NCBI GenBank assembly: GCA_033856025.1
Contig: JAWVFQ010000030.1
Location: 4,239-68,238 of the forward strand
Direction: 5' to 3'
Source: Solirubrobacteraceae bacterium
Lineage (GTDB): Bacteria; Actinomycetota; Thermoleophilia; Solirubrobacterales; Solirubrobacteraceae
Length of the DNA: 64,000 nt
Shown here: positions 1 through 64,000 of the stretch, one piece after another
How positions within the stretch are numbered: position 1 is the first letter of the stretch
How the letters are laid out: every line of letters starts with the position of its first letter
Notes under the pieces: generated by a model
Seen by the model: only the letters and a program-made list of their open reading frames with translations
Database searches by the model: none
Told to the model about the DNA's origin: nothing
Program-made: the position numbers and the translations under genes

Positions 1-417
1 GAAGGTCTCCAGGCGGTGCCCTGCCGAGCTCTGCTTGTACCAGTCCAGCAGCCGCCCGTCGGCGCATCCCACGTCCAGAACCCGGACGGTGCCCGCCTTG
101 CCCAGCCGGTCGAGCAGCGCCATGAACCGCCGCTGGTACATCCAACGCTTCAGCCGCGCCCCCAGGCCCCGCGACTCCTCCGACAGCAGCCCGTAGGCGT
201 AGTAGTCGGGCGGGTAGATCCGGGACAGCTCGCTGACGTCGGGGCGCGGGTTGAGCCGCACCACGCCGCAGCGCGCGCAGCGGACGAACGGGAACTCCTC
301 GTCGGTCGTGTTCGCGTACTCGTGCTCGCGCCCCGTCCACAGCGTCTGCGCCGCGGGCTCGCCGCAGTGAACGCACGGCGTCTCGACCTTGCGGACGGGG
401 GCGGCGGGGACGGCCAC
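1..417 (-). CDS. class I SAM-dependent methyltransferase, N-terminal 139 codons (gene runs off the left edge)
   Basis: Own minus-strand translation; absent from the ORF track because it is open at the window edge. GTG start at 417. Two CxxC pairs (CVHCGE..CARCGV), then SAM motif I VLDVGCADGRLL. Starts 8 nt after the desaturase stop. Confidence 0.7.
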   Translation of the reverse strand, partial: MAVPAAPVRKVETPCVHCGEPAAQTLWTGREHEYANTTDEEFPFVRCARCGVVRLNPRPDVSELSRIYPPDYYAYGLLSEESRGLGARLKRWMYQRRFMALLDRLGKAGTVRVLDVGCADGRLLDWYKQSSAGHRLETF

Positions 418-425
418 GGTGGGCG

Positions 426-1385
426 TCAGTCGTCCGGGAGCGCGCGGACGTAGCGGCGCAGCGCCTGGCCGTAAGAGGAGCGCACCAGCAGCGGCGGCAG
501 GTCCTCGCGGCGCGCCAGCCGCTGGTGCAGCTCGCGCAGCCGGGGCGCGGGCACGGACGGGATCAGGTGGTGCTCCGCGTGGTAGTTCATGGCGTAGGGC
601 GCCACGAACGCGCGCTCCAGCCAGTTGCTGCGGATCGTGATCAGGCGGTTGGCGTGCCGGGGCGCCTCGTCGTCGGTGATCGCGTGCTCGACGAAGCTGC
701 GCACCAGGTGCCCGAGGACCGTGGCCGTGACCAGCGGCGCCAGCCACAGCACCGGATAGGCCCACCAGCCGAAGGCCAGCGTCAGCCCGCCCAGCAGGGC
801 GAGCTGGACGGCGACGAGGGACGCGAGGTCTTGAAGACGGTCGGCCGGCGCCGAGCCCGCCTTCGGCGGCGGCCCCATGAGCACCATGCCGGCGTAGCCG
901 CCGAGCATCCCGCCGAGGAAATGCCGCGCCACCCCCCGCCGGGTGCGCGTACGAGGGCCGGCGTGCAGGTCGTGGTCGGGGTCCTCGTCGGTGGCCAGCA
1001 GCCGGTGGTGGCTGAGGTGCCGCGCCCGGGCGGCCGCGAACGGGGAGCCCACCGGGGCCGCGCACAGCCAGCGCCCGACCAGGTCGTTCCAGCGCCGGCC
1101 CGGAAGCAGCTTGCCGTGGTTGCCCTCGTGCTCGAGGTTGAGCAGCGCCTGGTGGCGCGAGGACACGACGACGAAGGCCAGCACGAACGTGTACCAGGCG
1201 GGATGGACCCACACGACGGCGATCGCGCCGAGCGCCACGACCCAGGTCAGGGCAAGGTAGCCGAGGTTGTAGGCGACGATCCGCGGCGAGAGCGCGAGCA
1301 TGTCGAGCGCGTCGCCCGCCAGGCCGCGCACCTGGCCGGGCGCGGCGGGTGCGGAGACGTCGTCCAGTCGCTTCTCCACGAGCAC
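426..1385 (-). CDS. membrane fatty-acid desaturase family protein
   Basis: 319-aa ORF with three His boxes (HEGNH, HLSHH, HAEHH) and hydrophobic N-terminal segments. Confidence 0.85.
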   Translation of the reverse strand: MLVEKRLDDVSAPAAPGQVRGLAGDALDMLALSPRIVAYNLGYLALTWVVALGAIAVVWVHPAWYTFVLAFVVVSSRHQALLNLEHEGNHGKLLPGRRWNDLVGRWLCAAPVGSPFAAARARHLSHHRLLATDEDPDHDLHAGPRTRTRRGVARHFLGGMLGGYAGMVLMGPPPKAGSAPADRLQDLASLVAVQLALLGGLTLAFGWWAYPVLWLAPLVTATVLGHLVRSFVEHAITDDEAPRHANRLITIRSNWLERAFVAPYAMNYHAEHHLIPSVPAPRLRELHQRLARREDLPPLLVRSSYGQALRRYVRALPDD

Positions 1386-1423
1386 CCGCCGAAAGGTAGC
1401 GCTTCCGGATACCGTGCCGGGCC

Positions 1424-2584
1424 ATGGACTTCGACCTCACCGACGAGCAGCGCCTGATCCGCGAGACCGCCCGGGACTTCACCGACAAGGAGATCGTCCC
1501 GCGGGCCCGCGAGAACGACCGCAACCACCACTTCGACACCGACCTGGTCAAGCGCATCGCCGGCCAGGGCTATCTCGGCGCGATCATCCCGCAGGAGTAC
1601 GGCGGCGCCGGGCTGGACTACCTGACCTACGGGCTGATCGTCGAGCAGGTCGGGCGCGGGGACTCCGCCATGCGCACCGTCGTCTCGGTCCAGACGTCGC
1701 TGGTCTGCTCCTCCATCCTGCGCTGGGGCACCGAGGAGCAGAAGCAGCTCTACCTGCCCAAGCTCTGCTCCGGCGAGTGGCTGGGCTGCTTCGGGCTCAC
1801 CGAGCCCGACACGGGCTCGGACGCCGCCAACCAGAAGACGCGCGCCAAGAAGACCGACTCCGGCTGGGTCCTCAACGGATCGAAGATGTGGATCTCGATG
1901 GGTAACCACGCCAAGGTGGCGATGGTGTTCGCCCAGACCGACCCCGAGCTCAAGCACAAGGGCGTGGCCTGCTTCCTCGTGGACACCGACCAGCCCGGGT
2001 ACCAGCCGTCGGTCATCGAGGGCAAGATGGGACTGCACGGCTCGGACACCGCGGCCATCTCGCTGGACGACGTCGAGGTGTCCGACGACCAGATGCTCGG
2101 CGAGGTGGGCGACGGGTTCAAGATCGCCATGAGCGCGCTGGACTCCGGGCGCTACTCCGTGGCCGCCGGCTGCGTGGGGATCTGCCAGGGCTGCGTGGAC
2201 GAGTCGGTGCGCTACAGCACCGAGCGCCGGCAGTTCGACCGGCCGATCGCCTCCTTCCAACTCGTCCAGGCGATGATCGCCGACATGGTCGTGGACACCG
2301 AGGCGTCGCGGATGCTGGTGTGGCGCGCGGGCTTCCTCAAGGACGCGGGCCGGCCCAACACCACCGAGACGTCGATCGCCAAGCTCTACGCCACCGAGGC
2401 GGCGGTGAAGTGCGCCAACACCGCCATCCAGGTGCACGGTGGCGCGGGCTACGTCGACGACCACCCGGTCGAGCGCTACTTCCGCGACGTCCGCGTCACC
2501 ACGCTGTACGAGGGCACGTCGCAGATTCAGAAGCTGATCATCGGGCGCGCCGCGACCGGCATCAACGCGCTTGTCCCCTCCTGA
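1424..2584 (+). CDS. acyl-CoA dehydrogenase
   Basis: 386 aa with an ATG start. ACAD hallmarks GLTEPDTGSD and TLYEGTSQIQ (catalytic Glu context). Confidence 0.9.
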   Translation: MDFDLTDEQRLIRETARDFTDKEIVPRARENDRNHHFDTDLVKRIAGQGYLGAIIPQEYGGAGLDYLTYGLIVEQVGRGDSAMRTVVSVQTSLVCSSILRWGTEEQKQLYLPKLCSGEWLGCFGLTEPDTGSDAANQKTRAKKTDSGWVLNGSKMWISMGNHAKVAMVFAQTDPELKHKGVACFLVDTDQPGYQPSVIEGKMGLHGSDTAAISLDDVEVSDDQMLGEVGDGFKIAMSALDSGRYSVAAGCVGICQGCVDESVRYSTERRQFDRPIASFQLVQAMIADMVVDTEASRMLVWRAGFLKDAGRPNTTETSIAKLYATEAAVKCANTAIQVHGGAGYVDDHPVERYFRDVRVTTLYEGTSQIQKLIIGRAATGINALVPS

Positions 2585-4151
2585 CCCGATCGGGGTCGTC
2601 GGCGCCGGGACCATGGGCGCCGGGATCGCGCAGCTGGCCTGCCAGGCCGGGGCGCGGACGCTGCTGTGGGACCCCGAGCCCGCTGCCCTCGCCGCCGGCG
2701 TGGAGAAGGTCCGGGCCGGGCTGGAGAAGGCGGCGTCGAGGGGGTCGGTCCCGGACGCGGCTGAAGCGTTTCGCCGGTTGGAGGCGGTCGAACGCTTCAG
2801 TGACCTCGCGCCGTGCGAGCTGGTGATCGAGGCGGCGCCGGAGGTGCCGGAGGTCAAGGCCGCGCTGTTCGAGGAGCTGTCGGGGATCGTGTCGGACGAG
2901 TGCGTGCTCGCGACGAACACCTCGTCGCTGCCCGTGACGGGGGTGGCGGCCTCGGCCACCCGCCCCGAGCGCGTGGTGGGGATGCACTTCTTCAACCCCG
3001 CGCCGGTGATGAAGCTCGTGGAGGTCATCGCGGGCGAGCTGACGGGCGAGCGGGCGGTGGAGGTCGCGCGCGCGGCGGGCGAGGCGATGGGCAAGCGGGT
3101 CATCCTGGCCGCGGACGGTCCCGGGTTCCTGGTCAACCGCTGCGGGCGCCCCTTCGGGCTGGAGGCGCTGCGCCTGGTCCAGGAGCGCCTGGCCACGTTC
3201 GAGCAGGTCGACCGCGTCTGCCGGATGGCCGGGGGGTTTCGCATGGGCCCGTTCGAGCTCATGGACCTGGTCGGGGTGGACACCGGCTTCGACGTCCAGC
3301 GCTCCTTCTACGAGCTCTCCTTCGGCGAGCCGCGCTGGCGGCCCTCGCCGATCAGCGCGCGGATGGTCGCCGCCGGGCGCCACGGCCGCAAGACGGGCGC
3401 CGGCTACTACGACTATCCGCCGGGGCGTCCCGCCGACCCCGAGCCGCCGGCGCCCGGCGGCGGCGACGGCCTCGTCGTCGTGGCGGGCGAGCTGGCGGTG
3501 GCCGAGGAGCTGCGCGCCGGCGCGGCGGCGGCCGGCTGGGAGGTGGCGCGGGGCTCCCTGGAGGACGTGCCCTGGCTGATTCTCGACTGCACCGGCGACG
3601 GCGGCCCGCCCGAGGAGGACGACTACGACGACGAGCCGCTCCAGGGAGGTCCGCGCGCCGTGCTGTGCGCCGGGGGCTCGCTGGCCGCGCTGGACCCCGC
3701 CGGGACGGCCGCGGGCTTCCACGCGCTCCCGCCGTTCGACGCCGCGCGGCTGGTCGAGCTGACGCGCACGCCGACGACCTCCGACGAGGCGGCGCGGCGC
3801 ACCGAGCGCTTCTTCTCGACCCTGGGCAAGCAGCCGGAATGGGTCGGCGACGCGCCCGGACTGGTGCTGGGACGAATCGTCTGCCAGCTGGTCAACGAGG
3901 CCGCGTTCGCCCTGCGCGAGGGCGCCGGGACCGCGGAGGACGTCGACGCCGGGATGCTCCTCGGCCTCAACCACCCCCACGGCCCGCTGCACTGGGGGGA
4001 CGCGATCGGGCTCGACCACGTCCTCGCGGTCCTCGACGGCCTCTGGGAGGAGTACCGCGAGGAGCGCTACCGCGCCTGTCCGGACCTCCGCGCCCGTGTC
4101 TGGGACGGACGCCTCGGCCTACAGACAGGCGCGGGCTTCTTCGACGGCTAG
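2571..4151 (+). CDS. 3-hydroxyacyl-CoA dehydrogenase family protein (duplicated C-terminal domain)
   Basis: 526 aa. Rossmann motif VVGAGTMGAGIA at the N-terminus, and a second 3HCDH C-terminal-like repeat near the end (GLNHPHGPLHWGD). TTG start overlaps the upstream stop by 14 nt. Confidence 0.8.
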   Translation: MSPPDPIGVVGAGTMGAGIAQLACQAGARTLLWDPEPAALAAGVEKVRAGLEKAASRGSVPDAAEAFRRLEAVERFSDLAPCELVIEAAPEVPEVKAALFEELSGIVSDECVLATNTSSLPVTGVAASATRPERVVGMHFFNPAPVMKLVEVIAGELTGERAVEVARAAGEAMGKRVILAADGPGFLVNRCGRPFGLEALRLVQERLATFEQVDRVCRMAGGFRMGPFELMDLVGVDTGFDVQRSFYELSFGEPRWRPSPISARMVAAGRHGRKTGAGYYDYPPGRPADPEPPAPGGGDGLVVVAGELAVAEELRAGAAAAGWEVARGSLEDVPWLILDCTGDGGPPEEDDYDDEPLQGGPRAVLCAGGSLAALDPAGTAAGFHALPPFDAARLVELTRTPTTSDEAARRTERFFSTLGKQPEWVGDAPGLVLGRIVCQLVNEAAFALREGAGTAEDVDAGMLLGLNHPHGPLHWGDAIGLDHVLAVLDGLWEEYREERYRACPDLRARVWDGRLGLQTGAGFFDG

Positions 4152-5542
4152 GACACCGTCACCTGGCGGACCATCGTCATCTTCTCGCCGCGCCGGCCGG
4201 TGGTCCCCACGTGCCTGTACAAGTAGACACCGGGCGGCAGCGACACGGCCGAGCGCAGGGTGACCGTGTACTTGCCACGGGACACCGGCGCGGAGCCGAC
4301 CGCCCGGCCGCCGGCCGGCGAGGCCGCCGACACGGTGACCCGGCGGACGCCGAGGGGCGTGCGCGTGCTGCAGCGCAGCGTCTTGTCGCCGGTGCGCTTG
4401 CACGAGACCTTCGGCACCGTGCAGCGCAGGATCACGAAGTGCTGCGTGATCACCACGCTCTTGCCGCTGGCCAGGGCCACCGCGGCCACCATCGTGTTCT
4501 GCTGGCGGCCGGGCTTGAGCACCGACGCCGGCACGGGCACCTGCACCCCGGGCTTGACGTTGACCGCGACGATCTTTCCGTTGACGGCGTAGCTGACCGC
4601 CGTGGCCGTCTGGCGCGTCAGCCGCACGGTGGCCTGGAACGGCGTGGCCGCGTCGCCGAACTGGCGCGTGGCCAGGACCGCCTGGCCGCCGCCCGCCAGC
4701 TTGACCTTGCGGTCGCGCACGACGGTCGGGTTGACGCAGGTCGGCGGGGGCGGCGGCGTGATCGACACCGCGCCGCCTCCGAGGATCACGGCCGCCGGCT
4801 GGCCGGCGGTGTCCTTGACGTTGCCCGAGCGGGCCAGCGCCTGGAGGCCGCCGAGGTCACCCTCGAAGTGGTTGTGCCACGGCCCCGCGTTGATGTCGTC
4901 GTTCGTCACGCCCGGGAACGCGGAGACGCCCTCCGGCGTCAGCGTGAGGTCATCGGACGAGCCGGACTCCACCGTCTTGAGGCCCGGCAGCAGCGCCGTC
5001 GCCCACTGGTAGCAGACGCCGTGGGACATGAGCCCGCCGCCGGTGCTGACGAACTGGTCGATCAGCTTGGCGTGCGTGACCAGCGAGGCCATCTCGGTGC
5101 CGCTGCAGCCGCCGCTGTCGCTGAAGTCGTTGCTGGCCTCCGAGCCGGCGAGCCAGATGATCTTCGGCCGCACGGTGCCCGCATTGAGCTTGTTGAAGAA
5201 GTCGTCGATGCCCGCGGCGCCGTCGTAGTAGGTGATGCCGAGGCCCAGGCGGCTCGCGGCGAGGCCGACGTCGGCGCCGGCGTTCCCGCTCTCCGTGGCC
5301 GCGGCAGGCGTCGAGCCCAGCGCGGCGATCGAGTTGTCGTTGGGCCGCGTGACCTTCGGGGAGATGTTCCCCAGCGCGCGCTCGGTGTAGAGCCAGCCCT
5401 TCTGCGGCACGCCGGCGCTGTCGGCCGACCCGTGGTCGGTGAGGTCGTCCCCACCCAGGATCACCGGGCCCGCCATGGCGGTCCCCGCCGTCGCCAGAGC
5501 CAGCAGGATGCCGGCCAGTAGTACTGCGATTCCACGTCCCAT
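4148..5542 (-). CDS. secreted hypothetical protein
   Basis: 464 aa. Signal peptide MGRGIAVLLAGILLALATAGTAMA. PPPPP linker followed by a Cys-containing beta-type C-terminal region. I recognise no catalytic motif. Confidence 0.6.
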   Translation of the reverse strand: MGRGIAVLLAGILLALATAGTAMAGPVILGGDDLTDHGSADSAGVPQKGWLYTERALGNISPKVTRPNDNSIAALGSTPAAATESGNAGADVGLAASRLGLGITYYDGAAGIDDFFNKLNAGTVRPKIIWLAGSEASNDFSDSGGCSGTEMASLVTHAKLIDQFVSTGGGLMSHGVCYQWATALLPGLKTVESGSSDDLTLTPEGVSAFPGVTNDDINAGPWHNHFEGDLGGLQALARSGNVKDTAGQPAAVILGGGAVSITPPPPPTCVNPTVVRDRKVKLAGGGQAVLATRQFGDAATPFQATVRLTRQTATAVSYAVNGKIVAVNVKPGVQVPVPASVLKPGRQQNTMVAAVALASGKSVVITQHFVILRCTVPKVSCKRTGDKTLRCSTRTPLGVRRVTVSAASPAGGRAVGSAPVSRGKYTVTLRSAVSLPPGVYLYRHVGTTGRRGEKMTMVRQVTVS

Positions 5543-5635
5543 TCGCGCTCCCTGTTTCGACTCCCCGGACTGCGGAGCCTACAACGCCCTGTCAAGTCAT
5601 CTCACGCTTCTCGGGCCGCGTACGTTTGTAGGGCA

Positions 5636-6109
5636 GTGACGTCGCTTCCCCCGTTCCAGGCGGTCCTCGACGAGCAAGGCGAGGACGTCTACCGCTTCCT
5701 GATCGCCCTCGCCGGGCGCCAGGAGGCCGACGACTGCTTCCAGGAGACCCTCATGTCAGCGATCCGCGCGTATCCCAAGCTGGACCCAAGCGCCAACGTG
5801 CGCGCCTGGCTGTTCACGATCGCCAGGCGCAAGGCCATCGACGCGCACCGGGCGCGCGGACGTCGCGCCGTGCCGGTGGCCGCCGTGCCGGAGGCGCCGG
5901 CCGAGTCCAACGGGGCCGGCGGCATGGACCTCGAGCTGTGGGCGCTCGTCCGCGAGCTGCCGCCCAAGCAGCGCGCCGCCGTGGGACTGCGCTTCGTGGC
6001 CGACCTGTCGCACGCCGAGGTCGGCGTGGCCCTGGACTGCTCGGAGGAGGCGGCGCGCCGCAGCCTGCACGAGGGCGTCAAGCGCCTGCGCGAGGAGTGG
6101 GCGCGATGA
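5636..6109 (+). CDS. ECF-type sigma-70 family RNA polymerase sigma factor
   Basis: 157 aa. Region 2 (DCFQETLMSAIRAY) and region 4 helix-turn-helix (LPPKQRAAVGLRFVADLSHAEVGVAL). Confidence 0.85.
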   Translation: MTSLPPFQAVLDEQGEDVYRFLIALAGRQEADDCFQETLMSAIRAYPKLDPSANVRAWLFTIARRKAIDAHRARGRRAVPVAAVPEAPAESNGAGGMDLELWALVRELPPKQRAAVGLRFVADLSHAEVGVALDCSEEAARRSLHEGVKRLREEWAR

Positions 6110-6702
6110 GCCTCGAGTCCGCCCTGTCCCGACGCGAGGACGTCTCCGCCGCGGCCGCGGCCGCGGCGCGGCGCTTCGCCGAGAGCGGCGCCGCCGACGT
6201 CACGTACGCCGTGGAGGCCTCGCCCATCGGCGAGCTGTTCGTCGCCACGACGCGCCGCGGCCTGCTGGAGATCGGCTTCCACGCCGACGAGGTGCCCGCC
6301 TACCTGGCGGGGATCGCCGCCCGCGTCTCCCCGCGCATCCTCGAGGCGCCCGGGCGCCTGGACGAGGCGCGCCGCCAGCTCGAGGACTACTTCGCGGGGC
6401 GGCGCGAGAGCTTCGACCTTCCCCTGGACTGGTCGCTGGCCCGCCAGGGCTTCGGGCGCCGGGTGCTGGACGCCGCGACACGCATCCCCTTCGGCGCCGC
6501 GCTGAGCTATCGCGAGGTCGCCGAGCGCGCGGGCAATCCGCGCGCCGTCCGGGCCGCGGGCAGCGCGCTGGGCGCGAACCCCATCCCGATCGTCGTGCCG
6601 TGTCACCGCGTCCTGCGCACGGGCGGGGCGCTGGGCGGGTACGGCGGCGGGCTGGAGCGCAAGCGCTGGCTGCTGGAGCACGAGGGCCTGATCCTCAGCT
6701 AA
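6106..6702 (+). CDS. ogt: methylated-DNA--protein-cysteine methyltransferase
   Basis: Active-site motif IVVPCHRV. I chose the ATG at 6106 (MSLESAL..), which overlaps the sigma-factor stop as ATGA. The track ORF begins further upstream at 5938. Confidence 0.85.
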   Translation: MSLESALSRREDVSAAAAAAARRFAESGAADVTYAVEASPIGELFVATTRRGLLEIGFHADEVPAYLAGIAARVSPRILEAPGRLDEARRQLEDYFAGRRESFDLPLDWSLARQGFGRRVLDAATRIPFGAALSYREVAERAGNPRAVRAAGSALGANPIPIVVPCHRVLRTGGALGGYGGGLERKRWLLEHEGLILS

Positions 6703-6716
6703 CGTCGGCGGCGGGG

Positions 6717-8879
6717 ATGCGTCGCCTGGTGCTCGCAATCGCGCTGGCCGCGCTGGCCGGCCTCTCGGCCGCGGTCGCGCACGCGGCCACCGACACCGAG
6801 GGCAAGACCACGGTGCAGCAGACGATCCGCGGGACGAACGGCGCCGGCTTCGACGGGCTGTCGCTCGGCCCCGGCCGGACCTACCTGGTGCGCGACCTGA
6901 CCGGCTCGCGGGCTCAGGCGGGCCGCGAGGCGCGCCGGCGCTCGCTCCTGTACTTCGGCCAGATGACGGACTTCCAGCTGGCCGACGAGGAGTCGCCGGC
7001 GCGGGTGGAGTTCCTGGACATCGGCAACACGCCGTTCACCGCGGCGTGGCGCCCGCACGAGGCGCTGATGCCGGCGGTCGTGGACTCCTCGATCCGCCAG
7101 ATGAACCACTTCGCCGACGGCTCGCCGCTGTCTGGCGCCAAGATGAGCTTCGTCCTGACCACCGGCGACTCCGCCGACAACCAGCAGCGCAACGAGACCA
7201 AGTGGGTGGTCGGGCTGCTGGAGGGCGCCACCGTCAACCCGAACTCGGGCGTCAACAACCCGCCGCCGGGCTGTCCGGCCGAGGGCGCGACGCCGAAGTA
7301 CACGGGCGTCCAGGACTACGCCGACAACCCGCCCGGCAACCAGTCCTTCTACGACCCCAACGACCCGCGCGGGCCGTGGGCGACGTGGCCGAAGTACCCG
7401 GGGCTGATGGACCGCGCCGAGCAGCCGTTCCAGGCCGCCGGGCTGAAGGTCCCGTCCTACGTGGCCTTCGGCAACCACGACGGCCTGGCCCAGGGCAACC
7501 AGAAGGCGACGGCGGGCTTCGAGGCCATCGGCACCGGGTGCGCCAAGCCGCTGGGCGGCGATCAGATCGGCGGCGGCACCGGCGCCCCCGTCATGCCGGT
7601 CCCCCCCGATCCCGATCGCGCCTACGTGAGCAAGCCCGAGTACAAGGCGCTGCACAGGACCGGCCGCCAGGCCGACGCCCACGGGTTCGCCTACGTCGAC
7701 CCGGCCGAGCTCGCCGCCTCCAACGGCGCCGCGGGCTACTACTCCTGGAGCCCGGCGCCCGGGTTCCGCTTCATCGCCATGGACACGGTGTCCGAGGGCG
7801 GCGTCGCCGGCCCGTCCGCCGACGGCAACCTCGACGACCCGCAGTTCCGCTGGATCGAACGCCAGCTCCAGCAGGCCACGGCGCGCGACGAGCTGGTCGT
7901 CCTGTTCGGCCACCACCCCGTCCGCAGCCTGACGGCCAACGTCCCCGACGAGACCCCGCCGCAGTGCACCACTCCGGGGCCCCACGATCCCAACCCGGGC
8001 TGCGACCTGGACCCGCGCGACTCCCAGCCCATCCACCTGGGCGCCGACCTGGTCAAGTTGATGGAGCGCTACCCGCACGCCATCGCCTACGTGGCCGGGC
8101 ATACGCACGAGAACAAGGTGACCGCGTTCCCGCGCCCCGGCGGGAGCGGCTGGTGGGGGATCGAGACCGCGGCCGAGGCCGACTGGCCCCAGCAGGAGCG
8201 GCTGATCGAGGTCTTCGACAACCGCGACGGGACGCTGTCGATCTTCGGGACGCCGCTGGACACGCAGGCCCCGACGCAGATACCGGGCGCGGGCAGCGCC
8301 TTGGCCTTCACGACGCAGGACCTGGCCGCGCTGGCCCGGACGATGGCCTTCAACGACCCGCAGAACGGCGGCCGCACCGGCGAGGGCAAGGCCGAGGACA
8401 ACGCCGTGGAGCTGCTGCTGCGCGACCCGCGCCGCAGTCCGGGCGGCGCGGCGTGCCGGGACACGTTCGCGCCCAGCACGTTCGTGACGCGGCGCCTGAC
8501 CCGCCTGGCGCGGCGAGCGGTGCGGCTGCGCGGCACCGCGTACGACCGCGACTGCACGCCGCTCGCCCAGGCCGCGCGCGCCGGCGCGCGGCGGGTCGCG
8601 GCGACCTACGTGTCGGTGGGGCGCAAGGTGGGCGGCGGGTGTCGCTTCCTCATGGCGCGGGGCCGGCTGTCGGCCCGGCGCGACTGCCGCCGCCAGATCT
8701 TCCTGCGCGCCCGCGTGGCGGCCAACCGCCGCGGGCCGGGCTCCAACTGGACGTTCGCCCGCCGTGCGCTCCTGCCGCCCGGGCGCTACTTCGTGCTCAC
8801 GCGCTCGCGCGACCTCGTCCGGCGCCTGGAGCCGAAGCCCAGGCGCCGCGAGCTGGCCTACTTCTCGATCCGGCCGTAG
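6717..8879 (+). CDS. secreted metallophosphoesterase with basic Cys-containing C-terminal extension
   Basis: Start set at the ATG at 6717 (MRRLVLAIALAALAGLSAAVAHA signal peptide). Calcineurin-like motifs GDSADN, GNHDG, GHHP, GHTHEN. Confidence 0.8.
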   Translation: MRRLVLAIALAALAGLSAAVAHAATDTEGKTTVQQTIRGTNGAGFDGLSLGPGRTYLVRDLTGSRAQAGREARRRSLLYFGQMTDFQLADEESPARVEFLDIGNTPFTAAWRPHEALMPAVVDSSIRQMNHFADGSPLSGAKMSFVLTTGDSADNQQRNETKWVVGLLEGATVNPNSGVNNPPPGCPAEGATPKYTGVQDYADNPPGNQSFYDPNDPRGPWATWPKYPGLMDRAEQPFQAAGLKVPSYVAFGNHDGLAQGNQKATAGFEAIGTGCAKPLGGDQIGGGTGAPVMPVPPDPDRAYVSKPEYKALHRTGRQADAHGFAYVDPAELAASNGAAGYYSWSPAPGFRFIAMDTVSEGGVAGPSADGNLDDPQFRWIERQLQQATARDELVVLFGHHPVRSLTANVPDETPPQCTTPGPHDPNPGCDLDPRDSQPIHLGADLVKLMERYPHAIAYVAGHTHENKVTAFPRPGGSGWWGIETAAEADWPQQERLIEVFDNRDGTLSIFGTPLDTQAPTQIPGAGSALAFTTQDLAALARTMAFNDPQNGGRTGEGKAEDNAVELLLRDPRRSPGGAACRDTFAPSTFVTRRLTRLARRAVRLRGTAYDRDCTPLAQAARAGARRVAATYVSVGRKVGGGCRFLMARGRLSARRDCRRQIFLRARVAANRRGPGSNWTFARRALLPPGRYFVLTRSRDLVRRLEPKPRRRELAYFSIRP

Positions 8880-9955
8880 TCGATCCCGCCGTAGGCGAAC
8901 GTCGGGACGATCGGCCACTGCCGGCGCCATGACGCCAGCTCGCTGGAGGGGAAGACGTTGTGCCAGCGCGGGTCGCGCCGGTTGACGTCGGCCACGGCCT
9001 TCTCCTTGAGCATCGAGTCGTACTGGTCGACTGAGTCCTCCAGCGTGTTGGCGTTCATCACGACCTCGCGGCCGTAGAACTCCGCCCACTTGCGCACGCC
9101 GGGGATCTTCGACAGGTGGGGATGCCAGTTGTCGGCGGACACGCCGTTCTCGCTCGACACCCAGATCCCCTCCGGGGTGTTGACGCACAGCGAGTGGTTG
9201 CCGTCGGTGTGCCCGGGCGTCCAGAGCAGCGCGACCCCGGGACCGAGCTGCACGTCGCCGTCGACCAGGACGAGATTGTCGGTGCGCACGTCGTCCATCC
9301 CGCCGGGGACGTACCAGGCCCACTGCGTGGGGTGCACGGAGCGGAACGTGTCGACCTCGCGCGCCTGGAAGACGAACTTGGCGTTGGGAAAGTAGGGCTC
9401 GCGCGGCTCGCTCTCGTCGCCCACCGGCTGCGTCGTGCCCATCGTGATCCGCAGGTCCTGGACGTGCAGGTGGTCGAAGGAGACGAAGTCCACGTCGGCC
9501 GGAGTGAGGCCGAGGCCGGCCAGCGCCGCGTCGATCGTGTTGAACTCGGTCTCGCCGAAGCGGTGCGAGGCCCACTCGCCGAACTTCTCGATCAGCTGCT
9601 CGTAGAACGGAGCCTCGGCCGAGCCCTCGGGCACGGTGGGCTCCCAGACCAGCGTCTTCACGGCCCCCTCGAAGTCCTCGAACTGCAGGACCACCAGTCG
9701 GTTGACGATGTTCACGTAGGGGTTGAGCCCGCGCGCCGCGCCGTGGAAGGCGAAGCCCGCCGGATACGCCGCCGAGACGAGCGGGACGGTCCGGATCGCC
9801 CGCACCTGCCCCTCGTCCAGGAACCGCGCCCGGAACTCCGCCGCGGCGGCGCGGATCGCCGCCGGCCGGTCGCCGCGCGGCCACACCTCATGCGCCTCGC
9901 GAAACTCGCCTATCTCCCGCAGTCCCAGCTCGCCCGCCCGGTCCGTCGTGGCCAT
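8858..9955 (-). CDS. divergent MBL-fold metallo-hydrolase-like protein
   Basis: 365 aa. Motifs DHLHVQD and WTPGHTDGNHS resemble MBL motifs 2 and 3 but are not canonical HxHxDH. Overlaps the convergent gene by 22 nt. Confidence 0.5.
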   Translation of the reverse strand: MATTDRAGELGLREIGEFREAHEVWPRGDRPAAIRAAAAEFRARFLDEGQVRAIRTVPLVSAAYPAGFAFHGAARGLNPYVNIVNRLVVLQFEDFEGAVKTLVWEPTVPEGSAEAPFYEQLIEKFGEWASHRFGETEFNTIDAALAGLGLTPADVDFVSFDHLHVQDLRITMGTTQPVGDESEPREPYFPNAKFVFQAREVDTFRSVHPTQWAWYVPGGMDDVRTDNLVLVDGDVQLGPGVALLWTPGHTDGNHSLCVNTPEGIWVSSENGVSADNWHPHLSKIPGVRKWAEFYGREVVMNANTLEDSVDQYDSMLKEKAVADVNRRDPRWHNVFPSSELASWRRQWPIVPTFAYGGIDYGRIEK

Positions 9956-9977
9956 GGACGTGAGCCTAGCGAGCGGA

Positions 9978-11156
9978 TCAGGGCAGGGCCGAGACGGGCG
10001 CTGGCTCCGGGGCGGCCGCCGGCGCGTCGAGGACGTCCTCCGCCGTGTCCAGCTCGGAGACGATCGAGTCTATTTCCGACCGCTGCAGATCGGGCGCGGC
10101 CGCCTTGACCCTCCTGCGGGCCGAACGGACCGCCTTCTTGGCGCGAGGCCGGCCGACGGCCGGTCTCGGCGTGGTGCCCCGGACGAACACGCCCTGGAGT
10201 GAGCGGTACCCGTAGATCGCGAGGAGCGCCAGCGCGGCAAAGAGCAGCCCGGGCACGAGGTACTTCTCCGTGGTCCCGCCGCCCAGGTCGAGGTCGCGGG
10301 ACACGAGGTAGACGACAATGAGCTGTCCACCGCCGCCGCCGAGCGCGATCGCCGAGGCCGCCAGCAGCCCGCCCGCGGTGAACTCCCCCTTGGCCCGCGT
10401 CTGGGAGGTGATGGCGACGATCCCCGCGGCTCCGATCAGCGCGGCGGAGATGGCGCCTGCGATCGTCACCACCGCGAGCGCGCCCGCGGCGGCGGCGCCC
10501 AGGACCTGCTTGAGCAGGTCCGACGAGCCGAGGACACCGGCCAGCAGGCCTCCCACGACGGTGACGTTGCTGGCCCAGCTGCCGCCGAAGCTCCACGACG
10601 CGCCGACGTATGGCAGCGCCTGGTCCAGGCGCCGGTGCACATCGCCCTTCGGGTCCCAGGCCACGAAGGCGGCCAGGCTCACGGCGGCGCCCGCGCCGAG
10701 CGTCACCAGGAACCACCACAGCACGCCCCAGTCCGGCTTCGAGGGCACCGGCGCCTTCAGCGCGGCGACCACCGGAAGCGACGTTGCCGTGGCGCCGTTG
10801 CCCGCGGTCAGCGTCAGCGCGAGCTTCTTCGTCGCGAGGTCACACGCGGCCGGGACCGTGACCGTGAAGATCGTGTGCTGCGCCGCCGGGAGCCGGGCGC
10901 TGTGGTCCAGCTGCGGCGCGCAGCCGACCTTGGCGACCGCCGGCCTAGCCGTGACTGCGAGGGCGGCGTTCGACAAGTTGGTCAGCCCGACCGCGGTCGT
11001 CCAACCGCCGCCGTTCGCTTCGGCCAGCGCGACCTCACCGCTGTCGAGCGCCACCGGCGACGGCGTGGCCAACGCTGCCGGCGCCGTGAGGAGGGCGAGC
11101 ACCAGGGCTATGAGGAGGGACCGAATTGCCATCTTCCGGTCCGAACCTACGCCCAT
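9978..11156 (-). CDS. hypothetical integral membrane protein (signal peptide, ectodomain, multiple TM helices)
   Basis: 392 aa. N-terminal MAIRSLLIALVLALLTAPAALA-type signal; about 150 aa soluble region, then several hydrophobic helices and a basic tail. An alternative ATG start is at 11132. Confidence 0.6.
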   Translation of the reverse strand: MGVGSDRKMAIRSLLIALVLALLTAPAALATPSPVALDSGEVALAEANGGGWTTAVGLTNLSNAALAVTARPAVAKVGCAPQLDHSARLPAAQHTIFTVTVPAACDLATKKLALTLTAGNGATATSLPVVAALKAPVPSKPDWGVLWWFLVTLGAGAAVSLAAFVAWDPKGDVHRRLDQALPYVGASWSFGGSWASNVTVVGGLLAGVLGSSDLLKQVLGAAAAGALAVVTIAGAISAALIGAAGIVAITSQTRAKGEFTAGGLLAASAIALGGGGGQLIVVYLVSRDLDLGGGTTEKYLVPGLLFAALALLAIYGYRSLQGVFVRGTTPRPAVGRPRAKKAVRSARRRVKAAAPDLQRSEIDSIVSELDTAEDVLDAPAAAPEPAPVSALP

Positions 11157-11196
11157 CGAGCGCCTTTGCGCAGAAAAGTTTGAGCGGCTTGGCGCG

Positions 11197-12210
11197 CTAC
11201 GGCTTGGCCGGGGCGGCCCACTGGGCCTCGGCGAGGTCGCCGAGGGGCATGCCCTCGGGCGTGGGGACCTCGGGGGTGTCGCGCAGGTACCACTCGGCGT
11301 CCAGCGCGGCCTGGCAGCCCATCGCGGCGGCGGTGACCGCCTGGCGGTAGGTGTGGTCGACCACGTCGCCCGCGGCGAACACGCCCGGGCGGTTGGTGCG
11401 GGTGGAGCGGCCCTCGGTGACGATGTAGCCGTTCTCGTCGACGTCGACCTGACTCTGGACGAGCTCGGACTGCGGCTCGTGGCCGATGGCGATGAACGTC
11501 CCGACGTTCTCGAGCTCGCGCTCCTCCCCGGTGTCGGTCTGGCGCAGGCGCGCGGTCGGGAGCTTCTGCCCCTCGCGGGGCTCGAACCCCTCGACGACGT
11601 AGGGCGTGAGGAACTCGATGTTGTCCGCGTCGCGGGCGCGCTCGAGCATGATCTTCGAGGCGCGGAACTCGGGCCGGCGGTGCACGATCGAGACCCTGTC
11701 GGCGAACTTGGCCAGGAAGGTGGCCTCCTCCATCGCCGAGTCGCCGCCGCCCACGATCACGGTCTGCGCGCCCTTGTAGAAGGCGGCGTCGCAGGTGGCG
11801 CAGTAGGAGACGCCGCGGCCGCCGAGCTCCTCCTCGCCGGGGACGCCCAGCTTCTTGTGCTCGGCGCCCATCGCCAGGACCACGGACCGGGCGCGGTGCT
11901 CGGTCTCGCCCACCCACACGCGGTGCACTCCGCCGGGCTCGCTCGCCAGCTCCACCTTGGTGGCCTGGTCGGTCACGAACCGGGTGCCGAAGCGCTCGGC
12001 CTGGTTGCGGAAGTCCTGCATCATCTCCGGGCCCATGACTCCCTCGGGATAGCCGGGGTAGTTCTCGACGTCGGTCGTCTGCTGCAGCAGGCCGCCCCAT
12101 GCCCAGCCCTCGATGACCAGCGGGTTGAGGTTCGCGCGCGACGTGTAGAGCGCCGCCGTGTAGCCGGCGGGGCCGCTTCCGACGATGATGACGTTCTCGA
12201 TCTCGCTCAT
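11197..12210 (-). CDS. trxB: thioredoxin-disulfide reductase
   Basis: Motifs GSGPAGYTAA (FAD), CATCDA (redox CxxC) and GGGDSAMEEA (NADPH). Start overlaps the upstream stop as ATGA. Confidence 0.92.
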   Translation of the reverse strand: MSEIENVIIVGSGPAGYTAALYTSRANLNPLVIEGWAWGGLLQQTTDVENYPGYPEGVMGPEMMQDFRNQAERFGTRFVTDQATKVELASEPGGVHRVWVGETEHRARSVVLAMGAEHKKLGVPGEEELGGRGVSYCATCDAAFYKGAQTVIVGGGDSAMEEATFLAKFADRVSIVHRRPEFRASKIMLERARDADNIEFLTPYVVEGFEPREGQKLPTARLRQTDTGEERELENVGTFIAIGHEPQSELVQSQVDVDENGYIVTEGRSTRTNRPGVFAAGDVVDHTYRQAVTAAAMGCQAALDAEWYLRDTPEVPTPEGMPLGDLAEAQWAAPAKP

Positions 12211-13346
12211 ACTTCACTTTGTATAGTAGCGCGCTCCTCCCGCCACCGGGCGACGGTGCGACGGAGCGCAAGATAGGCCAGGGCCCCCGGGAACGTCGGC
12301 AGCCAGAAGGCGAACGCGCGGTAGGACAGGACGGCGACCAGCGCGTAGCTCTTGTCGACGTCGAACAGGATGAAGGCGCCGATCATCCCGCCGTCCACCC
12401 CGCCGATGCCGCCGGGGAGCGGGAGCAGGTTGCCGAGCATCCCCACGAAGTAGGCCATGACGATCACCGCGAAGTACGGCGGGTTGTCGCCGAAGGCGTG
12501 AAAGGCCGCCCACAGGACGCAGATGTCGAAGCCCCACCACATGAACGCCCCCAGGACGCCCACCCGGCGCTCGCGGACCAGCATGATCGCGGTGCGCACG
12601 CCGGTCGCGACGGAGGCCGGCGCCGTGGCCAGGCGCTGGGCCAGGCGAACCAGCCGCATCCGCCGGTGGCCGGTGCCCCAGCGCGCGACGACGCGCTCGA
12701 AGTCCGAGGGCAACAGCGAGATCGCCAGCAGGACCACCACGGCGAACGCCGCCAACCCGGCCGGGACGATCGTCACCGCGACCGGGTCGGGGCCGTTGAA
12801 CACCCCGAAGTGCAGGCCCAGGCCGAACACGATCAGCGCCAGCATGTAGACGGCGTAGAGCAGGACGAGGAACGCCACCATCCGGCAGGCCACCGTGCGG
12901 CGCTCCATCCCCGAGCGCCGCAGCGCCCAGGCCGTCAGCGCGATGCCGCCCGCGCCCGCCGCGTTGAGCAGCCGGGTCGCCGCCAGCGCGGCCATCGTGA
13001 TCTGGAAGCTCTCGGACCAGTCGATCCTGGAGTCCCCGCGCACGAACACCGTGCGGAACAGCAGGACGTAGCCGCCCCACGCGCACGCCTCCAGCACGAT
13101 GGCCACGGCCAGCCACACCGGGTCCCCGTGCTTGATGCGCCTCCACGTGTTGTCCAGCCCGGCGAGCTGGGGCAGGAAGAAGTACAGGAACCCCACCGCG
13201 AGGATGACGAACAGTCCGAACAAGAGCCACGTGCGGCGCGACAGGCGCGCCGCCGGCATGGCCTCGTCGAGGTCCTCCTGCGTCGCGACGTTGGCCTCGG
13301 TCACGGGCGCGGTGGACTCGTCGTGCGTGATGGCCTGGTCGCTCAT
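12207..13346 (-). CDS. lysylphosphatidylglycerol-synthase-TM-like (UPF0104, flippase-like) membrane protein
   Basis: 379 aa and polytopic. The C-terminal LPLPGGIGGVDGG motif is typical of this family as I recall it. Confidence 0.6.
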   Translation of the reverse strand: MSDQAITHDESTAPVTEANVATQEDLDEAMPAARLSRRTWLLFGLFVILAVGFLYFFLPQLAGLDNTWRRIKHGDPVWLAVAIVLEACAWGGYVLLFRTVFVRGDSRIDWSESFQITMAALAATRLLNAAGAGGIALTAWALRRSGMERRTVACRMVAFLVLLYAVYMLALIVFGLGLHFGVFNGPDPVAVTIVPAGLAAFAVVVLLAISLLPSDFERVVARWGTGHRRMRLVRLAQRLATAPASVATGVRTAIMLVRERRVGVLGAFMWWGFDICVLWAAFHAFGDNPPYFAVIVMAYFVGMLGNLLPLPGGIGGVDGGMIGAFILFDVDKSYALVAVLSYRAFAFWLPTFPGALAYLALRRTVARWREERATIQSEV

Positions 13347-13349
13347 CGT

Positions 13350-14330
13350 CTAGGCCGCCTGGGCTCGGGACTCGAGGCGCTGGACGGTGCGCGAGAACGC
13401 GGAGAACGCCGGGGCGGCGTGCGGCGCGGCGCGGCGCACGGACTCCGTGAGGGCGAGGCCCGCGATGAGGTCGATGAGGTAGTGCTCGCCCAGGTAGACC
13501 AGCGCCAGTCCCAGGGTGGCGGCGTACGTCCACCCCACCGCGCCCGCGACCGGTCCCGTGTCCGACAGCACGTGGGCGGCCATCACGGATGTGGCGAAGT
13601 GCAGCGACGGCATGGCGGCGAGAGGGTTCCCCGCCAGAAAACTGTAGAGGGGGGCCCAACCTCGCTTCCAGAACTGCTCGCCGTACTCGATCATCATGCG
13701 CCGCACGGCGGGGAAGCGCCCGTTGCCCAGGCGACCCTCCTGCGCGGCGAACCACGGCGGAGCGGTGGGCAGCGCCCAGTAGACGATGCTCCCGAGGTCG
13801 AAGACCGCGTAGGTCTGCGCGGCGGCACGCGGGAACTGGTCGCGGTGGAAGGCCAGGACGTAGGCGATCGAGCTGTGGGGGACCAGGAACCAGATCCAGT
13901 GCGCCCACACGAGCGGCTTCTCGTGCGCGCGGATGTGGTCGGGCCGGGCGAACACGTGCTGCAGGCGCTGGGTCGGCGTCGCGCCGAGGCCCAGCACTCG
14001 GTCGATGCGTCCCGGGTAGTCGATGCGCACGCGGCGCCGCAGCGCCTCGGCATCGTCGTTGGGCATCTCGTACGCCGCTATGTAGGCCCACATCTGCAGG
14101 ACGCACGTGCCCACGTCGCGGCGCCACGAGCGCGGCACGGCGATGGACAGCCCGACGGGCGCGGCCGCCGCGGTGGCGAGCACGACCGGCGCCCGCAGGT
14201 TCAGCCGGCGGCGCACGAGCGGCGCGGCCACGCCGGCCGCGACCGCGACCCACGCCGCTGTCCGCAGTGCCCTCGCCACGCGCGCACTATAGGCAGAGCG
14301 CCGGTCCCCGCCTCGTATGGTTCGGGACAT
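13350..14330 (-). CDS. PAP2-superfamily membrane protein (inositol-phosphorylceramide-synthase-like PAP2_C type)
   Basis: Start set at internal Met 71 of the track ORF (MSRTIRGG..), because the upstream part is Ala/Pro/Ser junk. Motifs PSLHFATS and GEHYLIDLIAG. Confidence 0.6.
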   Translation of the reverse strand: MSRTIRGGDRRSAYSARVARALRTAAWVAVAAGVAAPLVRRRLNLRAPVVLATAAAAPVGLSIAVPRSWRRDVGTCVLQMWAYIAAYEMPNDDAEALRRRVRIDYPGRIDRVLGLGATPTQRLQHVFARPDHIRAHEKPLVWAHWIWFLVPHSSIAYVLAFHRDQFPRAAAQTYAVFDLGSIVYWALPTAPPWFAAQEGRLGNGRFPAVRRMMIEYGEQFWKRGWAPLYSFLAGNPLAAMPSLHFATSVMAAHVLSDTGPVAGAVGWTYAATLGLALVYLGEHYLIDLIAGLALTESVRRAAPHAAPAFSAFSRTVQRLESRAQAA

Positions 14331-15282
14331 GGACCGGGTCGCCGTCACCGGGGCGGGAGGCTTCATCGGGGCCGCGGTCTGCCGGCGGCTGGCGGCGGAC
14401 GGCGCGGAGGTGCTCGGGCTCGACCTTCCGGCGGCCGCGGAGAGGGTCCAGGCGGCGGGCGCTCGGTTCCTCGCGTGCGACGTCACCGACGCGGCGGCGG
14501 TGGCCGGGGCGCTGGCCGGCGTCCCGCGCGTCGTGCACACCGCGGCGATCGTGTCCGACTGGGGTCCGCAGGCCGACTTCGTGCGCGTGAACGTGGACGG
14601 GACGCGCCATGTGCTGGAGGCGGCGCGCGACGCCGAGCGGGTGGTGCACGTGTCGTCGGTGGCGATCTGGGGGCACGCGTTCGATACCGACGTGGACGAG
14701 GACGAGCCGCCGCGGCCGTCGGGCGATCCCTACGTGGACACAAAGGGCGCGTCGGACGCTCTGGCCCGCGCCGCCGGCGCCGCGGTGGTGCGCCCGGGCG
14801 ACGTGTACGGGCCCGGCTCGGTCCCCTGGGCGATCCGCCCGCTCCAGGCGCTGCGCGCGGGGCGCTTCGCCGTGCCGCGCCGCGGGCTGATGACGCCGGT
14901 GTACGTGGACGACCTGGTCGAGCTGATCGTCCTGGCGCTGACCCGTCCCGAGGCCGCCGGGCGCACGTTCGTGGGCTGGGAGGGGCCGCCGGTCCCCGTG
15001 CGCGACTTCTTCGACCGCTACGCCCGGATGTCGGGACGCCGGCGCACGCCCGCGCTGCCCGCCCGGCTCCTGCACGCGGCGGCCGCGGCCGACGAGGCGC
15101 TCGCGCGGCGGCTCGGCCGCGCGCCCACGGCGACCCGCTGGGCCATCTCCTACCTGTCGCGCCGCGCCGCCTACCGGGCGTCGCGGGCGCAGGACCTGCT
15201 CGGCTGGCACCCGCGCGTGGACCTCGACGAGGGCATGCGCCGCACGGAGGCCTGGGCGCGGGCCGAGGGCCTGCTTGACTAG
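14317..15282 (+). CDS. NAD-dependent epimerase/dehydratase family protein
   Basis: Motifs VTGAGGFIGAAV (GxxGxxG) and YVDTK (YxxxK). An alternative ATG at 14329 would give the more typical short N-terminus. Confidence 0.85.
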   Translation: MVRDMDRVAVTGAGGFIGAAVCRRLAADGAEVLGLDLPAAAERVQAAGARFLACDVTDAAAVAGALAGVPRVVHTAAIVSDWGPQADFVRVNVDGTRHVLEAARDAERVVHVSSVAIWGHAFDTDVDEDEPPRPSGDPYVDTKGASDALARAAGAAVVRPGDVYGPGSVPWAIRPLQALRAGRFAVPRRGLMTPVYVDDLVELIVLALTRPEAAGRTFVGWEGPPVPVRDFFDRYARMSGRRRTPALPARLLHAAAAADEALARRLGRAPTATRWAISYLSRRAAYRASRAQDLLGWHPRVDLDEGMRRTEAWARAEGLLD

Positions 15283-15286
15283 AAGC

Positions 15287-16135
15287 ATGGCCGATCCCGC
15301 CGTCCGCATGTCCCGGGTGCAGCTGCGCGTCGAGGACGTCCCGCGCGCGGCCGGCTGGTACGAGCGGGTGGTCGGGCTGGAGCCGCGCGACGTGTCGGAC
15401 GAGGCCGGCGAGCTCGTCTCCCCGGGCCGCGGCGAGGTGCTGGTGGCCCTTCGCCGCTCCTCCGCCCCGGGGCCGTCGCCGCGCCAGGCCGCCGGCCTGT
15501 TCCACACCGCGTTCCTCTATCCGCGGCGCCCCCAGCTGGGCGCGGCGCTGCGCCGGGTGGCCGAGTCGCGCGAGCCGCTGTCCGGCGCGTCGGACCACCT
15601 GGCCTCCGAGGCGCTCTACCTGGACGACCCCGACGCGCTGGGCATCGAGCTCTACGCCGACCGGCCGCGGGAGACCTGGCCCCGGGACGAGTCGGGGCGC
15701 TATGTCCTGGACACGCTGCCGCTGGACCTGCAGGACCTCGTGTCCGCGGGCGAGCCCGAGGGCGGCGAGTCCGACGACGTGGAGGTGGGCCACGTGCATC
15801 TCAAGGTGGCCGACCTCGACGCGTCCGTGCGCTTCTGGCGGGGCGTCGGGATGGACCTGTCCGCGACGCTCCCGCGCGCGGGCTTCCTGTCCACCGGCGG
15901 CTACCACCACCACATCGGCGTCAACACCTGGTTCTCCGAGGGACGGCCGCTGGAGCCGGCGGACGGGCCGGGGCTGGACGCGGTCGTCGCCGCCGTGGCG
16001 GGCGACCCCGGTCTGGAGGAGGCGCGGGCCCGGCTGGAGGCGGCCGGCGCGGTCGTCGAGAGCGCCAACGGATCCCTGGTCACGCGCACCCCCGACGGCG
16101 TGCGCGTGGTGCTCGAGCCCGACGCGCGGGCCTAG
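15287..16135 (+). CDS. VOC (glyoxalase / extradiol dioxygenase) family protein, two-domain
   Basis: Two VOC repeats (VQLRVEDVPRAAGWY.. and HVHLKVADLDASVRFW). I chose the ATG at 15287; the track ORF starts at a TTG at 15275. Confidence 0.75.
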   Translation: MADPAVRMSRVQLRVEDVPRAAGWYERVVGLEPRDVSDEAGELVSPGRGEVLVALRRSSAPGPSPRQAAGLFHTAFLYPRRPQLGAALRRVAESREPLSGASDHLASEALYLDDPDALGIELYADRPRETWPRDESGRYVLDTLPLDLQDLVSAGEPEGGESDDVEVGHVHLKVADLDASVRFWRGVGMDLSATLPRAGFLSTGGYHHHIGVNTWFSEGRPLEPADGPGLDAVVAAVAGDPGLEEARARLEAAGAVVESANGSLVTRTPDGVRVVLEPDARA

Positions 16136-16167
16136 CCGCGCGCGGCCTCGCCTAGGCTGCCTCGCCG

Positions 16168-18087
16168 ATGTGCGGCATCGCCGGATGTGTCTGCCCGCCC
16201 GGGTCCGAGCCGGACCGCTCGGCCCTGGAGCGGATGTCCGCCGCGCTGGCCCACCGGGGCCCCGACGACGCGGGAGTCGAGGTCGTGGGCAACGCCGGGC
16301 TGGTCCACCGGCGCCTGTCGATCGTCGACCCCTCGCCCGCCGGCCACGGCCCGATGGCGCTGGACGGGGGGCGCTGGTGGCTGACCTACAACGGCGAGGT
16401 GTTCAACCACCTCGAGCTGCGCGCGCGGCTGGGGGACCGCGACTGGCGGGGCGGCACGGACACCGAGACGCTGCTGCACGCGCTGGACGCCTGGGGCGAG
16501 GAGGCGATCGCGCGCTGCAACGGCCTCTACGCCTTCGCCGCGCTGGACCGCGAGCGCGGGCGCCTGCTCCTGGTCCGCGACCGCTTCGGCGTCAAGCCGC
16601 TCTACGTCGCGCGCCACGCGGGCGCGCTGTGGTTCGCGTCGGAGATCGGCGCGCTGGTCGCGGCGGGCGTTCCTCGGGTCGCGCGGCCCGAGGTGGTGCG
16701 CCACGCCGTCGCCTACGGCTGGGCGGGCGGGACGCCGACCCCGCTGGAGGGCATCGACGCGGTGGCCCCCGGGACGCTGCTCGACGTCGACCTGACGACG
16801 CTGGAGGCCCGCGAGCGCCGCTGGTACGACCCGGCGGGCGCCGTGGACCCCGAGCGCGCCGAGGCGTTGTCGCGGCTGCCGCGCGCCGAGCTCGCCGCGG
16901 CCGTCGAGGCCGAGCTGCGCGCCTCCGTCCGCCGCCGGCTGATGGCCGACGTCCCCGTGGGGACGATGTGCTCGGGCGGGCTCGACTCCTCGCTGATCAC
17001 GGCGTTCGCCCGCGACGCGCACCCGCGGATCGTGGCCTACAACGCCTCGGTGGCCGACCAGCCGGGCGCGGACGAGGGGCCGTGGGCGCGGCTGGTGGCG
17101 CGCGAGCTGGGCGTGGAGCTGCGCACCGCGCGGCTGGACGCGGACTCGTGGCGCGCCGGCCTCGTGCCCGCCGTGGTCCACAACGAGCTGCCGCTCATGC
17201 ACGAGAGCTCGGTGCCGATGGCGATGATCGCCGCCCTGGCCCGCGCGGACGGGGTCAAGGTCCTGCTGTCCGGCGAGGGCGCGGACGAGCTGTTCGCCGG
17301 CTACGACTTCCTGCACGCGGGCGAGTACGCGGCGCTGCTGCCGCCGGCGCTCCGCACGCGCCAGCGGGCGGAGGTGCTCCGGGCGCGCCTGGCCGCCCTG
17401 GCGCGCCGAAGGGGCCGCGGGTTGGGGCAGGCCCTCGGCCGGCGGTTCGCCGACGGGCCATTCGCAGCCGGACGCTTCGGCCGCCGGGCGACCGGCGACG
17501 GAACCGGCGGCTCCGCGTCCGTCCTGCTCCCCGCCTGGGCGCCCGGCGCAGCGGCGCACGCCGAGGCGGTGCGCGCGCGGGCCGCCGCGGCCTACGCCCA
17601 CCATCCCGGGCCGCGCGGCGCGCTGGAGGCGGCGCTGCTCGGCGACCTCTCCACGTACCTCCCCCACCTCCTCAACCGCCAGGACAAGAACACGATGCAG
17701 GCGTCGATCGAGACCCGGGTCCCCTTCCTGGACCCCGCGGTCGTCGCGCTGGCGCTGAATCTTCCGATCGAGGCCCGCACGCGCCCGCTGCGCAAGGGAG
17801 TGCTGCGCGACCTCGGCGCGGCCCACCTCCCGCCGCGCGTGGCGCGCCGCGCCAAGGTCGGCTTCGGCTTCGACGTGCGCCGCTACCTCGACGGCGCCGC
17901 GCGGCCGGCGTTCCTGCGCGACGGCGCGCTGCGCAACGTGTTCGAGCTCCCGCGCGACGCCTGGGCCGGCGTCGTCGCCCACGCCTCCCCGGCCCACGCC
18001 CTGCGCCTGTGGTCCGGCGAGGCCTGGTGGCGGCTGTTCGTGGACGGCGCCGCACCGGACGCCGTCGAGCGCGACCTCTGGCGCTAG
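16168..18087 (+). CDS. asnB: asparagine synthase (glutamine-hydrolysing)
   Basis: MCGIAG N-terminal nucleophile, and the SGGLDSS PP-loop motif; 639 aa. Confidence 0.9.
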   Translation: MCGIAGCVCPPGSEPDRSALERMSAALAHRGPDDAGVEVVGNAGLVHRRLSIVDPSPAGHGPMALDGGRWWLTYNGEVFNHLELRARLGDRDWRGGTDTETLLHALDAWGEEAIARCNGLYAFAALDRERGRLLLVRDRFGVKPLYVARHAGALWFASEIGALVAAGVPRVARPEVVRHAVAYGWAGGTPTPLEGIDAVAPGTLLDVDLTTLEARERRWYDPAGAVDPERAEALSRLPRAELAAAVEAELRASVRRRLMADVPVGTMCSGGLDSSLITAFARDAHPRIVAYNASVADQPGADEGPWARLVARELGVELRTARLDADSWRAGLVPAVVHNELPLMHESSVPMAMIAALARADGVKVLLSGEGADELFAGYDFLHAGEYAALLPPALRTRQRAEVLRARLAALARRRGRGLGQALGRRFADGPFAAGRFGRRATGDGTGGSASVLLPAWAPGAAAHAEAVRARAAAAYAHHPGPRGALEAALLGDLSTYLPHLLNRQDKNTMQASIETRVPFLDPAVVALALNLPIEARTRPLRKGVLRDLGAAHLPPRVARRAKVGFGFDVRRYLDGAARPAFLRDGALRNVFELPRDAWAGVVAHASPAHALRLWSGEAWWRLFVDGAAPDAVERDLWR

Positions 18088-18130
18088 CGGTTGCGGTTGA
18101 CCGCGCTATAGGCGGCTAACCACACCCGCT

Positions 18131-18901
18131 TCAGGGACCGGCCCCCTCGGTGGCCGTTTTGCCGCCACGAAGCGTCGCGGCCGCGGCGGCCGCGGTCTCC
18201 TCGGAGAGCCAGCCGGCGTCGGTGGCGGGATCGGCCGGCGCGGCCAGGGCGGCCTCGGCGGCGGCGATCGCGGGCCCGCGCAGCTGGCGCTTGATCTCGC
18301 CGTAGGCGAAGTGCGGGAGGGCGGCGAGCTCGGCGGCGACCTCCAGGGCGCGGGGCACGACGTCGTCCGGTGCGGCGAGCTCGTCCACCAGGTCGAGCTC
18401 CAGCGCCTCGGGCGGCTCGTAGAGGCGCGCGCGCAGGACCAGCTGGCGCGCCACCGGCGGGGCGAGCTCGGCCTGGACGACGGTCATCGCCACGGCCGGG
18501 TACGGGATGCCCGCCCTCAGCTCGGTCAGACCGAGCCGCCCCTCGGTCGCGCCGACTCGGTGGTCCGCGCACAGCGCCAGGATCAGGCCGCCGGCGATCG
18601 CGTGGCCGGTCACGGCGCAGACGACGGGCCGCGGGAAGGCGTACCAGCCGGCGAACAGGCGGTTGATGGCGGCGGCCATGTCGCGCTGGCCGGCCGCGTC
18701 CAGCGTCGGCGCGAGCTTGAGGTCCAGGCCGGCGGAGAAGAACCCCGGCCGCCCGGCGAGCACCACCGCGCCAGGATCGTCCGCCGCCAGCTCGGCCAGC
18801 ACGTCGTGGCCCGCCGCGAGCAGCTCGAGGTCCATGGCGTTGGCCGGCGGCCGGTCGATGGTCACCAGCGCGACGTCGCCGCGCGCCTCGACGGAGATCA
18901 C
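18131..18901 (-). CDS. enoyl-CoA hydratase/isomerase family protein
   Basis: Crotonase motifs FFSAGLDLK and VTGHAIAGGLILALCADHRV. Confidence 0.85.
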   Translation of the reverse strand: MISVEARGDVALVTIDRPPANAMDLELLAAGHDVLAELAADDPGAVVLAGRPGFFSAGLDLKLAPTLDAAGQRDMAAAINRLFAGWYAFPRPVVCAVTGHAIAGGLILALCADHRVGATEGRLGLTELRAGIPYPAVAMTVVQAELAPPVARQLVLRARLYEPPEALELDLVDELAAPDDVVPRALEVAAELAALPHFAYGEIKRQLRGPAIAAAEAALAAPADPATDAGWLSEETAAAAAATLRGGKTATEGAGP

Positions 18902-18941
18902 GCGACCGCCGCCGCGCCGAGGGGAGTGGACGGCGCGACCA

Positions 18942-19583
18942 TCACGCCACCGCCGCCGCGTCGAACGGGATCGCCGTTGCGCGGAGAGTGCGGGTCCGCT
19001 GCGCCGCCACCTCCGGGTCGGTCGCCTGGGCGGCGACGAAGTCCTCCAGCGCCACCCCGGGGGCGAGGTCGTCGCGGACGGCGGCCAGGATCCCGCGCTC
19101 GTCGAGCGCGGGCCACACGCGGTCGCGCACCGGGATCGCCGCGACTCCGACCGGCGCTCCGTTCCGGCGCAGCGCGCCGTGCTTGGACATGTAGGCGCTC
19201 AGACCTTCATCGAGCTCGACGAAGTCGTAGTTGGGCTCGGTCGAGTGGACTCGTGCCAGCTCGGCCTCCGTCAGGTGGATTACGTGGACCGACGCCACGG
19301 CGCCCGGACACGGCAGAAGCGTCCCCGGGATCGCTCCGTACGGCGACACGTGCGCCGAGTAGACGACGTCGAAGCCCGCCAGCTCGCCGGCCACGACCGG
19401 CACGCGCGCCGACGCCGCCATGTCGCCCAGCTTCGCGGCCAGCCTGGCCGGCGACGCGTTGGCGCCGAAGGCCAGGACGGCCACGCGCCCGGCCGGGACC
19501 TCGCCCCGCCAGTCCAGCGGCCGCCCCGCGTCGAGCAGGTAGGAGCCACGCGGGATTCCGAACGGGTAGTCCAGCGCCCTCAT
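18942..19583 (-). CDS. gamma-glutamylcyclotransferase-like (AIG2/GGCT fold) protein
   Basis: 213 aa, taken from the internal Met MRALDYP of the track ORF. VLAFGANASPARLAAKLG matches the YGSN..L signature, and a downstream ..STEPNYDFVEL Glu is present. ATGA overlap with the upstream gene. Confidence 0.6.
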   Translation of the reverse strand: MRALDYPFGIPRGSYLLDAGRPLDWRGEVPAGRVAVLAFGANASPARLAAKLGDMAASARVPVVAGELAGFDVVYSAHVSPYGAIPGTLLPCPGAVASVHVIHLTEAELARVHSTEPNYDFVELDEGLSAYMSKHGALRRNGAPVGVAAIPVRDRVWPALDERGILAAVRDDLAPGVALEDFVAAQATDPEVAAQRTRTLRATAIPFDAAAVA

Positions 19584-20299
19584 CGCCGGGCCGCCGCCGC
19601 CTCCTGGACCAGCGCCGCGATCAGGCGGCTGGTCTCGTCGGCCTCGGGATGCCACTGGACGCCGAGGGCGAAGCGGCGCTCCGGGTCCTCCAGCGCCTCG
19701 GGCAGCGCGTCGGCCTCGGCGCGGCCGGTGACGACCAGCCCCTCCCCCACCCGCTCGACGCCCTGGTGGTGGTGGGACTTCGTCTCGTGGCGCTCCTCGC
19801 CGGCCGCCCGGGCGGCCAGGGAGCCCGCCTCCAGGCGGACGGGATGGTCGGCGCCCTCGAAGGTCCCGAGCACGCGCCGGTGGCCGCCCTCCGAGGGCAG
19901 GTCCTGCACGAGCGTCCCGCCGCGCGCCACGTTCATGACCTGCATCCCCCGGCAGATGCCCAGGAACGGCAGGTCGCGCTCCAGCGCCCGGGCGGCCAGC
20001 GCCAGCTCGAAGTCGTCGCGCTCGCGCGACGGGCGGTCTGTCGAGGGGTGGCGATCCGCGCCGTAGGTCTCGGGATCGAGGTCGGCGCCGCCGGCCAGGA
20101 TCAGCCCGTCCAGGAGGTCGAGCACCGGGTCGGGGTCGGCCGCGACGGCGGGGTCGGGCGGCAGCATGAGCACCGTCCCACCCGCGCGCTGGATGGCGTC
20201 GACGTAGTTGTGCGCCAGCAGGTACGCGGGCATGTCCCACACGCCCCAGCGCGCGCGCTCCAGGACGGTCGGGACGCCGATGCGCGGACGGTCGGTCAC
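19580..20299 (-). CDS. class I glutamine amidotransferase-like gamma-glutamyl hydrolase (peptidase C26, PuuD-like)
   Basis: Nucleophile motif LGICRGMQ and His motif VQWHPE. GTGA overlap with the upstream gene. Confidence 0.8.
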   Translation of the reverse strand: MTDRPRIGVPTVLERARWGVWDMPAYLLAHNYVDAIQRAGGTVLMLPPDPAVAADPDPVLDLLDGLILAGGADLDPETYGADRHPSTDRPSRERDDFELALAARALERDLPFLGICRGMQVMNVARGGTLVQDLPSEGGHRRVLGTFEGADHPVRLEAGSLAARAAGEERHETKSHHHQGVERVGEGLVVTGRAEADALPEALEDPERRFALGVQWHPEADETSRLIAALVQEAAAARR

Positions 20300-20679
20300 G
20301 CGCCGGGGACCTCCAGGACGCGGCGCTCGTGCGTCCCCACGCCCAGCGTCCGGTCGCCCTCGCGCACCTCGACGTCGAAGCGCAGCTTGCGCCCGTCGGC
20401 GATCTCGCGCAGCCGGGCGTGGACGGTGCAGCGCGCGCCCTCGCCGGCCGCGCCGACGTGCTTGACGCAGACCTCGAAGCCCACCGTGGCCCGGCCCTCC
20501 GGGAGCTTGGGCAACGCGAGCATCGCCGCGTTGCGCTCCATCATCGCGATCATCCCCGGCGTCGAGAGGACGCTGCGCCCGATCGTGCCGCCCACGTCGG
20601 TGAGCAGCCGGTCCGCGACGACGAACTCGTCCTCGCGCTCGTCGCCCACGCGCAGCTCGCCGACGGTCTCCTCGGGCAT
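20296..20679 (-). CDS. hotdog-fold thioesterase family protein
   Basis: 127 aa. The pattern LSTPGMIAMMERNA..GFEVCVKH.. resembles FlK/4HBT-type hotdog thioesterases. Confidence 0.65.
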   Translation of the reverse strand: MPEETVGELRVGDEREDEFVVADRLLTDVGGTIGRSVLSTPGMIAMMERNAAMLALPKLPEGRATVGFEVCVKHVGAAGEGARCTVHARLREIADGRKLRFDVEVREGDRTLGVGTHERRVLEVPGA

Positions 20680-21432
20680 CTACATCATCGTAAGGCCGCC
20701 GCTCACGCTGATCGTCTGGCCCGTGACGAACGACGAGTCGTCGCAGGCCAGGAAGGCGATCGTGGCGGCGACCTCGTCGGGCGTTCCCGCCCGGCGCATG
20801 TACGTGCTGGCGATCATCCCCTGGCGCAGCCGGTCGCCCGCCTCGCCGCCCGCCGTGAGCTTGTCCAGCAGCGGCGTCTCGATCGGCCCCGGGCTGACGG
20901 CGTTGCAGCGCACGCCGTAGCGGGCGAACTCCCGCGCCACGGCCTTGGTGAAGCCGATCACGCCCGCCTTGGCCGCGCTGTAGGGGATGTTCATCTCCGA
21001 GCCGCCGCGGCCGGCCTCGCTGGCCACGTTGACGATGGCGCCGCGGCCGCGCTCGCGCATGCCTCCCACCACCCGCTGGGTCACGGCCAGGGTCCCGTGG
21101 AGGTTGAGGCGCAGCTGGAAGTCCCAGTCCTCGGGCGCTATGTGGACGAACCAGCCCAGGCCGCGGTCGCCGCCGCCGGCGTTGTTGACCAGCACGTCCA
21201 TCGGGCCGAGCGCGTCCTCGGCCGCCTGCACTCCGGCCGCCACGCTGTCCAGGTCGAGCACGTCGAGGAGGACCGGCGTGCCGTCGATCTCGCCGGCCAC
21301 GTCGTGCGCGCCCGGCTCGTCGATGTCGGCGACGGCTACGCGGGCTCCCTCGGCGGCCAGCCGGCGGGCGGTGGCGGCGCCGATGCCCGATGCGGCCCCC
21401 GTCACCAGCGCGGTCCGTCCCTCCAATCGCAT
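20680..21432 (-). CDS. SDR family oxidoreductase (FabG-like)
   Basis: Motifs TGAASGIGAATA, NNAG and YSAAKAGV. Confidence 0.88.
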   Translation of the reverse strand: MRLEGRTALVTGAASGIGAATARRLAAEGARVAVADIDEPGAHDVAGEIDGTPVLLDVLDLDSVAAGVQAAEDALGPMDVLVNNAGGGDRGLGWFVHIAPEDWDFQLRLNLHGTLAVTQRVVGGMRERGRGAIVNVASEAGRGGSEMNIPYSAAKAGVIGFTKAVAREFARYGVRCNAVSPGPIETPLLDKLTAGGEAGDRLRQGMIASTYMRRAGTPDEVAATIAFLACDDSSFVTGQTISVSGGLTMM

Positions 21433-21462
21433 GCCGCGCGCACCCTATACGCTGGCGCGCCG

Positions 21463-22164
21463 ATGCCCCCGGAGTCCGTAGCCATCATCGGCGCCACCGG
21501 AGCGCTGGGCCACGGGCTGGCGGCGCGGCTGGCCTCGGCGGGCGTGCCGATCGTCTGCGGGTCGCGCTCGGCGGAGCGCGCCGAGCAGGCGGCCCAGCGC
21601 CTGCGCGAGATCGTCCCGGACGGCAGCTTCACCGCGGCCGAGAACGCCGAGGCGGCCCAGGGGGCTTCCCTCATCGTGCTGTGCGTCCCCTTCCGAAACC
21701 AGTCGGAGAACCTCAACAACCTGCGCGACGTCCTGCGCGAGGGCCAGCTGCTGATCGACACCACGGTCCCGCTGGCCGCCGCGGTCGGGGGCAGGGCGAC
21801 CCGGGTGCTCGGGGTGCCGCAGGGGTCCGCGGCCCAGCAGGCGGCCGAGATGGTCCCGGAGGGCGTGCGCGTCGTGTCCGCGCTGCACACGATCAGCGCC
21901 GCCACGCTGGGCGACCTCGACCACGCGCTCGACGAGGACGTCCTGGTGTGCGGCGACCGCAAGGCCGACAAGCGCGAGGCCGCCGAGCTCATCGGCCGCA
22001 TTCCGGGACTGCGTTGCGTGGACGCCGGGCGCCTGGAGACGTCGCGCATCGCCGAGTCGCTGACCGCGATGCTCATCTCGATCAACGCCCGCCACAAGAC
22101 GCACGCGGGCATCCGGATCACCGGCCTGCCGGAGGAGCTGTGGCCGCCCCCGTCGTCGTCCTAG
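21463..22164 (+). CDS. npdG: NADPH-dependent F420 reductase
   Basis: 233 aa from the ATG at 21463 (MPPESVAIIGATGALGHGLA). Sits in an operon with cofD/C/E. Confidence 0.8.
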   Translation: MPPESVAIIGATGALGHGLAARLASAGVPIVCGSRSAERAEQAAQRLREIVPDGSFTAAENAEAAQGASLIVLCVPFRNQSENLNNLRDVLREGQLLIDTTVPLAAAVGGRATRVLGVPQGSAAQQAAEMVPEGVRVVSALHTISAATLGDLDHALDEDVLVCGDRKADKREAAELIGRIPGLRCVDAGRLETSRIAESLTAMLISINARHKTHAGIRITGLPEELWPPPSSS

Positions 22165-23057
22165 CCGGGGGGACGGGCGGGGCCAAGCTGGCCCGGGGAA
22201 TGCTCGACGTGGCGGGAGAGGACCTCGTCGTCGTGGCCAACACGGGCGACGACGTGGAGATCCACGGGTCCTACGTCTCCCCCGATCCCGACCTGGTGAT
22301 CTGGTGGCTGGCCGACCGCATCGACGAGCGGGGCTGGGGCCTGGCCGGCGACACCTTCGAGGTGATGGACGGCCTGCGCGAGCTCGGCGAGGAGGTCTGG
22401 TTCCACCTGGGCGACCGCGACCTCGCCGCCTGCCTGCGCCGGCGCGCCCGGCTGGACGAGGGCGCGACGCTCTCGCAAGCGCTGGACGAGCTGCGCCGCT
22501 CGCTCTCCGTACCCGCCCGCGTGGTGCCCATGAGCGACGAGCCCGTCCGCACGCGGGTGCGTCACGCGGGGCGCTGGTGGGGGCTGCAGGAGTACCTGAT
22601 CCAGGCCGGCGGGGCCGCGCCGGTGGACGGAGTGGAGCTCGAGGGCGTGCAGGCGGCGCGTCCGGCACCGGACGCGCTCGCCGCGATCGCCGAGGCCCGC
22701 GCGATCGTCATCGGCCCGTCGAACCCGGTGGTCTCGATCGGGCCGATCCTGGCCGTGCCGGGGATGCGCGAGGCGATCGTCCAGTCGGCGGCGCCCGTGG
22801 TCGCCGTGTCGCCCCTGGTGGGCGGCGAGGTCCTCAAGGGCCCGACGGCGGCCTTCCTGGAGTGGGCCGGGCGCCCGCTGGACGCGAGCGGCATCGCGGC
22901 GACCTACGACGGGGTCGTCGACGGGCTGGTGGCCGACGATCGCACCGATGCCATCCCCACGCTGCTGACCGACGTGCTGATGGACGGCGAGGACGGCCGG
23001 CGACGCCTGGCGCAAGAGACGCTGCGCTTCGCCCAGGCGCTGGCGGGCCCCCGCTAG
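22140..23057 (+). CDS. cofD: 2-phospho-L-lactate transferase (FbiA/CofD)
   Basis: The GTG at 22140 is needed to include LAGGTGGAKLARG. Also has NTGDDVEIHG..SPDPD. Overlaps npdG by 25 nt. Confidence 0.85.
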   Translation: MAAPVVVLAGGTGGAKLARGMLDVAGEDLVVVANTGDDVEIHGSYVSPDPDLVIWWLADRIDERGWGLAGDTFEVMDGLRELGEEVWFHLGDRDLAACLRRRARLDEGATLSQALDELRRSLSVPARVVPMSDEPVRTRVRHAGRWWGLQEYLIQAGGAAPVDGVELEGVQAARPAPDALAAIAEARAIVIGPSNPVVSIGPILAVPGMREAIVQSAAPVVAVSPLVGGEVLKGPTAAFLEWAGRPLDASGIAATYDGVVDGLVADDRTDAIPTLLTDVLMDGEDGRRRLAQETLRFAQALAGPR

Positions 23058-23072
23058 CGTTCGCGGCCCGCC

Positions 23073-23720
23073 ATGCGGACGATCGCGATCCTCCCGGTCA
23101 AGCGCTTCGGCGCGGCCAAGCAGCGCCTGACGGACGGCCTGGCGCCGGCCGCCCGCGAGGTCCTGGCCGAGGCGATGGTGCGCGACGTGCTCGACGCGCT
23201 GCGCGGCGTGCGAGGTCTCGACGGGATCGTCGTCGTGACCAACGAGCCCCGTGCGGCCGAGCCGGCGCGCGAGGCGGGCGCCGAGGTCGTGGCGGATCCG
23301 TCGGAGACGGGCCAGAGCCCGGCCGCCCGGGTCGGCATCGCCCACGGGGTGGAGTCCGGCGCCGGGCGAGTCCTCCTCGTGCCCGGGGACTGCCCGGCCC
23401 TGGACGCCCGGGAGGTGGAGGCCCTGCTCTCCCCGCCCGCCGACGGCCCGACGGTCACGATCGTCCCCGACCGCCACGGCACGGGGACCAACGCCCTCCT
23501 CCTCACCCCACCCCACGTGATCGACCCGGCCTTCGGCGAGGGCTCGTTCGCCCGCCACACCGCCGCGGCGCGCGATGCCGAAGCCCACCTCACGGTCGAG
23601 CGACCCGCCTCCCTGCTCCTCGACGTCGACACGGCCGGGGACCTCGCCGCGATCCGCCAAGCCCTCCACCCCGGCCTGCACACCACCACCGCCCTAGCCG
23701 AGATCGCGAGCGGCGTGTGA
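23073..23720 (+). CDS. cofC: 2-phospho-L-lactate / PEP guanylyltransferase (CofC/FbiD)
   Basis: IAILPVKRFGAAKQRL N-terminal signature; 215 aa. Confidence 0.8.
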   Translation: MRTIAILPVKRFGAAKQRLTDGLAPAAREVLAEAMVRDVLDALRGVRGLDGIVVVTNEPRAAEPAREAGAEVVADPSETGQSPAARVGIAHGVESGAGRVLLVPGDCPALDAREVEALLSPPADGPTVTIVPDRHGTGTNALLLTPPHVIDPAFGEGSFARHTAAARDAEAHLTVERPASLLLDVDTAGDLAAIRQALHPGLHTTTALAEIASGV

Positions 23721-23733
23721 CGAGCCGGCCACG

Positions 23734-24483
23734 ATGACGCTCACCGCCGTCTCCCTCACCGGCCTCCCGGAGGTGGCCGCGGGCGACGATCTCGCCGCGC
23801 TGATCGTCGCCGCCGGTGAGCCGGTCCGTGACGGTGACGTCGTCTGCGTGGCGCACAAGGTCGTGTCGAAGGCCGCGGGGCGGGTGCGGCGGCTGGCGGA
23901 CGTGGAGCCCGGCGACCGGGCACGGGAGCTCGCGGAGAAGCTCGGCGGCCGCGATCCGCGCCACGTGCAGGTCGTCCTCGACGAGACAGTGGAGCTCCTG
24001 CGTGACGAACGGGTGCTGATCTGTCGCACGCGACACGGTTTCGTGTGCGCGAACGCGGGCGTGGACGCTTCCAACGCGAGCGAGCCGGACACGCTGGTCC
24101 TGCTCCCGGAGGATCCCGACGCCTCCGCGCGCACGCTGCGGGAACGACTGCGCGAGCTGACTGGCGCGGCGCCCGCCGTGCTCGTCACGGACTCGTTCGG
24201 CCGCGCCTGGCGCCAGGGTCAGGCCGAGGTGGCGATCGGCTGCGCCGGACTGACGCCGCTGGACGACTGGCGCGGGCGTGCCGACCGGGCCGGCCGCGAG
24301 CTCTCCGCGACCTGGATCGCCGTGGCCGACCAGGCCGCGGCCGCCGCCGACCTCGCCCGCTCGGGCAAGGACTCCGGCGAGCCGGTGGCGATCGTCCGCG
24401 GCCTCGACCGCTTCGTCACCGACGACGACGGCCCCGGCGCCGCCGCCCTCCTCCGGCCGCCGGAAGAGGATCTGTTCGGCTAG
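23734..24483 (+). CDS. cofE: coenzyme F420-0:L-glutamate ligase, single-domain (no FbiB C-terminal domain)
   Basis: 249 aa. Motifs VAHKVVSKAAGR and CANAGVDASN. Confidence 0.85.
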   Translation: MTLTAVSLTGLPEVAAGDDLAALIVAAGEPVRDGDVVCVAHKVVSKAAGRVRRLADVEPGDRARELAEKLGGRDPRHVQVVLDETVELLRDERVLICRTRHGFVCANAGVDASNASEPDTLVLLPEDPDASARTLRERLRELTGAAPAVLVTDSFGRAWRQGQAEVAIGCAGLTPLDDWRGRADRAGRELSATWIAVADQAAAAADLARSGKDSGEPVAIVRGLDRFVTDDDGPGAAALLRPPEEDLFG

Positions 24484-26687
24484 GCGGCGACCGGCAGCGG
24501 GAACCGCTCGCGCACGTCGTAGAGCGTCGTGCGCTCGGCCGCCGGGCGTCCCGCGCGGTGGGCGGCGGCGATCAGCTCGGGGGGGTCCAGGCGCACGCCG
24601 TGGTAGGAGCCGGCCAGGCGCGAGATGTTCTCCTCCATCAGCGTCCCGCCCAGGTCGTTGACCCCCCAGCGCAGCGCCTCGGTCGCAGCGTCCAGTCCCA
24701 TCTTCACCCAGGACGCCTGCAGCGAGCGCACCGAGCGCCCCAGCGCCAGGCGGAACGCCGCCGTGTGCTTGAGGTTCTCCTCCCGCGAGATCTCCTCGAT
24801 CCCGTGCGTGCGGCCGAGCAGCGTGTGGAAGGGGATGAACGACAGCGGCACGAACTCGTTGAAGCCGCCGGTGCGCTCCTGGAACTCGCGCACCACGCGC
24901 ATGTGCTCGGCCAGCTCCCAGGGCTCCTCCACGTGGCCGAACATCACCGTGACGCTGGTGGCGAACCCCGCCGCGGCGCTGGCCTCCATCACCTCCAGCC
25001 ACCGCCCGACCGGCAGCTTGTTGGGGCTGATCCGCTCGCGCACGCCGTCGTGGAGGACCTCGGCGGCGGTCCCCGGCGTCGAGCCCAGTCCCGCCTCGCC
25101 CAGGCGCTCGAACACCGCGCCCGGAGGCAGGCCCGACACGTCGCACATGTGGGCGACCTCCATCGGCGAGTACGCGTGCAGATGGATGTGCGGCGCCTCG
25201 TCCTTGGCCACCCGCAGCCAGCGCTCGTAGTCCTCCAGGCCCCAGTCGGGATGGATGCCCGACTGCATGCAGATCTCCGTGGCGCCGTACTCCACCGCCT
25301 CGCGCACGCGGCGGCGCAGCTCGGCCTCGGAGTGCTCGTACGCGTCCGGCGAGCGGCGCCCCTGCCCGAACCCGCAGAACGCGCACCCCACGACGCAGAC
25401 GTTGGACACGTTGACGTTGCGGTTGACGACGAAGGTGACCTCCTCGCCGGCCAGCGACGCGCGCAGCTCGTCGGCCGCGGCGCGCATGTCCTCGATCGCG
25501 CCCGGGCGCGACTCGGCGAACAGCGCGGTGAGCTGGTCGGCGGACAGCGGCCGGTCGCCCACGGCGTCCGAGATCGCCCCCGGCACGAGGCCGGCGTCGA
25601 TCGCGCGCTCCTCGCGCCGTCCCGACCCTCGCCGCGGGATGAACGACCAGTAGCGCGCCTTGACCACGTCCAGGACGCCCTGGGCCATCCACTCCGGCGA
25701 GATGTACTGCGGGTAGACGCACAGGCGCTCGCTCAGCGCGGCGCCGTCGCCGGCCAGGCGCTTGCGCACCTGGGTCGGCGAGGGGAAGGGATGCTCGGGT
25801 GAGATGTGGTCGCCGTTGGCGCTGAGGCCGCCCAGGTCGGTGGCGCCCGCCGCGACCAGCTCGGGCCACCAGTCGGCCAGGTTGGGCGGGATCTGGATGC
25901 CCACGTCAGGCATGAGCTCGCGGGCCGCGCCGACCAGCGCCCGCATGTCGTCCAGCGTCACGGGCGTCGCCCACTCCGGCGCGTCGAGGACGGGCCCGTC
26001 GTGGAGCCCCGTGCGCCAGAACTCCTCCGCCCCCGCCCGCGCGATCTCGGCCGGCTCCTCGCCGTGGTAGCGGCGGTGCGGGACGAAGTTCTGGAGGATC
26101 ACCTCCTGCAGGTGGCCGTGCTCGGCGTGCACGGCCGCGAGGGCGCGCAGCGCGTCCAACCGGTCCTCCGCGGACTCGCCGATCCCCACGAGGATCCCCG
26201 AGGTGAAGGGGATGCGCAGCTCGCCCGCGGCGCGGATCGTCTCCATCCGCACCGCCGGGTGCTTGGTCGGCGAGCCCTCGTGGGCCACCAGGTCCTCCAC
26301 GACCGACTCCAGCATCAGGCCCTGCGACGCGGTGACCTCCCGCAGCCGCGCCAGGTCGTCGCGCGACAGGACGCCGAGGTTGGTGTGCGGCAGCAGCCCG
26401 CGCTCCAGCGCGCGCTCGCACACCCACACGACGTAGGCCACGAAGTCCTCGTGGCCCCACTCGCGCAGCCGCGCCGCCACCTGCGGGTTGACCTCCGGCC
26501 GCTCGCCGGTGAGCACGAGCAGCTCCTTGACCCGCCGACGCGCCGCGCCGTCCAGCAGCCCGAGCACCTCGTCGGGCTCGTGGAGATGCGCCTGGTGCGT
26601 GGCGAACGCGCAGTACTTGCAGTAGCACCGGCACGTCCGCGAGAGCGACAGCGTCAGGTTTCGCGAGAAGGTGACGCGCCGGCGCAT
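24480..26687 (-). CDS. fbiC: FO synthase, fused CofG/CofH (7,8-didemethyl-8-hydroxy-5-deazariboflavin synthase)
   Basis: 735 aa. Two radical-SAM clusters, CRCYCKYC and CVVGCAFC. Confidence 0.92.
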   Translation of the reverse strand: MRRRVTFSRNLTLSLSRTCRCYCKYCAFATHQAHLHEPDEVLGLLDGAARRRVKELLVLTGERPEVNPQVAARLREWGHEDFVAYVVWVCERALERGLLPHTNLGVLSRDDLARLREVTASQGLMLESVVEDLVAHEGSPTKHPAVRMETIRAAGELRIPFTSGILVGIGESAEDRLDALRALAAVHAEHGHLQEVILQNFVPHRRYHGEEPAEIARAGAEEFWRTGLHDGPVLDAPEWATPVTLDDMRALVGAARELMPDVGIQIPPNLADWWPELVAAGATDLGGLSANGDHISPEHPFPSPTQVRKRLAGDGAALSERLCVYPQYISPEWMAQGVLDVVKARYWSFIPRRGSGRREERAIDAGLVPGAISDAVGDRPLSADQLTALFAESRPGAIEDMRAAADELRASLAGEEVTFVVNRNVNVSNVCVVGCAFCGFGQGRRSPDAYEHSEAELRRRVREAVEYGATEICMQSGIHPDWGLEDYERWLRVAKDEAPHIHLHAYSPMEVAHMCDVSGLPPGAVFERLGEAGLGSTPGTAAEVLHDGVRERISPNKLPVGRWLEVMEASAAAGFATSVTVMFGHVEEPWELAEHMRVVREFQERTGGFNEFVPLSFIPFHTLLGRTHGIEEISREENLKHTAAFRLALGRSVRSLQASWVKMGLDAATEALRWGVNDLGGTLMEENISRLAGSYHGVRLDPPELIAAAHRAGRPAAERTTLYDVRERFPLPVAA

Positions 26688-26691
26688 GAGC

Positions 26692-27453
26692 TCACCCAGG
26701 CAGGGTGTCTATCGGCGCCCGGGCCACCCGGTCCTCGGGCTCGAGCACCAGGTAGACGTAGGCGAACGCCGCCAGCAGCGCTCCGATCACCGGGCCGATC
26801 ACGTACACCCAGAAGTCGCTGAACTCGCCGGAGACGATGGCCGGGCCGAAGGAGCGCGCCGGGTTGAACCCGGCCCCGTCGAGCGGCGCGAACACCATCA
26901 CGCCGAGGCCCAGCGCCATGCCGATGCCCAGGCCCGCCCAGTCGCGCAGCCCGCGCTGGTTGACGGCGAAGGTCATGATCGCCCACATCAGGACGAACGT
27001 CCCGATGATCTCGACCAGCAGGCCACCCAGCGCCTTGCCCTGGAGGAACTTCTCCGAGACCGTGGTGGCGCCGTAGTTCACGGCGTCGCCCTCGTCGGAC
27101 ATCAGCACCTTGGTCACCAGCGCGGCCGCCACCGCCCCGGCCAGCTGCACGAGGACGTAGATGAGGGCGTCCAGCGGCGTGATCTTGCGCAGCGCCGTGA
27201 GCGCCGCGGTGACCGCCGGGTTGAAGTGCGCGCCCGACGTGTGCCCGAGGGAGTAGACGAGCAGGGCCAGGACGAACACGTGCACCAGCCCGATGACGGC
27301 GAAGTCGGTGAACCCGAGGCCGCCCTCGGAGTTGACTGTGACGACGGAGCAGACGAACAGCACCAGCAGGAACGTCCCCAGGAACTCCGCCACGTAGGCC
27401 GGAGTGCCGCGCTCCTCGATCTCCCGGTCCCGGACCCTGCCACGAGCTTCCAC
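26692..27453 (-). CDS. MIP/aquaporin family channel
   Basis: Two NPA boxes (HFNPAVT, FNPARSFGP). I chose the GTG at 27453, which follows a GAGGGAGAGA RBS-like tract. The track ORF extends into the upstream SDR gene. Confidence 0.88.
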   Translation of the reverse strand: MEARGRVRDREIEERGTPAYVAEFLGTFLLVLFVCSVVTVNSEGGLGFTDFAVIGLVHVFVLALLVYSLGHTSGAHFNPAVTAALTALRKITPLDALIYVLVQLAGAVAAALVTKVLMSDEGDAVNYGATTVSEKFLQGKALGGLLVEIIGTFVLMWAIMTFAVNQRGLRDWAGLGIGMALGLGVMVFAPLDGAGFNPARSFGPAIVSGEFSDFWVYVIGPVIGALLAAFAYVYLVLEPEDRVARAPIDTLPG

Positions 27454-27497
27454 GTCGTCTCTCTCCCTCGGTCGTTGGCGCCTGAGCGGACGGGATC

Positions 27498-28280
27498 CTA
27501 TTCGGCGTCGCCGCGGGTGCTCGGCGTGACCGCCGCTCCGCCGCCCAGGGCCCGGCGCACCAGCGCCGGCGCCACCGCCCGCGCCGCGGCCGCGAGCCAG
27601 TACGGGCGCGGGACGTAGCGCTCGGCCTTGCCCCCCGGCCCGGTCTCCCAGATCGCGTCCGCCACGCGCTCGGGCTTGGAGACCATCCAGCGCGTGGCCC
27701 GGCGGTCGACCAGCTCGCGCTGGGGGAAGCCCTCGGTGGCCACGAAGCCCGGGAGGACCAGGCCGACGTGGACGCCGTGCCGGGCCTCCTCGAGATGCAG
27801 CGCGTCGCTCCAGCCGGCCAGCGCGAACTTGCTGGCCGAGTAGGCGCCGGAGTTCCCCCGGCCGACCCGGCCCGCGGTGCTGGAGACGTTGACGATCGAG
27901 GACGGGGCGCTCGCGCGCAGCAGCGGGAGCAGCGCCTCCGTCAGCCGCAGCACCGCGTCGAAGTTGAGCTCCATGTGGCGCTTGACGTTCTCCCACCCCG
28001 CCTCGCCGAAGCGCCCGCGCCAGGCGCCGCCGGCATTGTTGACCAGCAGGTCCAGGCGGCCGCCGTGCTCGCGCTCGACGGCGTCGCGCACGGCGGCGGG
28101 GGCGCCCTCGTCCGTCAGATCGACCGATACGACCGTCGCGCCGCCGAGCTCGCCGGCCAGCGCGCGCAGGCGGTCCTCGCGGCGCGCCACCAGCACGACG
28201 TCCCACCCCGGCTCGCGGGCGATGCGCCGTGCGGTCGCCTCGCCGATCCCGCTGGACGCGCCGGTGACGAGCGCGATCAC
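27498..28280 (-). CDS. SDR family oxidoreductase
   Basis: Motifs TGASSGIGEATA, NNAG and YSASKFAL. Confidence 0.88.
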   Translation of the reverse strand: MIALVTGASSGIGEATARRIAREPGWDVVLVARREDRLRALAGELGGATVVSVDLTDEGAPAAVRDAVEREHGGRLDLLVNNAGGAWRGRFGEAGWENVKRHMELNFDAVLRLTEALLPLLRASAPSSIVNVSSTAGRVGRGNSGAYSASKFALAGWSDALHLEEARHGVHVGLVLPGFVATEGFPQRELVDRRATRWMVSKPERVADAIWETGPGGKAERYVPRPYWLAAAARAVAPALVRRALGGGAAVTPSTRGDAE

Positions 28281-28609
28281 GCCGGCAGCTCCAGCAGCGC
28301 CGCGCCCTCGCGCACGAACCGCGAGCGCGGGACGGCGGCGTCGAACCCGGCGGCCAGCGCCCGGTCGCGGACGTCGGCCTCGACGTGGGAGTAGACCGCC
28401 AGCGCGTAGCCGTCGGCCGCGCCCAGCGCCAGCGCGGCGTCGGACACCCCGCTGGCCAGGTCCACGATCACCGCGTCGGCGCCGCGCGAGGCCGTCGCGG
28501 CCTCCTCGGCCTGGGCCGTGAGCAGCACCTCGTGGCCGGCTCCCTCCAGCAGCGCGTGCACCTTCGAGCCGAACAGCAGGTCGGGCACCAGCGCGACGAC
28601 CCGGGCCAT
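28277..28609 (-). CDS. hypothetical protein (receiver/CheY-like fold suspected)
   Basis: 110 aa. Alternating beta-alpha pattern (VVALVPDLLFGSKV.., VIVDL..). I see no clear phospho-acceptor motif. Confidence 0.5.
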   Translation of the reverse strand: MARVVALVPDLLFGSKVHALLEGAGHEVLLTAQAEEAATASRGADAVIVDLASGVSDAALALGAADGYALAVYSHVEADVRDRALAAGFDAAVPRSRFVREGAALLELPA

Positions 28610-28613
28610 CCGC

Positions 28614-28979
28614 TCAGCCCTGGGCGCGGATGCGGCGCATCTGGCGGCGCACCGACTCCGGCCGGCCCCACATCGGCTCGACCTCGGTGCGGCCCTCGCG
28701 CACCTCGCGCACCACCAGCTCGCCGCGGATCCCCGCCTGGTCGAGCAGCTTCAGCGCGAAGCGCACGGTCGATGCCGCCGCGGCGTGGCCGAACTCGTGG
28801 GCCACCAGCAGGCGCCAGTGCCAGTCGTGGTGCGAGTAGGGCTGGGCGTTGGACGGCACCAGCAGGGTCGCGGCCTCGACGTAGCGCGACTCGTCCTCGA
28901 TGCGCAGGTCGAACTCGAGGTCCGTCCAGTCCTCGGGGAGCGAGTCGACGATCCGCTCGAAGGTCTCGGCCAGCCGCAC
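28614..28979 (-). CDS. hypothetical protein
   Basis: I chose the GTG at 28979 (VRLAETFERIV..), 10 nt after the upstream stop. High GC3. I recognise no motif. Confidence 0.5.
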   Translation of the reverse strand: MRLAETFERIVDSLPEDWTDLEFDLRIEDESRYVEAATLLVPSNAQPYSHHDWHWRLLVAHEFGHAAAASTVRFALKLLDQAGIRGELVVREVREGRTEVEPMWGRPESVRRQMRRIRAQG

Positions 28980-28989
28980 GCGGCTGAGA

Positions 28990-29448
28990 CTACCGGGCGA
29001 AGTGCGTGCGCAGGCGGCGGTGACGGTGGGCGAACAGGCGCTCCACGATGCCGCGCACAAGACCTCCGCTGCCCGGGATGCGGGGCGCGAACGTGAGCCG
29101 GTCGGTGACCGCGCAGGCGTCCGCGCCGCGCTCGGTGACCTCGCGCTCGTGCTGCCAGAAGCGCATGCTGCCCATGGGCGAGCGCTCCAGGAAGCGCCGG
29201 CCCGGCCCGCGCTCGACGAGCGTCAGGCGGTCGTAGTCGAACGGCAGCACGCCGAGCAGCAGCACCCACGAGCGCCCGACCGGCCGCCCCAGCGGGAGCT
29301 CCTCCAGGGTGCGACCGCGGGCCGCGCGCGGCATGGTCATCCGCAGCCACGGGCCCAGCTCGTGGTTGACGCCCGCCGGCGTCGTCACGCGCGCCCAGAC
29401 GGCATCGGCCGGGGCGGGCAGCTCGGTCGTGCGGGCGACCTCGATCAT
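28990..29448 (-). CDS. SRPBCC (START/polyketide-cyclase-like) family protein
   Basis: 152 aa from the internal Met MIEVARTTELPAPADAVWARV, a typical SRPBCC N-terminus. ATGA overlap with the mntH stop. Confidence 0.65.
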   Translation of the reverse strand: MIEVARTTELPAPADAVWARVTTPAGVNHELGPWLRMTMPRAARGRTLEELPLGRPVGRSWVLLLGVLPFDYDRLTLVERGPGRRFLERSPMGSMRFWQHEREVTERGADACAVTDRLTFAPRIPGSGGLVRGIVERLFAHRHRRLRTHFAR

Positions 29449-30734
29449 CCGAAGAACGTCTGGTAGAGGAGGAAGAGGTTCAGCGCGCTGATCAGCGCGG
29501 CCACCACGGCGGCGGCGGCGGTGGTCACGGGGTGGTTGGCCAGCACGCCCATCACGTCGCGCCGGCGCGTGAGCAGGACGAGCGGGACGAGCGCGAACGG
29601 GATCCCGAACGACAGCACGACCTGCGAGATGACCAGCGAGCGCGTCGGGTCCAGGCCGATGGCCAGCACGACGAGCGCCGGCACCATCGTGACCAGCCGC
29701 CGGACCGCGATGGGGATCCTGCGCGCGATGAACCCCTGCATCACGACCTGTCCCGCGTACGTCCCCACGCTGGACGAGGCCAGCCCCGACGCCAGCAGCG
29801 CGAGCGCGAAGGCCAGGGCGGCCTCGGGGCCCACCAGGTTCCCGAAGCCCGTGTGCGCCTTCTCGATCGAGTCCACGTTCAGCGTGGTCCCGTGGAACAG
29901 CGACGCCGCGATCACCAGCATGGCCATGTTCACGACGCCGGCCAGCGTCATGGCGATCGTCACGTCGATGCGCGTGAAGCGCAGCAGCCGCCGGCGCTCG
30001 GCGTCGTCGCGCGCCGGGATGCGGTTCTGCGTCAGCGCCGAGTGCAGGTAGATGACGTGCGGCATCACGGTGGCGCCGAGGATCCCGGTGGCCAGCAGCA
30101 CGGAGTCCCCGCCCGAGAAGTGCGGGATGAACCCGCCGGCCACGCCGCCCGCGTCGGCGCCGATCTTCAGCGTGTCGTAGAGGAAGCCGAGCAGGATGAT
30201 CCCCAGGAAGAACAGGATCGCCAGCTCGAAGCGCCGGTAGCCGCGGGTCTGCAGCGCCAGGATCGCGAAGGCGACCAGCGCGGTGATCAGGCCGGCCGCG
30301 AACAGGGGAACGTCGAAGAGCAGGTTCAGCGCGATCGCCGCGCCGACGAACTCGGCCAGGTCCGTGGCCATGGCGATCGCCTCGGCCTGCGCCCACAGCC
30401 CCCAGGTGACGGGCCGCGGGAAGCGCTCGCGGCACAGCTGCGGGAGGTTCTTGCCGGTGGCGATGCCGATCTTCGCCGAGAGGTTCTGGATCAGCATCGC
30501 CATCAGGTTGGCGGCGAGGATCACCCAGAGCAGGAGGTAGCCGTACTTGGCGCCCCCGGAGATGTTCGTGGCGAAGTTGCCGGGGTCCACGTAGGCGATG
30601 CAGGCCACGAACGCGGGCCCGAGCAGCGGCAGCACCCCGCGCAGGCCCCCGCGAGCGCGCACGCGGCTGAGCTGGCTGGGGCCGGGCAGCGCGACGACGC
30701 CGACGTCCACCTCGGGAGGCGGGGCCGCGGTCAC
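29445..30734 (-). CDS. mntH: Nramp family divalent metal (Mn2+) transporter
   Basis: DPGNFATNISGGAKYGY signature and a polytopic profile. GTG at 30734 overlaps the regulator stop as GTGA. Confidence 0.88.
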   Translation of the reverse strand: MTAAPPPEVDVGVVALPGPSQLSRVRARGGLRGVLPLLGPAFVACIAYVDPGNFATNISGGAKYGYLLLWVILAANLMAMLIQNLSAKIGIATGKNLPQLCRERFPRPVTWGLWAQAEAIAMATDLAEFVGAAIALNLLFDVPLFAAGLITALVAFAILALQTRGYRRFELAILFFLGIILLGFLYDTLKIGADAGGVAGGFIPHFSGGDSVLLATGILGATVMPHVIYLHSALTQNRIPARDDAERRRLLRFTRIDVTIAMTLAGVVNMAMLVIAASLFHGTTLNVDSIEKAHTGFGNLVGPEAALAFALALLASGLASSSVGTYAGQVVMQGFIARRIPIAVRRLVTMVPALVVLAIGLDPTRSLVISQVVLSFGIPFALVPLVLLTRRRDVMGVLANHPVTTAAAAVVAALISALNLFLLYQTFFG

Positions 30735-31405
30735 GCCGTCACGTCCACGCGCATCGCCTGCGCGAGCGCGCCGCCCAGCACGTGCGTCTCGGCCCCGAAG
30801 CGGACGAAGACCGGGCCGTCGAACGGCTGCTTGTCCACGACCTCGAGGACGTCGCCCGGCGAGATCCCGCGCTCGGAGAGGTAGCGCAGCATCTCGGAGT
30901 CCGAGTCCGACACGCGCACGAACGTCCCGGTCTGACCGGCCTCCAGCGACTGGAGCGAGGCGGTCTCGTGCTCGGGCATCTCGAGGTCGCGCGTGGGGAT
31001 CGGGTCCCCGTGCGGGTCCACCTTCGGGTCGCCGAGCTTGGCCGCGATCAGCTCCTCCAGCTCCTCGGACAGCACGTGCTCGAGGACCTCGGCCTCGGCG
31101 TGCACGCGGTCCCAGGGCACGTCGAGCGCCTCGGCCAGGTAGAGCTCGAGGAGGCGGTGGTGGCGCAGGACCTCGAGGGCGAGGCGCGCGCCCGCGGGCG
31201 TGAGCTGGACGCCCTTGTAGGGCACGTGGGTGACCAGGCCCATCTCGCTGAGGCGCTTGACCATCCCCGAGGCCGAGCCGGGCGTGACGCCGAGGCGCTC
31301 GGCCAGCGCGTTGGTGCTGACGGCGCCCTCGCCGCGCTCCTCCAGGGCGTAGATCGCCTTCGCGTAGTCCTGGACGGCGGAGGTAGTCTCGATGTTGGCG
31401 GCCAT
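30731..31405 (-). CDS. DtxR/IdeR/MntR family metal-dependent transcriptional repressor
   Basis: 224 aa. N-terminal wHTH (VQDYAKAIYALEE..), a metal-binding/dimerisation region and an SH3-like C-terminus. Lies directly upstream of mntH. Confidence 0.88.
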   Translation of the reverse strand: MAANIETTSAVQDYAKAIYALEERGEGAVSTNALAERLGVTPGSASGMVKRLSEMGLVTHVPYKGVQLTPAGARLALEVLRHHRLLELYLAEALDVPWDRVHAEAEVLEHVLSEELEELIAAKLGDPKVDPHGDPIPTRDLEMPEHETASLQSLEAGQTGTFVRVSDSDSEMLRYLSERGISPGDVLEVVDKQPFDGPVFVRFGAETHVLGGALAQAMRVDVTA

Positions 31406-31412
31406 GAGCCTT

Positions 31413-31434
31413 AGAGTTTGGCATGGCTAAATCT
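31413..31434. promoter_or_regulatory. imperfect AT-rich palindrome AGAGTTTGGCATGGCTAAATCT (candidate DtxR/MntR-family operator)
   Basis: 8 of 11 half-site positions are symmetric. It is the only AT-rich stretch between the divergent regulator and ygfZ starts, and it is centred on the ATG at 31423. Confidence 0.35.
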
Positions 31435-32418
31435 GAGTTTCAAGAGGACCGACCTCGTTATCCTCGGTTCATGGCCGTCGCCAGCTCACCGTCCGCCGAC
31501 CACGCCGCGCTCGCGGAGGGCTGCGGGCTGCTGGACCGGTCCGAGCGCGGCAAGCTCGCCCTGACCGGCGCGGGCGCCGGGGAGTTCCTCAACGGCCTCG
31601 TGTCCAACGAGGTCGAGGACCTGGCGCCGGGGGCCGGCGTCTACGCCGCCGTCCTGACCCCCAAGGGCCGGATGGTGGGCGACCTGCGGATCCTGCGTGC
31701 GGACGATGAGTACCTGCTGGACACCGAGCGCGCCGCCCTCCAGGAGGTCTTCAACGTCCTGTGGCGCGGGCGGGTCGGCTACGACGTCGAGGTCCACAAG
31801 CGCACGCTGCAGACCGGGCTGCTTTCGCTGGCGGGCCCGCGCGCGCGGACGGTCGCCGGAGGGGACACGCTGGGCGAGGACGAGCACGACCATGTCGCGG
31901 CGCGGATCGGCGGCGCGGCGGTCCGGCTCGTGGCCACGGACGTCGGCGTGGACGTCCTGTGCGACGCGGGCGACACCGAGACGGTCGCGGCCGCGCTGCG
32001 CGTGCGCGGCGCGGCCGACGTCGGCGAGGCGGCGTGGGAGAGCCTGCGGGTGCAGCGGGGCCGGCCGCGCTACGGCACCGACCTCGACGACTCGACCATC
32101 CCCCAGGAGGCCGGCCTCAACGAGCGCGCGGTCTCGTTCACCAAGGGCTGCTACGTCGGCCAGGAGACCGTGGCCCGGCTCTTCTACCGGGGCAAGCCCA
32201 ACCGCCACCTGCGCGGGCTGCGCCTCTCCGGCCCCGCGGCGCCGGGCGACGAGCTGCGCCTGGACGGCAAGCCCGTGGGCCGGCTGGGCACGGTGGCCGA
32301 GTCGCCGCGGCTGGGGACGATCGCGCTGGCGCTGGTGCGCCGCGAGGCCGAGCCCGGAGCGGCGCTGGAGGCCGGCGACGCCGGCACCCGGGCCGAGGTC
32401 GTCGAGCTCCCCTTCTAG
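31423..32418 (+). CDS. ygfZ: folate-binding YgfZ/GcvT-fold protein
   Basis: TKGCYVGQE signature. An alternative start at the ATG at 31471 is possible (see findings). Confidence 0.8.
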   Translation: MAKSEFQEDRPRYPRFMAVASSPSADHAALAEGCGLLDRSERGKLALTGAGAGEFLNGLVSNEVEDLAPGAGVYAAVLTPKGRMVGDLRILRADDEYLLDTERAALQEVFNVLWRGRVGYDVEVHKRTLQTGLLSLAGPRARTVAGGDTLGEDEHDHVAARIGGAAVRLVATDVGVDVLCDAGDTETVAAALRVRGAADVGEAAWESLRVQRGRPRYGTDLDDSTIPQEAGLNERAVSFTKGCYVGQETVARLFYRGKPNRHLRGLRLSGPAAPGDELRLDGKPVGRLGTVAESPRLGTIALALVRREAEPGAALEAGDAGTRAEVVELPF

Positions 32419-33050
32419 CGTAGGGCGGAGAGCTCGCGGGAGCGCGAGAGGGCCAGGCCGGCGACGCCCAGCGCGAACATCACGGAGCCCAGGAACAGCG
32501 TCCGGTAGAACTGCGGCCCGCTGAGCGGGAGGCCGGGCGCCGTGGCCTGCGGCTTCTTGGCCGGCTTGGGGGCGGGCTCGGTCGGCGGCACGAACGGGTC
32601 GGGCTGGTTGGGGCCGCCGGGCTGCGGCTCGACCGGCGTCTGCGCGCTGCGTGCCGTGGGCGTGTCCAGGACGATCTGGGGCTCGGCCGCGAAGGCCTGG
32701 GCGGGAGCCACCGGCACGCCGGCGGACTGGCCGGGCGACTTCGGGCTCGCCGGTCCACCGGTGGAGGAGTCGCCGGTCGAGCCGTCGCCGGAGCCGCTCC
32801 CCGGCGACTCGCCGGCGCGCGGTGTCGCGGCCGAGTCGCTGGTGACGTGGATGAGGCCCGACGGGTCGGCCGCCGCCGGAGCCGGAGCCGGCGGCGTGGG
32901 GCTGACGGCCGGCGGGTCGGGCTGCCCGGTGCCGCCGCCGATGGACACGGGCGCCGCCTCTCCCCCCGTCCCGGCGTAGCCCAGCGCGAAGCCGGGCGCG
33001 GCCAGCGCGAGGAGCAGGGGCGCGAGCGTGATTATGGGTCGCCGCCTCAT
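32415..33050 (-). CDS. Pro/Ala-rich secreted protein with C-terminal LPLSG + hydrophobic + basic tail
   Basis: 211 aa. Signal peptide MRRRPIITLAPLLLALAAPGFA, low-complexity Pro-rich body, then a C-terminal LPLSG..LFLGSVMFALGVAGLAL..SRSRE tail. Confidence 0.6.
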   Translation of the reverse strand: MRRRPIITLAPLLLALAAPGFALGYAGTGGEAAPVSIGGGTGQPDPPAVSPTPPAPAPAAADPSGLIHVTSDSAATPRAGESPGSGSGDGSTGDSSTGGPASPKSPGQSAGVPVAPAQAFAAEPQIVLDTPTARSAQTPVEPQPGGPNQPDPFVPPTEPAPKPAKKPQATAPGLPLSGPQFYRTLFLGSVMFALGVAGLALSRSRELSALR

Positions 33051-33092
33051 CGGGGCGTCGTTCGACGCGCACGATGCGGTACCTGCCCCGCG

Positions 33093-34376
33093 TCAGCGGC
33101 CGAAGACGCGCGGCACGGCGGCGATCGAGCGCAGCTTCCCGCGCGGGCGCACGCGGCGCAGCAGCAGCGCCTTGCGCGGGTCCATCCGGCCCGCGACCAC
33201 GTCCACGAAGTCCTCCCACCGCGCGGCGATCGTCACGTCGGGCGCCGGGGCGTGTCCCGGCTCGGCGCGGGCGTTGCCGTTGTCGACCACGACGTGCCAG
33301 GGCTTGGCGTCCGGGAAGTCCCACTGGAAGGTCGTCGGGCGGTCCAGCCCGTGCTGGGGGTTGATGGACCGGCGGATCGTGTCGAAGAGCAGCGCCTGGT
33401 CGGCCTCGGCGCAGGACGGGGGCCCCTGCTTCTCCCCCAGCAGCCCCGCCTTGACCAGCTCGCGACCGCGGCGCGCGCGCTCCACGTGGTCGACGTCGAG
33501 AGGAATCGGCGGCGGGCCGGGCAGCTCCTCGAGCGGCAGGCCGGCGCTGCGCATCTTCGTCTCCAGCGACATGGACCCCTCGGCGCCCAGCTCGTCCAGG
33601 CCCATCCCGAAGCACGTCACGTAGCTCTCGTCCCAGCCCGGCGGGATGAGGACCGACGCCGTCCACGGGATGACCTCGCGCAGCAGCTCGGCCACCGAGC
33701 GCCGGCAGCGGGGGTCCTGCGCCGCCAGGTCGTGCAGCAGCTTTACCCCGAAGGCGATGTGGCGCTGCTCGTCGCGGGCCACGTTCTCCATGCCCGCGCG
33801 GAAGGCCGGCAGCAGGTCGCGCCTCTCCAGGTAGGAGGTGATGAAGTGCTGGCCGGGCTGGGCCAGCGACGCCTCGATGATCACGTGGTAGAGCGTGATC
33901 GCGGCCGCCAGCTTGGGCTTGGAGCGGTCCTTGCGCAGCTCGTCGGCCATCGTGTCCAGCCGGTCGAACACCTTGCGAAAGCCCCACGTGAGCTCGGGCG
34001 TGATCTGCTGGAGCCCTCCGCGCATCGTGCCGTCCCCGACGCCCGCCACCTCGTGCATGAAGCGCTTGAAGAAGACGGCGTGGCGGGCCTCGTCGACCTG
34101 CTGGGTGGCCAGGAAGTACTTCTGCTCCTCGGTCGGCGCCGCGTCGATGTAGGGCCCGAGGTTGTCGGCGACGGCATCCTCGCCGTAGAAGAAGAGGTTG
34201 TAGTTCCACAGCGCGGCGCGGCGCTCGTGCTCGGTGAACTCCTCGCGCCACTGGCGGGCGTCCTCGGTGAAGTCCAGCTCCGTGGCGCTCCAGTTGCCCT
34301 GCTCCCAGCGGGCGTAGAGGTCCTCGTAGGAGATGGCGGCGGCGGCGGGCGCGGTGCGCGTATCGGGGGGGCTCAT
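33093..34376 (-). CDS. ferritin-like di-metal carboxylate protein (RNR R2 / R2lox-like) fused to a C-terminal SCP2 domain
   Basis: E..ExxH twice (YGEDAV, VDEARHAVFF, IIEASLA, RDEQRHIAFG). The C-terminal roughly 100 aa is SCP2-like (FQWDF..WHVVVDNG..EDFVDVVAGRMDPRKALLL). Confidence 0.7.
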   Translation of the reverse strand: MSPPDTRTAPAAAAISYEDLYARWEQGNWSATELDFTEDARQWREEFTEHERRAALWNYNLFFYGEDAVADNLGPYIDAAPTEEQKYFLATQQVDEARHAVFFKRFMHEVAGVGDGTMRGGLQQITPELTWGFRKVFDRLDTMADELRKDRSKPKLAAAITLYHVIIEASLAQPGQHFITSYLERRDLLPAFRAGMENVARDEQRHIAFGVKLLHDLAAQDPRCRRSVAELLREVIPWTASVLIPPGWDESYVTCFGMGLDELGAEGSMSLETKMRSAGLPLEELPGPPPIPLDVDHVERARRGRELVKAGLLGEKQGPPSCAEADQALLFDTIRRSINPQHGLDRPTTFQWDFPDAKPWHVVVDNGNARAEPGHAPAPDVTIAARWEDFVDVVAGRMDPRKALLLRRVRPRGKLRSIAAVPRVFGR

Positions 34377-36085
34377 GCCGCGAGGCTACCCGGGTTTGAA
34401 CAGAAGTCAAAGACGCGTTCCCCGCTCGGAGCGGGGTCGAGTCCGAGCACCGGCGCCTCCGGGTGCGACTCCAGCCAGGTGGCGACGATCCGCAGCTCGT
34501 GGACGGCCTCCGGTGCCACGCATTGCGGGCCCGCGGACGGTCGGGTGCCCAACGCCAGGGCGGTGCGGCGCGCGAGCTCGCCGGCGTCGCGCGGAAGCGG
34601 GCCCCAGTCGGCCACCCGCCCGCCGACGATCCAGAACGCGTCGAACCGGACCCCGCCGCCGGAGCGGTCGTGGCCCGGGTGCGGGGCCAGGACGAGGCGG
34701 GGGGCGGCGTGGGTGGCGCGCAGGTGCCCGCCCAGGCGGTCGAGGATCGTCTCCAGGCGGTCGCGGCGCCGGCGCAGCGTGGCGGCGCGCTCGTAGTGGC
34801 GTTTCCCGGACTCCTCACGCATTTGCGCGTCGACCAGGCCCAGCAGCGCGTCGCGCCCGTCCCCCGCGCCGGCGAACGGCGCCAGCGCGGCGTCCAGCCG
34901 CGCGCGGTACAGGTTGGGATCGAGGTCGTTGAGGCAGGGAGACAGGCAGCGGCCCATCTGACCGTAGGCCGACGGGTGCTCGCGGCGCGGCAGCCGGCGG
35001 CCGCAGTGGCGCAGGGCGAACAGGGACGTCAGGTGGTCGGCCAGCTCGCGCGCCGCGGACTCGCCGCGCAGCGGCCCCACGTTGATGGCACGCCCCGGCG
35101 CGGGCTCGGAGGCGACCTCGAGGATCGGGTAGGCGATGTCCAGGCGCGCACGCAGGTACACGTAGGCGTCCGAGCGCTTCAGCGCGACGTTGCCCGGCGG
35201 GCGCAGCTCCTTGATCAGCCGGTTCTCCAGCACCAGCGCGCCCAGCTCGGACGCCGTCTCGCGGTGGTCGACCAGCGCGGCGTGCGCCGTCCAGCCCGCG
35301 GCCTCGGCACCGGGCGCGAAGTGCGCGCGCGCCCGCGTGCGCAGCTTCGTCGACTTGCCCACGTACAGCGCGCGGCCCTCGGCGTCGCGGAACAAGTAGA
35401 CGCCGGGCTGGTTGGGCAGGACGGAGAAGTCCAGCGGCGCCGCCGGCACCGGCGCACCGCCGCGCGCCAGGCGCCCCGGCGGCAGTCGCCGCGAGCGCGA
35501 GCGCCGGCGCGGCGCCAGCAGCGCCACCGCGTCGCGCACCGTGGGGGCGTTCGCGCACAGCTTCGGGAACAGCGCGCAGAACACGCGCGCGCACGTCTCC
35601 GCGTCGACCAGCGCCCGGTGCGCGCCGTCCGTGTCGATGCCCAGGGCCGCGGCCAGCGACCCCAGCCCGCGCCGGCGCACCAGCGGCGCCAGGCGCCGAG
35701 CCAGCGCGACCGTGCACAGGACCGGCGGGTCGGGCCACTCCAGGCCCGCGCGCGCGAAGGCGCCCGCCAGCACGCCGCGGTCGAAGCGGGCGCTGTGGGC
35801 CACGAGGACGCGGCCGCGCAGGCGCTCGGCCACCATCGGCAGGACCGTCGCCGGCTCGGGCGCGGTGTCCACCATCGCCTGCGAGATCCCGGTGAAGCGC
35901 TGGATGCCGGCCGACAACGGCGCGCGCGCCGCCACGAGCGAGCTCCAGCGCTCGTGCAGCTCGCCGCCGCCCACGAGCACCGTCCCCACCTCGGTCAGCT
36001 CGCACGCCTCGCCCGAGCAGCCGTTGGTCTCGACGTCGACGGCCAGGAACTCCGACGTGCGCAGGGGTGTGTCGGGCAGGTTCAC
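34373..36085 (-). CDS. DEDD 3-5 exonuclease (DnaQ-like) fused to GIY-YIG (UvrC/Cho-like) nuclease domain
   Basis: AVDVETNG Exo I motif at the N-terminus and PGVYLFRDAEGRALYVGKS GIY-YIG motif mid-protein; 570 aa. Confidence 0.8.
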   Translation of the reverse strand: MNLPDTPLRTSEFLAVDVETNGCSGEACELTEVGTVLVGGGELHERWSSLVAARAPLSAGIQRFTGISQAMVDTAPEPATVLPMVAERLRGRVLVAHSARFDRGVLAGAFARAGLEWPDPPVLCTVALARRLAPLVRRRGLGSLAAALGIDTDGAHRALVDAETCARVFCALFPKLCANAPTVRDAVALLAPRRRSRSRRLPPGRLARGGAPVPAAPLDFSVLPNQPGVYLFRDAEGRALYVGKSTKLRTRARAHFAPGAEAAGWTAHAALVDHRETASELGALVLENRLIKELRPPGNVALKRSDAYVYLRARLDIAYPILEVASEPAPGRAINVGPLRGESAARELADHLTSLFALRHCGRRLPRREHPSAYGQMGRCLSPCLNDLDPNLYRARLDAALAPFAGAGDGRDALLGLVDAQMREESGKRHYERAATLRRRRDRLETILDRLGGHLRATHAAPRLVLAPHPGHDRSGGGVRFDAFWIVGGRVADWGPLPRDAGELARRTALALGTRPSAGPQCVAPEAVHELRIVATWLESHPEAPVLGLDPAPSGERVFDFCSNPGSLAA

Positions 36086-36213
36086 CCCGGTGGCCTATCG
36101 CGGCCTCCGGACGGGTTGCACGCGACCGTGCACCCGGGCTTGCGGGGCCCGCCCGGCGGGTACCTCCACGACGGGGAGTACCATCGCCGCCACCACGACT
36201 GAAGGGAGTGCTC

Positions 36214-36411
36214 ATGACCACGACCGCGCCGAGACATGACGCACCGGGCACGGACGAGCGCACCCGTGTGGCCTGGACGGTCTACCGCGACTCCCTGCGC
36301 GACCTCGAGGGCCGCGACTACGACGACGCCGAGGACCAGGCGTGGGAGGCCCTCCAGCGCGAGCTGCGCTCGATCGGCGCAAGCTCGACGCAGCGCACCC
36401 CCGTCGGTTAG
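36214..36411 (+). CDS. small hypothetical protein (65 aa)
   Basis: ATG preceded by GAAGGGAG at about 6 nt. High GC3. Acidic, helical sequence. Confidence 0.55.
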   Translation: MTTTAPRHDAPGTDERTRVAWTVYRDSLRDLEGRDYDDAEDQAWEALQRELRSIGASSTQRTPVG

Positions 36412-36460
36412 GGTTGCCGCGTCCGGGAGGGGCTCGAGGGGGGCCCACCCGGCACCCGGG

Positions 36461-36901
36461 ATGGAGAGCACCCACCGCACACGGCTGTCGGTCGTCGCAC
36501 TAGCGGGCCTCGCGCTCGTCGTCGCCGGCTGCGGTGGTGGCAGCGACTACAAGAACGAGCCGCGCCCGCCGTCGCCCATCAACGTGACAGCCGCGGTCTC
36601 GGCCAACCGCGTGTCCGTCTCGCCCGCCAGCTTCGGCGCGGGCCCGATCGTCGTGATCGTGACCAACCAGAGCACCGCCTCGCAGGAGGTCACCTTCACG
36701 AGCGAGAGCGCCGGCACGACCGGGCCCGGCGACGTCAACCAGTCCACGGCGCCGATCAACCCCGGCGACACCGGCGAGATAAAGCTCGACGTGGCCCAGG
36801 GCAACTACGTCGTGCGCACCGGCGACGAGGCCGTTCGCCCGGCGACGGTCACCGTCGGGCCCAAGCGCCAGTCCGCGCAGAACCAGCTGCTCCAGCCCTA
36901 G
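36461..36901 (+). CDS. lipoprotein, cupredoxin/Ig-like beta domain suspected
   Basis: ATG at 36461. Lipobox LVVAGC. 146 aa, beta-rich. Confidence 0.65.
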   Translation: MESTHRTRLSVVALAGLALVVAGCGGGSDYKNEPRPPSPINVTAAVSANRVSVSPASFGAGPIVVIVTNQSTASQEVTFTSESAGTTGPGDVNQSTAPINPGDTGEIKLDVAQGNYVVRTGDEAVRPATVTVGPKRQSAQNQLLQP

Positions 36902-37077
36902 CCGGCCTTCTCTGTAGAAGCTGCCAGGTCTGCCTGGTCGTGTCGAAACCAAGCGGAGCCTAGATATCGGCCCGATGGGGGATGGGCAAGGGGCTTTGAC
37001 CAGTCGATACTGATGGGGACCCCTCCCTTGTGCGTCTCGGGGGGAATGCAGCACCTAGGGACCTCGGTCCCCTGAAT

Positions 37078-37099
37078 GGAGGCTTCTCTTGCAGAAGCC
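37078..37099 (+). promoter_or_regulatory. hairpin GGCTTCT-CTTGC-AGAAGCC enclosing part of the GGAGG RBS and the TTG start of the 37089 ORF
   Basis: 7-bp perfect stem at 37081-37087 / 37093-37099. GGAGG is at 37078-37082 and the TTG at 37089-37091 lies in the loop. Confidence 0.4.
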
Positions 37100-37280
37100 A
37101 GACCCCGAAACCCCCGCCAGCCTCAGTAAGGCTCTTGCGGACGTGCGTAATGCCCTGTTCGTCGTCGCCGACGACGCGAACCGGTTGGCGTTTTCCAAGC
37201 GCACGAATGACTTGGCCAGCCATCTCCAGACCGCGAGCTACAACCTCGGCGAGGCCGAGCGCAAGCTGGCGGCGGCATAG
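37089..37280 (+). CDS. small hypothetical protein (63 aa), uncertain
   Basis: TTG start 6 nt after GGAGG. 11 of 63 codons end in A/T, against almost none in neighbouring genes. Lies in a less GC-rich island. Confidence 0.4.
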   Translation: MQKPDPETPASLSKALADVRNALFVVADDANRLAFSKRTNDLASHLQTASYNLGEAERKLAAA

Positions 37281-37420
37281 GCGCAGCGCACGTCGGCTTG
37301 CAGCCCTGGCCTGTCCGCTTCATCGCCGAAGACATGGACCCGTTTCCCCACGAAGGAGAGAAGGGCTAAGTGTGACGACGCGCACACGCGCTCGTCCCGA
37401 CGTGCGGAACACTTGCGTGC

Positions 37421-37870
37421 GTGCAAGCAACGACCGTCACCCCGCGCGAGCTGGCGCGGGAGATGCTGGGCCTCGTCGGCCACCTCATGCGCAGCTCGAC
37501 GCCCGACTTCCTGCGCGCGCTGAGCGAGCACGAGCTGACCTTCACCCAGGTCAAGATGCTCCACGAGCTCGACCAACCGGACGGCGACCTCGCGCAGTCC
37601 GAGCTCGGCGCGACGCTCTCCCTCTCGCTGCCGGCGGTGAGCCGAGCGGTGGACGGGCTGGAGGCGCGCGGCTACGTCGAGCGACGCGAGGACGAGCACG
37701 ACCGGCGGATGAAGCGCGTGCGCGTCACCCCCGCCGGGCGACGCGTGCTCGGCCGGCTGATGGACATCCGGATGAACATGCTCGAGCGCTTCGCCGAGAC
37801 GATGTCCGACGACGAGCGCCGCGACCTCGCCGCCGCCCTGGCCCCCGTCGTGGAGCGGGTCCGGCGATGA
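37421..37870 (+). CDS. MarR family transcriptional regulator
   Basis: 149 aa. wHTH pattern (..LTFTQVKMLHEL.., ..LSLPAVSRAVDGLEARGYVERRED..DRR). Confidence 0.88.
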   Translation: MQATTVTPRELAREMLGLVGHLMRSSTPDFLRALSEHELTFTQVKMLHELDQPDGDLAQSELGATLSLSLPAVSRAVDGLEARGYVERREDEHDRRMKRVRVTPAGRRVLGRLMDIRMNMLERFAETMSDDERRDLAAALAPVVERVRR

Positions 37871-39456
37871 CGGGCCGCCTGCGCCTGAACGAGGGCAATC
37901 GCCGCTGGTGGACGCTCGTGGCCATGTGCTTCGCGCTGTTCATGATCATGCTCGACAACACCGTCGTGAACGTCGCGCTGCCCTCGATCCAGCGCGACCT
38001 GCACGCGAACCTGGCCGCGCTGGAGTGGACGATCAACGCCTACACGCTGTCGTTCGCCGTCCTGCTGGTCACGGGCGGGCGGCTGGGCGACATCTTCGGC
38101 CGCCGGCGCATGTTCCTGGCCGGCGTCGTGGTCTTCGCGCTGTCCAGCGCGGCGATCGGCCTGTCGCCGACGGACACCGCGCTCGTGATCGGCCGCGCGG
38201 TCCAGGGCATCGGCGCCGCGCTGATGATGCCGGCCACGCTGTCGATCATCACCAACGCCTTCCCGGCCCACGAGCGCGGCAAGGCGATCGGGACGTGGGC
38301 CGGCGTCTCCGCGATGGCGCTGGCCATCGGTCCGGTGGTCGGCGGCTTCCTCACCGAGTCGGTGAGCTGGCGGGCGATCTTCTTCCTCAACCTCCCGGTG
38401 GCCGCCGGCGCCGTGGCGGTCACGCTGTTCGCCGCCCGGGAGTCGCGAGACGAGACGGTGGAGCGGCGCATCGACTTCCCAGGCGTGGCCACGTTGACCG
38501 CCGGGCTGGCCTCGCTGGTGCTCGCCCTGGTGGAGGGCAACCAGTGGGGCTGGGGCTCGCCGCGCATCCTCGGGCTGCTCGCCGTCGCCGTCGCCGGGCT
38601 CGTCGCCTTCGTCGCGGTGGAGAGCCACGTGCGCGTACCCATGGTCGACTTCACGTTCTTCCGCTCGCGCTCGTTCGTGGGCGCCAACCTCGTCGCGTTC
38701 GTCGTGTCCTTCGCGATGCTCGCCATGTTCTTCTTCATGGCGCTCTACATGCAGAACATCCTCGGCTACTCGCCGCTGCAGGCCGGGGTGCGCTTCCTGC
38801 CCTCGACCCTGATGGTCATGGCGGTGGGCCCGATCTCCGGGCGCATGGCCGACCGCATCGGGCCGCGCTGGCTGATGGTCGGCGGGCTGCTGATCGTCTC
38901 GGCCTCGCTGCTGTGGCAGTCGCGCCTGGAGGTGCACAGCACCTACCTCTTCCTGCTGCCCGGCTTCGTCGCCATGGGCATCGGAATCGCGCTCGTCATG
39001 TCGCCGATGAGCACCGCCGCCATGAACGCCGTCCACGTCTCCAAGGCGGGCGTCGCCTCGGGAGTGCTGTCGATGAGCCGCATGGTCGGTGGGACGTTCG
39101 GCGTGGCCGCGCTGGGCGCGCTGGTCGCCACGCTGGGCGGATCCAAGCTGCGCGACCTGCTGCCCGGCCTGCCCGACGCGCAGCGCCAGAAGCTCGCCGA
39201 CGCCCTGGGCGCCGGGGCGGGAACCGGCGCGACCGGGACCGTCGCCGACGCGATGCGCGAGGCCTACGTGTACGCGCTGCACTACGGGCTGCGGCTCGCG
39301 GGCGTCGTCGCCCTGCTGGGCGCCGTCCTGGCCGCCACCCTGATCGGCGACCGCGCCGAGCGCGTCCCCGAGCCGCCGCTGGGCGACGTGGCGGCGGCGG
39401 CCGCCGCCTCCCCCGCCGCCGAGCAGGCGCGCGCCGCCGAGCCGGTCCGGTCCTAG
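37867..39456 (+). CDS. MFS transporter, DHA2 (EmrB/QacA) type
   Basis: ATG at 37867 overlaps the MarR stop as ATGA. LDNTVVNVALPSIQRDL motif; about 14 TM segments. Confidence 0.88.
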   Translation: MTGRLRLNEGNRRWWTLVAMCFALFMIMLDNTVVNVALPSIQRDLHANLAALEWTINAYTLSFAVLLVTGGRLGDIFGRRRMFLAGVVVFALSSAAIGLSPTDTALVIGRAVQGIGAALMMPATLSIITNAFPAHERGKAIGTWAGVSAMALAIGPVVGGFLTESVSWRAIFFLNLPVAAGAVAVTLFAARESRDETVERRIDFPGVATLTAGLASLVLALVEGNQWGWGSPRILGLLAVAVAGLVAFVAVESHVRVPMVDFTFFRSRSFVGANLVAFVVSFAMLAMFFFMALYMQNILGYSPLQAGVRFLPSTLMVMAVGPISGRMADRIGPRWLMVGGLLIVSASLLWQSRLEVHSTYLFLLPGFVAMGIGIALVMSPMSTAAMNAVHVSKAGVASGVLSMSRMVGGTFGVAALGALVATLGGSKLRDLLPGLPDAQRQKLADALGAGAGTGATGTVADAMREAYVYALHYGLRLAGVVALLGAVLAATLIGDRAERVPEPPLGDVAAAAAASPAAEQARAAEPVRS

Positions 39457-39461
39457 TAGCT

Positions 39462-39482
39462 TTCGGTCTCCCCGAGACCGAA
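39462..39482 (+). terminator. stem-loop TTCGGTCTC-CCC-GAGACCGAA after the MFS gene (candidate intrinsic terminator, no U-tract)
   Basis: 9-bp perfect stem starting 6 nt after the TAG at 39454-39456. Confidence 0.45.
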
Positions 39483-39500
39483 GAGCGAGGTGCCAGACAC

Positions 39501-40751
39501 GTGGCGGTGGACGTTTCCCGAGTGGCAGAGGTGGACACGGAGCCCGGCGAGCTGCCGGAGACGATGGCGGCGTGGGTCATCCGCCGCGAGCGCGAGGGCG
39601 AGCCCCGCGACGCCTTCCAGGTCGAGGAGATCGAGGTGCCGCAGCCCGGCGCCTTCGAGGTGATCGTCCGCGTGATGGCGGCCGGCGTGAACTTCAACAA
39701 CGTGTGGGCCGCACGCGGGGTCCCGGTGTCCGTCTTCGACTCCCATCCCGACGAGGACCACCACATCGGCGGCTCGGACGGATCGGGCGTCGTGTGGAAG
39801 GTCGGGGCCGGCGTCACGCGGTGGAAGCCCGGCGACGAGGTGGTCATCCACTGCAACCAGGCCTCCTACGAGGACCCCGAGGTCCACGGCCTGGACCCGC
39901 TGGCCGCACCGTCCCAGAGGATCTGGGGCTACGAGACCAGCTGGGGCTCCTTCGCCCAGTTCACCAAGGTGCAGGCGCAGCAGCTCCTGCCCAAGCCCAA
40001 GAACCTGACCTGGGAGGAGTCGGCCTCCTACGGCCTGACCTACTTCACCGCCTACCGGATGCTGATCGACCAGTGCGAGCTGCAGGCGGGCCACCGCGTG
40101 CTGACCTGGGGCGCGGCCGGCGGCCTGGGCGTCTTCGCCACCCAGCTGTGCGCGATGACCGGCGCGCAGTCGGTCGGCGTCGTGAACTCCGATGAGAAGG
40201 GCGAGCTGGTCAAGCAGCTCGGCGCGGTCGATTTCATCAACCGCAACGAGTTCGCGGGGATGATGCGCAAGGGCGGCGAGTCGCCCGAGGAGGAGAAGGC
40301 CCGCTTCAAGGAGTCGCGGCGCTTCTCCAAGGTGGTCAAGGACATGCTGGGCGAGCCGCCCGACATCGTCTTCGAGCACGTCGGTATGGCCACCTTCCCC
40401 ACGTCCGTGCTCACGGTGCGGCCGTTCGGCAAGGTCGTCATCTGCGCCGGGACCACGGGCTACAACCTGGACTTCGACGTCCGCTACCTGTGGATGCGCC
40501 AGAAGCAGATCATCGGCTCGCACTTCGCCAACGCCTGGGAGTGCACCAAGGCCAACCAGCTGATCGAGCAGGGGCGCATCCGCCCCGTGCTGTGGCGCAC
40601 GATGGGCTTCGACGGCGTGGCCGAGGCGCACCAGCTCATGCGCGAGAACCAGCACCTGGGCAAGATCGCCATCCTGGTCGGCGCCGAGAAGGAGGGCCTG
40701 GGCAAGACCGAGGAGGGCCCGGGCGCCATCTACGCCGAGGTCGGAGTCTAG
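39501..40751 (+). CDS. ccr: crotonyl-CoA carboxylase/reductase
   Basis: MDR-fold protein with Ccr-type features (ELPETMAAW.., NFNNVWAA, IWGYETSWGSFAQF, GAAGGLG). Start is uncertain: GTG at 39501 or 39522, ATG at 39564. Confidence 0.8.
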   Translation: MAVDVSRVAEVDTEPGELPETMAAWVIRREREGEPRDAFQVEEIEVPQPGAFEVIVRVMAAGVNFNNVWAARGVPVSVFDSHPDEDHHIGGSDGSGVVWKVGAGVTRWKPGDEVVIHCNQASYEDPEVHGLDPLAAPSQRIWGYETSWGSFAQFTKVQAQQLLPKPKNLTWEESASYGLTYFTAYRMLIDQCELQAGHRVLTWGAAGGLGVFATQLCAMTGAQSVGVVNSDEKGELVKQLGAVDFINRNEFAGMMRKGGESPEEEKARFKESRRFSKVVKDMLGEPPDIVFEHVGMATFPTSVLTVRPFGKVVICAGTTGYNLDFDVRYLWMRQKQIIGSHFANAWECTKANQLIEQGRIRPVLWRTMGFDGVAEAHQLMRENQHLGKIAILVGAEKEGLGKTEEGPGAIYAEVGV

Positions 40752-40824
40752 AAGTGCTCCCCCCGACGACCCCGCACCGGGCCCGTCGGCCCCGGATGAC
40801 CGCCAGCCTGCGTCCTCGGGCCTC

Positions 40825-40843
40825 GCAATACCACCGGTATTGC
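40825..40843. promoter_or_regulatory. perfect inverted repeat GCAATACC-ACC-GGTATTGC (candidate operator)
   Basis: AT-richer palindrome in the ccr/40918 intergenic region, flanked by 10-bp direct repeats CCTGCGTCCT at 40807-40816 and 40850-40859. Confidence 0.45.
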
Positions 40844-40917
40844 TTCGACCCTGCGTCCTTGCCCGGCGGCCCCCGGGTCTCGACGATCCGGGCGCGTGAT
40901 CATCGGAGGAAGCACTG

Positions 40918-41247
40918 ATGGCCGCCGGCTCGGTCTTCATCCCCTGGTACGCCACGGGCTTCCGCGGCGACGGGCTGGAGGAGGCGCTGGCCGAGATCTC
41001 GTCGATCGCCATGCGCTACGGGGCGACCTACCACGGGGTCTACCGCTCGCGCGACGACCGTCACCGCTTCACGCAGATCGCCACGTTCGCCGGCAAGGAG
41101 GACTTCGAGCGCTACTGGTACGGCGAGGAGTTCGGGCGCTTCCGCGCGCAGCACGCCGGCTGGTACCAGGTGCCGGTCCTGTACGTGTGGCACGACGAGG
41201 TCGTGTCGGGCGCCCTCCAGCCGCAGCCGGCCGTCCCGAACGGGTGA
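40918..41247 (+). CDS. hypothetical protein (109 aa)
   Basis: ATG 7 nt after GGAGGA. High GC3. No recognised motif. Confidence 0.65.
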   Translation: MAAGSVFIPWYATGFRGDGLEEALAEISSIAMRYGATYHGVYRSRDDRHRFTQIATFAGKEDFERYWYGEEFGRFRAQHAGWYQVPVLYVWHDEVVSGALQPQPAVPNG

Positions 41248-41843
41248 CCGACCCCACGCCGGGGCTGCACCCGGCCCAGAACCGCGCGCTGCGCGAGCTC
41301 TACGCGGCGGCGCGCCAGCTGGCCGCGCACTGGGACGGCCTGGCGGGGCGCCTGGGCGCGGGCGAGGGAGTCGACGACCTGCGCGCGGGCGCGGGCGCGG
41401 CCGACGAGCTGCTGGTCGAGCTGGCCGACCTGACGGAGGGCTACGGCCTCTACGGCTTTCCCGCGGCGGCCGGCGTGGGCGCGCGCGTGGCCGGGCTGCG
41501 CAACACGCTGGCCGACCGCACGCTGGAGCGCAACCAGGCGCTGCGGATGGCCGTGCTCGACATCCAGCACGTGGCGACGCTGTGCGGCTACCTGGCCGCG
41601 CTGGGCGAGGCCCGCGGCGACGAGCCGATGGTCGAGTTCTGCGGGCGCTGGGAGCGCAAGCTCAAGCGCCTGGAGGGCCGGGTGCGCAAGGCGGCGATCG
41701 CCGCCGGGGCGGACCCGGATGCGGCCATCGAGGCCGTCGACCACGGCCCCCTGGGACGCGCGGGGCATCGCCTGGCCAACGCCGGCGGCACACTGGGCGA
41801 GTGGGTGGACCGCCGCTCGGCGCGGCGCCGGGGCGCGGGCTAA
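41244..41843 (+). CDS. hypothetical helical protein (199 aa)
   Basis: GTG at 41244 overlaps the upstream stop as GTGA. High GC3. Confidence 0.55.
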   Translation: MTDPTPGLHPAQNRALRELYAAARQLAAHWDGLAGRLGAGEGVDDLRAGAGAADELLVELADLTEGYGLYGFPAAAGVGARVAGLRNTLADRTLERNQALRMAVLDIQHVATLCGYLAALGEARGDEPMVEFCGRWERKLKRLEGRVRKAAIAAGADPDAAIEAVDHGPLGRAGHRLANAGGTLGEWVDRRSARRRGAG

Positions 41844-41900
41844 CCCTGGGGTGGACACCCTGGGGCGCGCGTCCTGCGCTCCGCATATGTTTCTCGACCG

Positions 41901-42725
41901 ATGCGACGCGTCACCTGCACCGCCCTGTCCGCCTGCGCGTTGGTCGCCGGGGGCTGTGGCGACTCGAAGGACGAGCCCGAGCAGCGGGCGAGCGGCGGCT
42001 TCGCGGCCGCCAGCTATCCCCGCGGCGCGGGCGACCCGGCGGCCACCGCGTCGCCGCGCGGGGGCATCGCGACGCTGCGCGCCCTGGGCCCGGTCAGGCG
42101 CCCGTCGCCCGGGACCGCCGTGCCCAAGCTGCGCGGCTCGGACATCCCGCTGACCGCCTTCCTGGGCACGGTCGCCAACGACGTCGCGGGGTTCTGGCAG
42201 AGCCAGTACAACCGCGCGGGCAAGCGCTTCCCGGCGACGCGGTTCCTCGTCGTGACCAAGCCGGTGCCCAGCGGATGCGCCGAGAAGCCGATCGAGCCGA
42301 CCAACCCCTTCGCGTTCTACTGCCCGACGGACCGGACCGTCTTCCTCCCGGTCACCTACATCGACCGCCGCTACCGGATCCTCGGGGACGCTCCGGTGGG
42401 GTTCGTGGTCGCGCACGAGTTCGCGCACCGCGTGCAGGACGTCACCGGGACGCTGCGGCGCAAGGCCGAGGGCAAGCTGTTCACCCGCCAGACCGAGCTC
42501 CAGGCCGACTGCCTGGCGGGCGTCTGGGCCGCCTCGGTCTACGCCCGCGGCGACCTCGATCCGGACGACCTGACCGAGTTCTTCAACGCGCTCGCCTCCA
42601 TCGGCGACCCGCCGGGGACGCCGGAGAACCATCCCCAGGCCCACGGCACCCCGGCCGAGCGCGAGGCCTCCTTCAAGCGCGGCTACGACGCCGCGAACGC
42701 CAACGCCTGTCCCGAAAGGACCTGA
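41901..42725 (+). CDS. lipoprotein, YpfJ-type neutral zinc metallopeptidase
   Basis: Signal/lipobox (ALVAGGC). HEFAH zinc motif, ELQADC and HGTPAER motifs. Confidence 0.75.
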   Translation: MRRVTCTALSACALVAGGCGDSKDEPEQRASGGFAAASYPRGAGDPAATASPRGGIATLRALGPVRRPSPGTAVPKLRGSDIPLTAFLGTVANDVAGFWQSQYNRAGKRFPATRFLVVTKPVPSGCAEKPIEPTNPFAFYCPTDRTVFLPVTYIDRRYRILGDAPVGFVVAHEFAHRVQDVTGTLRRKAEGKLFTRQTELQADCLAGVWAASVYARGDLDPDDLTEFFNALASIGDPPGTPENHPQAHGTPAEREASFKRGYDAANANACPERT

Positions 42726-43573
42726 TGAAGACGAGACACCCCCTCCTCGCATTGCTGGCCCTGCTGGCCGCCGGATTCCTGCTCGCCGCCTGCGGCGACG
42801 ACGGCAAGGACAAGTCGACCGCGTCGACGACGGCCACCACCCCCACCACGAGCACCCCCGCCGCGGCCATCCGCAGGCGCGTGCCGCGTGCCCCGGCCGA
42901 TCCGAAGGGACGTCGCCGGGCCCAGCTCAGCAGCGTGGGACAGCTCAAGCAGCCCAAGCTCGCGAGGCGCACCTCGGCCAAGGTCAAGGGGTCCAGCGCT
43001 CCCCTGCCCCAGTTCCTGGACACGATCTCCAACGACGTGGCGACGTACTGGCAGAAGGTCTTCAACAACAGCAAGCTGGAGTTCCCCAAGACCACCCAGG
43101 TCATCGTCACCGACTCCGCGAACGGCGGCTGCGGGACCATCACCAGCGCCGACGGGCCCCCGAACTACTGCCCGGCCGACCAGACGGTCTATCTCCCGGT
43201 CGGCTACTTCCAGGACAAGGTCATGCCGATCGGCGACGCCGCGGTCGTGACGCTGGTCGCCCTGGTCTGGGGCTATCGCGTGCAGGAGGCCGTGGGCGCC
43301 TTCAAGGCGGTCGAGTCCGGCCAGAAGACCGGGCTCGACCTCAACCTCGGCGCCATGTGCTTCGCCGGCTCCTACATGTCGACGGTGGCCGCGCGCAGCC
43401 TGCTCGAGTCCGGCGACGTTGACGAGATCCTCAAGACGGCCGCCGCCACCGCGGACCAGGGCACCCCGCCCGACGTGAACAAGTCCAAGGGGAGCCCGGC
43501 ACAGCGCGTCGCCGCCTTCCGAATCGGGTTCTCCCGGGGCGCCGCCACTTGCCAGAAGGTCAAGGCCGGTTAG
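42725..43573 (+). CDS. lipoprotein, YpfJ-like paralog lacking the HExxH motif (pseudo-peptidase)
   Basis: ATG at 42725 shares 1 nt with the upstream TGA. Lipobox LLAAC. Clear paralogy to the upstream gene, with HEFAH replaced by LVWGY. Confidence 0.7.
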   Translation: MKTRHPLLALLALLAAGFLLAACGDDGKDKSTASTTATTPTTSTPAAAIRRRVPRAPADPKGRRRAQLSSVGQLKQPKLARRTSAKVKGSSAPLPQFLDTISNDVATYWQKVFNNSKLEFPKTTQVIVTDSANGGCGTITSADGPPNYCPADQTVYLPVGYFQDKVMPIGDAAVVTLVALVWGYRVQEAVGAFKAVESGQKTGLDLNLGAMCFAGSYMSTVAARSLLESGDVDEILKTAAATADQGTPPDVNKSKGSPAQRVAAFRIGFSRGAATCQKVKAG

Positions 43574-43586
43574 GCTGGCATCCGAA

Positions 43587-44744
43587 GTGGCCGACGTAAC
43601 CTGTCCCAACTGCGGTCACCAGGTCCCCGAGGGGACCTGGTGCATTCGCTGTGGGCACCCCCTCGAGGGCGGCACCCGCGCCGGTGCCGGCGGCCAGTTC
43701 GCCGCCGCGCCCAACGAGCGCGCGTCGTCCCCGCGGATCGTGTCCACGCTGTTCCCGCAGCTGCCCAAGGCGGACATGGACGCGTTCCGCATCGCGCTGG
43801 GCGTGGGCGTGGCCGGGGTCGTGGCGCTGTCGGCGGCGCGGCTGTTCCCGGTGGCGGTGATCGCCGCGGCGCTGCTGGTGCCGCTGCTCACCGTCGTCTA
43901 CCTCTACGACGTCGACGTCTACGAGGACCAGCCGTTCCGGGTGGTGGCGTTCACCCTGGCCTGGGGCGCCATCGCCGGCGTGGGCATGGGGCTGCTGGCC
44001 GACTCGGTTTCGACGGCGGGGACGGACCTCGCCCTGAAGACGAGCGGCCAGGACGTGCTCCTGCGGGGCGTGGTGTTCCCGCTGGCCGCCGTGGCCCTGA
44101 CGCTCGCCGGGCCCCTGGTCCTGCTGCCCTACCGCAAGTTCAACGACGTCCTGGACGGGGTCACGTTCGGCGCCGCCTGCGCCGTGGCGTTCACGTCGGC
44201 CCAGGTCATCACCACCGCCGCCACGCTGGTCGAGGGCGGGCTGCGCCAGGACGGCCAGATAGTGCCCTGGATCGCCCGCACCCTCGCCATGGCGGCGGCC
44301 CAGCCCGTGCTGGCCATGGCCGCGGTGGGCGCCGCGGCGGGCGCGTGGTGGCTGCGCTACCGCGCCCCGGTCAAGGACCGCAAGGCGCTCGGGCCGCTGG
44401 GCCACCCGGTGGTGGCCACGCTGCTGGCCGCGGCGCTGGTCGTGGCCGGCGCGATCGGCCAGCCGCTGCTGCCGATCGGCTGGTGGCTGGCCGAGCTGGT
44501 CGTGCTCGACGTGGTCGCGCTGCTGTGGCTGCGCCGCACGATCCACCTGGGACTGCTCCAGGAGTCCGAGGAGATCGCGGTCGGGCCCGAGATCACGTGC
44601 CCCAACTGCAACCAGCAGACCCCCCGCCACTCCTTCTGTCGCAACTGCGGCATATCTCTGCTCGCGCTGCCCAAGCGCGCGGGTGACGCGGGCCCGGCCG
44701 CGCCCCCGGCCGGCGGCCCCGAGCCCGCCGGAGGCGCCGCGTGA
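43587..44744 (+). CDS. polytopic membrane protein flanked by N- and C-terminal zinc ribbons (PrsW-like core suspected)
   Basis: CPNCGHQVPEGTWCIRCG at the N-terminus and CPNCNQQTPRHSFCRNCG at the C-terminus. Multiple TM helices. DVYEDQPF resembles the PrsW D-x-YEPEP motif. Confidence 0.65.
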   Translation: MADVTCPNCGHQVPEGTWCIRCGHPLEGGTRAGAGGQFAAAPNERASSPRIVSTLFPQLPKADMDAFRIALGVGVAGVVALSAARLFPVAVIAAALLVPLLTVVYLYDVDVYEDQPFRVVAFTLAWGAIAGVGMGLLADSVSTAGTDLALKTSGQDVLLRGVVFPLAAVALTLAGPLVLLPYRKFNDVLDGVTFGAACAVAFTSAQVITTAATLVEGGLRQDGQIVPWIARTLAMAAAQPVLAMAAVGAAAGAWWLRYRAPVKDRKALGPLGHPVVATLLAAALVVAGAIGQPLLPIGWWLAELVVLDVVALLWLRRTIHLGLLQESEEIAVGPEITCPNCNQQTPRHSFCRNCGISLLALPKRAGDAGPAAPPAGGPEPAGGAA

Positions 44745-45457
44745 GCCCGGCGGTCCCGGCCCCCGCCCCGGGTCCCGCCCCGGCTCCGGTCCGCGCCGTG
44801 CCGTCGCGGATGGACCGGCGGCGGCTGATCCTCATCCTCGCCGGCGCGTTCGCCGTCGTCGTCGTCGTCGCCATCGTGCTCGCCGCCGTCCTGGCGCCCG
44901 CCGCGCCCAAGGCGCCGTGTCCGCGCGGCAAGCCGTGCGGCGCGCCGCCGCAGGCGCCGCCCCTGGTCAACCAGACGGTCTGGCGCTCGAGCCAGCTGGG
45001 CTACTCGCTCGAGTACAACGCCGAGCGCTGGAAGGTGGAGAACGAGAGCCCCACCGGGGTCAACTTCAGCTCGACGCAGGGCGACATGGGCCTGTCCGTC
45101 GACGGCGCGCCGGCCGGTCAGTCGACGCCGCGGGCGCTGTTCGACCAGCGCGTCGACGACATCCGCGGGCGGACCCTGGGCCTGGACGACGACACCGAGC
45201 GCGCGCACAAGGTCCTCTCCCCCGTCGTCGGCCTGCACCCGGGCGTCGGGGGAGCCTTCCGCGCCACCGTCGACTCGCCGCAGGGGACGACCGCTCCCCT
45301 CTCGATCGCGATGATGGCCGCCGGGAACCAGCAGGTCAGCGTCGTCGTGGTGGGCGCGACCAGCGAGACCGACGAGGGCAATCGCGACGCGCTCATGTCC
45401 CGCGCCGACTCGATCCTCAACACGCTGCGCATGCCCGGCGACCAGGTGCCGCGATGA
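44741..45457 (+). CDS. single-pass membrane protein with Pro/Ala-rich N-terminus
   Basis: GTGA overlap with the upstream gene. TM helix LILILAGAFAVVVVVAIVLAAVL. Ectodomain of about 170 aa with no recognised motif. Confidence 0.6.
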   Translation: MSPAVPAPAPGPAPAPVRAVPSRMDRRRLILILAGAFAVVVVVAIVLAAVLAPAAPKAPCPRGKPCGAPPQAPPLVNQTVWRSSQLGYSLEYNAERWKVENESPTGVNFSSTQGDMGLSVDGAPAGQSTPRALFDQRVDDIRGRTLGLDDDTERAHKVLSPVVGLHPGVGGAFRATVDSPQGTTAPLSIAMMAAGNQQVSVVVVGATSETDEGNRDALMSRADSILNTLRMPGDQVPR

Positions 45458-47082
45458 AGGCCCTGGCCGCGGCCGTCGTCCTGGCGCTCGGCGCCGGCGG
45501 CGGCGTGCTCGCGCTCGGAGCCGGGCGCGACGAGCCCGCGCCGCCCAGTGGCCCGCGCGTCGTGGCCCACACGAGCCCGTCGCGGACCGTCGAGTTCACG
45601 CTCTCGCTGCGCCAGGACCACGCGGCGGTCAGCCGCTTCCTGAACGCGCTGGACGACCCGGCCTCGCCGCAGTACCACCACTTCATCTCCCCCGCCCAGT
45701 TCGGCGCGCGCTTCGGCGTCTCGTCGGCCGAGCTGGCCCGGGTCCGCACCGCTCTGAGGGCCGCCGGCCTGGAGGTCACCTCCAGCGTCCCCCAGCGCAC
45801 GTCGCTGGGCGTCCGCGGCCGCGTGGCCGACGTCGAGCGGCTGTTCGGCACGCGCCTGAACGAGTGGGTCGGCGCCGACGGCCGGCGCTACCGCGCGCCG
45901 GTTCGTCCCCCGCGGATCCCGCGCGCCCTGGACCGCGCGGTGGCCGCGGCCACCGGGCTGGACAACCGCCCGCGCTACCACTTCCAGGCCGTCCCCAAGG
46001 AGGGCCTGACCCCCCGTATCTCCCGCACCACCTACAACGTCACCCCGCTCCACACCCGCGGCGTGGACGGCCGCGGACAGACGATCGCGATCCTGTCCTA
46101 CGACTCCTTCCAGGACTCCGACGTGGCCGCCTTCGACCGCCAGATGGGCATCGTCGGCGCGCCGCCGGTGCGCCACGTCCCCGTCGACGGGAAGATCGAG
46201 CCCGGTGACGGCCAGGTCGAGGTCGACCTCGACATCGACGTCGTGCGCAACATCGCGCCGCGCGCGCAGATCCTCAACTACGAGATGCCCAACGACGGCC
46301 GTCCCATGGCCGTGGTCATCGACAAGATCGTCGCCGACGGGAAGGTGGAGGTCATCTCCAACTCCTGGGGCGCCTGCGCCGTCGCGTACTCGGCCCAGCA
46401 GCGCGCGGCCGACCAGGCTTCGATCGCCGCGGCCGCGGCGCGCGGGATCACCATGTACGTCGCCTCGGGCGACGCCGGCTCCTACGACTGCCAGCACAGC
46501 GACCCGTCCGACACGCGCGTGTCCGTGGACTGGCCGTCGTCGAGCCCCAACGCGGTGGCCGTGGGCGGGACGCTGCTGTCCGTGCGCCGCGACAACACCT
46601 ACCTCACCGAGACCGGCTGGGAGGACCCGCTGTCCAACGCCGGCGGCGGCGGCGGCCTGAGCACCTTCTTCGCCCGCCCCGCCTACCAGCGCGGCCCCGG
46701 CGTGCAGAACCGCTTCAGCACCGGCAAGCGCCAGGTGCCCGACGTGGCGGCCGCGGCCGACGGCGACTCGGGATGGCTTATCGTCACGAGCGGCGAGGCG
46801 GTCAAGGTGGGCGGGACCAGCGCCGCGGCGCCGTTCTGGGCGGCCTCCATGCTGCTGGTGGGCCAGCACGCGCGCCGCCAGGGCGCCGGGCGCGTCGGCT
46901 TCGCCAACCCGCTGCTCTACCGCATCGCGGCCCGCCGCGACTCGCCGTTCCACGACGTGACCGCCGGCGGCAACCGCGGCTACCGCGCCACGCCGGGCTG
47001 GGACTACGCCACGGGCTGGGGTTCGCCCGACGTGGCCGCGCTGGCCGACTCGGTGGTGGCCGAGCTCAAGCGCGGTCGATGA
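45454..47082 (+). CDS. S53 (sedolisin/kumamolisin) family serine peptidase with pro-domain
   Basis: ATGA overlap with the upstream gene. Signal anchor. Motifs VEVDLDID (Glu/Asp), SNSWG and GGTSAAAPFW (Ser). Confidence 0.8.
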   Translation: MKALAAAVVLALGAGGGVLALGAGRDEPAPPSGPRVVAHTSPSRTVEFTLSLRQDHAAVSRFLNALDDPASPQYHHFISPAQFGARFGVSSAELARVRTALRAAGLEVTSSVPQRTSLGVRGRVADVERLFGTRLNEWVGADGRRYRAPVRPPRIPRALDRAVAAATGLDNRPRYHFQAVPKEGLTPRISRTTYNVTPLHTRGVDGRGQTIAILSYDSFQDSDVAAFDRQMGIVGAPPVRHVPVDGKIEPGDGQVEVDLDIDVVRNIAPRAQILNYEMPNDGRPMAVVIDKIVADGKVEVISNSWGACAVAYSAQQRAADQASIAAAAARGITMYVASGDAGSYDCQHSDPSDTRVSVDWPSSSPNAVAVGGTLLSVRRDNTYLTETGWEDPLSNAGGGGGLSTFFARPAYQRGPGVQNRFSTGKRQVPDVAAAADGDSGWLIVTSGEAVKVGGTSAAAPFWAASMLLVGQHARRQGAGRVGFANPLLYRIAARRDSPFHDVTAGGNRGYRATPGWDYATGWGSPDVAALADSVVAELKRGR

Positions 47083-48242
47083 GCGCGGGCCCGGCCGAGC
47101 CGGTCCCGGAGCTCGAGTCGGCCGAGTCGGGCGTCTTCGGCGTCGCGGCGGTGCTGCGCGACTTCGACGAGGCCGACGTGGCGCGCCTGCGCGCGGTCGC
47201 CGCCGCGATCCGCAGCCCCGAGCGCCCCGCCGTGCGCAGCGCGATCGCCCTGTCGGGCTCGGCCGCCCAGTCGCGCGTGCAGCCGTTCCCGGGGGACTTC
47301 GACTTCTTCGAGCGCGTCCACATCCGAGCGCCCAGCCGCACCGCCGCCCAGCTGGAGCTGCGCGACGTCATGGTCGCCACGATCGCGGGGGCCTTCGCCA
47401 ACCCCGACCTCCAGTTCTCCGAGATGAAGCTGGGGCTGCACCCGCGTGACCGCACGCCGCTGTCCTGGACGCTGGTGCACGTGGATGCCCGCGCGCTGGA
47501 GCTCGAGGACGGGAGCACCCTGGCCATGGACGACGTCCTGGACGAGCCCGGCTTCGTCAAGCTCGATTGGGTCCACGCCGACCACGCCCGCGGGCGGCTG
47601 GTCAACGTGTCCAAGGTCCTGGACCCGACCTGGGAGTCGCCGGACGGCGACATCGTCGCGCTGGACGGGGTGCTCGACGCCTTCTACCAGGAGGTCTACC
47701 TCGACCCCGACTCGCGGATCGACGTCGAGCGCCTCGTCCACCACGTGCGCCCGGACGACCTCGTCGCCTACGTGCAGCAGCTGGAGAGCGAGGTGCGCAA
47801 GTACTCCGACCCCGCGCACGCCAACCACGGCAAGGTGGCCAAGCGCCTCTACAACCTGTGCCGCGTCCAGGGCCGCGCGGCGGAGGCGGCCTACCTGCGC
47901 TCGCTGTTCGACGATCCGCCCGCGCGGCTCTACCAGGTCCAGGGCATGCTTCACGCGCTGGAGCCCGCGCTGGGCTCGCGCCGCCTGCCCGCCGAGGTCG
48001 TGGCCAGCCAGTCCCGCGAGCTCGGCGACCTGCTGCGCACGTGCTACTCGGGCGACGACCGCGACGAGCTGTGCGGGCTGGTGTCCCAGCTGGCCGGCCT
48101 GGAGGAGGCGGCCCGCGCGCAGGCCGCCCTGCGCGTCGCCGGGGCCGCCAACGCGCAGGTCAGCGACTACTTCGGCCGGCGCATCGCCGAGAACGAGGCG
48201 CTGCGCGACTACGTGGAAGAGCTGCGGGCGCTCGCGCCCTAG
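47079..48242 (+). CDS. hypothetical cytosolic protein with minimal nucleotidyltransferase-fold signature
   Basis: ATGA overlap with the upstream gene. LSGSAAQSRVQPFPGDFDFF fits hG[GS]-x(9-13)-DhDh; the remainder is helical. Confidence 0.55.
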   Translation: MSAGPAEPVPELESAESGVFGVAAVLRDFDEADVARLRAVAAAIRSPERPAVRSAIALSGSAAQSRVQPFPGDFDFFERVHIRAPSRTAAQLELRDVMVATIAGAFANPDLQFSEMKLGLHPRDRTPLSWTLVHVDARALELEDGSTLAMDDVLDEPGFVKLDWVHADHARGRLVNVSKVLDPTWESPDGDIVALDGVLDAFYQEVYLDPDSRIDVERLVHHVRPDDLVAYVQQLESEVRKYSDPAHANHGKVAKRLYNLCRVQGRAAEAAYLRSLFDDPPARLYQVQGMLHALEPALGSRRLPAEVVASQSRELGDLLRTCYSGDDRDELCGLVSQLAGLEEAARAQAALRVAGAANAQVSDYFGRRIAENEALRDYVEELRALAP

Positions 48243-50002
48243 GTGCGCGCGCGGCCGCGGCTGCGGTACACCCGCAGACCGGCGCGGGCCAGCATCTCGG
48301 GGATCTCGCGGACCGGCTCGCGGTCCTTGTCGCGCTCGGCCTCGGGGAGCTCCTCCCACGGGACCAGCAGCGGGTGCAGCCGCTGCTCGGGGTCCTTGGG
48401 CCCGGTGGTGGGCCGCCAGCCGTCGCGCTCCAGGTCGGCCATCCAGCGGTCGTGCTCCGCCCGGGCCAGCGCCTCGACCTCCTCGTCGGAGAACTCGAAC
48501 ATCGGCCCCTCGCCGTCGAGCACCAGCGGGGTGGGCGCCAGCCCGCAGCCGGTCTCCGCGAGCTTGTCGCCGATCCCGTCGGCGAAGCGCCGGTTGGAGT
48601 CGCGCAGCGACTCGGGAAGCTCGTCCCACGGCGCCACCGAGGGGTTCTCGTCCGGCGTGATCCCGCGGGCCAGCTCGGCGCGGCGGTACTGCTCGTGCTT
48701 GGCGCGGGCGATCTGCTCCGTCGTGCCGCCCAGCAGCACGGCCGGCGTGGCCGCCTCGGAGAACACGCCGAACGGCTCGATCCTCGACATGCGGCCCTCG
48801 TCGTCGGCCAGGGCGACGCCCACCCCGGCGTTGGCGTCGGGCAGCGCGACCACGACGGGCACGGCGCAGGTGTCCGGCCGCGCGTGCAGCGCCAGGGCCG
48901 CCGCCATGGCCTGCGACTGGCTCCACAGGCAGACGTAGGCGAACGTCACGTCGGCCGCCCCGTCCTCGCCCGCCATCGCGCCGCCCTCGCGAAACGCGCC
49001 CGACTCCAGCGGCATCTGCCGCGCGTCCAGGCGGCACGCACGCTCCAGCGCCGGCTGGCGCTCGATCAGCGCGGCCACGTCGGACTCCGCGTTCGGTCCG
49101 GCCACGGTCACGCGCAGGCGCGGCGCCTGGTCGACCGTCAGGGCGTGCCAGGTGTTGACGAGGTGCAGCAGCAGCTGCTCGCCCACGCTCTCCAGGCCCA
49201 CGATGAGCACGTGCGGGTCCGGCGTGTCCTTGAACGGCGGCCAGCGCTGGACCATCAGGCGCGCCGCGGTCAGGTAGACGTTGAAGAACTCCAGGCGGAT
49301 GCTGGGCTCGCGCGCCGTGGTGAGCGCCTCGGCGGTCAGCGAGCGCAGCAGCTCGGGGTCGTCGAGGTGGGCGAAGACGGTGAGGATGCCCGTCTTGCGC
49401 TGGTCGAGCAGCTGCTCGGCCGCGGCCGCGGCGTCGACGTTGATCCCGTCCTCACCGCAGGTGAGGAAGAGCAGGCGCGCCCGGTCCACGCCGGTGCGCG
49501 CCAGCAGCGCGGGGTCCGCGGCGTCGCCCGCCACGACGATCGCGCCGCGCTCGCGCGCGCCCTCGGCGCCCGCGCTGTGCACGTTGCCGTCGATGGCCAC
49601 GACGTGATGGCCGCCCTCGCGGAACGCGGCGGCCAGGCGGCGGCCCATCTCCCCCAGGCCGGCCACGACCACGTGGTCGCGGGCGAAGAGCCGCACCCGC
49701 ACGTGCTGGACGCGCTCGCGGAACAGCAGGACGAGGCCGCGCAGCGCCGCGTAGCCCGTGACCAGCGGACCCAGGAAGCGGGCGATCTCCAGGGTCACCG
49801 GCACCGGCGGCGCCACGTCGCCGCCCAGGCCGAACAGGCCCAGGGACCGGTAGAGCGAGTCGAGGAGGCCGTAGTCGGCGCTCTTGAGGCGGTGGAAGCC
49901 GATCGTCCCGAGGACCAGGACGGCCACGCCCGCCAGGAAGGCGATGGCCGGGCGCACCGTCCCCACCCACGGACGGACCCACTGAAGCGAGCGGCGGATC
50001 AC
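48239..50002 (-). CDS. 2TM pore-loop-like / tandem RCK (TrkA-N) protein with two C-terminal RyR domains
   Basis: GTG at 50002 overlaps the clpS stop as GTGA. Motifs VVVAGLGEMGRRLA and VLIVGLESVGEQL (Rossmann). RyR-like repeats (ARAKHEQYRR.., ARAEHDRWMADLERDGW..LVPWEELPEAERDKDR). Confidence 0.7.
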   Translation of the reverse strand: MIRRSLQWVRPWVGTVRPAIAFLAGVAVLVLGTIGFHRLKSADYGLLDSLYRSLGLFGLGGDVAPPVPVTLEIARFLGPLVTGYAALRGLVLLFRERVQHVRVRLFARDHVVVAGLGEMGRRLAAAFREGGHHVVAIDGNVHSAGAEGARERGAIVVAGDAADPALLARTGVDRARLLFLTCGEDGINVDAAAAAEQLLDQRKTGILTVFAHLDDPELLRSLTAEALTTAREPSIRLEFFNVYLTAARLMVQRWPPFKDTPDPHVLIVGLESVGEQLLLHLVNTWHALTVDQAPRLRVTVAGPNAESDVAALIERQPALERACRLDARQMPLESGAFREGGAMAGEDGAADVTFAYVCLWSQSQAMAAALALHARPDTCAVPVVVALPDANAGVGVALADDEGRMSRIEPFGVFSEAATPAVLLGGTTEQIARAKHEQYRRAELARGITPDENPSVAPWDELPESLRDSNRRFADGIGDKLAETGCGLAPTPLVLDGEGPMFEFSDEEVEALARAEHDRWMADLERDGWRPTTGPKDPEQRLHPLLVPWEELPEAERDKDREPVREIPEMLARAGLRVYRSRGRART

Positions 50003-50286
50003 CCCGGCTCGAGCGGGGCCATGGTGAGCCCCGCGTCGTTGAGCTGCTCCCAGTAGAGCTCGGCCGGCTCGCGCTGGCCGGTCCACACGATCGCCTGGCC
50101 GCTGTTGTGGATGCGGTCGGCGATCGCGTAGCCGGTGTCGAGCGACACCCCGGGTATGAAAGCGGCCACGGTCTGGGCCACGTGGTCGAACGTGTTGTGG
50201 TCGTCGTTGCGCACGATCACGCGCCACGCGCCGCCCTGGCCCGAGCCCGGGTCCGCGGCGCGCGGCAGCTCGACGGTCTGGCCCAT
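49999..50286 (-). CDS. clpS: ATP-dependent Clp protease adaptor ClpS
   Basis: 95 aa from the internal Met MGQTVEL.. of a long artefactual ORF. WRVIVRNDDHNTFDHV..ADRIHNSGQAIV signature. Confidence 0.85.
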   Translation of the reverse strand: MGQTVELPRAADPGSGQGGAWRVIVRNDDHNTFDHVAQTVAAFIPGVSLDTGYAIADRIHNSGQAIVWTGQREPAELYWEQLNDAGLTMAPLEPG

Positions 50287-51725
50287 CAGAGCTGCATGGC
50301 CTTCGGCACGAGGAACTCCTCCAGCGCGTAGCGGCCCAGCTCGCGGCCGTGGCCGGACTGCTTGAGCCCGCCGAAGGGCGCCAGCGGGTTGAACGTGGCG
50401 CCGTTGATCTCCACCTGGCCGGTCCGGATGCGCCGGGCCACGCGCTGCGCGCGCTCGGGGTCGCCCGACCACACGCCGCCGGCCAGCCCGTACTCGGTGT
50501 CGTTGGCGATGCGCACGGCGTCGTCCTCGTCGTCGTAGGGCATGATCGCCAGCACGGGGCCGAAGATCTCCTCCTGGGCGATGGTCATCTCGGGCTTGAC
50601 GTCGGAGAAGACGGTGGGCCGCACGAAGTAGCCCTGGTCCAGGCCCTCGGGCGGCTCCTCGCCGCCGGTGACCAGCCGCGCGCCCTCCGCCTCGCCCTGG
50701 CGGATGTAGCCGCGCACGCGCTCGCGCTGGGTGTCGGAGACCAGCGGCCCCAGCCGCGTGCCCTCGGCGAACGGGTCGCCGGGCGTGAACTGCTCGGCCA
50801 CGGCGGCGGCGATCCGCTCGGCCTCCTCCAGGCGCTCGCGCGGGACGAGCATGCGCGTGAGCGCGCTGCACGTCTGCCCGGAGTTCAGGAAGCACTTCGA
50901 GACGCCGTCGGCCACGGCGGCCTCCAGATCGGCGTCCTCGAGGATGACGTTGGGCGACTTGCCGCCCAGCTCCAGCGCCACCGGCTTGACCCGGGCGCTG
51001 GCCAGCTCGCTGACGCGCCGGCCCGCGCGCGTGGACCCCGTGAACGAGACCATGTCCACGCCCTCGTGGGAGACGATCGCCTCGCCGACCACGGGCCCGG
51101 TGCCCGTGACCAGGTTGAAGATGCCGGCGGGCGCGCCGACGGCCTCGAAGATCTCGGCCAGCACGAACGCGTTGAGCGGCACGACCTCCGACGGCTTGAG
51201 CACCACCGTGCATCCGGCCGCCAGGGCCGGCGCGACCTTGGCGCAGATCTGGTGCAGCGGGTAGTTCCACGGCGTGATCGCGCCGACCACGCCGGCCGGC
51301 TCGCGCACGACCAGGGAGTTGCCGATCCGCTCCTCCCAGGTCACCTGCTCCATGAGCGCGGGCATGGAGGAGAACGTCATCGTCGGCAGGCCGGCCTGAA
51401 TGGCCTTGGACAGCGGGAGCGGCATGCCGAGCTCCTGAGCCACCAGCCCCGCGATCTCGTCCGAACGGGCGGCCAGCGCGGCGGCGATGCCCTCCAGCAG
51501 CGCGGCGCGCTGCTCGCGCGGCGTCTGGGACCAGGTCTCGAAGGCCTCGCGCGCGGCGGCCACAGCGCGGTCCACGTCCCGCGGCGTCCCGGCCGGGATG
51601 CGGCCCATGACCTCCTCGGTCGTGGAGTTGACGACGTCGATCGTGTCGTCGCCCTCGGGGTCGACCCACTCGCCTCCGACGAAGAGCTTGTCGCGGACGA
51701 TCAGTGTCTGCTCGGTGGTGGCCAT
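50286..51725 (-). CDS. NAD(P)-dependent aldehyde dehydrogenase
   Basis: Motifs ELGGKSP and [10 protein letters not shown] (catalytic Cys); 479 aa. Confidence 0.9.
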
Positions 51726-51737
51726 GTGCTCTGTCTC

Positions 51738-53735
51738 CTAGGTGGTGGCGGGCTCGGCGGCGGGCTTGGCAGGCTTCGCCCCGGACGCCGCGGCGATCGC
51801 CTCGGCCGTGCGGTGGGCGAGCGCCATGATCGAGATCATCGGGTTGGTCCCCGAGGCGGACGGGAACGCGCTGGCGTCCCCCACCCACACCCCGGGCGTG
51901 TCGTGCAGCTGTCCGTGCGGATCGGCCACGCTGGTCGCCGGATCGGCGCCCATGCGGGCGGTGCCCATCTGGTGCGCCGCGAACAGGCGATGGCCCCCGA
52001 AGCGCAGCGGGATGCGCTGGAGGCGCGCGATGAACGCGTCGAGGTCGTCGCCGCGGCGCCAGCGCGGCAGGCCGGCGGCCATGCCCACGATCTCGCGCGC
52101 GCCGGCCGCCTCGTGCAGCCGGACCTGCGCGTCCAGCGCGCGGTGCATGTTGCGCACGTCGAGCTCGTCGGTCAGCGAGTACCAGGGCACCGACTCGCCG
52201 TTGGCGTCGATGTCCACCCGGCCGCCGCCGCGGTCGCGCAGCAGGCCGATGAACGTGACGCCGTAGGGCACCTGCTCCATCAGCGTCTTGTGCGCGCGGG
52301 CGCCGCCGAAGGGCAGCGCCGAGCCGATCAGGCCGGGCGCGTACTGGGCGCTCTCCACGAGGAAGCCGTGGCCGTCCTCCACTTTGTCGAACTCGTCCAC
52401 CAGCCCGGCCTGCGGGGCGCCCCACCAGGCGCGCTGGTCCTCGGGGTAGACGCCGTAGGTCGCGGTGCACGGATGCAGGTGCAGGTTCTGGCCGACGGCC
52501 GGGCCGCCGATCGCGCTGCGCAGCAGCAGGGCGGGGGTCTCCAGCGTCCCGGCGGCGGCCACGACCTGGGGCGCGCGCACGGTGACGCGCGCGGTGCGAC
52601 CGGTCTCGGGATCGGCGTAGGTGGCCTGCACGCCGGCGGCGCGCCCGCCCTCCACGAGGATGCGCTCGGCCCGCGTTCGGGCCAGGATGCGCGCGCCGCG
52701 GTTCGCCGCGTCGACCAGGTACGTCTTGGCGGTGGACTGCTTGGCCCCCGACTGGTCGCCGAAGCCCATGTAGGCGGCGGACTCCGGGTCGTACGTCTCG
52801 GGGTCGGTGTTGCGGGTGATCGTGGAGAACGACCAGTCCAGCGCCTGCGCGCCCTCCTTCATCCGCTGGTGGGGGCCGTTGAGGTCCGAGCAGTCGCCGG
52901 TCACCGACAGCCTCCCCCACACGGCGTCGAGGTGGCGCTCGAAGTCCGGCCCGCCGACGTCCTCCAGGCCTTCGTTGGCCCAGTCCTCGCGCACCCACGG
53001 CTTCGTGCGCAGGCAGTTGGTCCAGTTGACGACCGTGCCGCCGCCCAGCGTGGCGCCGGCGTAGAGCGTGACGTTGAGGTCGGCGGTGGGCTGGGGCCCG
53101 CCGCGCCAGTACATCTTCTGGTAGGCGTCGAGCTCGAGCTGGGTGAAGTCGGACTCGTTGTAGTAGCCGCCGGCCTCCAGCACGACGACGCTCGCACCCG
53201 CGGCGCTCAGCTCGCCCGCGATCACGCCGCCCCCGGCGCCGGAGCCGACGATGCACACGTCAGCCTCCAGCTCCAGCTCGTCGCCCTCGGGGACGAGCGG
53301 CTCGATCGGCTTGGCGACGGAGGGCGGGGGCGTCGTGGGCCCGGGGTAGCCGAAGGCGCGCCAGTTGGGGTTCTGTCCCGTCTGCGGGTCGATCGGCGCG
53401 CCGTAGGCCAGGAAGAGGGTGAGCGAGATCAGGGCGCCCACCCCCGCCGCGGCCTCGGGGCCGAGCAGCGAGACGTTGGTCAGCAGCTGCTCGCGCGAGT
53501 CCTGCGTGGCCCTCATGAAGCCCTGGGCGGCGAGACCGTCGAGCAGCTGCATGAGGCCCGCCAGCTGGTCGGGCGGCAGCTGGGACAGGGCATCCTCCGC
53601 CATGGCGGGCACGCCGATGTCGCCGGCCGTGCGCGCCCACAGGCCGTGCGGGTCGGGCGCGTGCTCGATGGACGGCACCACGGTGTCGCATACCGCCGCC
53701 AGGATCGCCCGTCGTGTGTCGTCGAACTCGCTCAT
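51738..53735 (-). CDS. GMC family oxidoreductase with about 130-aa N-terminal extension
   Basis: Motifs VGSGAGGGV (FAD), HQMGTARMG and GDASAFPSASGTNP at the C-terminus; 665 aa. Confidence 0.85.
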   Translation of the reverse strand: MSEFDDTRRAILAAVCDTVVPSIEHAPDPHGLWARTAGDIGVPAMAEDALSQLPPDQLAGLMQLLDGLAAQGFMRATQDSREQLLTNVSLLGPEAAAGVGALISLTLFLAYGAPIDPQTGQNPNWRAFGYPGPTTPPPSVAKPIEPLVPEGDELELEADVCIVGSGAGGGVIAGELSAAGASVVVLEAGGYYNESDFTQLELDAYQKMYWRGGPQPTADLNVTLYAGATLGGGTVVNWTNCLRTKPWVREDWANEGLEDVGGPDFERHLDAVWGRLSVTGDCSDLNGPHQRMKEGAQALDWSFSTITRNTDPETYDPESAAYMGFGDQSGAKQSTAKTYLVDAANRGARILARTRAERILVEGGRAAGVQATYADPETGRTARVTVRAPQVVAAAGTLETPALLLRSAIGGPAVGQNLHLHPCTATYGVYPEDQRAWWGAPQAGLVDEFDKVEDGHGFLVESAQYAPGLIGSALPFGGARAHKTLMEQVPYGVTFIGLLRDRGGGRVDIDANGESVPWYSLTDELDVRNMHRALDAQVRLHEAAGAREIVGMAAGLPRWRRGDDLDAFIARLQRIPLRFGGHRLFAAHQMGTARMGADPATSVADPHGQLHDTPGVWVGDASAFPSASGTNPMISIMALAHRTAEAIAAASGAKPAKPAAEPATT

Positions 53736-53765
53736 CGAACTCCTCGGTCGCTGGCGGCAGTCTCT

Positions 53766-53793
53766 CGCATGCGCCAGTACCGATCCAGGCCCA
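53766..53793. repeat. left copy of perfect 28-bp direct repeat CGCATGCGCCAGTACCGATCCAGGCCCA
   Basis: Read directly from the sequence. Identical to 54524-54551; flanking bases differ on both sides. Confidence 0.9.
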
Positions 53794-53799
53794 CCCGTC

Positions 53800-54213
53800 T
53801 CATCCGCCGGGGGCCATCGTGCGCAGACCGGCCAGACGGGCGGCCGCGCTCTGGCGTTCGTCGTAGCTCACGAAGGCGTCGAGCGGCCCCGCACCGGCCG
53901 CGGCGGCGACGTGGATGGCGTCCAGCGCGCGCAGCGCCGGCTCGGCCAGCGCGCCCGCGGCGACGAGCAGTGCGCGGTCGACCGGGACGAGGGCGAGCGC
54001 GTCGAACACCTCTCCGGCCCGCTCGACCAGGGCGCCGGGCGCCAGCCGCGGGTCGTTCGCCGCCGCACGCCGGACCGCCCGCGGGACCTCGGCCAGGACG
54101 AGCTCGCAGGAGACGAGGTCCGCGTCCCCCAGGAACGCGGTCAGCGACGCGGTCTCCGGCTCGGAGCGCACGAGCTTCACGAGCGCCGACGAATCGACGT
54201 AGAACAGCGCCAC
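53800..54213 (-). CDS. vapC: type II toxin VapC (PIN-domain ribonuclease)
   Basis: 137 aa. FYVDSSALVKL N-terminal Asp motif, with later acidic residues typical of PIN domains. Confidence 0.85.
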   Translation of the reverse strand: MALFYVDSSALVKLVRSEPETASLTAFLGDADLVSCELVLAEVPRAVRRAAANDPRLAPGALVERAGEVFDALALVPVDRALLVAAGALAEPALRALDAIHVAAAAGAGPLDAFVSYDERQSAAARLAGLRTMAPGG

Positions 54214-54214
54214 G

Positions 54215-54487
54215 TCAGCGGTCGCCGCGGACCTCGTCGAGCGCGCGGCTCAGCGAACGGGGGTCGCCGTCGAGCTCGAGCGGCTCCGGCAGCGTCCGCC
54301 GGACCGGAGGCGAGACCCGGCCGCCGGCGATCAGGCGGTCCAGCGCTTCGCCGCCGGCGGGCGGCGGCCCCAGCTCGGCGACCGGCCGGTTGCGATCGGT
54401 CACCACGAGGCGCTCTCCCCGCTCCACCCGGCGCAGGTAGCGGCTCAGGTTCTGCCGCAGCTCCCCGATGCCGACCGCGTTCTTCAT
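54215..54487 (-). CDS. type II antitoxin, Phd/YefM family
   Basis: 90 aa from the ATG at 54487. IGELRQNLSRYLRRVERGERLVVTDRNRPVAEL. Stop is 1 nt before the vapC start. Confidence 0.85.
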   Translation of the reverse strand: MKNAVGIGELRQNLSRYLRRVERGERLVVTDRNRPVAELGPPPAGGEALDRLIAGGRVSPPVRRTLPEPLELDGDPRSLSRALDEVRGDR

Positions 54488-54513
54488 GTACACGAAGGTA
54501 GCAGTTCGGGACT

Positions 54514-55344
54514 TCACGCATCCCGCATGCGCCAGTACCGATCCAGGCCCAGGTACTGGAGCGCGGGCGGGCAGGCCTGGAGGAAGGCGTCGGACTCGGG
54601 GTCCGCCTGCATCTCGGCGCGGGTGCGGGCCTCGAACTCGTCGGCGTCGAGCTCGCGGGCCAGCGTGCCCCAGTGCGTGAGGGCGTCGCGCATCGCGGCC
54701 AGGTGCTCGAAGGGGCGCTCGACGCCCCCGAAGTGCGTCAGGCCGAGCGACTCGGGGCGCCAGGCGGCGATCCTCGACAGCGACTCGTTCCAGGCCTCGA
54801 GGTCGATGTCCGGCGGGGGGGTCGGCGGGACGATCGCGCCGCCGGGGACGATCTGCACCCCGGCCATGTCGCCGACCAGCGCGAGGCCGCTCGGCTCGTG
54901 CAGGTAGCAGACGTGGTGCGAGGCGTGGCCGGGCGTGTACTCCACCTGGAAGCCCTCCACCGCCTCGCCGCCGGACAGCGCGCGGACGTTGCGCTCGGGG
55001 ACCGGCACGACCTCGCCCCACAGGCGCGCCATGTCCTCGCCGTACAGTCGCCCGGCGCTGTCGAGCAGGCGCGACGGGTCGACGAGGTGGGGCGCGCCGC
55101 GCTCGTGGACGTAGACCGGGAGGTCGGGCCAGCGGCGCACCATCGCGCCGGTCGCGCCGGCGTGGTCGAGGTGGATGTGGGTGAGCAGCAGCGCCCGCGG
55201 CGCCTCGCCGCCGAGCTCCTCCAGCAGGTGGTCCAGCGAGGACTCCGGCCCGGGATCGATCAGCACGTCGCCCACCTGCCAGCAGCAGATCACGCGCTCG
55301 CGGCCCAGATGGCGGACGTCGATGGGTCGGGCCGGTGGCATCAC
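54514..55344 (-). CDS. MBL-fold metallo-hydrolase
   Basis: Motifs THIHLDHAG and YTPGHASHH. An ATG one codon downstream (55341) is an alternative start. Confidence 0.85.
   Translation of the reverse strand: MMPPARPIDVRHLGRERVICCWQVGDVLIDPGPESSLDHLLEELGGEAPRALLLTHIHLDHAGATGAMVRRWPDLPVYVHERGAPHLVDPSRLLDSAGRLYGEDMARLWGEVVPVPERNVRALSGGEAVEGFQVEYTPGHASHHVCYLHEPSGLALVGDMAGVQIVPGGAIVPPTPPPDIDLEAWNESLSRIAAWRPESLGLTHFGGVERPFEHLAAMRDALTHWGTLARELDADEFEARTRAEMQADPESDAFLQACPPALQYLGLDRYWRMRDA
54524..54551. repeat. right copy of the 28-bp direct repeat (inside the 3-prime end of the MBL-fold gene)
   Basis: Read directly from the sequence. On the minus strand it encodes ..GLDRYWRMR of the MBL protein. Confidence 0.9.
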
Positions 55345-55368
55345 CCGGAACTCCTACCATGGCGCGCC

Positions 55369-56118
55369 GTGGACCTCGGCCTCCAGCTACCCACCCACTT
55401 CCTGGGCCAGGACGGGCAGCGGGCCGGGTTCCTGCTCCTCGCGGGCTTCCTGACGTCGTGGCTGTTCATCCGCACGAGCGCGCGGATGATCCGCGCCCAG
55501 GTGTCCTGGTGGCCCGGGAACGTGGAGACCAAGGGCGGCCTGCACATCCACCACCTGGTGTGGGGGATCCTCCTGCTGCTGGTCACCGGGTTCCTCGGCT
55601 TCGCGCTCCAGCCGCCGAGCCCGTGGATGGAGGTCCTGGCCGCGCTGTTCGGCGTGGGGATGGGGCTCACGCTCGACGAGTTCGCCCTGTGGCTGCACCT
55701 CCAGGACGTCTACTGGAGCGACGAGGGCCGCTCGTCGGTCGACGCCGTGGTCGTGGCGCTCGTGCTGGGCGGCCTGGTGGTGGCGGGCGCCGCGCCCTGG
55801 GAGGTCGACGACGCCGGCGGGTCGGTCGCGGCGATCGCCGGCGCCGTGGCGATCGCGCTCTTCTACTGCACGCTGGCGATCCTCAAGGGCAAGCGCTGGC
55901 TGGGCCTGTTCGGCCTCTTCGTCCCCTTCATCGCCCTGGTCGGGGCGATCCGCCTGGCCCAGCCCCACTCGCCCTGGGCGCGGCGGTTCTACCCGCCGGG
56001 ATCGCGCAAGCTGGAGCGCTCGCAGGCCCGCTGGCGCCGGGTGGAGTCCCGCCGCCACCGGGCGCTCAACGCGGTGGCCGGCGCGCCATCCAAGCCGGAT
56101 CCTCAGGGCCCCCAATAG
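55369..56118 (+). CDS. hypothetical integral membrane protein
   Basis: This frame gives convincing TM helices (FLLLAGFLTSWLF, HHLVWGILLLLVTGFLGFAL..). The GTG start at 55369 is tentative. Confidence 0.6.
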   Translation: MDLGLQLPTHFLGQDGQRAGFLLLAGFLTSWLFIRTSARMIRAQVSWWPGNVETKGGLHIHHLVWGILLLLVTGFLGFALQPPSPWMEVLAALFGVGMGLTLDEFALWLHLQDVYWSDEGRSSVDAVVVALVLGGLVVAGAAPWEVDDAGGSVAAIAGAVAIALFYCTLAILKGKRWLGLFGLFVPFIALVGAIRLAQPHSPWARRFYPPGSRKLERSQARWRRVESRRHRALNAVAGAPSKPDPQGPQ

Positions 56119-56130
56119 AATCCGGGGGCG

Positions 56131-58119
56131 ATGAGCGAGCATCGCCTCACCGAGCCGGACCGCCCGTGGATGATGCGCACGTACGCCGGGCACTCCTCGG
56201 CGAAGGCGTCGAACGAGCTCTACCGGCGCAACCTGGCCAAGGGCCAGACCGGCCTGTCCGTCGCCTTCGACCTGCCCACGCAGACGGGCTACGACGCCGA
56301 CCACGAGCTGGCGCGCGGCGAGGTGGGGAAGGTCGGCGTGGCCATCGCACACAAGGGCGACATGCACGCGCTCCTGGACGGCATCCCGCTGGACGAGATG
56401 AACACGTCCATGACGATCAACGCCACGGCGGCCTGGCTGCTGGCGCTCTACGTCGCCACGGCGCAGGACAACGGCGTGGACGAGGCCAAGCTCTCCGGCA
56501 CCACCCAGAACGACATCCTCAAGGAGTACCTCTCCCGCGGCACCTACGCCTTCCCGCCCGGCCCGTCGATGCGGCTGATCGCCGACATCGTCGCCTACAC
56601 GGTCGAGCACGTCCCGCGCTGGAACCCCATCAACGTCTGCTCCTACCACCTCCAGGAGGCGGGCGCGACTCCGGTGCAGGAGATCGCCTTCTCCATGGCC
56701 AACGCCATCGCGGTCCTGGACGCGGTCCGCGAGCGCGTCGACGAGGCGCTCATGCCGCAGGTCTTCGGTCGCATCTCGTTCTTCGTCAACGCCGGCGTGC
56801 GCTTCGTGGAGGAGCACGCGAAGCTGCGGGCGATGTCCCTGCTGTGGGACGAGCTGGGGCGCGAGCGCTACGGCGTGGAGGACCCCAAGCTGCGGCGCTT
56901 CCGCTACGGCGTGCAGGTCAACTCGCTGGGGTTGACCGAGGCGCAACCGGAGAACAACGTCCAGCGCATCGTGCTGGAGGCGCTGGCCGTGACGCTGGGG
57001 CGCTCGGCCCGGGCGCGGGCCATCCAGCTTCCGGCCTGGAACGAGGCGCTGGGCCTGCCGCGCCCCTGGGACCAGCAGTGGTCGCTGCGCATCCAGCAGG
57101 TCCTGGCCTTCGAGACCGACCTGCTCGAGTACCCCGACGTGTTCGAGGGCTCCAAGGTGATGGAGGGGCTGGTCGAGGAGCTCGTCTCCGGCGCGCGGAC
57201 CGAGATGGAGCGGGTGGCCGAGCGAGGCGGCGCCGTGGAGGCCGTGGGCTACATGAAGTCCGAGCTGGTGACGTCGCACCGCGAGCGCGTTCGCCGCATC
57301 GAGGCCGGCGAGCAGGTCGTGGTGGGGATCAACCGCTTCGCCGAGACCGAGGAGTCGCCGCTGACCGCCGACGCCGAGGGCGGGATCCTCGTCGTCGACC
57401 CGGAGGTGGAAGCCCAGCAGATCGCGGCGCTGGAGGAGTGGCGCGCGTCGCGGGACTCCGCCGCCGTCGAGACGGCCCTGGACGAGCTGCGCCGGGTAGC
57501 GGCGGACGACTCGCAGAACATCATGCCCGCCTCGATCGCCGCCGCCCACGCGGGCGCCACCACGGGCGAGTGGGCCCAGGCGCTGCGCGACTCCTTCGGC
57601 GACTACCGCGCGCCCACCGGCGTCGGCGACGCGGTGGCCGGGGGCGCCAGCGCGGAGCTGGAGTCGCTGCGCGTGGAGGTCGACCGCGTGTCCGACGCCC
57701 TGGGCCGGCGGCTGAAGGTCCTCGTCGGCAAGCCGGGGCTGGACGGGCACTCCAACGGCGCCGAGCAGATCGCCGTGCGCGCGCGCGACGCCGGGATGGA
57801 GGTCGTCTACGAGGGGATCCGCCTCACCCCGTCGCAGATCGCCAAGTCGGCGTCGGACGAGGGAGTCCACGTGATCGGGCTGTCCATTTTGAGTGGCTCG
57901 CACCGCGAGCTGATCCCGTCCGTGATCGAGGCCCTGCGCGACGCCGGCGTGGACGCGCCCGTCGTCGTCGGCGGGATCATCCCCGAGGCCGACGCCGCCG
58001 CGTTGCGCGAGGCCGGCGTGGCCGCCGTCTACACCCCCAAGGACTTCGACCTCAACCGCATCATGCGCGACATCGTCACGCTCGTGGCCGAGCACCACGG
58101 CCTCGCCGCGGCCGCGTGA
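56131..58119 (+). CDS. B12-dependent acyl-CoA mutase, single-chain (methylmalonyl-CoA mutase family; MeaA/ethylmalonyl-CoA-mutase-like)
   Basis: 662 aa. N-terminal RPWMMRTYAGHSSAKASN..GQTGLSVAFDLPTQ, and a C-terminal B12 domain with DGHSNG (DxHxxG). From memory, the AGHS variant is Ecm-type rather than Mcm-type. Confidence 0.8.
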   Translation: MSEHRLTEPDRPWMMRTYAGHSSAKASNELYRRNLAKGQTGLSVAFDLPTQTGYDADHELARGEVGKVGVAIAHKGDMHALLDGIPLDEMNTSMTINATAAWLLALYVATAQDNGVDEAKLSGTTQNDILKEYLSRGTYAFPPGPSMRLIADIVAYTVEHVPRWNPINVCSYHLQEAGATPVQEIAFSMANAIAVLDAVRERVDEALMPQVFGRISFFVNAGVRFVEEHAKLRAMSLLWDELGRERYGVEDPKLRRFRYGVQVNSLGLTEAQPENNVQRIVLEALAVTLGRSARARAIQLPAWNEALGLPRPWDQQWSLRIQQVLAFETDLLEYPDVFEGSKVMEGLVEELVSGARTEMERVAERGGAVEAVGYMKSELVTSHRERVRRIEAGEQVVVGINRFAETEESPLTADAEGGILVVDPEVEAQQIAALEEWRASRDSAAVETALDELRRVAADDSQNIMPASIAAAHAGATTGEWAQALRDSFGDYRAPTGVGDAVAGGASAELESLRVEVDRVSDALGRRLKVLVGKPGLDGHSNGAEQIAVRARDAGMEVVYEGIRLTPSQIAKSASDEGVHVIGLSILSGSHRELIPSVIEALRDAGVDAPVVVGGIIPEADAAALREAGVAAVYTPKDFDLNRIMRDIVTLVAEHHGLAAAA

Positions 58120-59225
58120 TTCGCCGCGAACCGGGCGCCTCTCCCGGCCGGGGGGACGGCGGCGATGAGGGGGTCGGCTTGGGCGGCGGTGTCTCTCCCG
58201 GCCGGGGGAACGGCGGCGATGAGGGGGTCGGCTTGGGCGGCGGTGGCGTGTCTCCCGGTGGGCTTTCCGGCGCGGAGCTTGGGCGGCGGCTTCGGGAGCG
58301 GGATCTGTCGGCCGCTCCGGCGGCTTTGAATTTGGTCGAGGCGCGGCGGCCGGGGGGGCCGGAGGAGGTGGCGGCGCTGCTGCGGGAGGTGTCTCCGGCC
58401 GCTCTGGGCGGCGAGGCGCCGGCGCACGTGGTCGGGATCACGGGCCCGCCGGGCGTGGGGAAGTCGTCGCTGCTGTCCGAGCTCGTCCGGGCGTGGCGGG
58501 CGGACGGGCGCAGCGTGGCCGTCCTGGCCGTGGACCCGACCTCGCGGCGCTCGGGCGGCGCGCTGCTCGGCGACCGCGCCCGCATCGTGGTGGACCCCAC
58601 GGACCGCGCGGTCTTCATCCGCTCCACCGCCGCCGGGGACACCCTGGGCGGGCTGGCCGCCTCGACGCGCGCCGCGGCGCAGGCGCTGGCCGCCGCCTTC
58701 GACGTCGTGGTGATCGAGACCGTCGGCGTCGGGCAGTCCGAGACCGACGTGGCCGACGCCGCCGACACCGTCGCCGTCGTCGTGCAGCCGGGGTCGGGCG
58801 ACGTGCTCCAGTTCCTCAAGGCGGGCATCATGGAGATCCCCGACGTGCTCGTCGTGACCAAGGCCGACCTGGGAAACATCGCGGAGTCCGCGGTGCGCGA
58901 CCTGCGCAGCGCCGTCGGCGCGCTGGGCGCGGGCGACGTCGCGGTCCTTCCCGTCTCCTCGCTCTCCCCGCCCCGGGGGATCGGCGAGCTCGTGGCCGCG
59001 CTGGACGAGCACCGCGCGGCCGCCGACGTCCCCGCCCGGCGCCTGCGCGCCCGCCGCCGCCACGCGCTGGCCGACTTCGCCGCCGAGCACGGAGAGCGAG
59101 GACTGCGCGCCCTCGGCGGCCGCCGCGAGGCCGAGCGCCATCTCGAGACGCTCGACCCGGGCCTCGACGTCCCCGCCCTCCGCGCCGCCCTGGAAGAGCA
59201 ATTGACGTCGCCCGAGCGACGTTGA
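58116..59225 (+). CDS. meaB: methylmalonyl-CoA-mutase-associated G-protein chaperone MeaB/ArgK
   Basis: Motifs GITGPPGVGKSSL (P-loop), ETVGVGQSE and VVTKADL. GTG at 58116 overlaps the mutase stop as GTGA. An alternative GTG at 58249 would place the tandem repeat outside the CDS. Confidence 0.85.
   Translation: MIRREPGASPGRGDGGDEGVGLGGGVSPGRGNGGDEGVGLGGGGVSPGGLSGAELGRRLRERDLSAAPAALNLVEARRPGGPEEVAALLREVSPAALGGEAPAHVVGITGPPGVGKSSLLSELVRAWRADGRSVAVLAVDPTSRRSGGALLGDRARIVVDPTDRAVFIRSTAAGDTLGGLAASTRAAAQALAAAFDVVVIETVGVGQSETDVADAADTVAVVVQPGSGDVLQFLKAGIMEIPDVLVVTKADLGNIAESAVRDLRSAVGALGAGDVAVLPVSSLSPPRGIGELVAALDEHRAAADVPARRLRARRRHALADFAAEHGERGLRALGGRREAERHLETLDPGLDVPALRAALEEQLTSPERR
58139..58258 (+). 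repeat. tandem repeat, about 54-nt period, 2.2 copies
   Basis: 52-nt units at 58140-58191 and 58194-58245 differ at one base (G/A). A third partial unit starts at 58251. In the meaB frame this encodes SPGRG(D/N)GGDEGVGLGGG(G)V. Confidence 0.85.
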
Positions 59226-59250
59226 CTACCTATATGGGCGCTAACGTCGC
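59205..59250 (+). other. three-arm mutually exclusive hairpin set at the meaB 3-prime end
   Basis: ACGTCGC (59205-59211), GCGACGT(T) (59216-59223) and AACGTCGC (59243-59250). The middle arm can pair with either outer arm. Confidence 0.4.
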
Positions 59251-59274
59251 ACCACCCTCTCGGCAGGTCGGCGG

Positions 59275-59436
59275 ATGACGGGGTTCGCCGGGGATCTGGC
59301 CATCGTCGTCGGCGCTTTTGCCGTGGTCACGGCGGCGGCCGCGCTGGTGGGCGCGGCCAACTTCGGCACCGCGCTGGCCTTCGGGCAGATGGGGTTCGGG
59401 GCGGCGCTGATCTACGTCCTGCTGCGGCGTCCGTGA
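59275..59436 (+). CDS. 53-aa hydrophobic micro-protein (two predicted TM helices), not in ORF track
   Basis: Own translation: MTGFAGDLAIVVGAFAVVTAAAALVGAANFGTALAFGQMGFGAALIYVLLRRP. Its TGA overlaps the next gene's GTG as GTGA. Confidence 0.5.
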   Translation: MTGFAGDLAIVVGAFAVVTAAAALVGAANFGTALAFGQMGFGAALIYVLLRRP

Positions 59437-60116
59437 GCACCCCGCCCCCGCCCGCCGGCTGGTACGCCGACCCGCAGGCGCCGGGGCGCTGGCGCTGGTG
59501 GGACGGCGCGCGCTGGACCGACGACGTTTCGACCCCCGCGGTCCCCGGCGCCCTCACCGCCGCCGACTACCTCGTGATCCGCGCCCACGCCGGCCTGGGC
59601 AACTGGCACGCCACGATCCACGACCGCTCCCTGGCCCAGGTGGGCGCGGTGCGGCAGACGGGCATGGACCTGAAGGTCCTCGACTCGGCCGGGGCGCTCG
59701 TGCTGGACGCGGACGGCGGCGCCGTCGCGTTCGGCGGCGCCGGTCGCAGCTGGACCGTCCGCGACGCCGCCGGGGCCCAGCTCGGCGACCTCGCAGTGAC
59801 GGGCTACATGAACCGTCGCATCACGCTCACGCTGCGCGACACGAGCGGCCAGACCGCCGGCGTCCTCGCCCCCATCGGCAAGGTCGACCGCGACTTCTCC
59901 GTCACCGACGCGGCGGGGAAGGGCGTGGCCCGGGTCTGGCGCGCCGAGCGCGACCGCGCGCTGCTGCGCGAGGACGAGACGTGGGCGGCGCAGATCGCCC
60001 GCCCGCTGCCCCCGCCGCTGGACTCGCTCGCCCTCGTGGCGGTGTGCACGCTGGACGCGATCCAGCACGTGGTCGTGAACGCCAGCCACTCGTCCTCCCA
60101 CTCCGCCTTCGAGTGA
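59433..60116 (+). CDS. DUF2510-type N-terminal motif protein with beta-rich C-terminal domain
   Basis: GWYADPQAPGRWRWWDGARWTDD motif. The C-terminal roughly 170 aa is beta-rich, possibly LURP/scramblase-like. Confidence 0.65.
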   Translation: MSTPPPPAGWYADPQAPGRWRWWDGARWTDDVSTPAVPGALTAADYLVIRAHAGLGNWHATIHDRSLAQVGAVRQTGMDLKVLDSAGALVLDADGGAVAFGGAGRSWTVRDAAGAQLGDLAVTGYMNRRITLTLRDTSGQTAGVLAPIGKVDRDFSVTDAAGKGVARVWRAERDRALLREDETWAAQIARPLPPPLDSLALVAVCTLDAIQHVVVNASHSSSHSAFE

Positions 60117-61492
60117 CCACACTCACACAGCCGCCCCCGGGCGCGCGGGGAACATCGGGGCGAGGGAGAGTGCCGAGCCAGCTGCCACCCGGGCCGCGCC
60201 ATCCGATGCCGATCCAGAGCATGGGCTGGTGGTCGCGCCCGATCGCCTACCTGGAGCGGGCCCGCGCGCGCTACGGCAAGACGTTCACGGCCCGCCTGTT
60301 CGGCACGCCGCCGTTCGTCATGCACTCGGATCCCGACACGATCCGCGAGATCTTCACCGCGCCGCCCGACGTCCTGCACCCCGGCGAGGGCGCCCGCATC
60401 CTCGAGCCGGTGGTCGGCCCCCACTCGCTGATCCTGCTCGACGAGAAGCCGCACCTCGAGCAGCGCAAGCTGATGCTCCCCGCCTTCCACGGCGAGCGCA
60501 TGGAGGCGCTGACCGGCCTGGTGGAGAGCGTCACGGAGGAGGAGGTCGCGCGCTGGCCGTCCGGCGAGACGATCGCGCTGCATCCGCGCCTCCAGGCGTT
60601 GACGCTGGACATCATCCTGCGCGCCGTGTTCGGGCTCCAGGAGGGCGAGCGCCTGGAGGCGCTGCGCCGCAACCTGACGCACATGCTCGAGTTCGGCGGG
60701 CGCCCGCTCTCGCTGATGCCCCAGCTGCTCGCCGGGCTCCAGCACCTCGGTCCGTGGCGCGAGTTCGCCACGCTGAAGACCGAGACCGACGCCCTGCTGC
60801 GCGAGGTCGTCGACGAGCGCCGGGCGGCGGGCGCCCCGGACGGCGACGACGTGCTGTCGATGCTCCTGTCGGCCCGCCACGATGACGGCTCGCCGATGAC
60901 GCACGAGGAGCTGCGCGACGAGCTCATGACCCTCCTGGTGGCCGGGCACGAGACGACGGCGTCCCAGCTGGCCTGGACGTTCGAGCGCCTGGCCCGCGAG
61001 CCCCGCGTGCTGGAGCGCCTCCAGGAGGAGGTCGACGCGGGCGACGACGCGTACCTCGTGGCCACGCTCCAGGAGTCGATGCGCCGGCGCCCCGTGCTGC
61101 CCAACGCCGAGCCGCGCCTGACCACACGCGAGGTGGAGATCGGCGGCTGGACGTACCCGAAGGGCGTGTGCCTCGTGGCCAACGCCTACCTGGTCCACCA
61201 CGATCCCGAGATCTACGAGGACCCCTACGCCTTCCGCCCCGAGCGCTTCCTGGACGAGGCGCCCGGCACCTACACCTGGCTGCCCTTCGGCGGCGGCCGG
61301 CGCCGCTGCATCGGCGCGTCGTTCGCCATGCTGGAGATGCGGATCGTCCTGCGCGCCGTGCTGCTCCGCGGCGGGATCGAGACGGCTAACTCGCCGGCCG
61401 AGCCGGCCCGCCGGCGCTCGATCACGATCAGCCCGGGCGAGGGCGCGCGCACGCGCCTGCGCGCTCCCGCGCGCCAGCCCGTCGCCGCCTAG
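60113..61492 (+). CDS. cytochrome P450
   Basis: Motifs FGGGRRRCIGASFA (heme Cys), AGHETTA (I-helix) and ESMRR (ExxR). I chose the GTG at 60113 to keep the N-terminal LPPGP; it overlaps the upstream stop as GTGA. Confidence 0.88.
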   Translation: MTTLTQPPPGARGTSGRGRVPSQLPPGPRHPMPIQSMGWWSRPIAYLERARARYGKTFTARLFGTPPFVMHSDPDTIREIFTAPPDVLHPGEGARILEPVVGPHSLILLDEKPHLEQRKLMLPAFHGERMEALTGLVESVTEEEVARWPSGETIALHPRLQALTLDIILRAVFGLQEGERLEALRRNLTHMLEFGGRPLSLMPQLLAGLQHLGPWREFATLKTETDALLREVVDERRAAGAPDGDDVLSMLLSARHDDGSPMTHEELRDELMTLLVAGHETTASQLAWTFERLAREPRVLERLQEEVDAGDDAYLVATLQESMRRRPVLPNAEPRLTTREVEIGGWTYPKGVCLVANAYLVHHDPEIYEDPYAFRPERFLDEAPGTYTWLPFGGGRRRCIGASFAMLEMRIVLRAVLLRGGIETANSPAEPARRRSITISPGEGARTRLRAPARQPVAA

Positions 61493-61502
61493 CCTGGTCC
61501 TG

Positions 61503-61883
61503 TCAGAGCGGCTGCCGTCCCCCGTAGCCGGAGTCGAGGTCGTGCCAGTGGGCGATCCCGTCCTCCTCGGTCTCCACCCAGCACAGGTACGCCTCCTCCC
61601 CGTCCAGGACCGCGGGGAAGTCGACCAGTCCGCGCTCCAGGTCGCGCAGCACCACCTCCATCGCCTGGAGCTGCGCCGCGGCGGCGCGCAGCGCGACGAA
61701 CGCCTCGGACACCTGGCGCCCGGGCGGACCGCCCCCGTTCGTCGGCCCGGCCTCGGCCAGCGCCTCGCGCGCCTCGGCGTCGGTCAGGCGCACGCGCGCC
61801 TCGCGCATGATCGCCAGCAGGCGCGCCACGGACCCGAGCGCGTCGGTCGCCTCCTCCAGGGTGTAATGGCGCTCGTGGCGCAT
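61503..61883 (-). CDS. DUF2203 family protein
   Basis: Start set at the internal Met MRHERHYTLEEA. C-terminal GLVDFP..AYLCWVETEEDGIAHWHDLDSGYGGRQPL matches my memory of the family. Confidence 0.65.
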   Translation of the reverse strand: MRHERHYTLEEATDALGSVARLLAIMREARVRLTDAEAREALAEAGPTNGGGPPGRQVSEAFVALRAAAAQLQAMEVVLRDLERGLVDFPAVLDGEEAYLCWVETEEDGIAHWHDLDSGYGGRQPL

Positions 61884-61920
61884 GACGCGTCCTACCGTAG
61901 CCGTGTAGCGTGCGCGCGCG

Positions 61921-62892
61921 ATGGCGGTCGGCTCCTTCATCTCCACCGGGCGCTCGCTCGACCAGGCCGTCGAGCGCGTGAAGCTGGCGGAGGAGCTGGG
62001 CTACGAGTCGGCCTACGTCACGCAGATCGCGGGGCGCGACGCGCTCACCGTCCTCACCGTCTATGCATTGAGCACGTCACGGATCCGGCTCGGGACCGGC
62101 ATCGTCCCGATCTACACGCGCACGCCGGCCACCATGGCCCAGCAGGCGCTCACGGTCGACGAGGTCTCGGGCGGGCGGCTGAACCTCGGCCTCGGCGTGT
62201 CGCACCGGCCGGTGGTCGAGGGCTGGTACGGCCAGCGGATCGACCGCCCGGTGCCGGAGGTCAAGGAGTACGTGGCGATCCTGCGCGCGATCGCGGCGGG
62301 CGACGAGCCGCCGGCCGGCGAGAAGTGGCAGACCGGCTTCCGGCTGGGCGGACTGGACCCGCGGCCGGAGCTGCGGATCTACCTGGCCGCACTCTCCCCC
62401 GCCATGCTGCGCGCGGTGGGCGAGGTGGCCGACGGCGTGGTCCTGTGGCTGTGCAACCCCGACTACATCCGCGACGTCGTCGTGCCCGAGCTGACCACGG
62501 GGCGCGAGCGGGCGGGCCGGTCGTTGGACGGGTTCGACATCGTGGCGGCGGTCCCGGCGGCGGTGGTGGAGGACCCGGCCGAGGCCTACGCCGCCATGCG
62601 CCGCGACCTGCTCACCTACTTCTCGCTGCCCTTCTACCGGGCGATGATCGAGCGCTCGGGCTTCGAGGCCGACATCGCGGCCTTCGACGAGGCGGCCGGC
62701 CGGGGCGACGCCGAGGCGATGGGCGCGGCGATCTCCGACGGGTTCCTGGAGCAGCTCACCGCGGTGGGCGACGAGGAGCGCGTGCGCGCCGGCGTCGCGC
62801 GCTACCAGGAGGCGGGCGCGACGTCGCCCTGCGTCGGGCCGATCCCCAAGACGGACTTCGAGGCGACGCTGCGCGCCGCCGCGCCTGGCTGA
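61921..62892 (+). CDS. LLM-class (luciferase-like) oxidoreductase, probably F420-dependent
   Basis: 323 aa. TIM-barrel LLM pattern (LGYESAYVTQ.., LGLGVSHRPVVEGWYG). The cofactor cannot be assigned by eye. Confidence 0.7.
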   Translation: MAVGSFISTGRSLDQAVERVKLAEELGYESAYVTQIAGRDALTVLTVYALSTSRIRLGTGIVPIYTRTPATMAQQALTVDEVSGGRLNLGLGVSHRPVVEGWYGQRIDRPVPEVKEYVAILRAIAAGDEPPAGEKWQTGFRLGGLDPRPELRIYLAALSPAMLRAVGEVADGVVLWLCNPDYIRDVVVPELTTGRERAGRSLDGFDIVAAVPAAVVEDPAEAYAAMRRDLLTYFSLPFYRAMIERSGFEADIAAFDEAAGRGDAEAMGAAISDGFLEQLTAVGDEERVRAGVARYQEAGATSPCVGPIPKTDFEATLRAAAPG

Positions 62893-62899
62893 CGCGGGC

Positions 62900-63343
62900 C
62901 TAGCGCTCCGTCTGCCCGGCCAGGTTGCGCGGCGGCGTCGGCGGCTGGCTCCCGGACAGGGCGGACACGCGCCAGTGCCCGCTCTGGCGGACGAGGCGCA
63001 TGGTGTCGCGCGAGGGCTGCTGTCCGGCGGCGGTCGTCGTGATGAGGGCCAGGGCGGTGTCCCCCTTGACCCTGACCCTGTCCACCTCGACCGCCGGCTG
63101 GATGACCTGGCCGAGCGCGCGCGAGAGAGCCTGGGGACAGGGCAGCCCGACGCTGCGCAGGCGGCCGACGAGCTCGCGGGCCAGGAGGTCGTCGCACAGC
63201 GCGGAGTAGTCCTTCTGGGCCGTGGCGCGCTCGAAGCGCGAGAGCGTGTCGCGGACCTGCTGCTCGTCGCTGCGGCCACAGGCCGCGGTGGTCGCCACGA
63301 GGGCCAGGAGGGCGAGCAGCGCGGCGATTCGGCGGAGCGCCAT
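62900..63343 (-). CDS. probable lipoprotein / secreted small protein
   Basis: 147 aa from the internal Met MALRRIAALLALLALVATTAAC. Confidence 0.6.
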   Translation of the reverse strand: MALRRIAALLALLALVATTAACGRSDEQQVRDTLSRFERATAQKDYSALCDDLLARELVGRLRSVGLPCPQALSRALGQVIQPAVEVDRVRVKGDTALALITTTAAGQQPSRDTMRLVRQSGHWRVSALSGSQPPTPPRNLAGQTER

Positions 63344-63367
63344 GGCCCGGAGGGTACCCTTCGCCGC

Positions 63368-64000
63368 ATGGCCCCCGAGCCGCTCGTCGACGGGCACGGC
63401 CGGCGGATCGGCGACGTTCGCCTGTCGGTGACCGACCGCTGCAACTTTCGCTGCCAGTACTGCATGCCGGCCGAGGGGCTGCCGTGGCTGGAGCGCGCCG
63501 ATGTCCTGTCGTTCGAGGAGATCGCGCGGGTGGTCGGCGTGCTGGCGTCGATGGGCGTCGGGGACGTCCGACTCACCGGGGGCGAGCCGCTCGTGCGCCG
63601 CGAGCTGCCGCGGCTGGTGGGGATGCTGCGAGGCGTCGACGGCGTGCGCGAGATCGCCCTGACCACGAACGGCTACCTGCTGGACCGCGATGCCGCCGCG
63701 CTGGTGGGCGCGGGCGTCGACCGCTTCAACGTCTCGATCGACTCGCTCCAGCGCGACCGCTTCTTCGCCATGACGCGCCGCGACGCGCTGCCCCAGGTGC
63801 TGCGCGGTCTGGCCGCGCTGGCGGCGTTCCCCGAGGCCCACCCGATCAAGGTCAACGCGGTGGCCATGCGCGGGTTCACCGAGGAGGAGGTGCTGCCCTT
63901 CGCCGAGTTCGCGCGCTCGGAGCCCTACGAGGTGCGCTTCATCGAGTTCATGCCGCTGGACGCCGACCAGGCGTGGACGCCCGACGCCGTCCTGTCGGGG
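63368..64000 (+). CDS. moaA: GTP 3,8-cyclase MoaA, N-terminal 211 codons (runs off the right edge)
   Basis: Own translation; not in the ORF track because there is no stop in the window. CNFRCQYCMP radical-SAM cluster, plus GGEPLVRREL and TTNG motifs. Confidence 0.88.
   Translation, partial: MAPEPLVDGHGRRIGDVRLSVTDRCNFRCQYCMPAEGLPWLERADVLSFEEIARVVGVLASMGVGDVRLTGGEPLVRRELPRLVGMLRGVDGVREIALTTNGYLLDRDAAALVGAGVDRFNVSIDSLQRDRFFAMTRRDALPQVLRGLAALAAFPEAHPIKVNAVAMRGFTEEEVLPFAEFARSEPYEVRFIEFMPLDADQAWTPDAVLSG

Follow-up and report, generated by a model that had tools for sequence, protein, structure and literature searches.

Organization of the gene cluster

The window analysed here is a stretch of 64,000 nucleotides from a Solirubrobacteraceae bacterium (assembly GCA_033856025.1, contig JAWVFQ010000030.1). 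It contains six consecutive genes on the + strand, g1 to g6, whose junctions read CTGATGA (an overlap of 1 nt), a gap of 13 nt, GTGA, ATGA and ATGA. The open reading frames and junctions are found exactly as described in the original prediction, which had been made from the sequence alone. Their third-position GC content lies between 0.94 and 0.98 in each of the six, which marks them as genuine coding frames rather than shadow ORFs. HMM searches likewise agreed with the earlier domain calls, giving matches to PF04228, PF13367, Pro-kuma_activ and Peptidase_S8; g4 and g6 matched no Pfam or NCBIfam family.

A weak terminator-like hairpin (41861..41883, + strand), found by a consensus scan alone, is situated between an upstream pair of hypothetical genes (40918-41843) and g1 and may mark where the transcription unit begins on its 5' side; the scan returned 3 such sites where 1.5 are expected. 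No sigma-70-like promoter was found; in an actinobacterium of high GC content, scans of this kind are uninformative. Operons of such genomes often have overlaps of four bases, and the overlaps alone do not prove that all six genes form one functional unit.

The YpfJ-like proteins g1 and g2

The first gene, g1 (41901..42725, + strand), encodes a YpfJ-type zinc-peptidase lipoprotein with the lipobox VAGGC and an intact HEFAH motif, and g2 (42725..43573, + strand) encodes a paralogous lipoprotein with the lipobox LAAC, in which HExxH is replaced (LVALVWGYRVQ). Both match PF04228, with 95.4 bits for g1 and 84.1 bits for g2, and share about 200 residues with the YpfJ/KPN_02809-type neutral zinc metallopeptidases (PF04228, NF050010), HExxH being present in g1. 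They remain, however, far under the equivalog cut-off (about 100 versus 250 bits) and differ from this type in being lipoproteins, one of which is probably non-catalytic.

The original reading of an active-type enzyme beside a copy with a destroyed motif extends to the orthologues. HExxH (as HEFAH or HEWGH), ELQADC and HGT are kept in those of g1, whereas g2 and its orthologues carry ALVWGY, GLLWGY or ASIYSD at the HExxH position. The g2 orthologues in the loci L004, L089 and L006 are 48–66% identical and likewise lack HExxH. Judged by its motifs, g2 is a conserved non-catalytic paralogue.

The PrsW-like protein g3

The product of g3 (43587..44744, + strand) has about eight transmembrane helices between two Cys4 zinc ribbons. 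The N-terminal ribbon (43602..43652, + strand; C6, C9, C19, C22) matches Zn_ribbon_6 and DZR, and the C-terminal one (44598..44648, + strand; C338, C341, C351, C354) matches DZR and Zn_ribbon_3. All eight cysteines are 100% conserved in 55 homologues. The family comprises 136 representative clusters at E <=1e-30. The core passes the Pfam threshold for PrsW (PF13367, 26.4 bits with a cut-off of 23.5, aa 115-282), and the family aligns with canonical PrsW at an hhalign probability of 96.6%, but it reaches only 13.6 bits against the NCBIfam PrsW equivalog NF033739, for which the cut-off is 225. g3 is therefore a PrsW homologue and not an equivalog.

The catalytic motifs of PrsW, including EExxK in TMH3 with the predicted catalytic glutamates, have been defined (PMC4602095). 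As a MAFFT alignment of g3 with a single canonical PrsW left the GHP segment ambiguous, the g3 family was aligned instead, profile to profile, with the cores of seven canonical PrsW proteins. In this alignment the EE of EExxK is faced by A168/V169, the E-N of the GFAxxEN block by A205/Q206 and the TMH5 His by Q239. Across the 55 homologues the two EE columns hold G/S/E/A and V/A/F/G/L and the His column Q/A/V/M/I, so neither an acidic residue nor a His is conserved at the EE, E-N or TMH5 His columns, and a single Glu occurs at the first EE position in 10 of the 55. The ribbons at both ends and the lack of EExxK and His motifs in a PrsW-resembling core had both been predicted and are borne out.

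Other polar residues of g3 are nonetheless well kept. E113, D187, D190 and E326 are invariant in the 55 homologues, and H320, in RRTIHLGLLQE where the last transmembrane helix ends on the cytoplasmic side, is 94% conserved; the region of the last PrsW motif, HxxxD/N in the final core helix, lies outside both the Pfam and the hhalign alignments. These residues could constitute an unrecognised active site. g3 would then be a protease that cleaves g4 or the pro-form of g5, within the membrane or close to it, in a PrsW-like site-1 step, its ribbons coupling a cytoplasmic signal to cleavage. The passed Pfam threshold and the occasional Glu would fit this reading, as would the role of signalling peptidases proposed by Zhang et al. 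2012 for PrsW versions fused to zinc ribbons (PMC3482391). Against it, both glutamates of EExxK as well as E-N and the TMH5 His have given way to small or hydrophobic residues in variable columns, the equivalog score is very low, and the D-x-YE-x-EP and L-D-G (DG) blocks that g3 has in common with canonical PrsW are not assigned as catalytic there (PMC4602095). Moreover, the stable multi-domain fusions described below indicate that the parts remain in one chain and are not separated by cleavage. We therefore regard a proteolytic g3 as unlikely.

g3 thus shares a homologous 8-TM core with PrsW, and a ribbon fusion with some of its recorded versions. It differs in having lost EExxK, E-N and the TMH5 His, in having no adjacent sigma or anti-sigma gene, and in its constant pairing with two partners, an S53 peptidase and a PsbP-like protein with one membrane pass, to which it is often fused. 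The loss of the PrsW motifs in the g3 family corrects the annotation 'Membrane proteinase PrsW, cleaves anti-sigma factor RsiW', under which a g3 homologue is named in the database.

The PsbP-like protein g4 and the sedolisin g5

g4 (44741..45457, + strand) encodes a protein that crosses the membrane once and has an N-terminus rich in Pro and Ala, as had been proposed; its only transmembrane helix is placed at aa 26-51, within a segment that hydropathy puts at aa 25-60. A conserved C-x5-C (C60, C66) follows just outside the membrane. Structure models searched with Foldseek gave folds for the two proteins that match no sequence family, namely a PsbP-like one for g4 and a Mg662-like nucleotidyltransferase (NTase) fold for g6. 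The ectodomain of g4 (aa 79-226; AF2 model, pLDDT 89.2) is modelled as an alpha-beta-alpha sandwich with a central antiparallel sheet, which assigns it to the PsbP/Mog1/DcrB-like fold. It matches PsbP, SciW, Apa, LpqN, DcrB and Mog1 at probability 1.0, and 25 PDB entries, including CyanoP, at E <=1e-3, with target-normalised TM values of 0.45–0.59. Several proteins of the PsbP/Mog1/DcrB/LpqN/Apa/Eag(SciW) fold are envelope protein-binding modules. g4 differs from them in its lack of detectable sequence-family membership, its N-terminal transmembrane anchor and its conserved C-x5-C.

g5 (45454..47082, + strand) begins with a hydrophobic export segment (aa 1-24), followed by a prodomain at aa 37-171 (PF09286 Pro-kuma_activ, 79 bits). 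Its subtilisin-like catalytic domain (PF00082 Peptidase_S8, 43.6 bits) carries the catalytic Glu, Asp and Ser and the oxyanion Asp in ExxLD, SGD and GTSxxxP. E256, D260, D340 and S456 are each at least 90% conserved in 40 homologues. By domain content and residues g5 is a pro-sedolisin (MEROPS S53), in line with the earlier description of a secreted S53 enzyme with an intact catalytic signature. No other gene of this genome has Pro-kuma_activ. The sedolisins that have been characterised are secreted as free enzymes. The g5 subfamily has the prodomain and the Glu/Asp/Asp/Ser set in common with kumamolisin and the other sedolisins, but its genes lie with those of membrane partners or are fused to them, and the fused S53 members sometimes lack the prodomain (P0139, P0181, P0192, P0207).

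The nucleotidyltransferase-fold protein g6

The last gene, g6 (47079..48242, + strand), encodes a predicted cytosolic protein in which a minimal Pol-beta NTase signature (G60-S61, D73-x-D75) had been noticed. These four residues do not vary among 16 diverse homologues, and the AF2 model (pLDDT 85.7) has 4XUL, 4AMS and 4AMQ as its top Foldseek matches (probability 1.0, E ~1e-6, TM 0.5–0.6). These are structures of Megavirus chilensis Mg662. The alignment with them spans the entire g6 model, and the hG[GS]...DxD motif is shared, although g6 is only about 10% identical to Mg662. With both hG[GS]-x(9-13)-DxD and the core fold present in sequence and model, g6 is predicted to be a Pol-beta-fold NTase of the Mg662-like kind.

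OAS and CD-NTases are more distant from g6, and CD-NTase structures matched the g6 model at E values of at least 0.01 and a TM of about 0.2. A CBASS/CD-NTase defence function was considered and rejected, PADLOC giving no match for any of seven proteins and no effector gene being adjacent.

A Rv2179c-like DEDD exonuclease gene adjoins g6-family genes in 56 of 85 loci but is absent from this genome. The analysis thereby exposes a separate NTase and exonuclease pair, and a literature search for Rv2179c together with nucleotidyltransferase returned no paper describing it. In 82 of 88 loci the g6 homologues had none of the cluster proteases nearby. As the g6-anchored neighbourhoods showed mostly no protease linkage, the analysis was re-anchored on g3.

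Conservation of the g3-g4-g5 triad

In metagenome neighbourhoods anchored on g3 (g3 identities 44–69%), g4 follows g3 in 53 of 54 loci, and g5 is present in all 30 loci that have at least 3 kb downstream of g3. A Chloroflexota MAG (L039) also carries the triad. Mycolicibacterium rutilum and its relatives have the order permuted to S53-g3-g4, again with overlapping stops and starts. In-frame fusions join g3 to g4 in 11 loci, g4 to g5 in one (L108) and all three in two (L159 and L166), and a library of 1.84 billion proteins contained six triple-fusion representatives of about 890–1060 aa with a C-terminal S8/S53 domain. In L151/L171 and L168, a single g3 precedes as many as three g4-g5 pairs that have diverged to 35–64% identity, which fits g4 as the cognate partner of each g5. 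As judged from these gene orders and fusions, the triad is a widely conserved unit, and other organisms have its parts as fusions.

All-against-all clustering of the ORFs in the flanks found only the triad and its shadow frames to be widely shared, and no further conserved neighbour. An RCK (TrkA_N-RyR) gene was rejected as a member of the triad, since only 3 of 31 long loci have a full-length homologue nearby, and two further TrkA_N matches are partial. The triad occurs in Actinomycetota, among them Mycolicibacterium rutilum and M. flavescens, which can be cultivated, and in Chloroflexota.

One might suppose that adjacency merely reflects the co-regulation of housekeeping envelope proteolysis, with unrelated proteases in one operon and no complex, and indeed every product save g6 is an envelope protein or protease. 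Two- or three-part in-frame fusions in many lineages nevertheless exceed what this explanation predicts, as do a linkage that is kept after permutation of the order and the co-duplication of the g4-g5 pairs, and we consider it quite improbable.

The order of all six genes is far more restricted. It was found only in the same-genus genome G003 and in two near-identical metagenome contigs (L004/5), at about 65–83% identity. G005, of the same genus, has two upstream genes (up1-up2) followed by g1-g2-g3-g4-g5 and then directly clpS and ALDH, without g6 and the RCK gene; in G001, also of this genus, the triad stands alone in a different genomic context, and in L089 the RCK gene directly follows g5. 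Within the genus, g6 and the RCK gene thus appear as an indel downstream of g5. No match to g6 was found in G005 and G001 or in their triad loci, and it is absent from L089 and from 20 of 21 triad loci with sufficient flank. g1 adjoins the triad only in G003, G005, L004/5 and L006 and is a companion at the level of the genus, YpfJ-like genes being found upstream of g3 in none of 44 loci outside the genus and its closest relatives.

The original prediction had taken the six genes as one trans-envelope processing or signalling module, in which the NTase would be the cytosolic output and the YpfJ-like pair an input or processing arm. The shared direction and overlapping junctions, the full order in G003 and L004/5, and the presence of g1, g2 and g6 near the triad in the rearranged locus L006 speak for it; the last of these may also mean a looser functional tie of g1 and g2 to the triad. 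The patchy occurrence of g6 and of the YpfJ-like genes, the habitual exonuclease neighbour and missing protease neighbours of g6 homologues, and the lack of PADLOC matches speak against it. The order of the six genes is not conserved beyond close relatives, a signalling output through the NTase has no comparative support, and we hold such a module to be very unlikely. What stands of the proposed unit is the g3-g4-g5 part, whose order is widely kept; by gene content the cluster is a composite of this conserved triad with g1/g2 and g6 as local additions. g6 is start/stop-coupled to g5 in the window, L004 and L006, and the cluster illustrates that operon-style overlaps can join unrelated modules.

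Possible function of the triad

The fusions prove a functional link between g3, g4 and g5, but not a scaffold or tether mechanism specifically. The interpretation that we consider reasonably probable is a composite of three layers with the triad as a membrane-tethered sedolisin complex. In the first layer, g3 would be a catalytically dead PrsW-family scaffold with its zinc ribbons facing the cytoplasm, a topology suggested by hydropathy and the positive-inside rule together with the cytoplasmic Cys4 ribbons. g4 would dock on g3 through its transmembrane helix, and the PsbP-like ectodomain of g4 would hold, position or control the exported pro-sedolisin g5 on the outer side of the membrane; we infer this docking, the binding partners and the substrate. 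The outcome would be a tethered serine-carboxyl protease complex acting on envelope or extracellular proteins. In the second layer, the association of active g1 and dead g2 with the triad would have arisen only in this genus and its closest relatives; the two lipoproteins probably share the compartment of the triad, which would work without them. In the third, g6 would have entered beside g5 together with the Rv2179c-like exonuclease, as seen in L006, and later lost the latter, so that its ATGA coupling to g5 would be an accident of insertion and not a sign of common function.

A different use of the PrsW-like core, as an export or insertion conduit with g4 and g5 as cargo, has a precedent in the proposal made for PrsW-fused polymorphic toxins, and the triple fusions indeed run from the PrsW-like core through a transmembrane helix to exported domains, which is the polarity of the PrsW-toxin fusions (PMC3482391). 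That idea is itself still a proposal, however, and toxin or immunity genes are not nearby. As g4 has its own signal-anchor helix and g5 its own export segment, Sec or YidC export would suffice, and we find a conduit the least probable of the readings.

The tethered complex that we favour can be carried one step further by analogy. In animals, iRhom2-ADAM17 combines a pseudo-rhomboid with an active ectodomain sheddase. There, and by proposal in the triad too, an active extracytoplasmic protease that bears a prodomain is coupled to a polytopic pseudo-intramembrane-protease, which has a regulatory domain on the cytoplasmic side. The likeness is one of analogy, not homology: the two systems have unrelated folds and protease classes, nothing in the iRhom core corresponds to the adaptor g4, and the proposed complex of the triad is deduced from gene fusions and linkage. 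In such a prokaryotic form of pseudo-protease-controlled shedding, the former substrate groove of g3 might hold the transmembrane helix of g4, and the ribbons might gate the maturation or activity of g5. This extension is possible but rather doubtful; if it were true, the cytoplasmic state would control cell-surface proteolysis.

Conclusion

The literature search returned no paper on PrsW with a sedolisin, on S53 with a zinc ribbon or on PrsW with a pseudoprotease, in agreement with the earlier remark that no system of this composition is known to have been described. Pseudo-proteases of bacteria have received little study, and we know of no member of the PrsW family with an assigned non-catalytic role. 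The triad would provide a clean and widely distributed case of a dead PrsW tied to an active-type sedolisin and a PsbP-like adaptor, and the hypothesis of a tethered or gated S53 complex is testable in culturable mycobacterial relatives.

The cluster and its conserved core

All six genes of the cluster were recovered on the plus strand exactly as originally predicted, namely g1 (41901-42725, 274 aa), g2 (42725-43573, 282 aa), g3 (43587-44744, 385 aa), g4 (44741-45457, 238 aa), g5 (45454-47082, 542 aa) and g6 (47079-48242, 387 aa), with the junctions TGATG, a 13-nt gap, GTGA, ATGA and ATGA in this order. The GC content around the cluster is 0.70-0.77 in this high-GC window and GC3 of each gene is 0.94-0.98, which shows the reading frames to be genuine. 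HMM searches bore out the expected families: g1 and g2 matched PF04228 (Zn_peptidase), g3 matched PF13367 (PrsW), barely over the threshold, with zinc-ribbon matches at its N- and C-terminal ends, and g5 matched Pro-kuma_activ plus Peptidase_S8, i.e. the S53 architecture. No family was matched by g4 and g6 in these searches, and none of the PADLOC defence models was matched by the cluster proteins.

Judged from sequence comparison, the cluster is composite, its core being a three-gene module for which no description was found, the triad of g3 (PrsW-like), g4 (an anchored PsbP-like protein) and g5 (an S53 sedolisin). In a g3-anchored sample of 80 metagenome loci, with counts restricted by flank length, g4 follows g3 in 53 of the 54 loci whose flank reaches at least 0.9 kb and g5 lies downstream of g3 in all 30 with at least 3 kb; g6 is found downstream in 1 of 21, and a YpfJ-like gene precedes g3 in none of the 44 loci where at least 1 kb is available upstream. 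The original prediction of a single trans-envelope processing or signalling module is thus partly supported: the triad is a conserved unit, linked or fused in other organisms, and the six-gene order as a whole is confined to close relatives, g6 being absent even from one same-genus genome (G005).

Homologues of g3 occur in nine of 401 genomes of the phylum, five of the nine being Mycolicibacterium; the carriers include M. rutilum and, by cluster membership, M. flavescens. In Mycolicibacterium the genes run S53-g3-g4, stop and start codons overlapping; three copies are present in one genome. That the linkage outlasts a change in gene order argues strongly for a functional unit; alternatively, the cluster genes may merely be co-regulated. 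In public databases the Mycolicibacterium proteins go by the names 'hypothetical protein' and 'S53 family peptidase', or by the misleading 'Membrane proteinase PrsW, cleaves anti-sigma factor RsiW' given to the g3 homologue. A literature search found no paper combining PrsW with a sedolisin, S53 or a pseudoprotease, in agreement with the earlier statement that no described system of such composition was known.

Fusions and amplification

Single in-frame ORFs unite g3 and g4 in 11 distinct loci, g4 and g5 in one metagenome locus (L108) and all three genes in L159 (989 aa) and L166 (973 aa). A search of 1.84 billion protein representatives yielded 136 g3-family clusters at E <=1e-30, many of them about 590-700 aa, the length of a g3-g4 fusion; the two representatives of this length that were scanned (P0130, P0134) had no Pfam match, in line with the lack of any family match for g4. 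All six scanned representatives of about 890-1060 aa, three-part fusions, end in an S8/S53 catalytic domain; two of these six have the prodomain and four lack it (P0139, P0181, P0192, P0207). In these four, and by eye in the L159 ORF (1113-4082), no pro-kumamolisin activation domain is detectable between the PsbP-like domain and the S53 catalytic domain that comes after it. The PsbP-like domain may thus stand in for the prodomain, as a chaperone or inhibitor. In L151/L171 and L168 three g4-g5 pairs, only 35-64% identical to one another, lie behind a single g3, and a second g4 is present in L146; a single g3 serving several pairs fits g4 as the cognate partner of each sedolisin.

Proteins of the triad

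An alignment of 55 g3 members from related loci was compared profile-profile with the cores of seven canonical PrsW proteins encoded here and in related genomes, giving a probability of 96.6% and the common blocks D-x-YE-x-EP and L-D-G. Of the catalytic motifs described for PrsW (PMC4602095), the EE of EExxK aligns with A168/V169 of g3, the E-N of GFAxxEN with A205/Q206 and the TMH5 His with Q239, columns which are variable and mainly small or hydrophobic in the 55 homologues, confirming the suspected PrsW-like core devoid of EExxK or His motifs. HxxxD/N, the last PrsW motif, falls outside the alignable part, and a conserved H320 of g3 lies where the last helix meets the cytoplasm; on a rival reading, g3 may keep an unrecognised active site. 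Hydropathy indicates about eight TM helices, and the two Cys4 ribbons together with Arg/Lys-rich loops at 257-274 and 316-320 suggest that both termini are cytoplasmic. As another rival reading, g3 may act as an export conduit. PrsW proteins fused to zinc ribbons were described as probable signalling peptidases (Zhang et al. 2012, PMC3482391), whereas the g3 subfamily is catalytically degenerate and tied to S53. One canonical PrsW with intact EESAK, GFAMTEN, GHP and HSLWN is encoded elsewhere in the genome holding the window (G000 contig C20, 2549-3124; L169 973-2523, minus strand; 184 bits), so the dead g3 copy is no replacement for the housekeeping enzyme.

The AF2 model of g4 (pLDDT 89.2, built with 41 homologues) comprises a TM helix (aa 26-51) followed by an alpha/beta domain which in Foldseek comparisons resembles PsbP, CyanoP, SciW/Eag, M. 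tuberculosis Apa, MTC28, LpqN, DcrB and Mog1. Sequence conservation in this fast-evolving family is poor except for a few Gly residues and a C-x5-C, often CPxxxPC, adjoining the TM helix externally (C60-C66, window 44918-44938), which is its most conserved feature and is kept in the fusion proteins. The predicted intact catalytic signature of g5 was found as E256, D260, D340 and S456, with a conservation of 90% or more at every one of these positions among 40 homologues, and the genome has no second Pro-kuma_activ gene.

From the homologies, the state of the motifs, the folds, the gene linkage and the fusions, we infer that g3 would act as a non-catalytic membrane platform with which the g4 TM helix would associate; in the fusions this helix stands straight after the C-terminal cytoplasmic ribbon of g3, consistent with the topology. 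The PsbP-like ectodomain might then bind the sedolisin, either as the exported proenzyme or in its mature form, and the cytoplasmic zinc ribbons could be a site for regulation or anchoring. The nearest functional analogue of the triad known to us is iRhom-ADAM17, by analogy only and not by homology.

The YpfJ-like pair and upstream genes

HExxH, ELQADC and HG[TS] are retained in g1 and its orthologues, and HExxH is absent from g2 and every g2 orthologue compared (L004, L089, L006; 48-66% identical), so that g2 is a maintained pseudo-enzyme, supporting the proposed active/dead pair. Two coupled hypothetical genes, up1 and up2 (40918-41843; 109 and 199 aa, overlapping by GTGA at 41244), have no Pfam match and are kept directly 5' of g1 in the same-genus genomes G003 and G005 and in L004; between them and g1 lies a terminator-like hairpin (41861-41883).

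The nucleotidyltransferase and the region downstream of g5

The g6 model (pLDDT 85.7, 16 homologues) matches the Megavirus Mg662 nucleotidyltransferase over its full length (4AMQ, 4AMS, 4XUL; E about 1e-6, TM 0.5-0.6), with marginal structural matches only to OAS and CD-NTases, and together with the invariant G60, S61, D73 and D75 this substantiates the predicted NTase fold. The family numbers more than 688 homologues and is represented in more than 580 species genomes, among them Actinomycetota, Chloroflexota and Cyanobacteria. The six-gene signalling model proposed at first is a less probable rival; against it, g1-g5 homologues were not found nearby in 82 of 88 g6-anchored loci. A gene for a Rv2179c-like (PF16473) DEDD 3'-5' exoribonuclease of 190-220 aa adjoins the g6 homologue in 56 of 85 loci, the distance being no more than 300 nt in 49; these loci come from Actinomycetota, Chloroflexota and Cyanobacteria and differ in gene order and orientation (L001 11209-11868; L002 9415-9990; L006 5313-5900; L009-L088). 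No PF16473 gene was found in this genome, the NTase (47079-48242) being without its partner here, and no paper on a conserved pair of Mg662-like NTase and Rv2179c-like exonuclease was found. By its family-wide gene neighbourhoods g6 is a stray member of this separate two-gene pairing, though start/stop-coupled to g5.

The order CCR, up1, up2, g1-g6, RCK(-), ALDH(-), GMC(-) is the same in G003 and the window, RCK (48239-50002, minus strand, convergent to g6) encoding a TrkA_N + RyR-domain protein. G005 retains CCR through g5, followed directly by clpS and ALDH, both g6 and RCK missing, and a third same-genus genome (G001) has the triad alone in another context. In L089, which lacks g6, g2-g3-g4-g5 is followed by RCK(-); in L004 a SIR2/STAND gene (SIR2_2 + nSTAND NTPase; 7566-10007) is inserted between g6 and RCK, and L006 shows the order g1-like, g3, g4, g5, g6, exonuclease, g2-like. 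These differences mark the stretch 3' of g5 as a variable spot, where g6 probably arrived together with its exonuclease, the partner being lost later.

Defence-type genes adjoin the triad in some relatives (L004, L171); in L171 it is flanked by TIR-WD40 and WD40 giant proteins (6850-9861, 18614-21203). Of 31 long loci, 3 have a full-length TrkA_N/RyR relative close to the dead-PrsW triad (L171 929-5731, minus strand; L164; L166), and L171 has a second operon that codes for a PrsW-like protein (351 aa), a single-pass protein with a zinc ribbon (380 aa) and a protein of 196 aa and ends with TrkA_N/RyR. This association is suggestive and too weak to call.

Conclusion

The window adds three points: the coupled NTase belongs to another pairing, the active/dead YpfJ-like pair is genus-specific, and the permuted arrangement in Mycolicibacterium provides cultivable species in which experiments on the triad could be performed.

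Follow-up and report, generated by a model that had tools for sequence, protein, structure and literature searches.

Gene units inserted between long direct repeats have been described under the term 'insertion with long target duplication' (Nobusato et al. 2000, Gene 259:99; Furuta, Abe & Kobayashi 2010, NAR 38:2428, PMC2853133). Such units are bounded by direct repeats of more than 30 bp, carry no mobility genes and have one copy of the repeat in the corresponding empty genome; the reported repeats range from 46 to over 400 bp and can overlap the 3' end of a neighbouring gene, as in H. influenzae with 46-bp repeats, and gene fusions were noted at the junctions (PMC2853133). The mechanism was left unknown, with the DNA-breakage property of the cargo suggested as a common cause (PMC2853133). 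A second described group consists of chromosomal toxin-antitoxin (TA) 'genomic islets', such as ccdO157 in E. coli (Van Melderen & Saavedra De Bast 2009, PMC2654758).

The locus considered here lies on the minus strand of a 64,000-nt stretch of DNA (the window, i.e., the whole stretch that was analysed) and consists of a vapBC pair located between an MBL-fold hydrolase gene (54514..55344, Pfam Lactamase_B 2.5e-19, orthologues in 80 genomes) and its downstream neighbour, a GMC oxidoreductase gene (51738..53735, Pfam GMC_oxred_N/C). The gene calls for MBL, the antitoxin, PIN and GMC proved correct. The remainder of the operon comprises an aldehyde dehydrogenase gene (ALDH, 50286-51725, minus strand) and ClpS (49999-50286, minus strand, TGATG overlap); in relatives further away, ClpS sits next to MBL, which is the ancestral arrangement. 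Five loci have an extra 0.8 kb between MBL and ClpS; this segment was considered as a second TA pair and rejected, as it encodes a protein of ~230 aa with a signal-peptide-like N-terminus.

Exactly two copies of the 28-mer CGCATGCGCCAGTACCGATCCAGGCCCA are present in the window (53766-53793 and 54524-54551), as the initial annotation had reported, and no further copy was found there with up to three mismatches allowed (0 expected, 100 shuffles), which rules out both a dispersed generic repeat and a chance origin. The 28-nt length given earlier holds for the exact match, but the true repeat reaches 31 nt with one mismatch (53763-53793 / 54521-54551, 30/31 matching), the mismatch being a synonymous Arg codon (CGG vs CGA on the coding minus strand). 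A length of 28-31 nt is close to the lower limit for homologous pairing. The same structure was recovered in two independent metagenome assemblies of the window's organism (L175, 100% identical to the window over 8.2 kb, and L176, 1 SNP in 3.6 kb), so that an assembly artefact was ruled out.

Read in the direction of transcription (all features on the minus strand), the right, upstream copy of the target (54521..54551) is functional and encodes ..GLDRYWRMR(D) of MBL. It is followed by a 17-nt junction filler (TGCGTGAAGTCCCGAAC, 54504..54520), which can be aligned with the fillers of other occupied lineages and from which the new MBL stop (TGA, 54516-54514) comes, and then by the left edge of the cassette, a 16-nt putative extended -10 promoter (TGCTACCTTCGTGTAC, 54488..54503). 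The cassette continues with a Phd/YefM-type antitoxin gene (54215..54487, 90 aa, MKNAVGIGELRQ..., Pfam PhdYeFM_antitox 2e-9) and a PIN-domain (VapC-type) toxin gene (53800..54213, 137 aa, Pfam PIN 1.9e-13). A 6-nt spacer (GACGGG, 53794..53799), kept as ACGCG in L082 and as a single G in L177/L178, separates the PIN stop from the left, downstream target copy (53763..53793), which no longer codes and is a relic of the MBL 3' end as it was before the insertion. Next to it lies the relic of the original MBL tail (..ETAASDRGVR-TGA, 53732..53762), homologous to the MBL tails of empty sites; within it are the ribosome-binding site of GMC (GAGGAG) and the ATGA by which it overlaps the GMC start. Operon expression is preserved despite the cassette, because the latter is co-oriented and has no terminator and the relic retains the GMC ribosome-binding site; a search for RNA structure in the relic gave z = -0.8 and no terminator. 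The relic frame is open from the ATG up to the GMC start in 4/5 independent lineages, but this was rejected as evidence of selection for translational coupling, because DNA of 73% G+C is expected to give twelve stop-free codons anyway.

The initial annotation had read vapBC as a discrete insertion into a formerly coupled operon, and both a virtual deletion and empty sites in relatives support this. Removal of positions 53794-54551 (758 bp) in silico reproduced the ATGA-coupled MBL-GMC junction, giving a 284-aa MBL protein ending in ...YWRMRETAASDRGVR whose TGA overlaps the GMC ATG. MBL-GMC loci without vapBC were present in L081, L083/L084, L085 and L183, as well as in L182 (33-nt gap). In the first four of these, all close relatives, a single repeat copy is found at the MBL-GMC junction, the MBL stop overlaps the GMC start by 4 nt as ATGA, and the MBL tails (RMRETAATEGNQRGEG, RMRQTAGTESERGER, RMRETDRNDEGVR and RMRETARNDQGDG) are homologous to the predicted RMRETAASDRGVR, in agreement with the junction and C-terminus that had been foreseen for an empty site. 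The tails of the empty-site relatives are 8-12 residues longer than that of the window; the present MBL C-terminus (...RYWRMRDA-stop) is a replacement produced by the insertion. GMC was once translationally coupled to MBL.

All cassettes at the MBL-GMC site share one origin. VapC proteins closer than ~80% to that of the window are all located in this site, and among 68 family members the cassettes of the window and L082 pair with each other as nearest neighbours (95% bootstrap). At every occupied locus there is a filler of 20-24 nt that contains a TGA (GCGTGAAG, GCTTGACA, GGCTGAAT, GCCTGACA, GGCTGAAG and GCCTGACC); the fillers can be aligned, with the TGA in common, and L177 and L178 both have G after the PIN stop. 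By its sequence divergence the insertion is also old, predating the split of at least five lineages and not recent in the window's genome, because cassette divergence tracks flank divergence (window vs L177: cassette 89.5%, flanks 90.0% nt identity; window vs L082: 83.7% and 88.6%). A full-length relic is kept in three lineages, i.e., the window, L179 (24/33) and L087 (21/30), the last two decayed, and it is truncated in L177/L178 and in L082, where PIN is fused to the relic tail. The shortened relics can be derived from the full-length one by clean deletions, and the fates found among lineages are a truncated relic, a fusion of PIN with the relic tail, or a deleted toxin. From the comparison of fillers and relics, the original target duplication was probably at least 31 nt and can be reconstructed as ~38-45 nt.

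Among the occupied lineages, only the window has a perfect relic repeat. If the relic had drifted neutrally after the window's lineage parted from its closest relatives, a perfect 28-nt copy would have a probability of ~0.004-0.017, and it is best explained by homogenisation, not by a recent insertion. L083, L177, L178 and L183 all carry the 28-mer of the functional copy unchanged in their MBL genes, and homogenisation could have proceeded by gene conversion from this constrained copy or by recombinational refresh against the empty allele.

The distribution of occupied and empty alleles bears on whether the cassette still moves. The relatives are without exception metagenome contigs or MAGs, and three or four genes underlie the species tree. 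Empty sites are nested among occupied lineages (L085 by L082, L183 by L178), which requires precise losses or repeated gains and could equally mean a site-specific process. Occupied L178 and empty L183 have flanks that are 99.4% and 98.9% identical, and L082 and L085 show a uniform identity of 90-93% as far as the junction; the idea that the occupied allele was imported into L082 via long homologous flanks was rejected, as no mosaic tract was seen. Such near-identical backgrounds (L178/L183 ~99%, L082/L085 ~90%) with no co-transferred flanking tract would be expected if the 758-bp unit (one repeat, filler and vapBC) excised as a circle via the repeats and re-entered naive MBL 3' ends by homologous recombination (Campbell-type or double-crossover) after transfer from strain to strain, perfect repeats then marking a recent integration. 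We regard this cycling as unlikely, although several observations agree with it: the divergence between L177 and L178 is 11% over the cassette but 2.6% over GMC+ALDH, with a sharp change at the PIN/GMC boundary, a variant of the relic tail (C vs G, column 13) is linked to occupancy and not to flank phylogeny, the window repeat is perfect where neutral decay is expected, and the near-invariant 28-mer is a possible common landing pad among lineages. However, the repeat amounts to only 8-9 nt in L177/L178 and to 14/15 in L082, which is too short for efficient homologous recombination, and these short-repeat lineages are those with the closest empty relatives. Moreover, neither circles nor tandem arrays of the unit were observed, the linkage with occupancy rests on a single site, and homologous allele exchange via the long flanking genes together with faster TA evolution explains most of the data. 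A bolder version, which we consider quite improbable, would make the unit a recombinase-free, site-specific mobile cassette with the duplicated, highly conserved MBL 3' codons as its ends, which departs by deletion between the repeats or as a circle and returns to empty alleles through host homologous recombination, and in which post-segregational killing biases exchange towards the occupied allele and re-entry renews the perfect repeats. If true, it would cover the perfect 28-mer, the ~99% identical occupied/empty pairs and the incongruence between cassette and flanks.

The gene pair itself is self-contained. The insert spans 727 nt (~0.73 kb) and includes the complete module of putative promoter, antitoxin and toxin in the layout of a type II TA operon, with the antitoxin first and the PIN toxin after the Phd/YefM antitoxin; it is conserved as a pair in more than 80 loci. 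The window antitoxin is 89% identical to that of L082, the acidic residues D7, E42, D98 and D118 of PIN are invariant between the window and L082, and the toxin has 3553 homologues at E<=1e-40, some of which are named VapC family toxin by NCBI. A promoter-like box (TGn-TAnnnT, a single copy of the pattern in the window) ends 7 nt before the antitoxin ATG, and an invariant TGCTACnTT is found 7 nt upstream of the ATG in 66 loci representing at least 60 contexts, with an information content of ~2 bits at -16 to -8 and <0.7 bits from -17 outward (66 unique family loci). This element (54488..54503) would be expected to act as an extended -10 promoter, and its ending 7 nt before the ATG implies a leaderless mRNA, by analogy with promoters of M. 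tuberculosis and with TA modules whose transcripts are leaderless (PMC3898074); the invariant motif is in line with extended -10 promoters of actinobacteria. A scan for E. coli-type sigma-70 promoters gave no match, the scan model being ill-suited to this phylum. The promoter is overlapped by a near-palindrome, CGTGTACATG in the window and CATGTACATG in most family members, which is a putative operator.

The idea that other TA modules might be flanked by similar repeats was not borne out. The cassette family is known from 60 or more further contexts and lacks flanking repeats there: at 57 other loci of the family the longest match was 12 nt (99th percentile of the null, 11), which rules out long flanking repeats as a trait of this vapBC family. 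Family similarity stops at the PIN stop codon, with nothing conserved beyond it in ~60 loci, and a donor-borne homology to the target was rejected, since nothing target-like was found beside the cassettes in other contexts. Phage carriage was likewise rejected, as six matches of the promoter pattern on viral contigs all lacked the cassette.

The searches for mobility machinery confirmed the earlier statement that no integrase, transposase or attC-like element is nearby. No integrase or transposase domains were found within ~10 kb of the cassette (41-59 kb of the window), the ends of the insert lack terminal inverted repeats, and no tRNA was found at the locus; in addition, no attC-like site was found at the family 3' ends or here, where only 6 nt separate the PIN stop from the relic and no conserved sequence extends past the stop. 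A conventional transposable element (IS, MITE-like or transposon) or an integron attC cassette mobilised in trans is thereby effectively refuted. The insert does have direct repeats on both sides, and integron cassettes are known to carry TA pairs (PMC2654758), but a duplication of at least 31 nt is far above the target duplications of transposases (2-14 bp), terminal inverted repeats, transposase, integron integrase and attC-like sequence are all missing, and flanking repeats are absent from the 57 other loci of the family.

The repeats could instead be attL and attR of an integrase island that used the MBL 3' end as its att site and later lost everything except the addiction module beside attR. 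A duplicated gene 3' end, a surrogate C-terminus and a repeat of 28-45 nt are typical of 3'-end integrators, and TA modules are expected to outlast island decay. Integrase-borne carriage of this vapBC family does occur, because some members have a tRNA-Met 3' fragment at a distance of 13-35 nt: at L101, L104, L122 and L154 a 46-nt fragment, which runs from the anticodon stem to the 3' end and is a typical integrase attachment site, follows the PIN stop at this distance and mirrors the arrangement of PIN stop, 6 nt and relic in the window. A tRNA-linked island was also considered at L102/L108/L115/L165, where a full tRNA-Met lies upstream, and was rejected, as these loci have no integrase and no tRNA-derived repeats. 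For the MBL-GMC site, the island reading is improbable. No integrase or other island gene was found in ~9 occupied lineages or within ~10 kb, and no larger occupant of the site exists in any sampled genome. Only 17-24 nt lie between the upstream repeat and the promoter in every lineage, so the reduction would have to have been complete and extremely tight before divergence. Furthermore, a downstream repeat of the own MBL 3' end was absent from 80 more distant loci (scores 11-14, equal to the control), which speaks against the MBL 3' end as a recurrent attachment site, and the window contains no other copy of the 28-mer.

We slightly favour an explanation in which the ~0.73-kb TA islet derives from one old insertion that duplicated the MBL 3' end, a one-off, host-mediated illegitimate event whose product was later inherited, exchanged, lost or decayed. 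A self-sufficient vapBC module entered the last MBL codons once, in an ancestor of a group of Solirubrobacteraceae lineages, within the operon MBL-GMC-ALDH-ClpS, and duplicated at least 31 nt of its target; the upstream copy still ends MBL, with a stop from the filler, and the downstream copy is the non-coding relic before GMC. A one-off host-mediated event is the likeliest because recombinase, inverted repeats and attC are lacking and the family has no flanking repeats elsewhere. For the original insertion we infer host break repair or template switching: either end joining captured a linear DNA fragment where a double strand had broken in a staggered way and the ~40-nt overhangs were filled in, or replication switched template, leaving and re-entering the MBL 3' end. 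No microhomology or donor context was identified for it. The occupied allele would have been inherited but also exchanged or lost among related strains, and in this way occupied and empty alleles would coexist in ~99% identical genomes. The initial annotation had called the mobilisation unexplained; the mechanism is still inferred, but the mode of insertion has a published precedent (PMC2853133).

With this locus, 'insertion with long target duplication', so far mainly restriction-modification, is extended to a TA pair. PIN toxins are RNases. Since the cargo is a PIN toxin and not a restriction-modification system, DNA cleavage by the cargo cannot be the common cause, and a host repair or replication process is indicated. 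The clade also offers a natural time series of what becomes of a TA islet within an operon, with states ranging over perfect repeat, truncated relic, toxin-relic tail fusion, deleted toxin and empty site, and L178/L183 (~99% identity) are a tractable pair for studying addiction-module bias in allelic exchange. The locus illustrates cleanly, though not for the first time, how a TA module enters and leaves a genome; it adds no new principle, and current views stand.

Compared with known systems, the window locus fits 'insertion with long target duplication', with TA as cargo. It is a complete module of less than 20 kb, its repeat is single-copy in empty relatives and not dispersed, and no mobility gene is linked; regarding the threshold of >30 bp, 28 nt exact and 31 nt with one mismatch are borderline. 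Both the described units and the window combine a cargo of the post-segregational-killing type with a repeat that can overlap a gene 3' end and no recombinase, and the junction fusions noted there resemble the fusion of PIN with the relic tail in L082. They differ in cargo (restriction-modification vs a type II TA with a PIN toxin) and in repeat length, which is short in the window (31 nt now, perhaps 38-45 originally); unlike the precedents, the window has a Thermoleophilia host, a position inside a translationally coupled operon and an old event followed by a series of decay states. TA islets of the ccdO157 type were described in intergenic regions, and we know of none described with a long target duplication. 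They share with the window a TA operon standing alone between conserved genes, presence/absence polymorphism and progressive decay of toxin and antitoxin, whereas the insertion in the window cuts and duplicates the last codons of a gene. Integrative elements at the 3' ends of tRNA or protein genes have in common with it the duplicated and surrogate 3' ends, but the window lacks an integrase, other cargo or a larger version at the site. With actinobacterial VapBC modules, finally, it shares near-abutting genes in antitoxin-first order, a TANNNT-type putative promoter, a leaderless geometry and a palindrome over the promoter; the module itself has no unusual feature.

The window originates from a Solirubrobacteraceae MAG, in which the genes of an MBL-fold hydrolase (MBL; 54514-55344), a Phd/YefM antitoxin (54215-54487), a PIN-domain toxin (VapC; 53800-54213), a GMC oxidoreductase (GMC; 51738-53735), an aldehyde dehydrogenase (ALDH; 50286-51725) and ClpS (49999-50286) all lie on the minus strand. 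The two 28-nt copies that the initial annotation had placed at 53766-53793 and 54524-54551 were both found there on one strand, with no third copy in the window at up to 3 mismatches (none is expected by chance), and the repeat lengthened to 31 nt when one mismatch was included. The mismatch is a synonymous arginine codon on the minus strand, CGG in the functional copy (MBL 3' end) and CGA in the non-coding downstream copy before GMC (hereafter the relic). Both codons differ from the CGC of most relatives at this site (window 53765 / 54523), which may have changed twice with the adjacent 28 positions unchanged in either copy. The same structure was present in two independent metagenome assemblies of this organism (L175, 100% identical over 8.2 kb; L176, one SNP).

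In silico removal of 53794-54551 gave the coupled junction that had been anticipated, i.e., an MBL protein of 284 aa ending in ...RMRETAASDRGVR, the TGA of which falls within the ATGA at the GMC start. Several of the closest MBL homologues carry tails (RMRETAATEGNQRGEG, RMRETDRNDEGVR, RMRETATTPGDERGAR, RMRETARNDQGDG) with homology to the tail predicted for the relic; on their contigs (loci L081, L083/L084, L085 and L183) vapBC is missing, and a 4-nt MBL-GMC overlap (ATGA) is followed by ALDH and ClpS. The more distant L182 (73% MBL identity) was empty too, but with a 33-nt MBL-GMC gap and no overlap. Therefore, the proposed discrete insertion into a once-coupled junction was supported by relatives without vapBC.

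The GMC-ALDH pair (within window 49999-53735) is itself lineage-specific cargo at the MBL 3' junction. Of 80 Solirubrobacterales loci at greater distance (L001-L080), 34 had ClpS immediately behind MBL, in many cases overlapping it by ATGA or GTGA, and none carried GMC or ALDH at that position; the junction has therefore taken up inserts on at least two occasions. L039, L052, L058, L059 and L062 have a third type of cargo here: a protein of ~230 aa whose N-terminus resembles a signal peptide (…VYSNDFSS…LKVQVPNP) is encoded between MBL and ClpS, ~0.8 kb past the MBL stop.

The vapBC insertion goes back to a single early event and is not recent. All VapCs more than ~80% identical to that of the window occupy the same site (L177, 90%; L178, 85%; L179-L181, 83%; L082, 81%), the window and L082 cassettes are each other's closest family members (bootstrap 95%), and cassette divergence parallels that of the flanks. 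The filler, i.e., the stretch between the MBL repeat copy and the cassette, could be aligned among all occupied lineages, with a TGA common to all.

A relic that is both full-length and perfect exists only in the window. L179 (24/33) and L087 (21/30; toxin lost, antitoxin shortened) retain it at full length in a decayed form, while in L177/L178 it was shortened to TGAG followed by ATGCGCGAA, the outcome expected if 28 nt had been cleanly deleted from an ancestor resembling the window. L082 has lost the PIN stop together with 20 nt of the relic, and PIN continues into the relic tail (...RMRETDRNDEGEG) and terminates in ATGA. The ancestral duplication was therefore long (at least 31 nt), and comparison of the fillers with native tails suggests ~38-45 nt. 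L087/L088 (1210-1540), with an antitoxin cut to 75 aa, a toxin remnant of ~100 nt and a diverged relic, show an advanced stage in the decay of a TA islet at this site.

The PIN-to-GMC region showed three arrangements, all ending in the GMC ATGA overlap: a relic frame still open between PIN and GMC (window), a deletion that sets the relic ATG one base past the PIN stop (TGAGATG; L177:1188-1230, L178:4412-4454) and an in-frame fusion of PIN to the relic tail (L082:5040-5094). The persistence of ATGA in all three hints at selection for translational coupling, without statistical support.

The probability that a neutral 28-nt relic stayed unchanged was 0.004-0.017 (at half the four-fold-site divergence from the closest relatives), and the remaining full-length relics had lost ~27-30% identity. 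RNA structure in the relic region was not significant and no terminator was found there. Possible explanations are gene conversion templated by the functional copy (which is under constraint), a refresh through recombination with an empty allele, or chance; the perfect window relic is the one feature that sustains a more active, repeat-dependent model.

Occupancy did not follow the flank phylogeny. The empty L085 is sister to the occupied L082, and import of an occupied allele via long flanking homology was excluded here by identities that stay uniformly at 90-93% as far as the junction from either side. The empty L183 and the occupied L178 have flanks 99.4% and 98.9% identical, with the occupied L177 as outgroup (97.5%), and the repeat bracketing the L178 insert relative to L183 has just 9 nt (ATGCGCGAA). 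At one relic-tail site the base goes with occupancy, L177 and L178 having C where L183 and the others all have G; this is weak evidence for allele exchange and against a simple deletion in situ. Between L177 and L178, divergence is 11% in the cassette vs. 2.6% in GMC+ALDH and changes sharply where PIN meets GMC, consistent with recombination import or fast TA gene evolution. In this comparison (L177:430-1170) the cassette (89% identity) and the MBL 3' end (93%) are 3-4x more diverged than GMC+ALDH (97.4%). Gain or loss at the MBL-GMC site therefore went on long after the first insertion.

A scan of metagenome contigs recovered 200 loci of the same Phd-PIN family (64-84% identity); the 80 that were fetched fell into at least 60 contexts, none adjoining this MBL or GMC. 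Family similarity sets in abruptly 16 nt 5' of the antitoxin ATG (TGCTAC[C/A/T]TTnnTGTAC; ~2 bits at -16 to -8 and < 0.7 bits farther out, 66 unique loci) and ends at the PIN stop codon. The 16-nt element directly before the ATG (TGCTACnTTnnTGTAC; window 54485-54503 and 66 family loci) is nearly invariant, while the proteins are only 64-84% identical. As a predicted promoter, TGCTACnTT agrees with the extended -10 of actinobacteria (TGnTAnnnT), its position 7 nt from the ATG would imply a leaderless transcript, and the overlapping palindrome CATGTACATG may be an operator. In M. tuberculosis, promoters of this class work without a -35 element, and leaderless transcripts are found for 32 of the 37 TA modules (PMC3898074); by analogy, the module is probably self-expressing at any landing site. 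In the window the conserved core (54503-53800, 704 nt) is separated from the repeats by a 6-nt spacer on one side and on the other by a 17-nt filler, from which MBL takes its new stop codon. The sharp edges of family similarity mark where selection acts and alone do not define a mobile unit.

The initial annotation saw no integrase or transposase nearby, and no domain of either kind occurs within ~10 kb of the insert; terminal inverted repeats at the insert and tRNAs in the window were also absent, and the transposon and integron models fail on their defining features. The longest flanking direct repeat in 57 other family loci was 12 nt (null 99th percentile, 11), thus long duplications are atypical of the family. 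No homology to the target was found beside cassettes in other contexts, and in the 80 more distant MBL loci no MBL 3' end was repeated downstream. These results argue against dedicated machinery. A reduced integrase-borne island carries some weight, as four family members (L101, L104, L122, L154) have, 13-35 nt past the PIN stop, a 46-nt tRNA-Met 3' part running from the anticodon stem to the end, which is the footprint of an integrase attachment site; however, island genes were retained in no lineage and the filler has just 17-24 nt. In L102, L108, L115 and L165, a complete tRNA-Met gene of the same orientation lies 0.75-1.5 kb upstream. The DNA fetched around the tRNA-Met-linked loci contained neither an integrase nor tRNA-derived repeats. 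PIN-domain toxins are RNases, which makes a host process likelier than DNA breakage by the cargo: a staggered break could have captured the fragment, followed by fill-in repair, or a replication template switch may have produced the duplication.

Insertions with long target duplication have been described as gene units with long, variable duplications and no other mobile element, for which the empty genome has one repeat copy and the repeat sometimes overlaps a gene 3' end (PMC2853133). The window insert matches these in the absence of mobility genes, the single copy in empty relatives and the location at a gene 3' end, with a target duplication of borderline length (28 nt exact, 31 nt with one mismatch), but its cargo toxin is a PIN-domain protein, whereas those authors suspected DNA breakage by restriction enzymes as the common cause. 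The insert is a further member of a known, little-studied kind of insertion, with an unusually complete comparative series.
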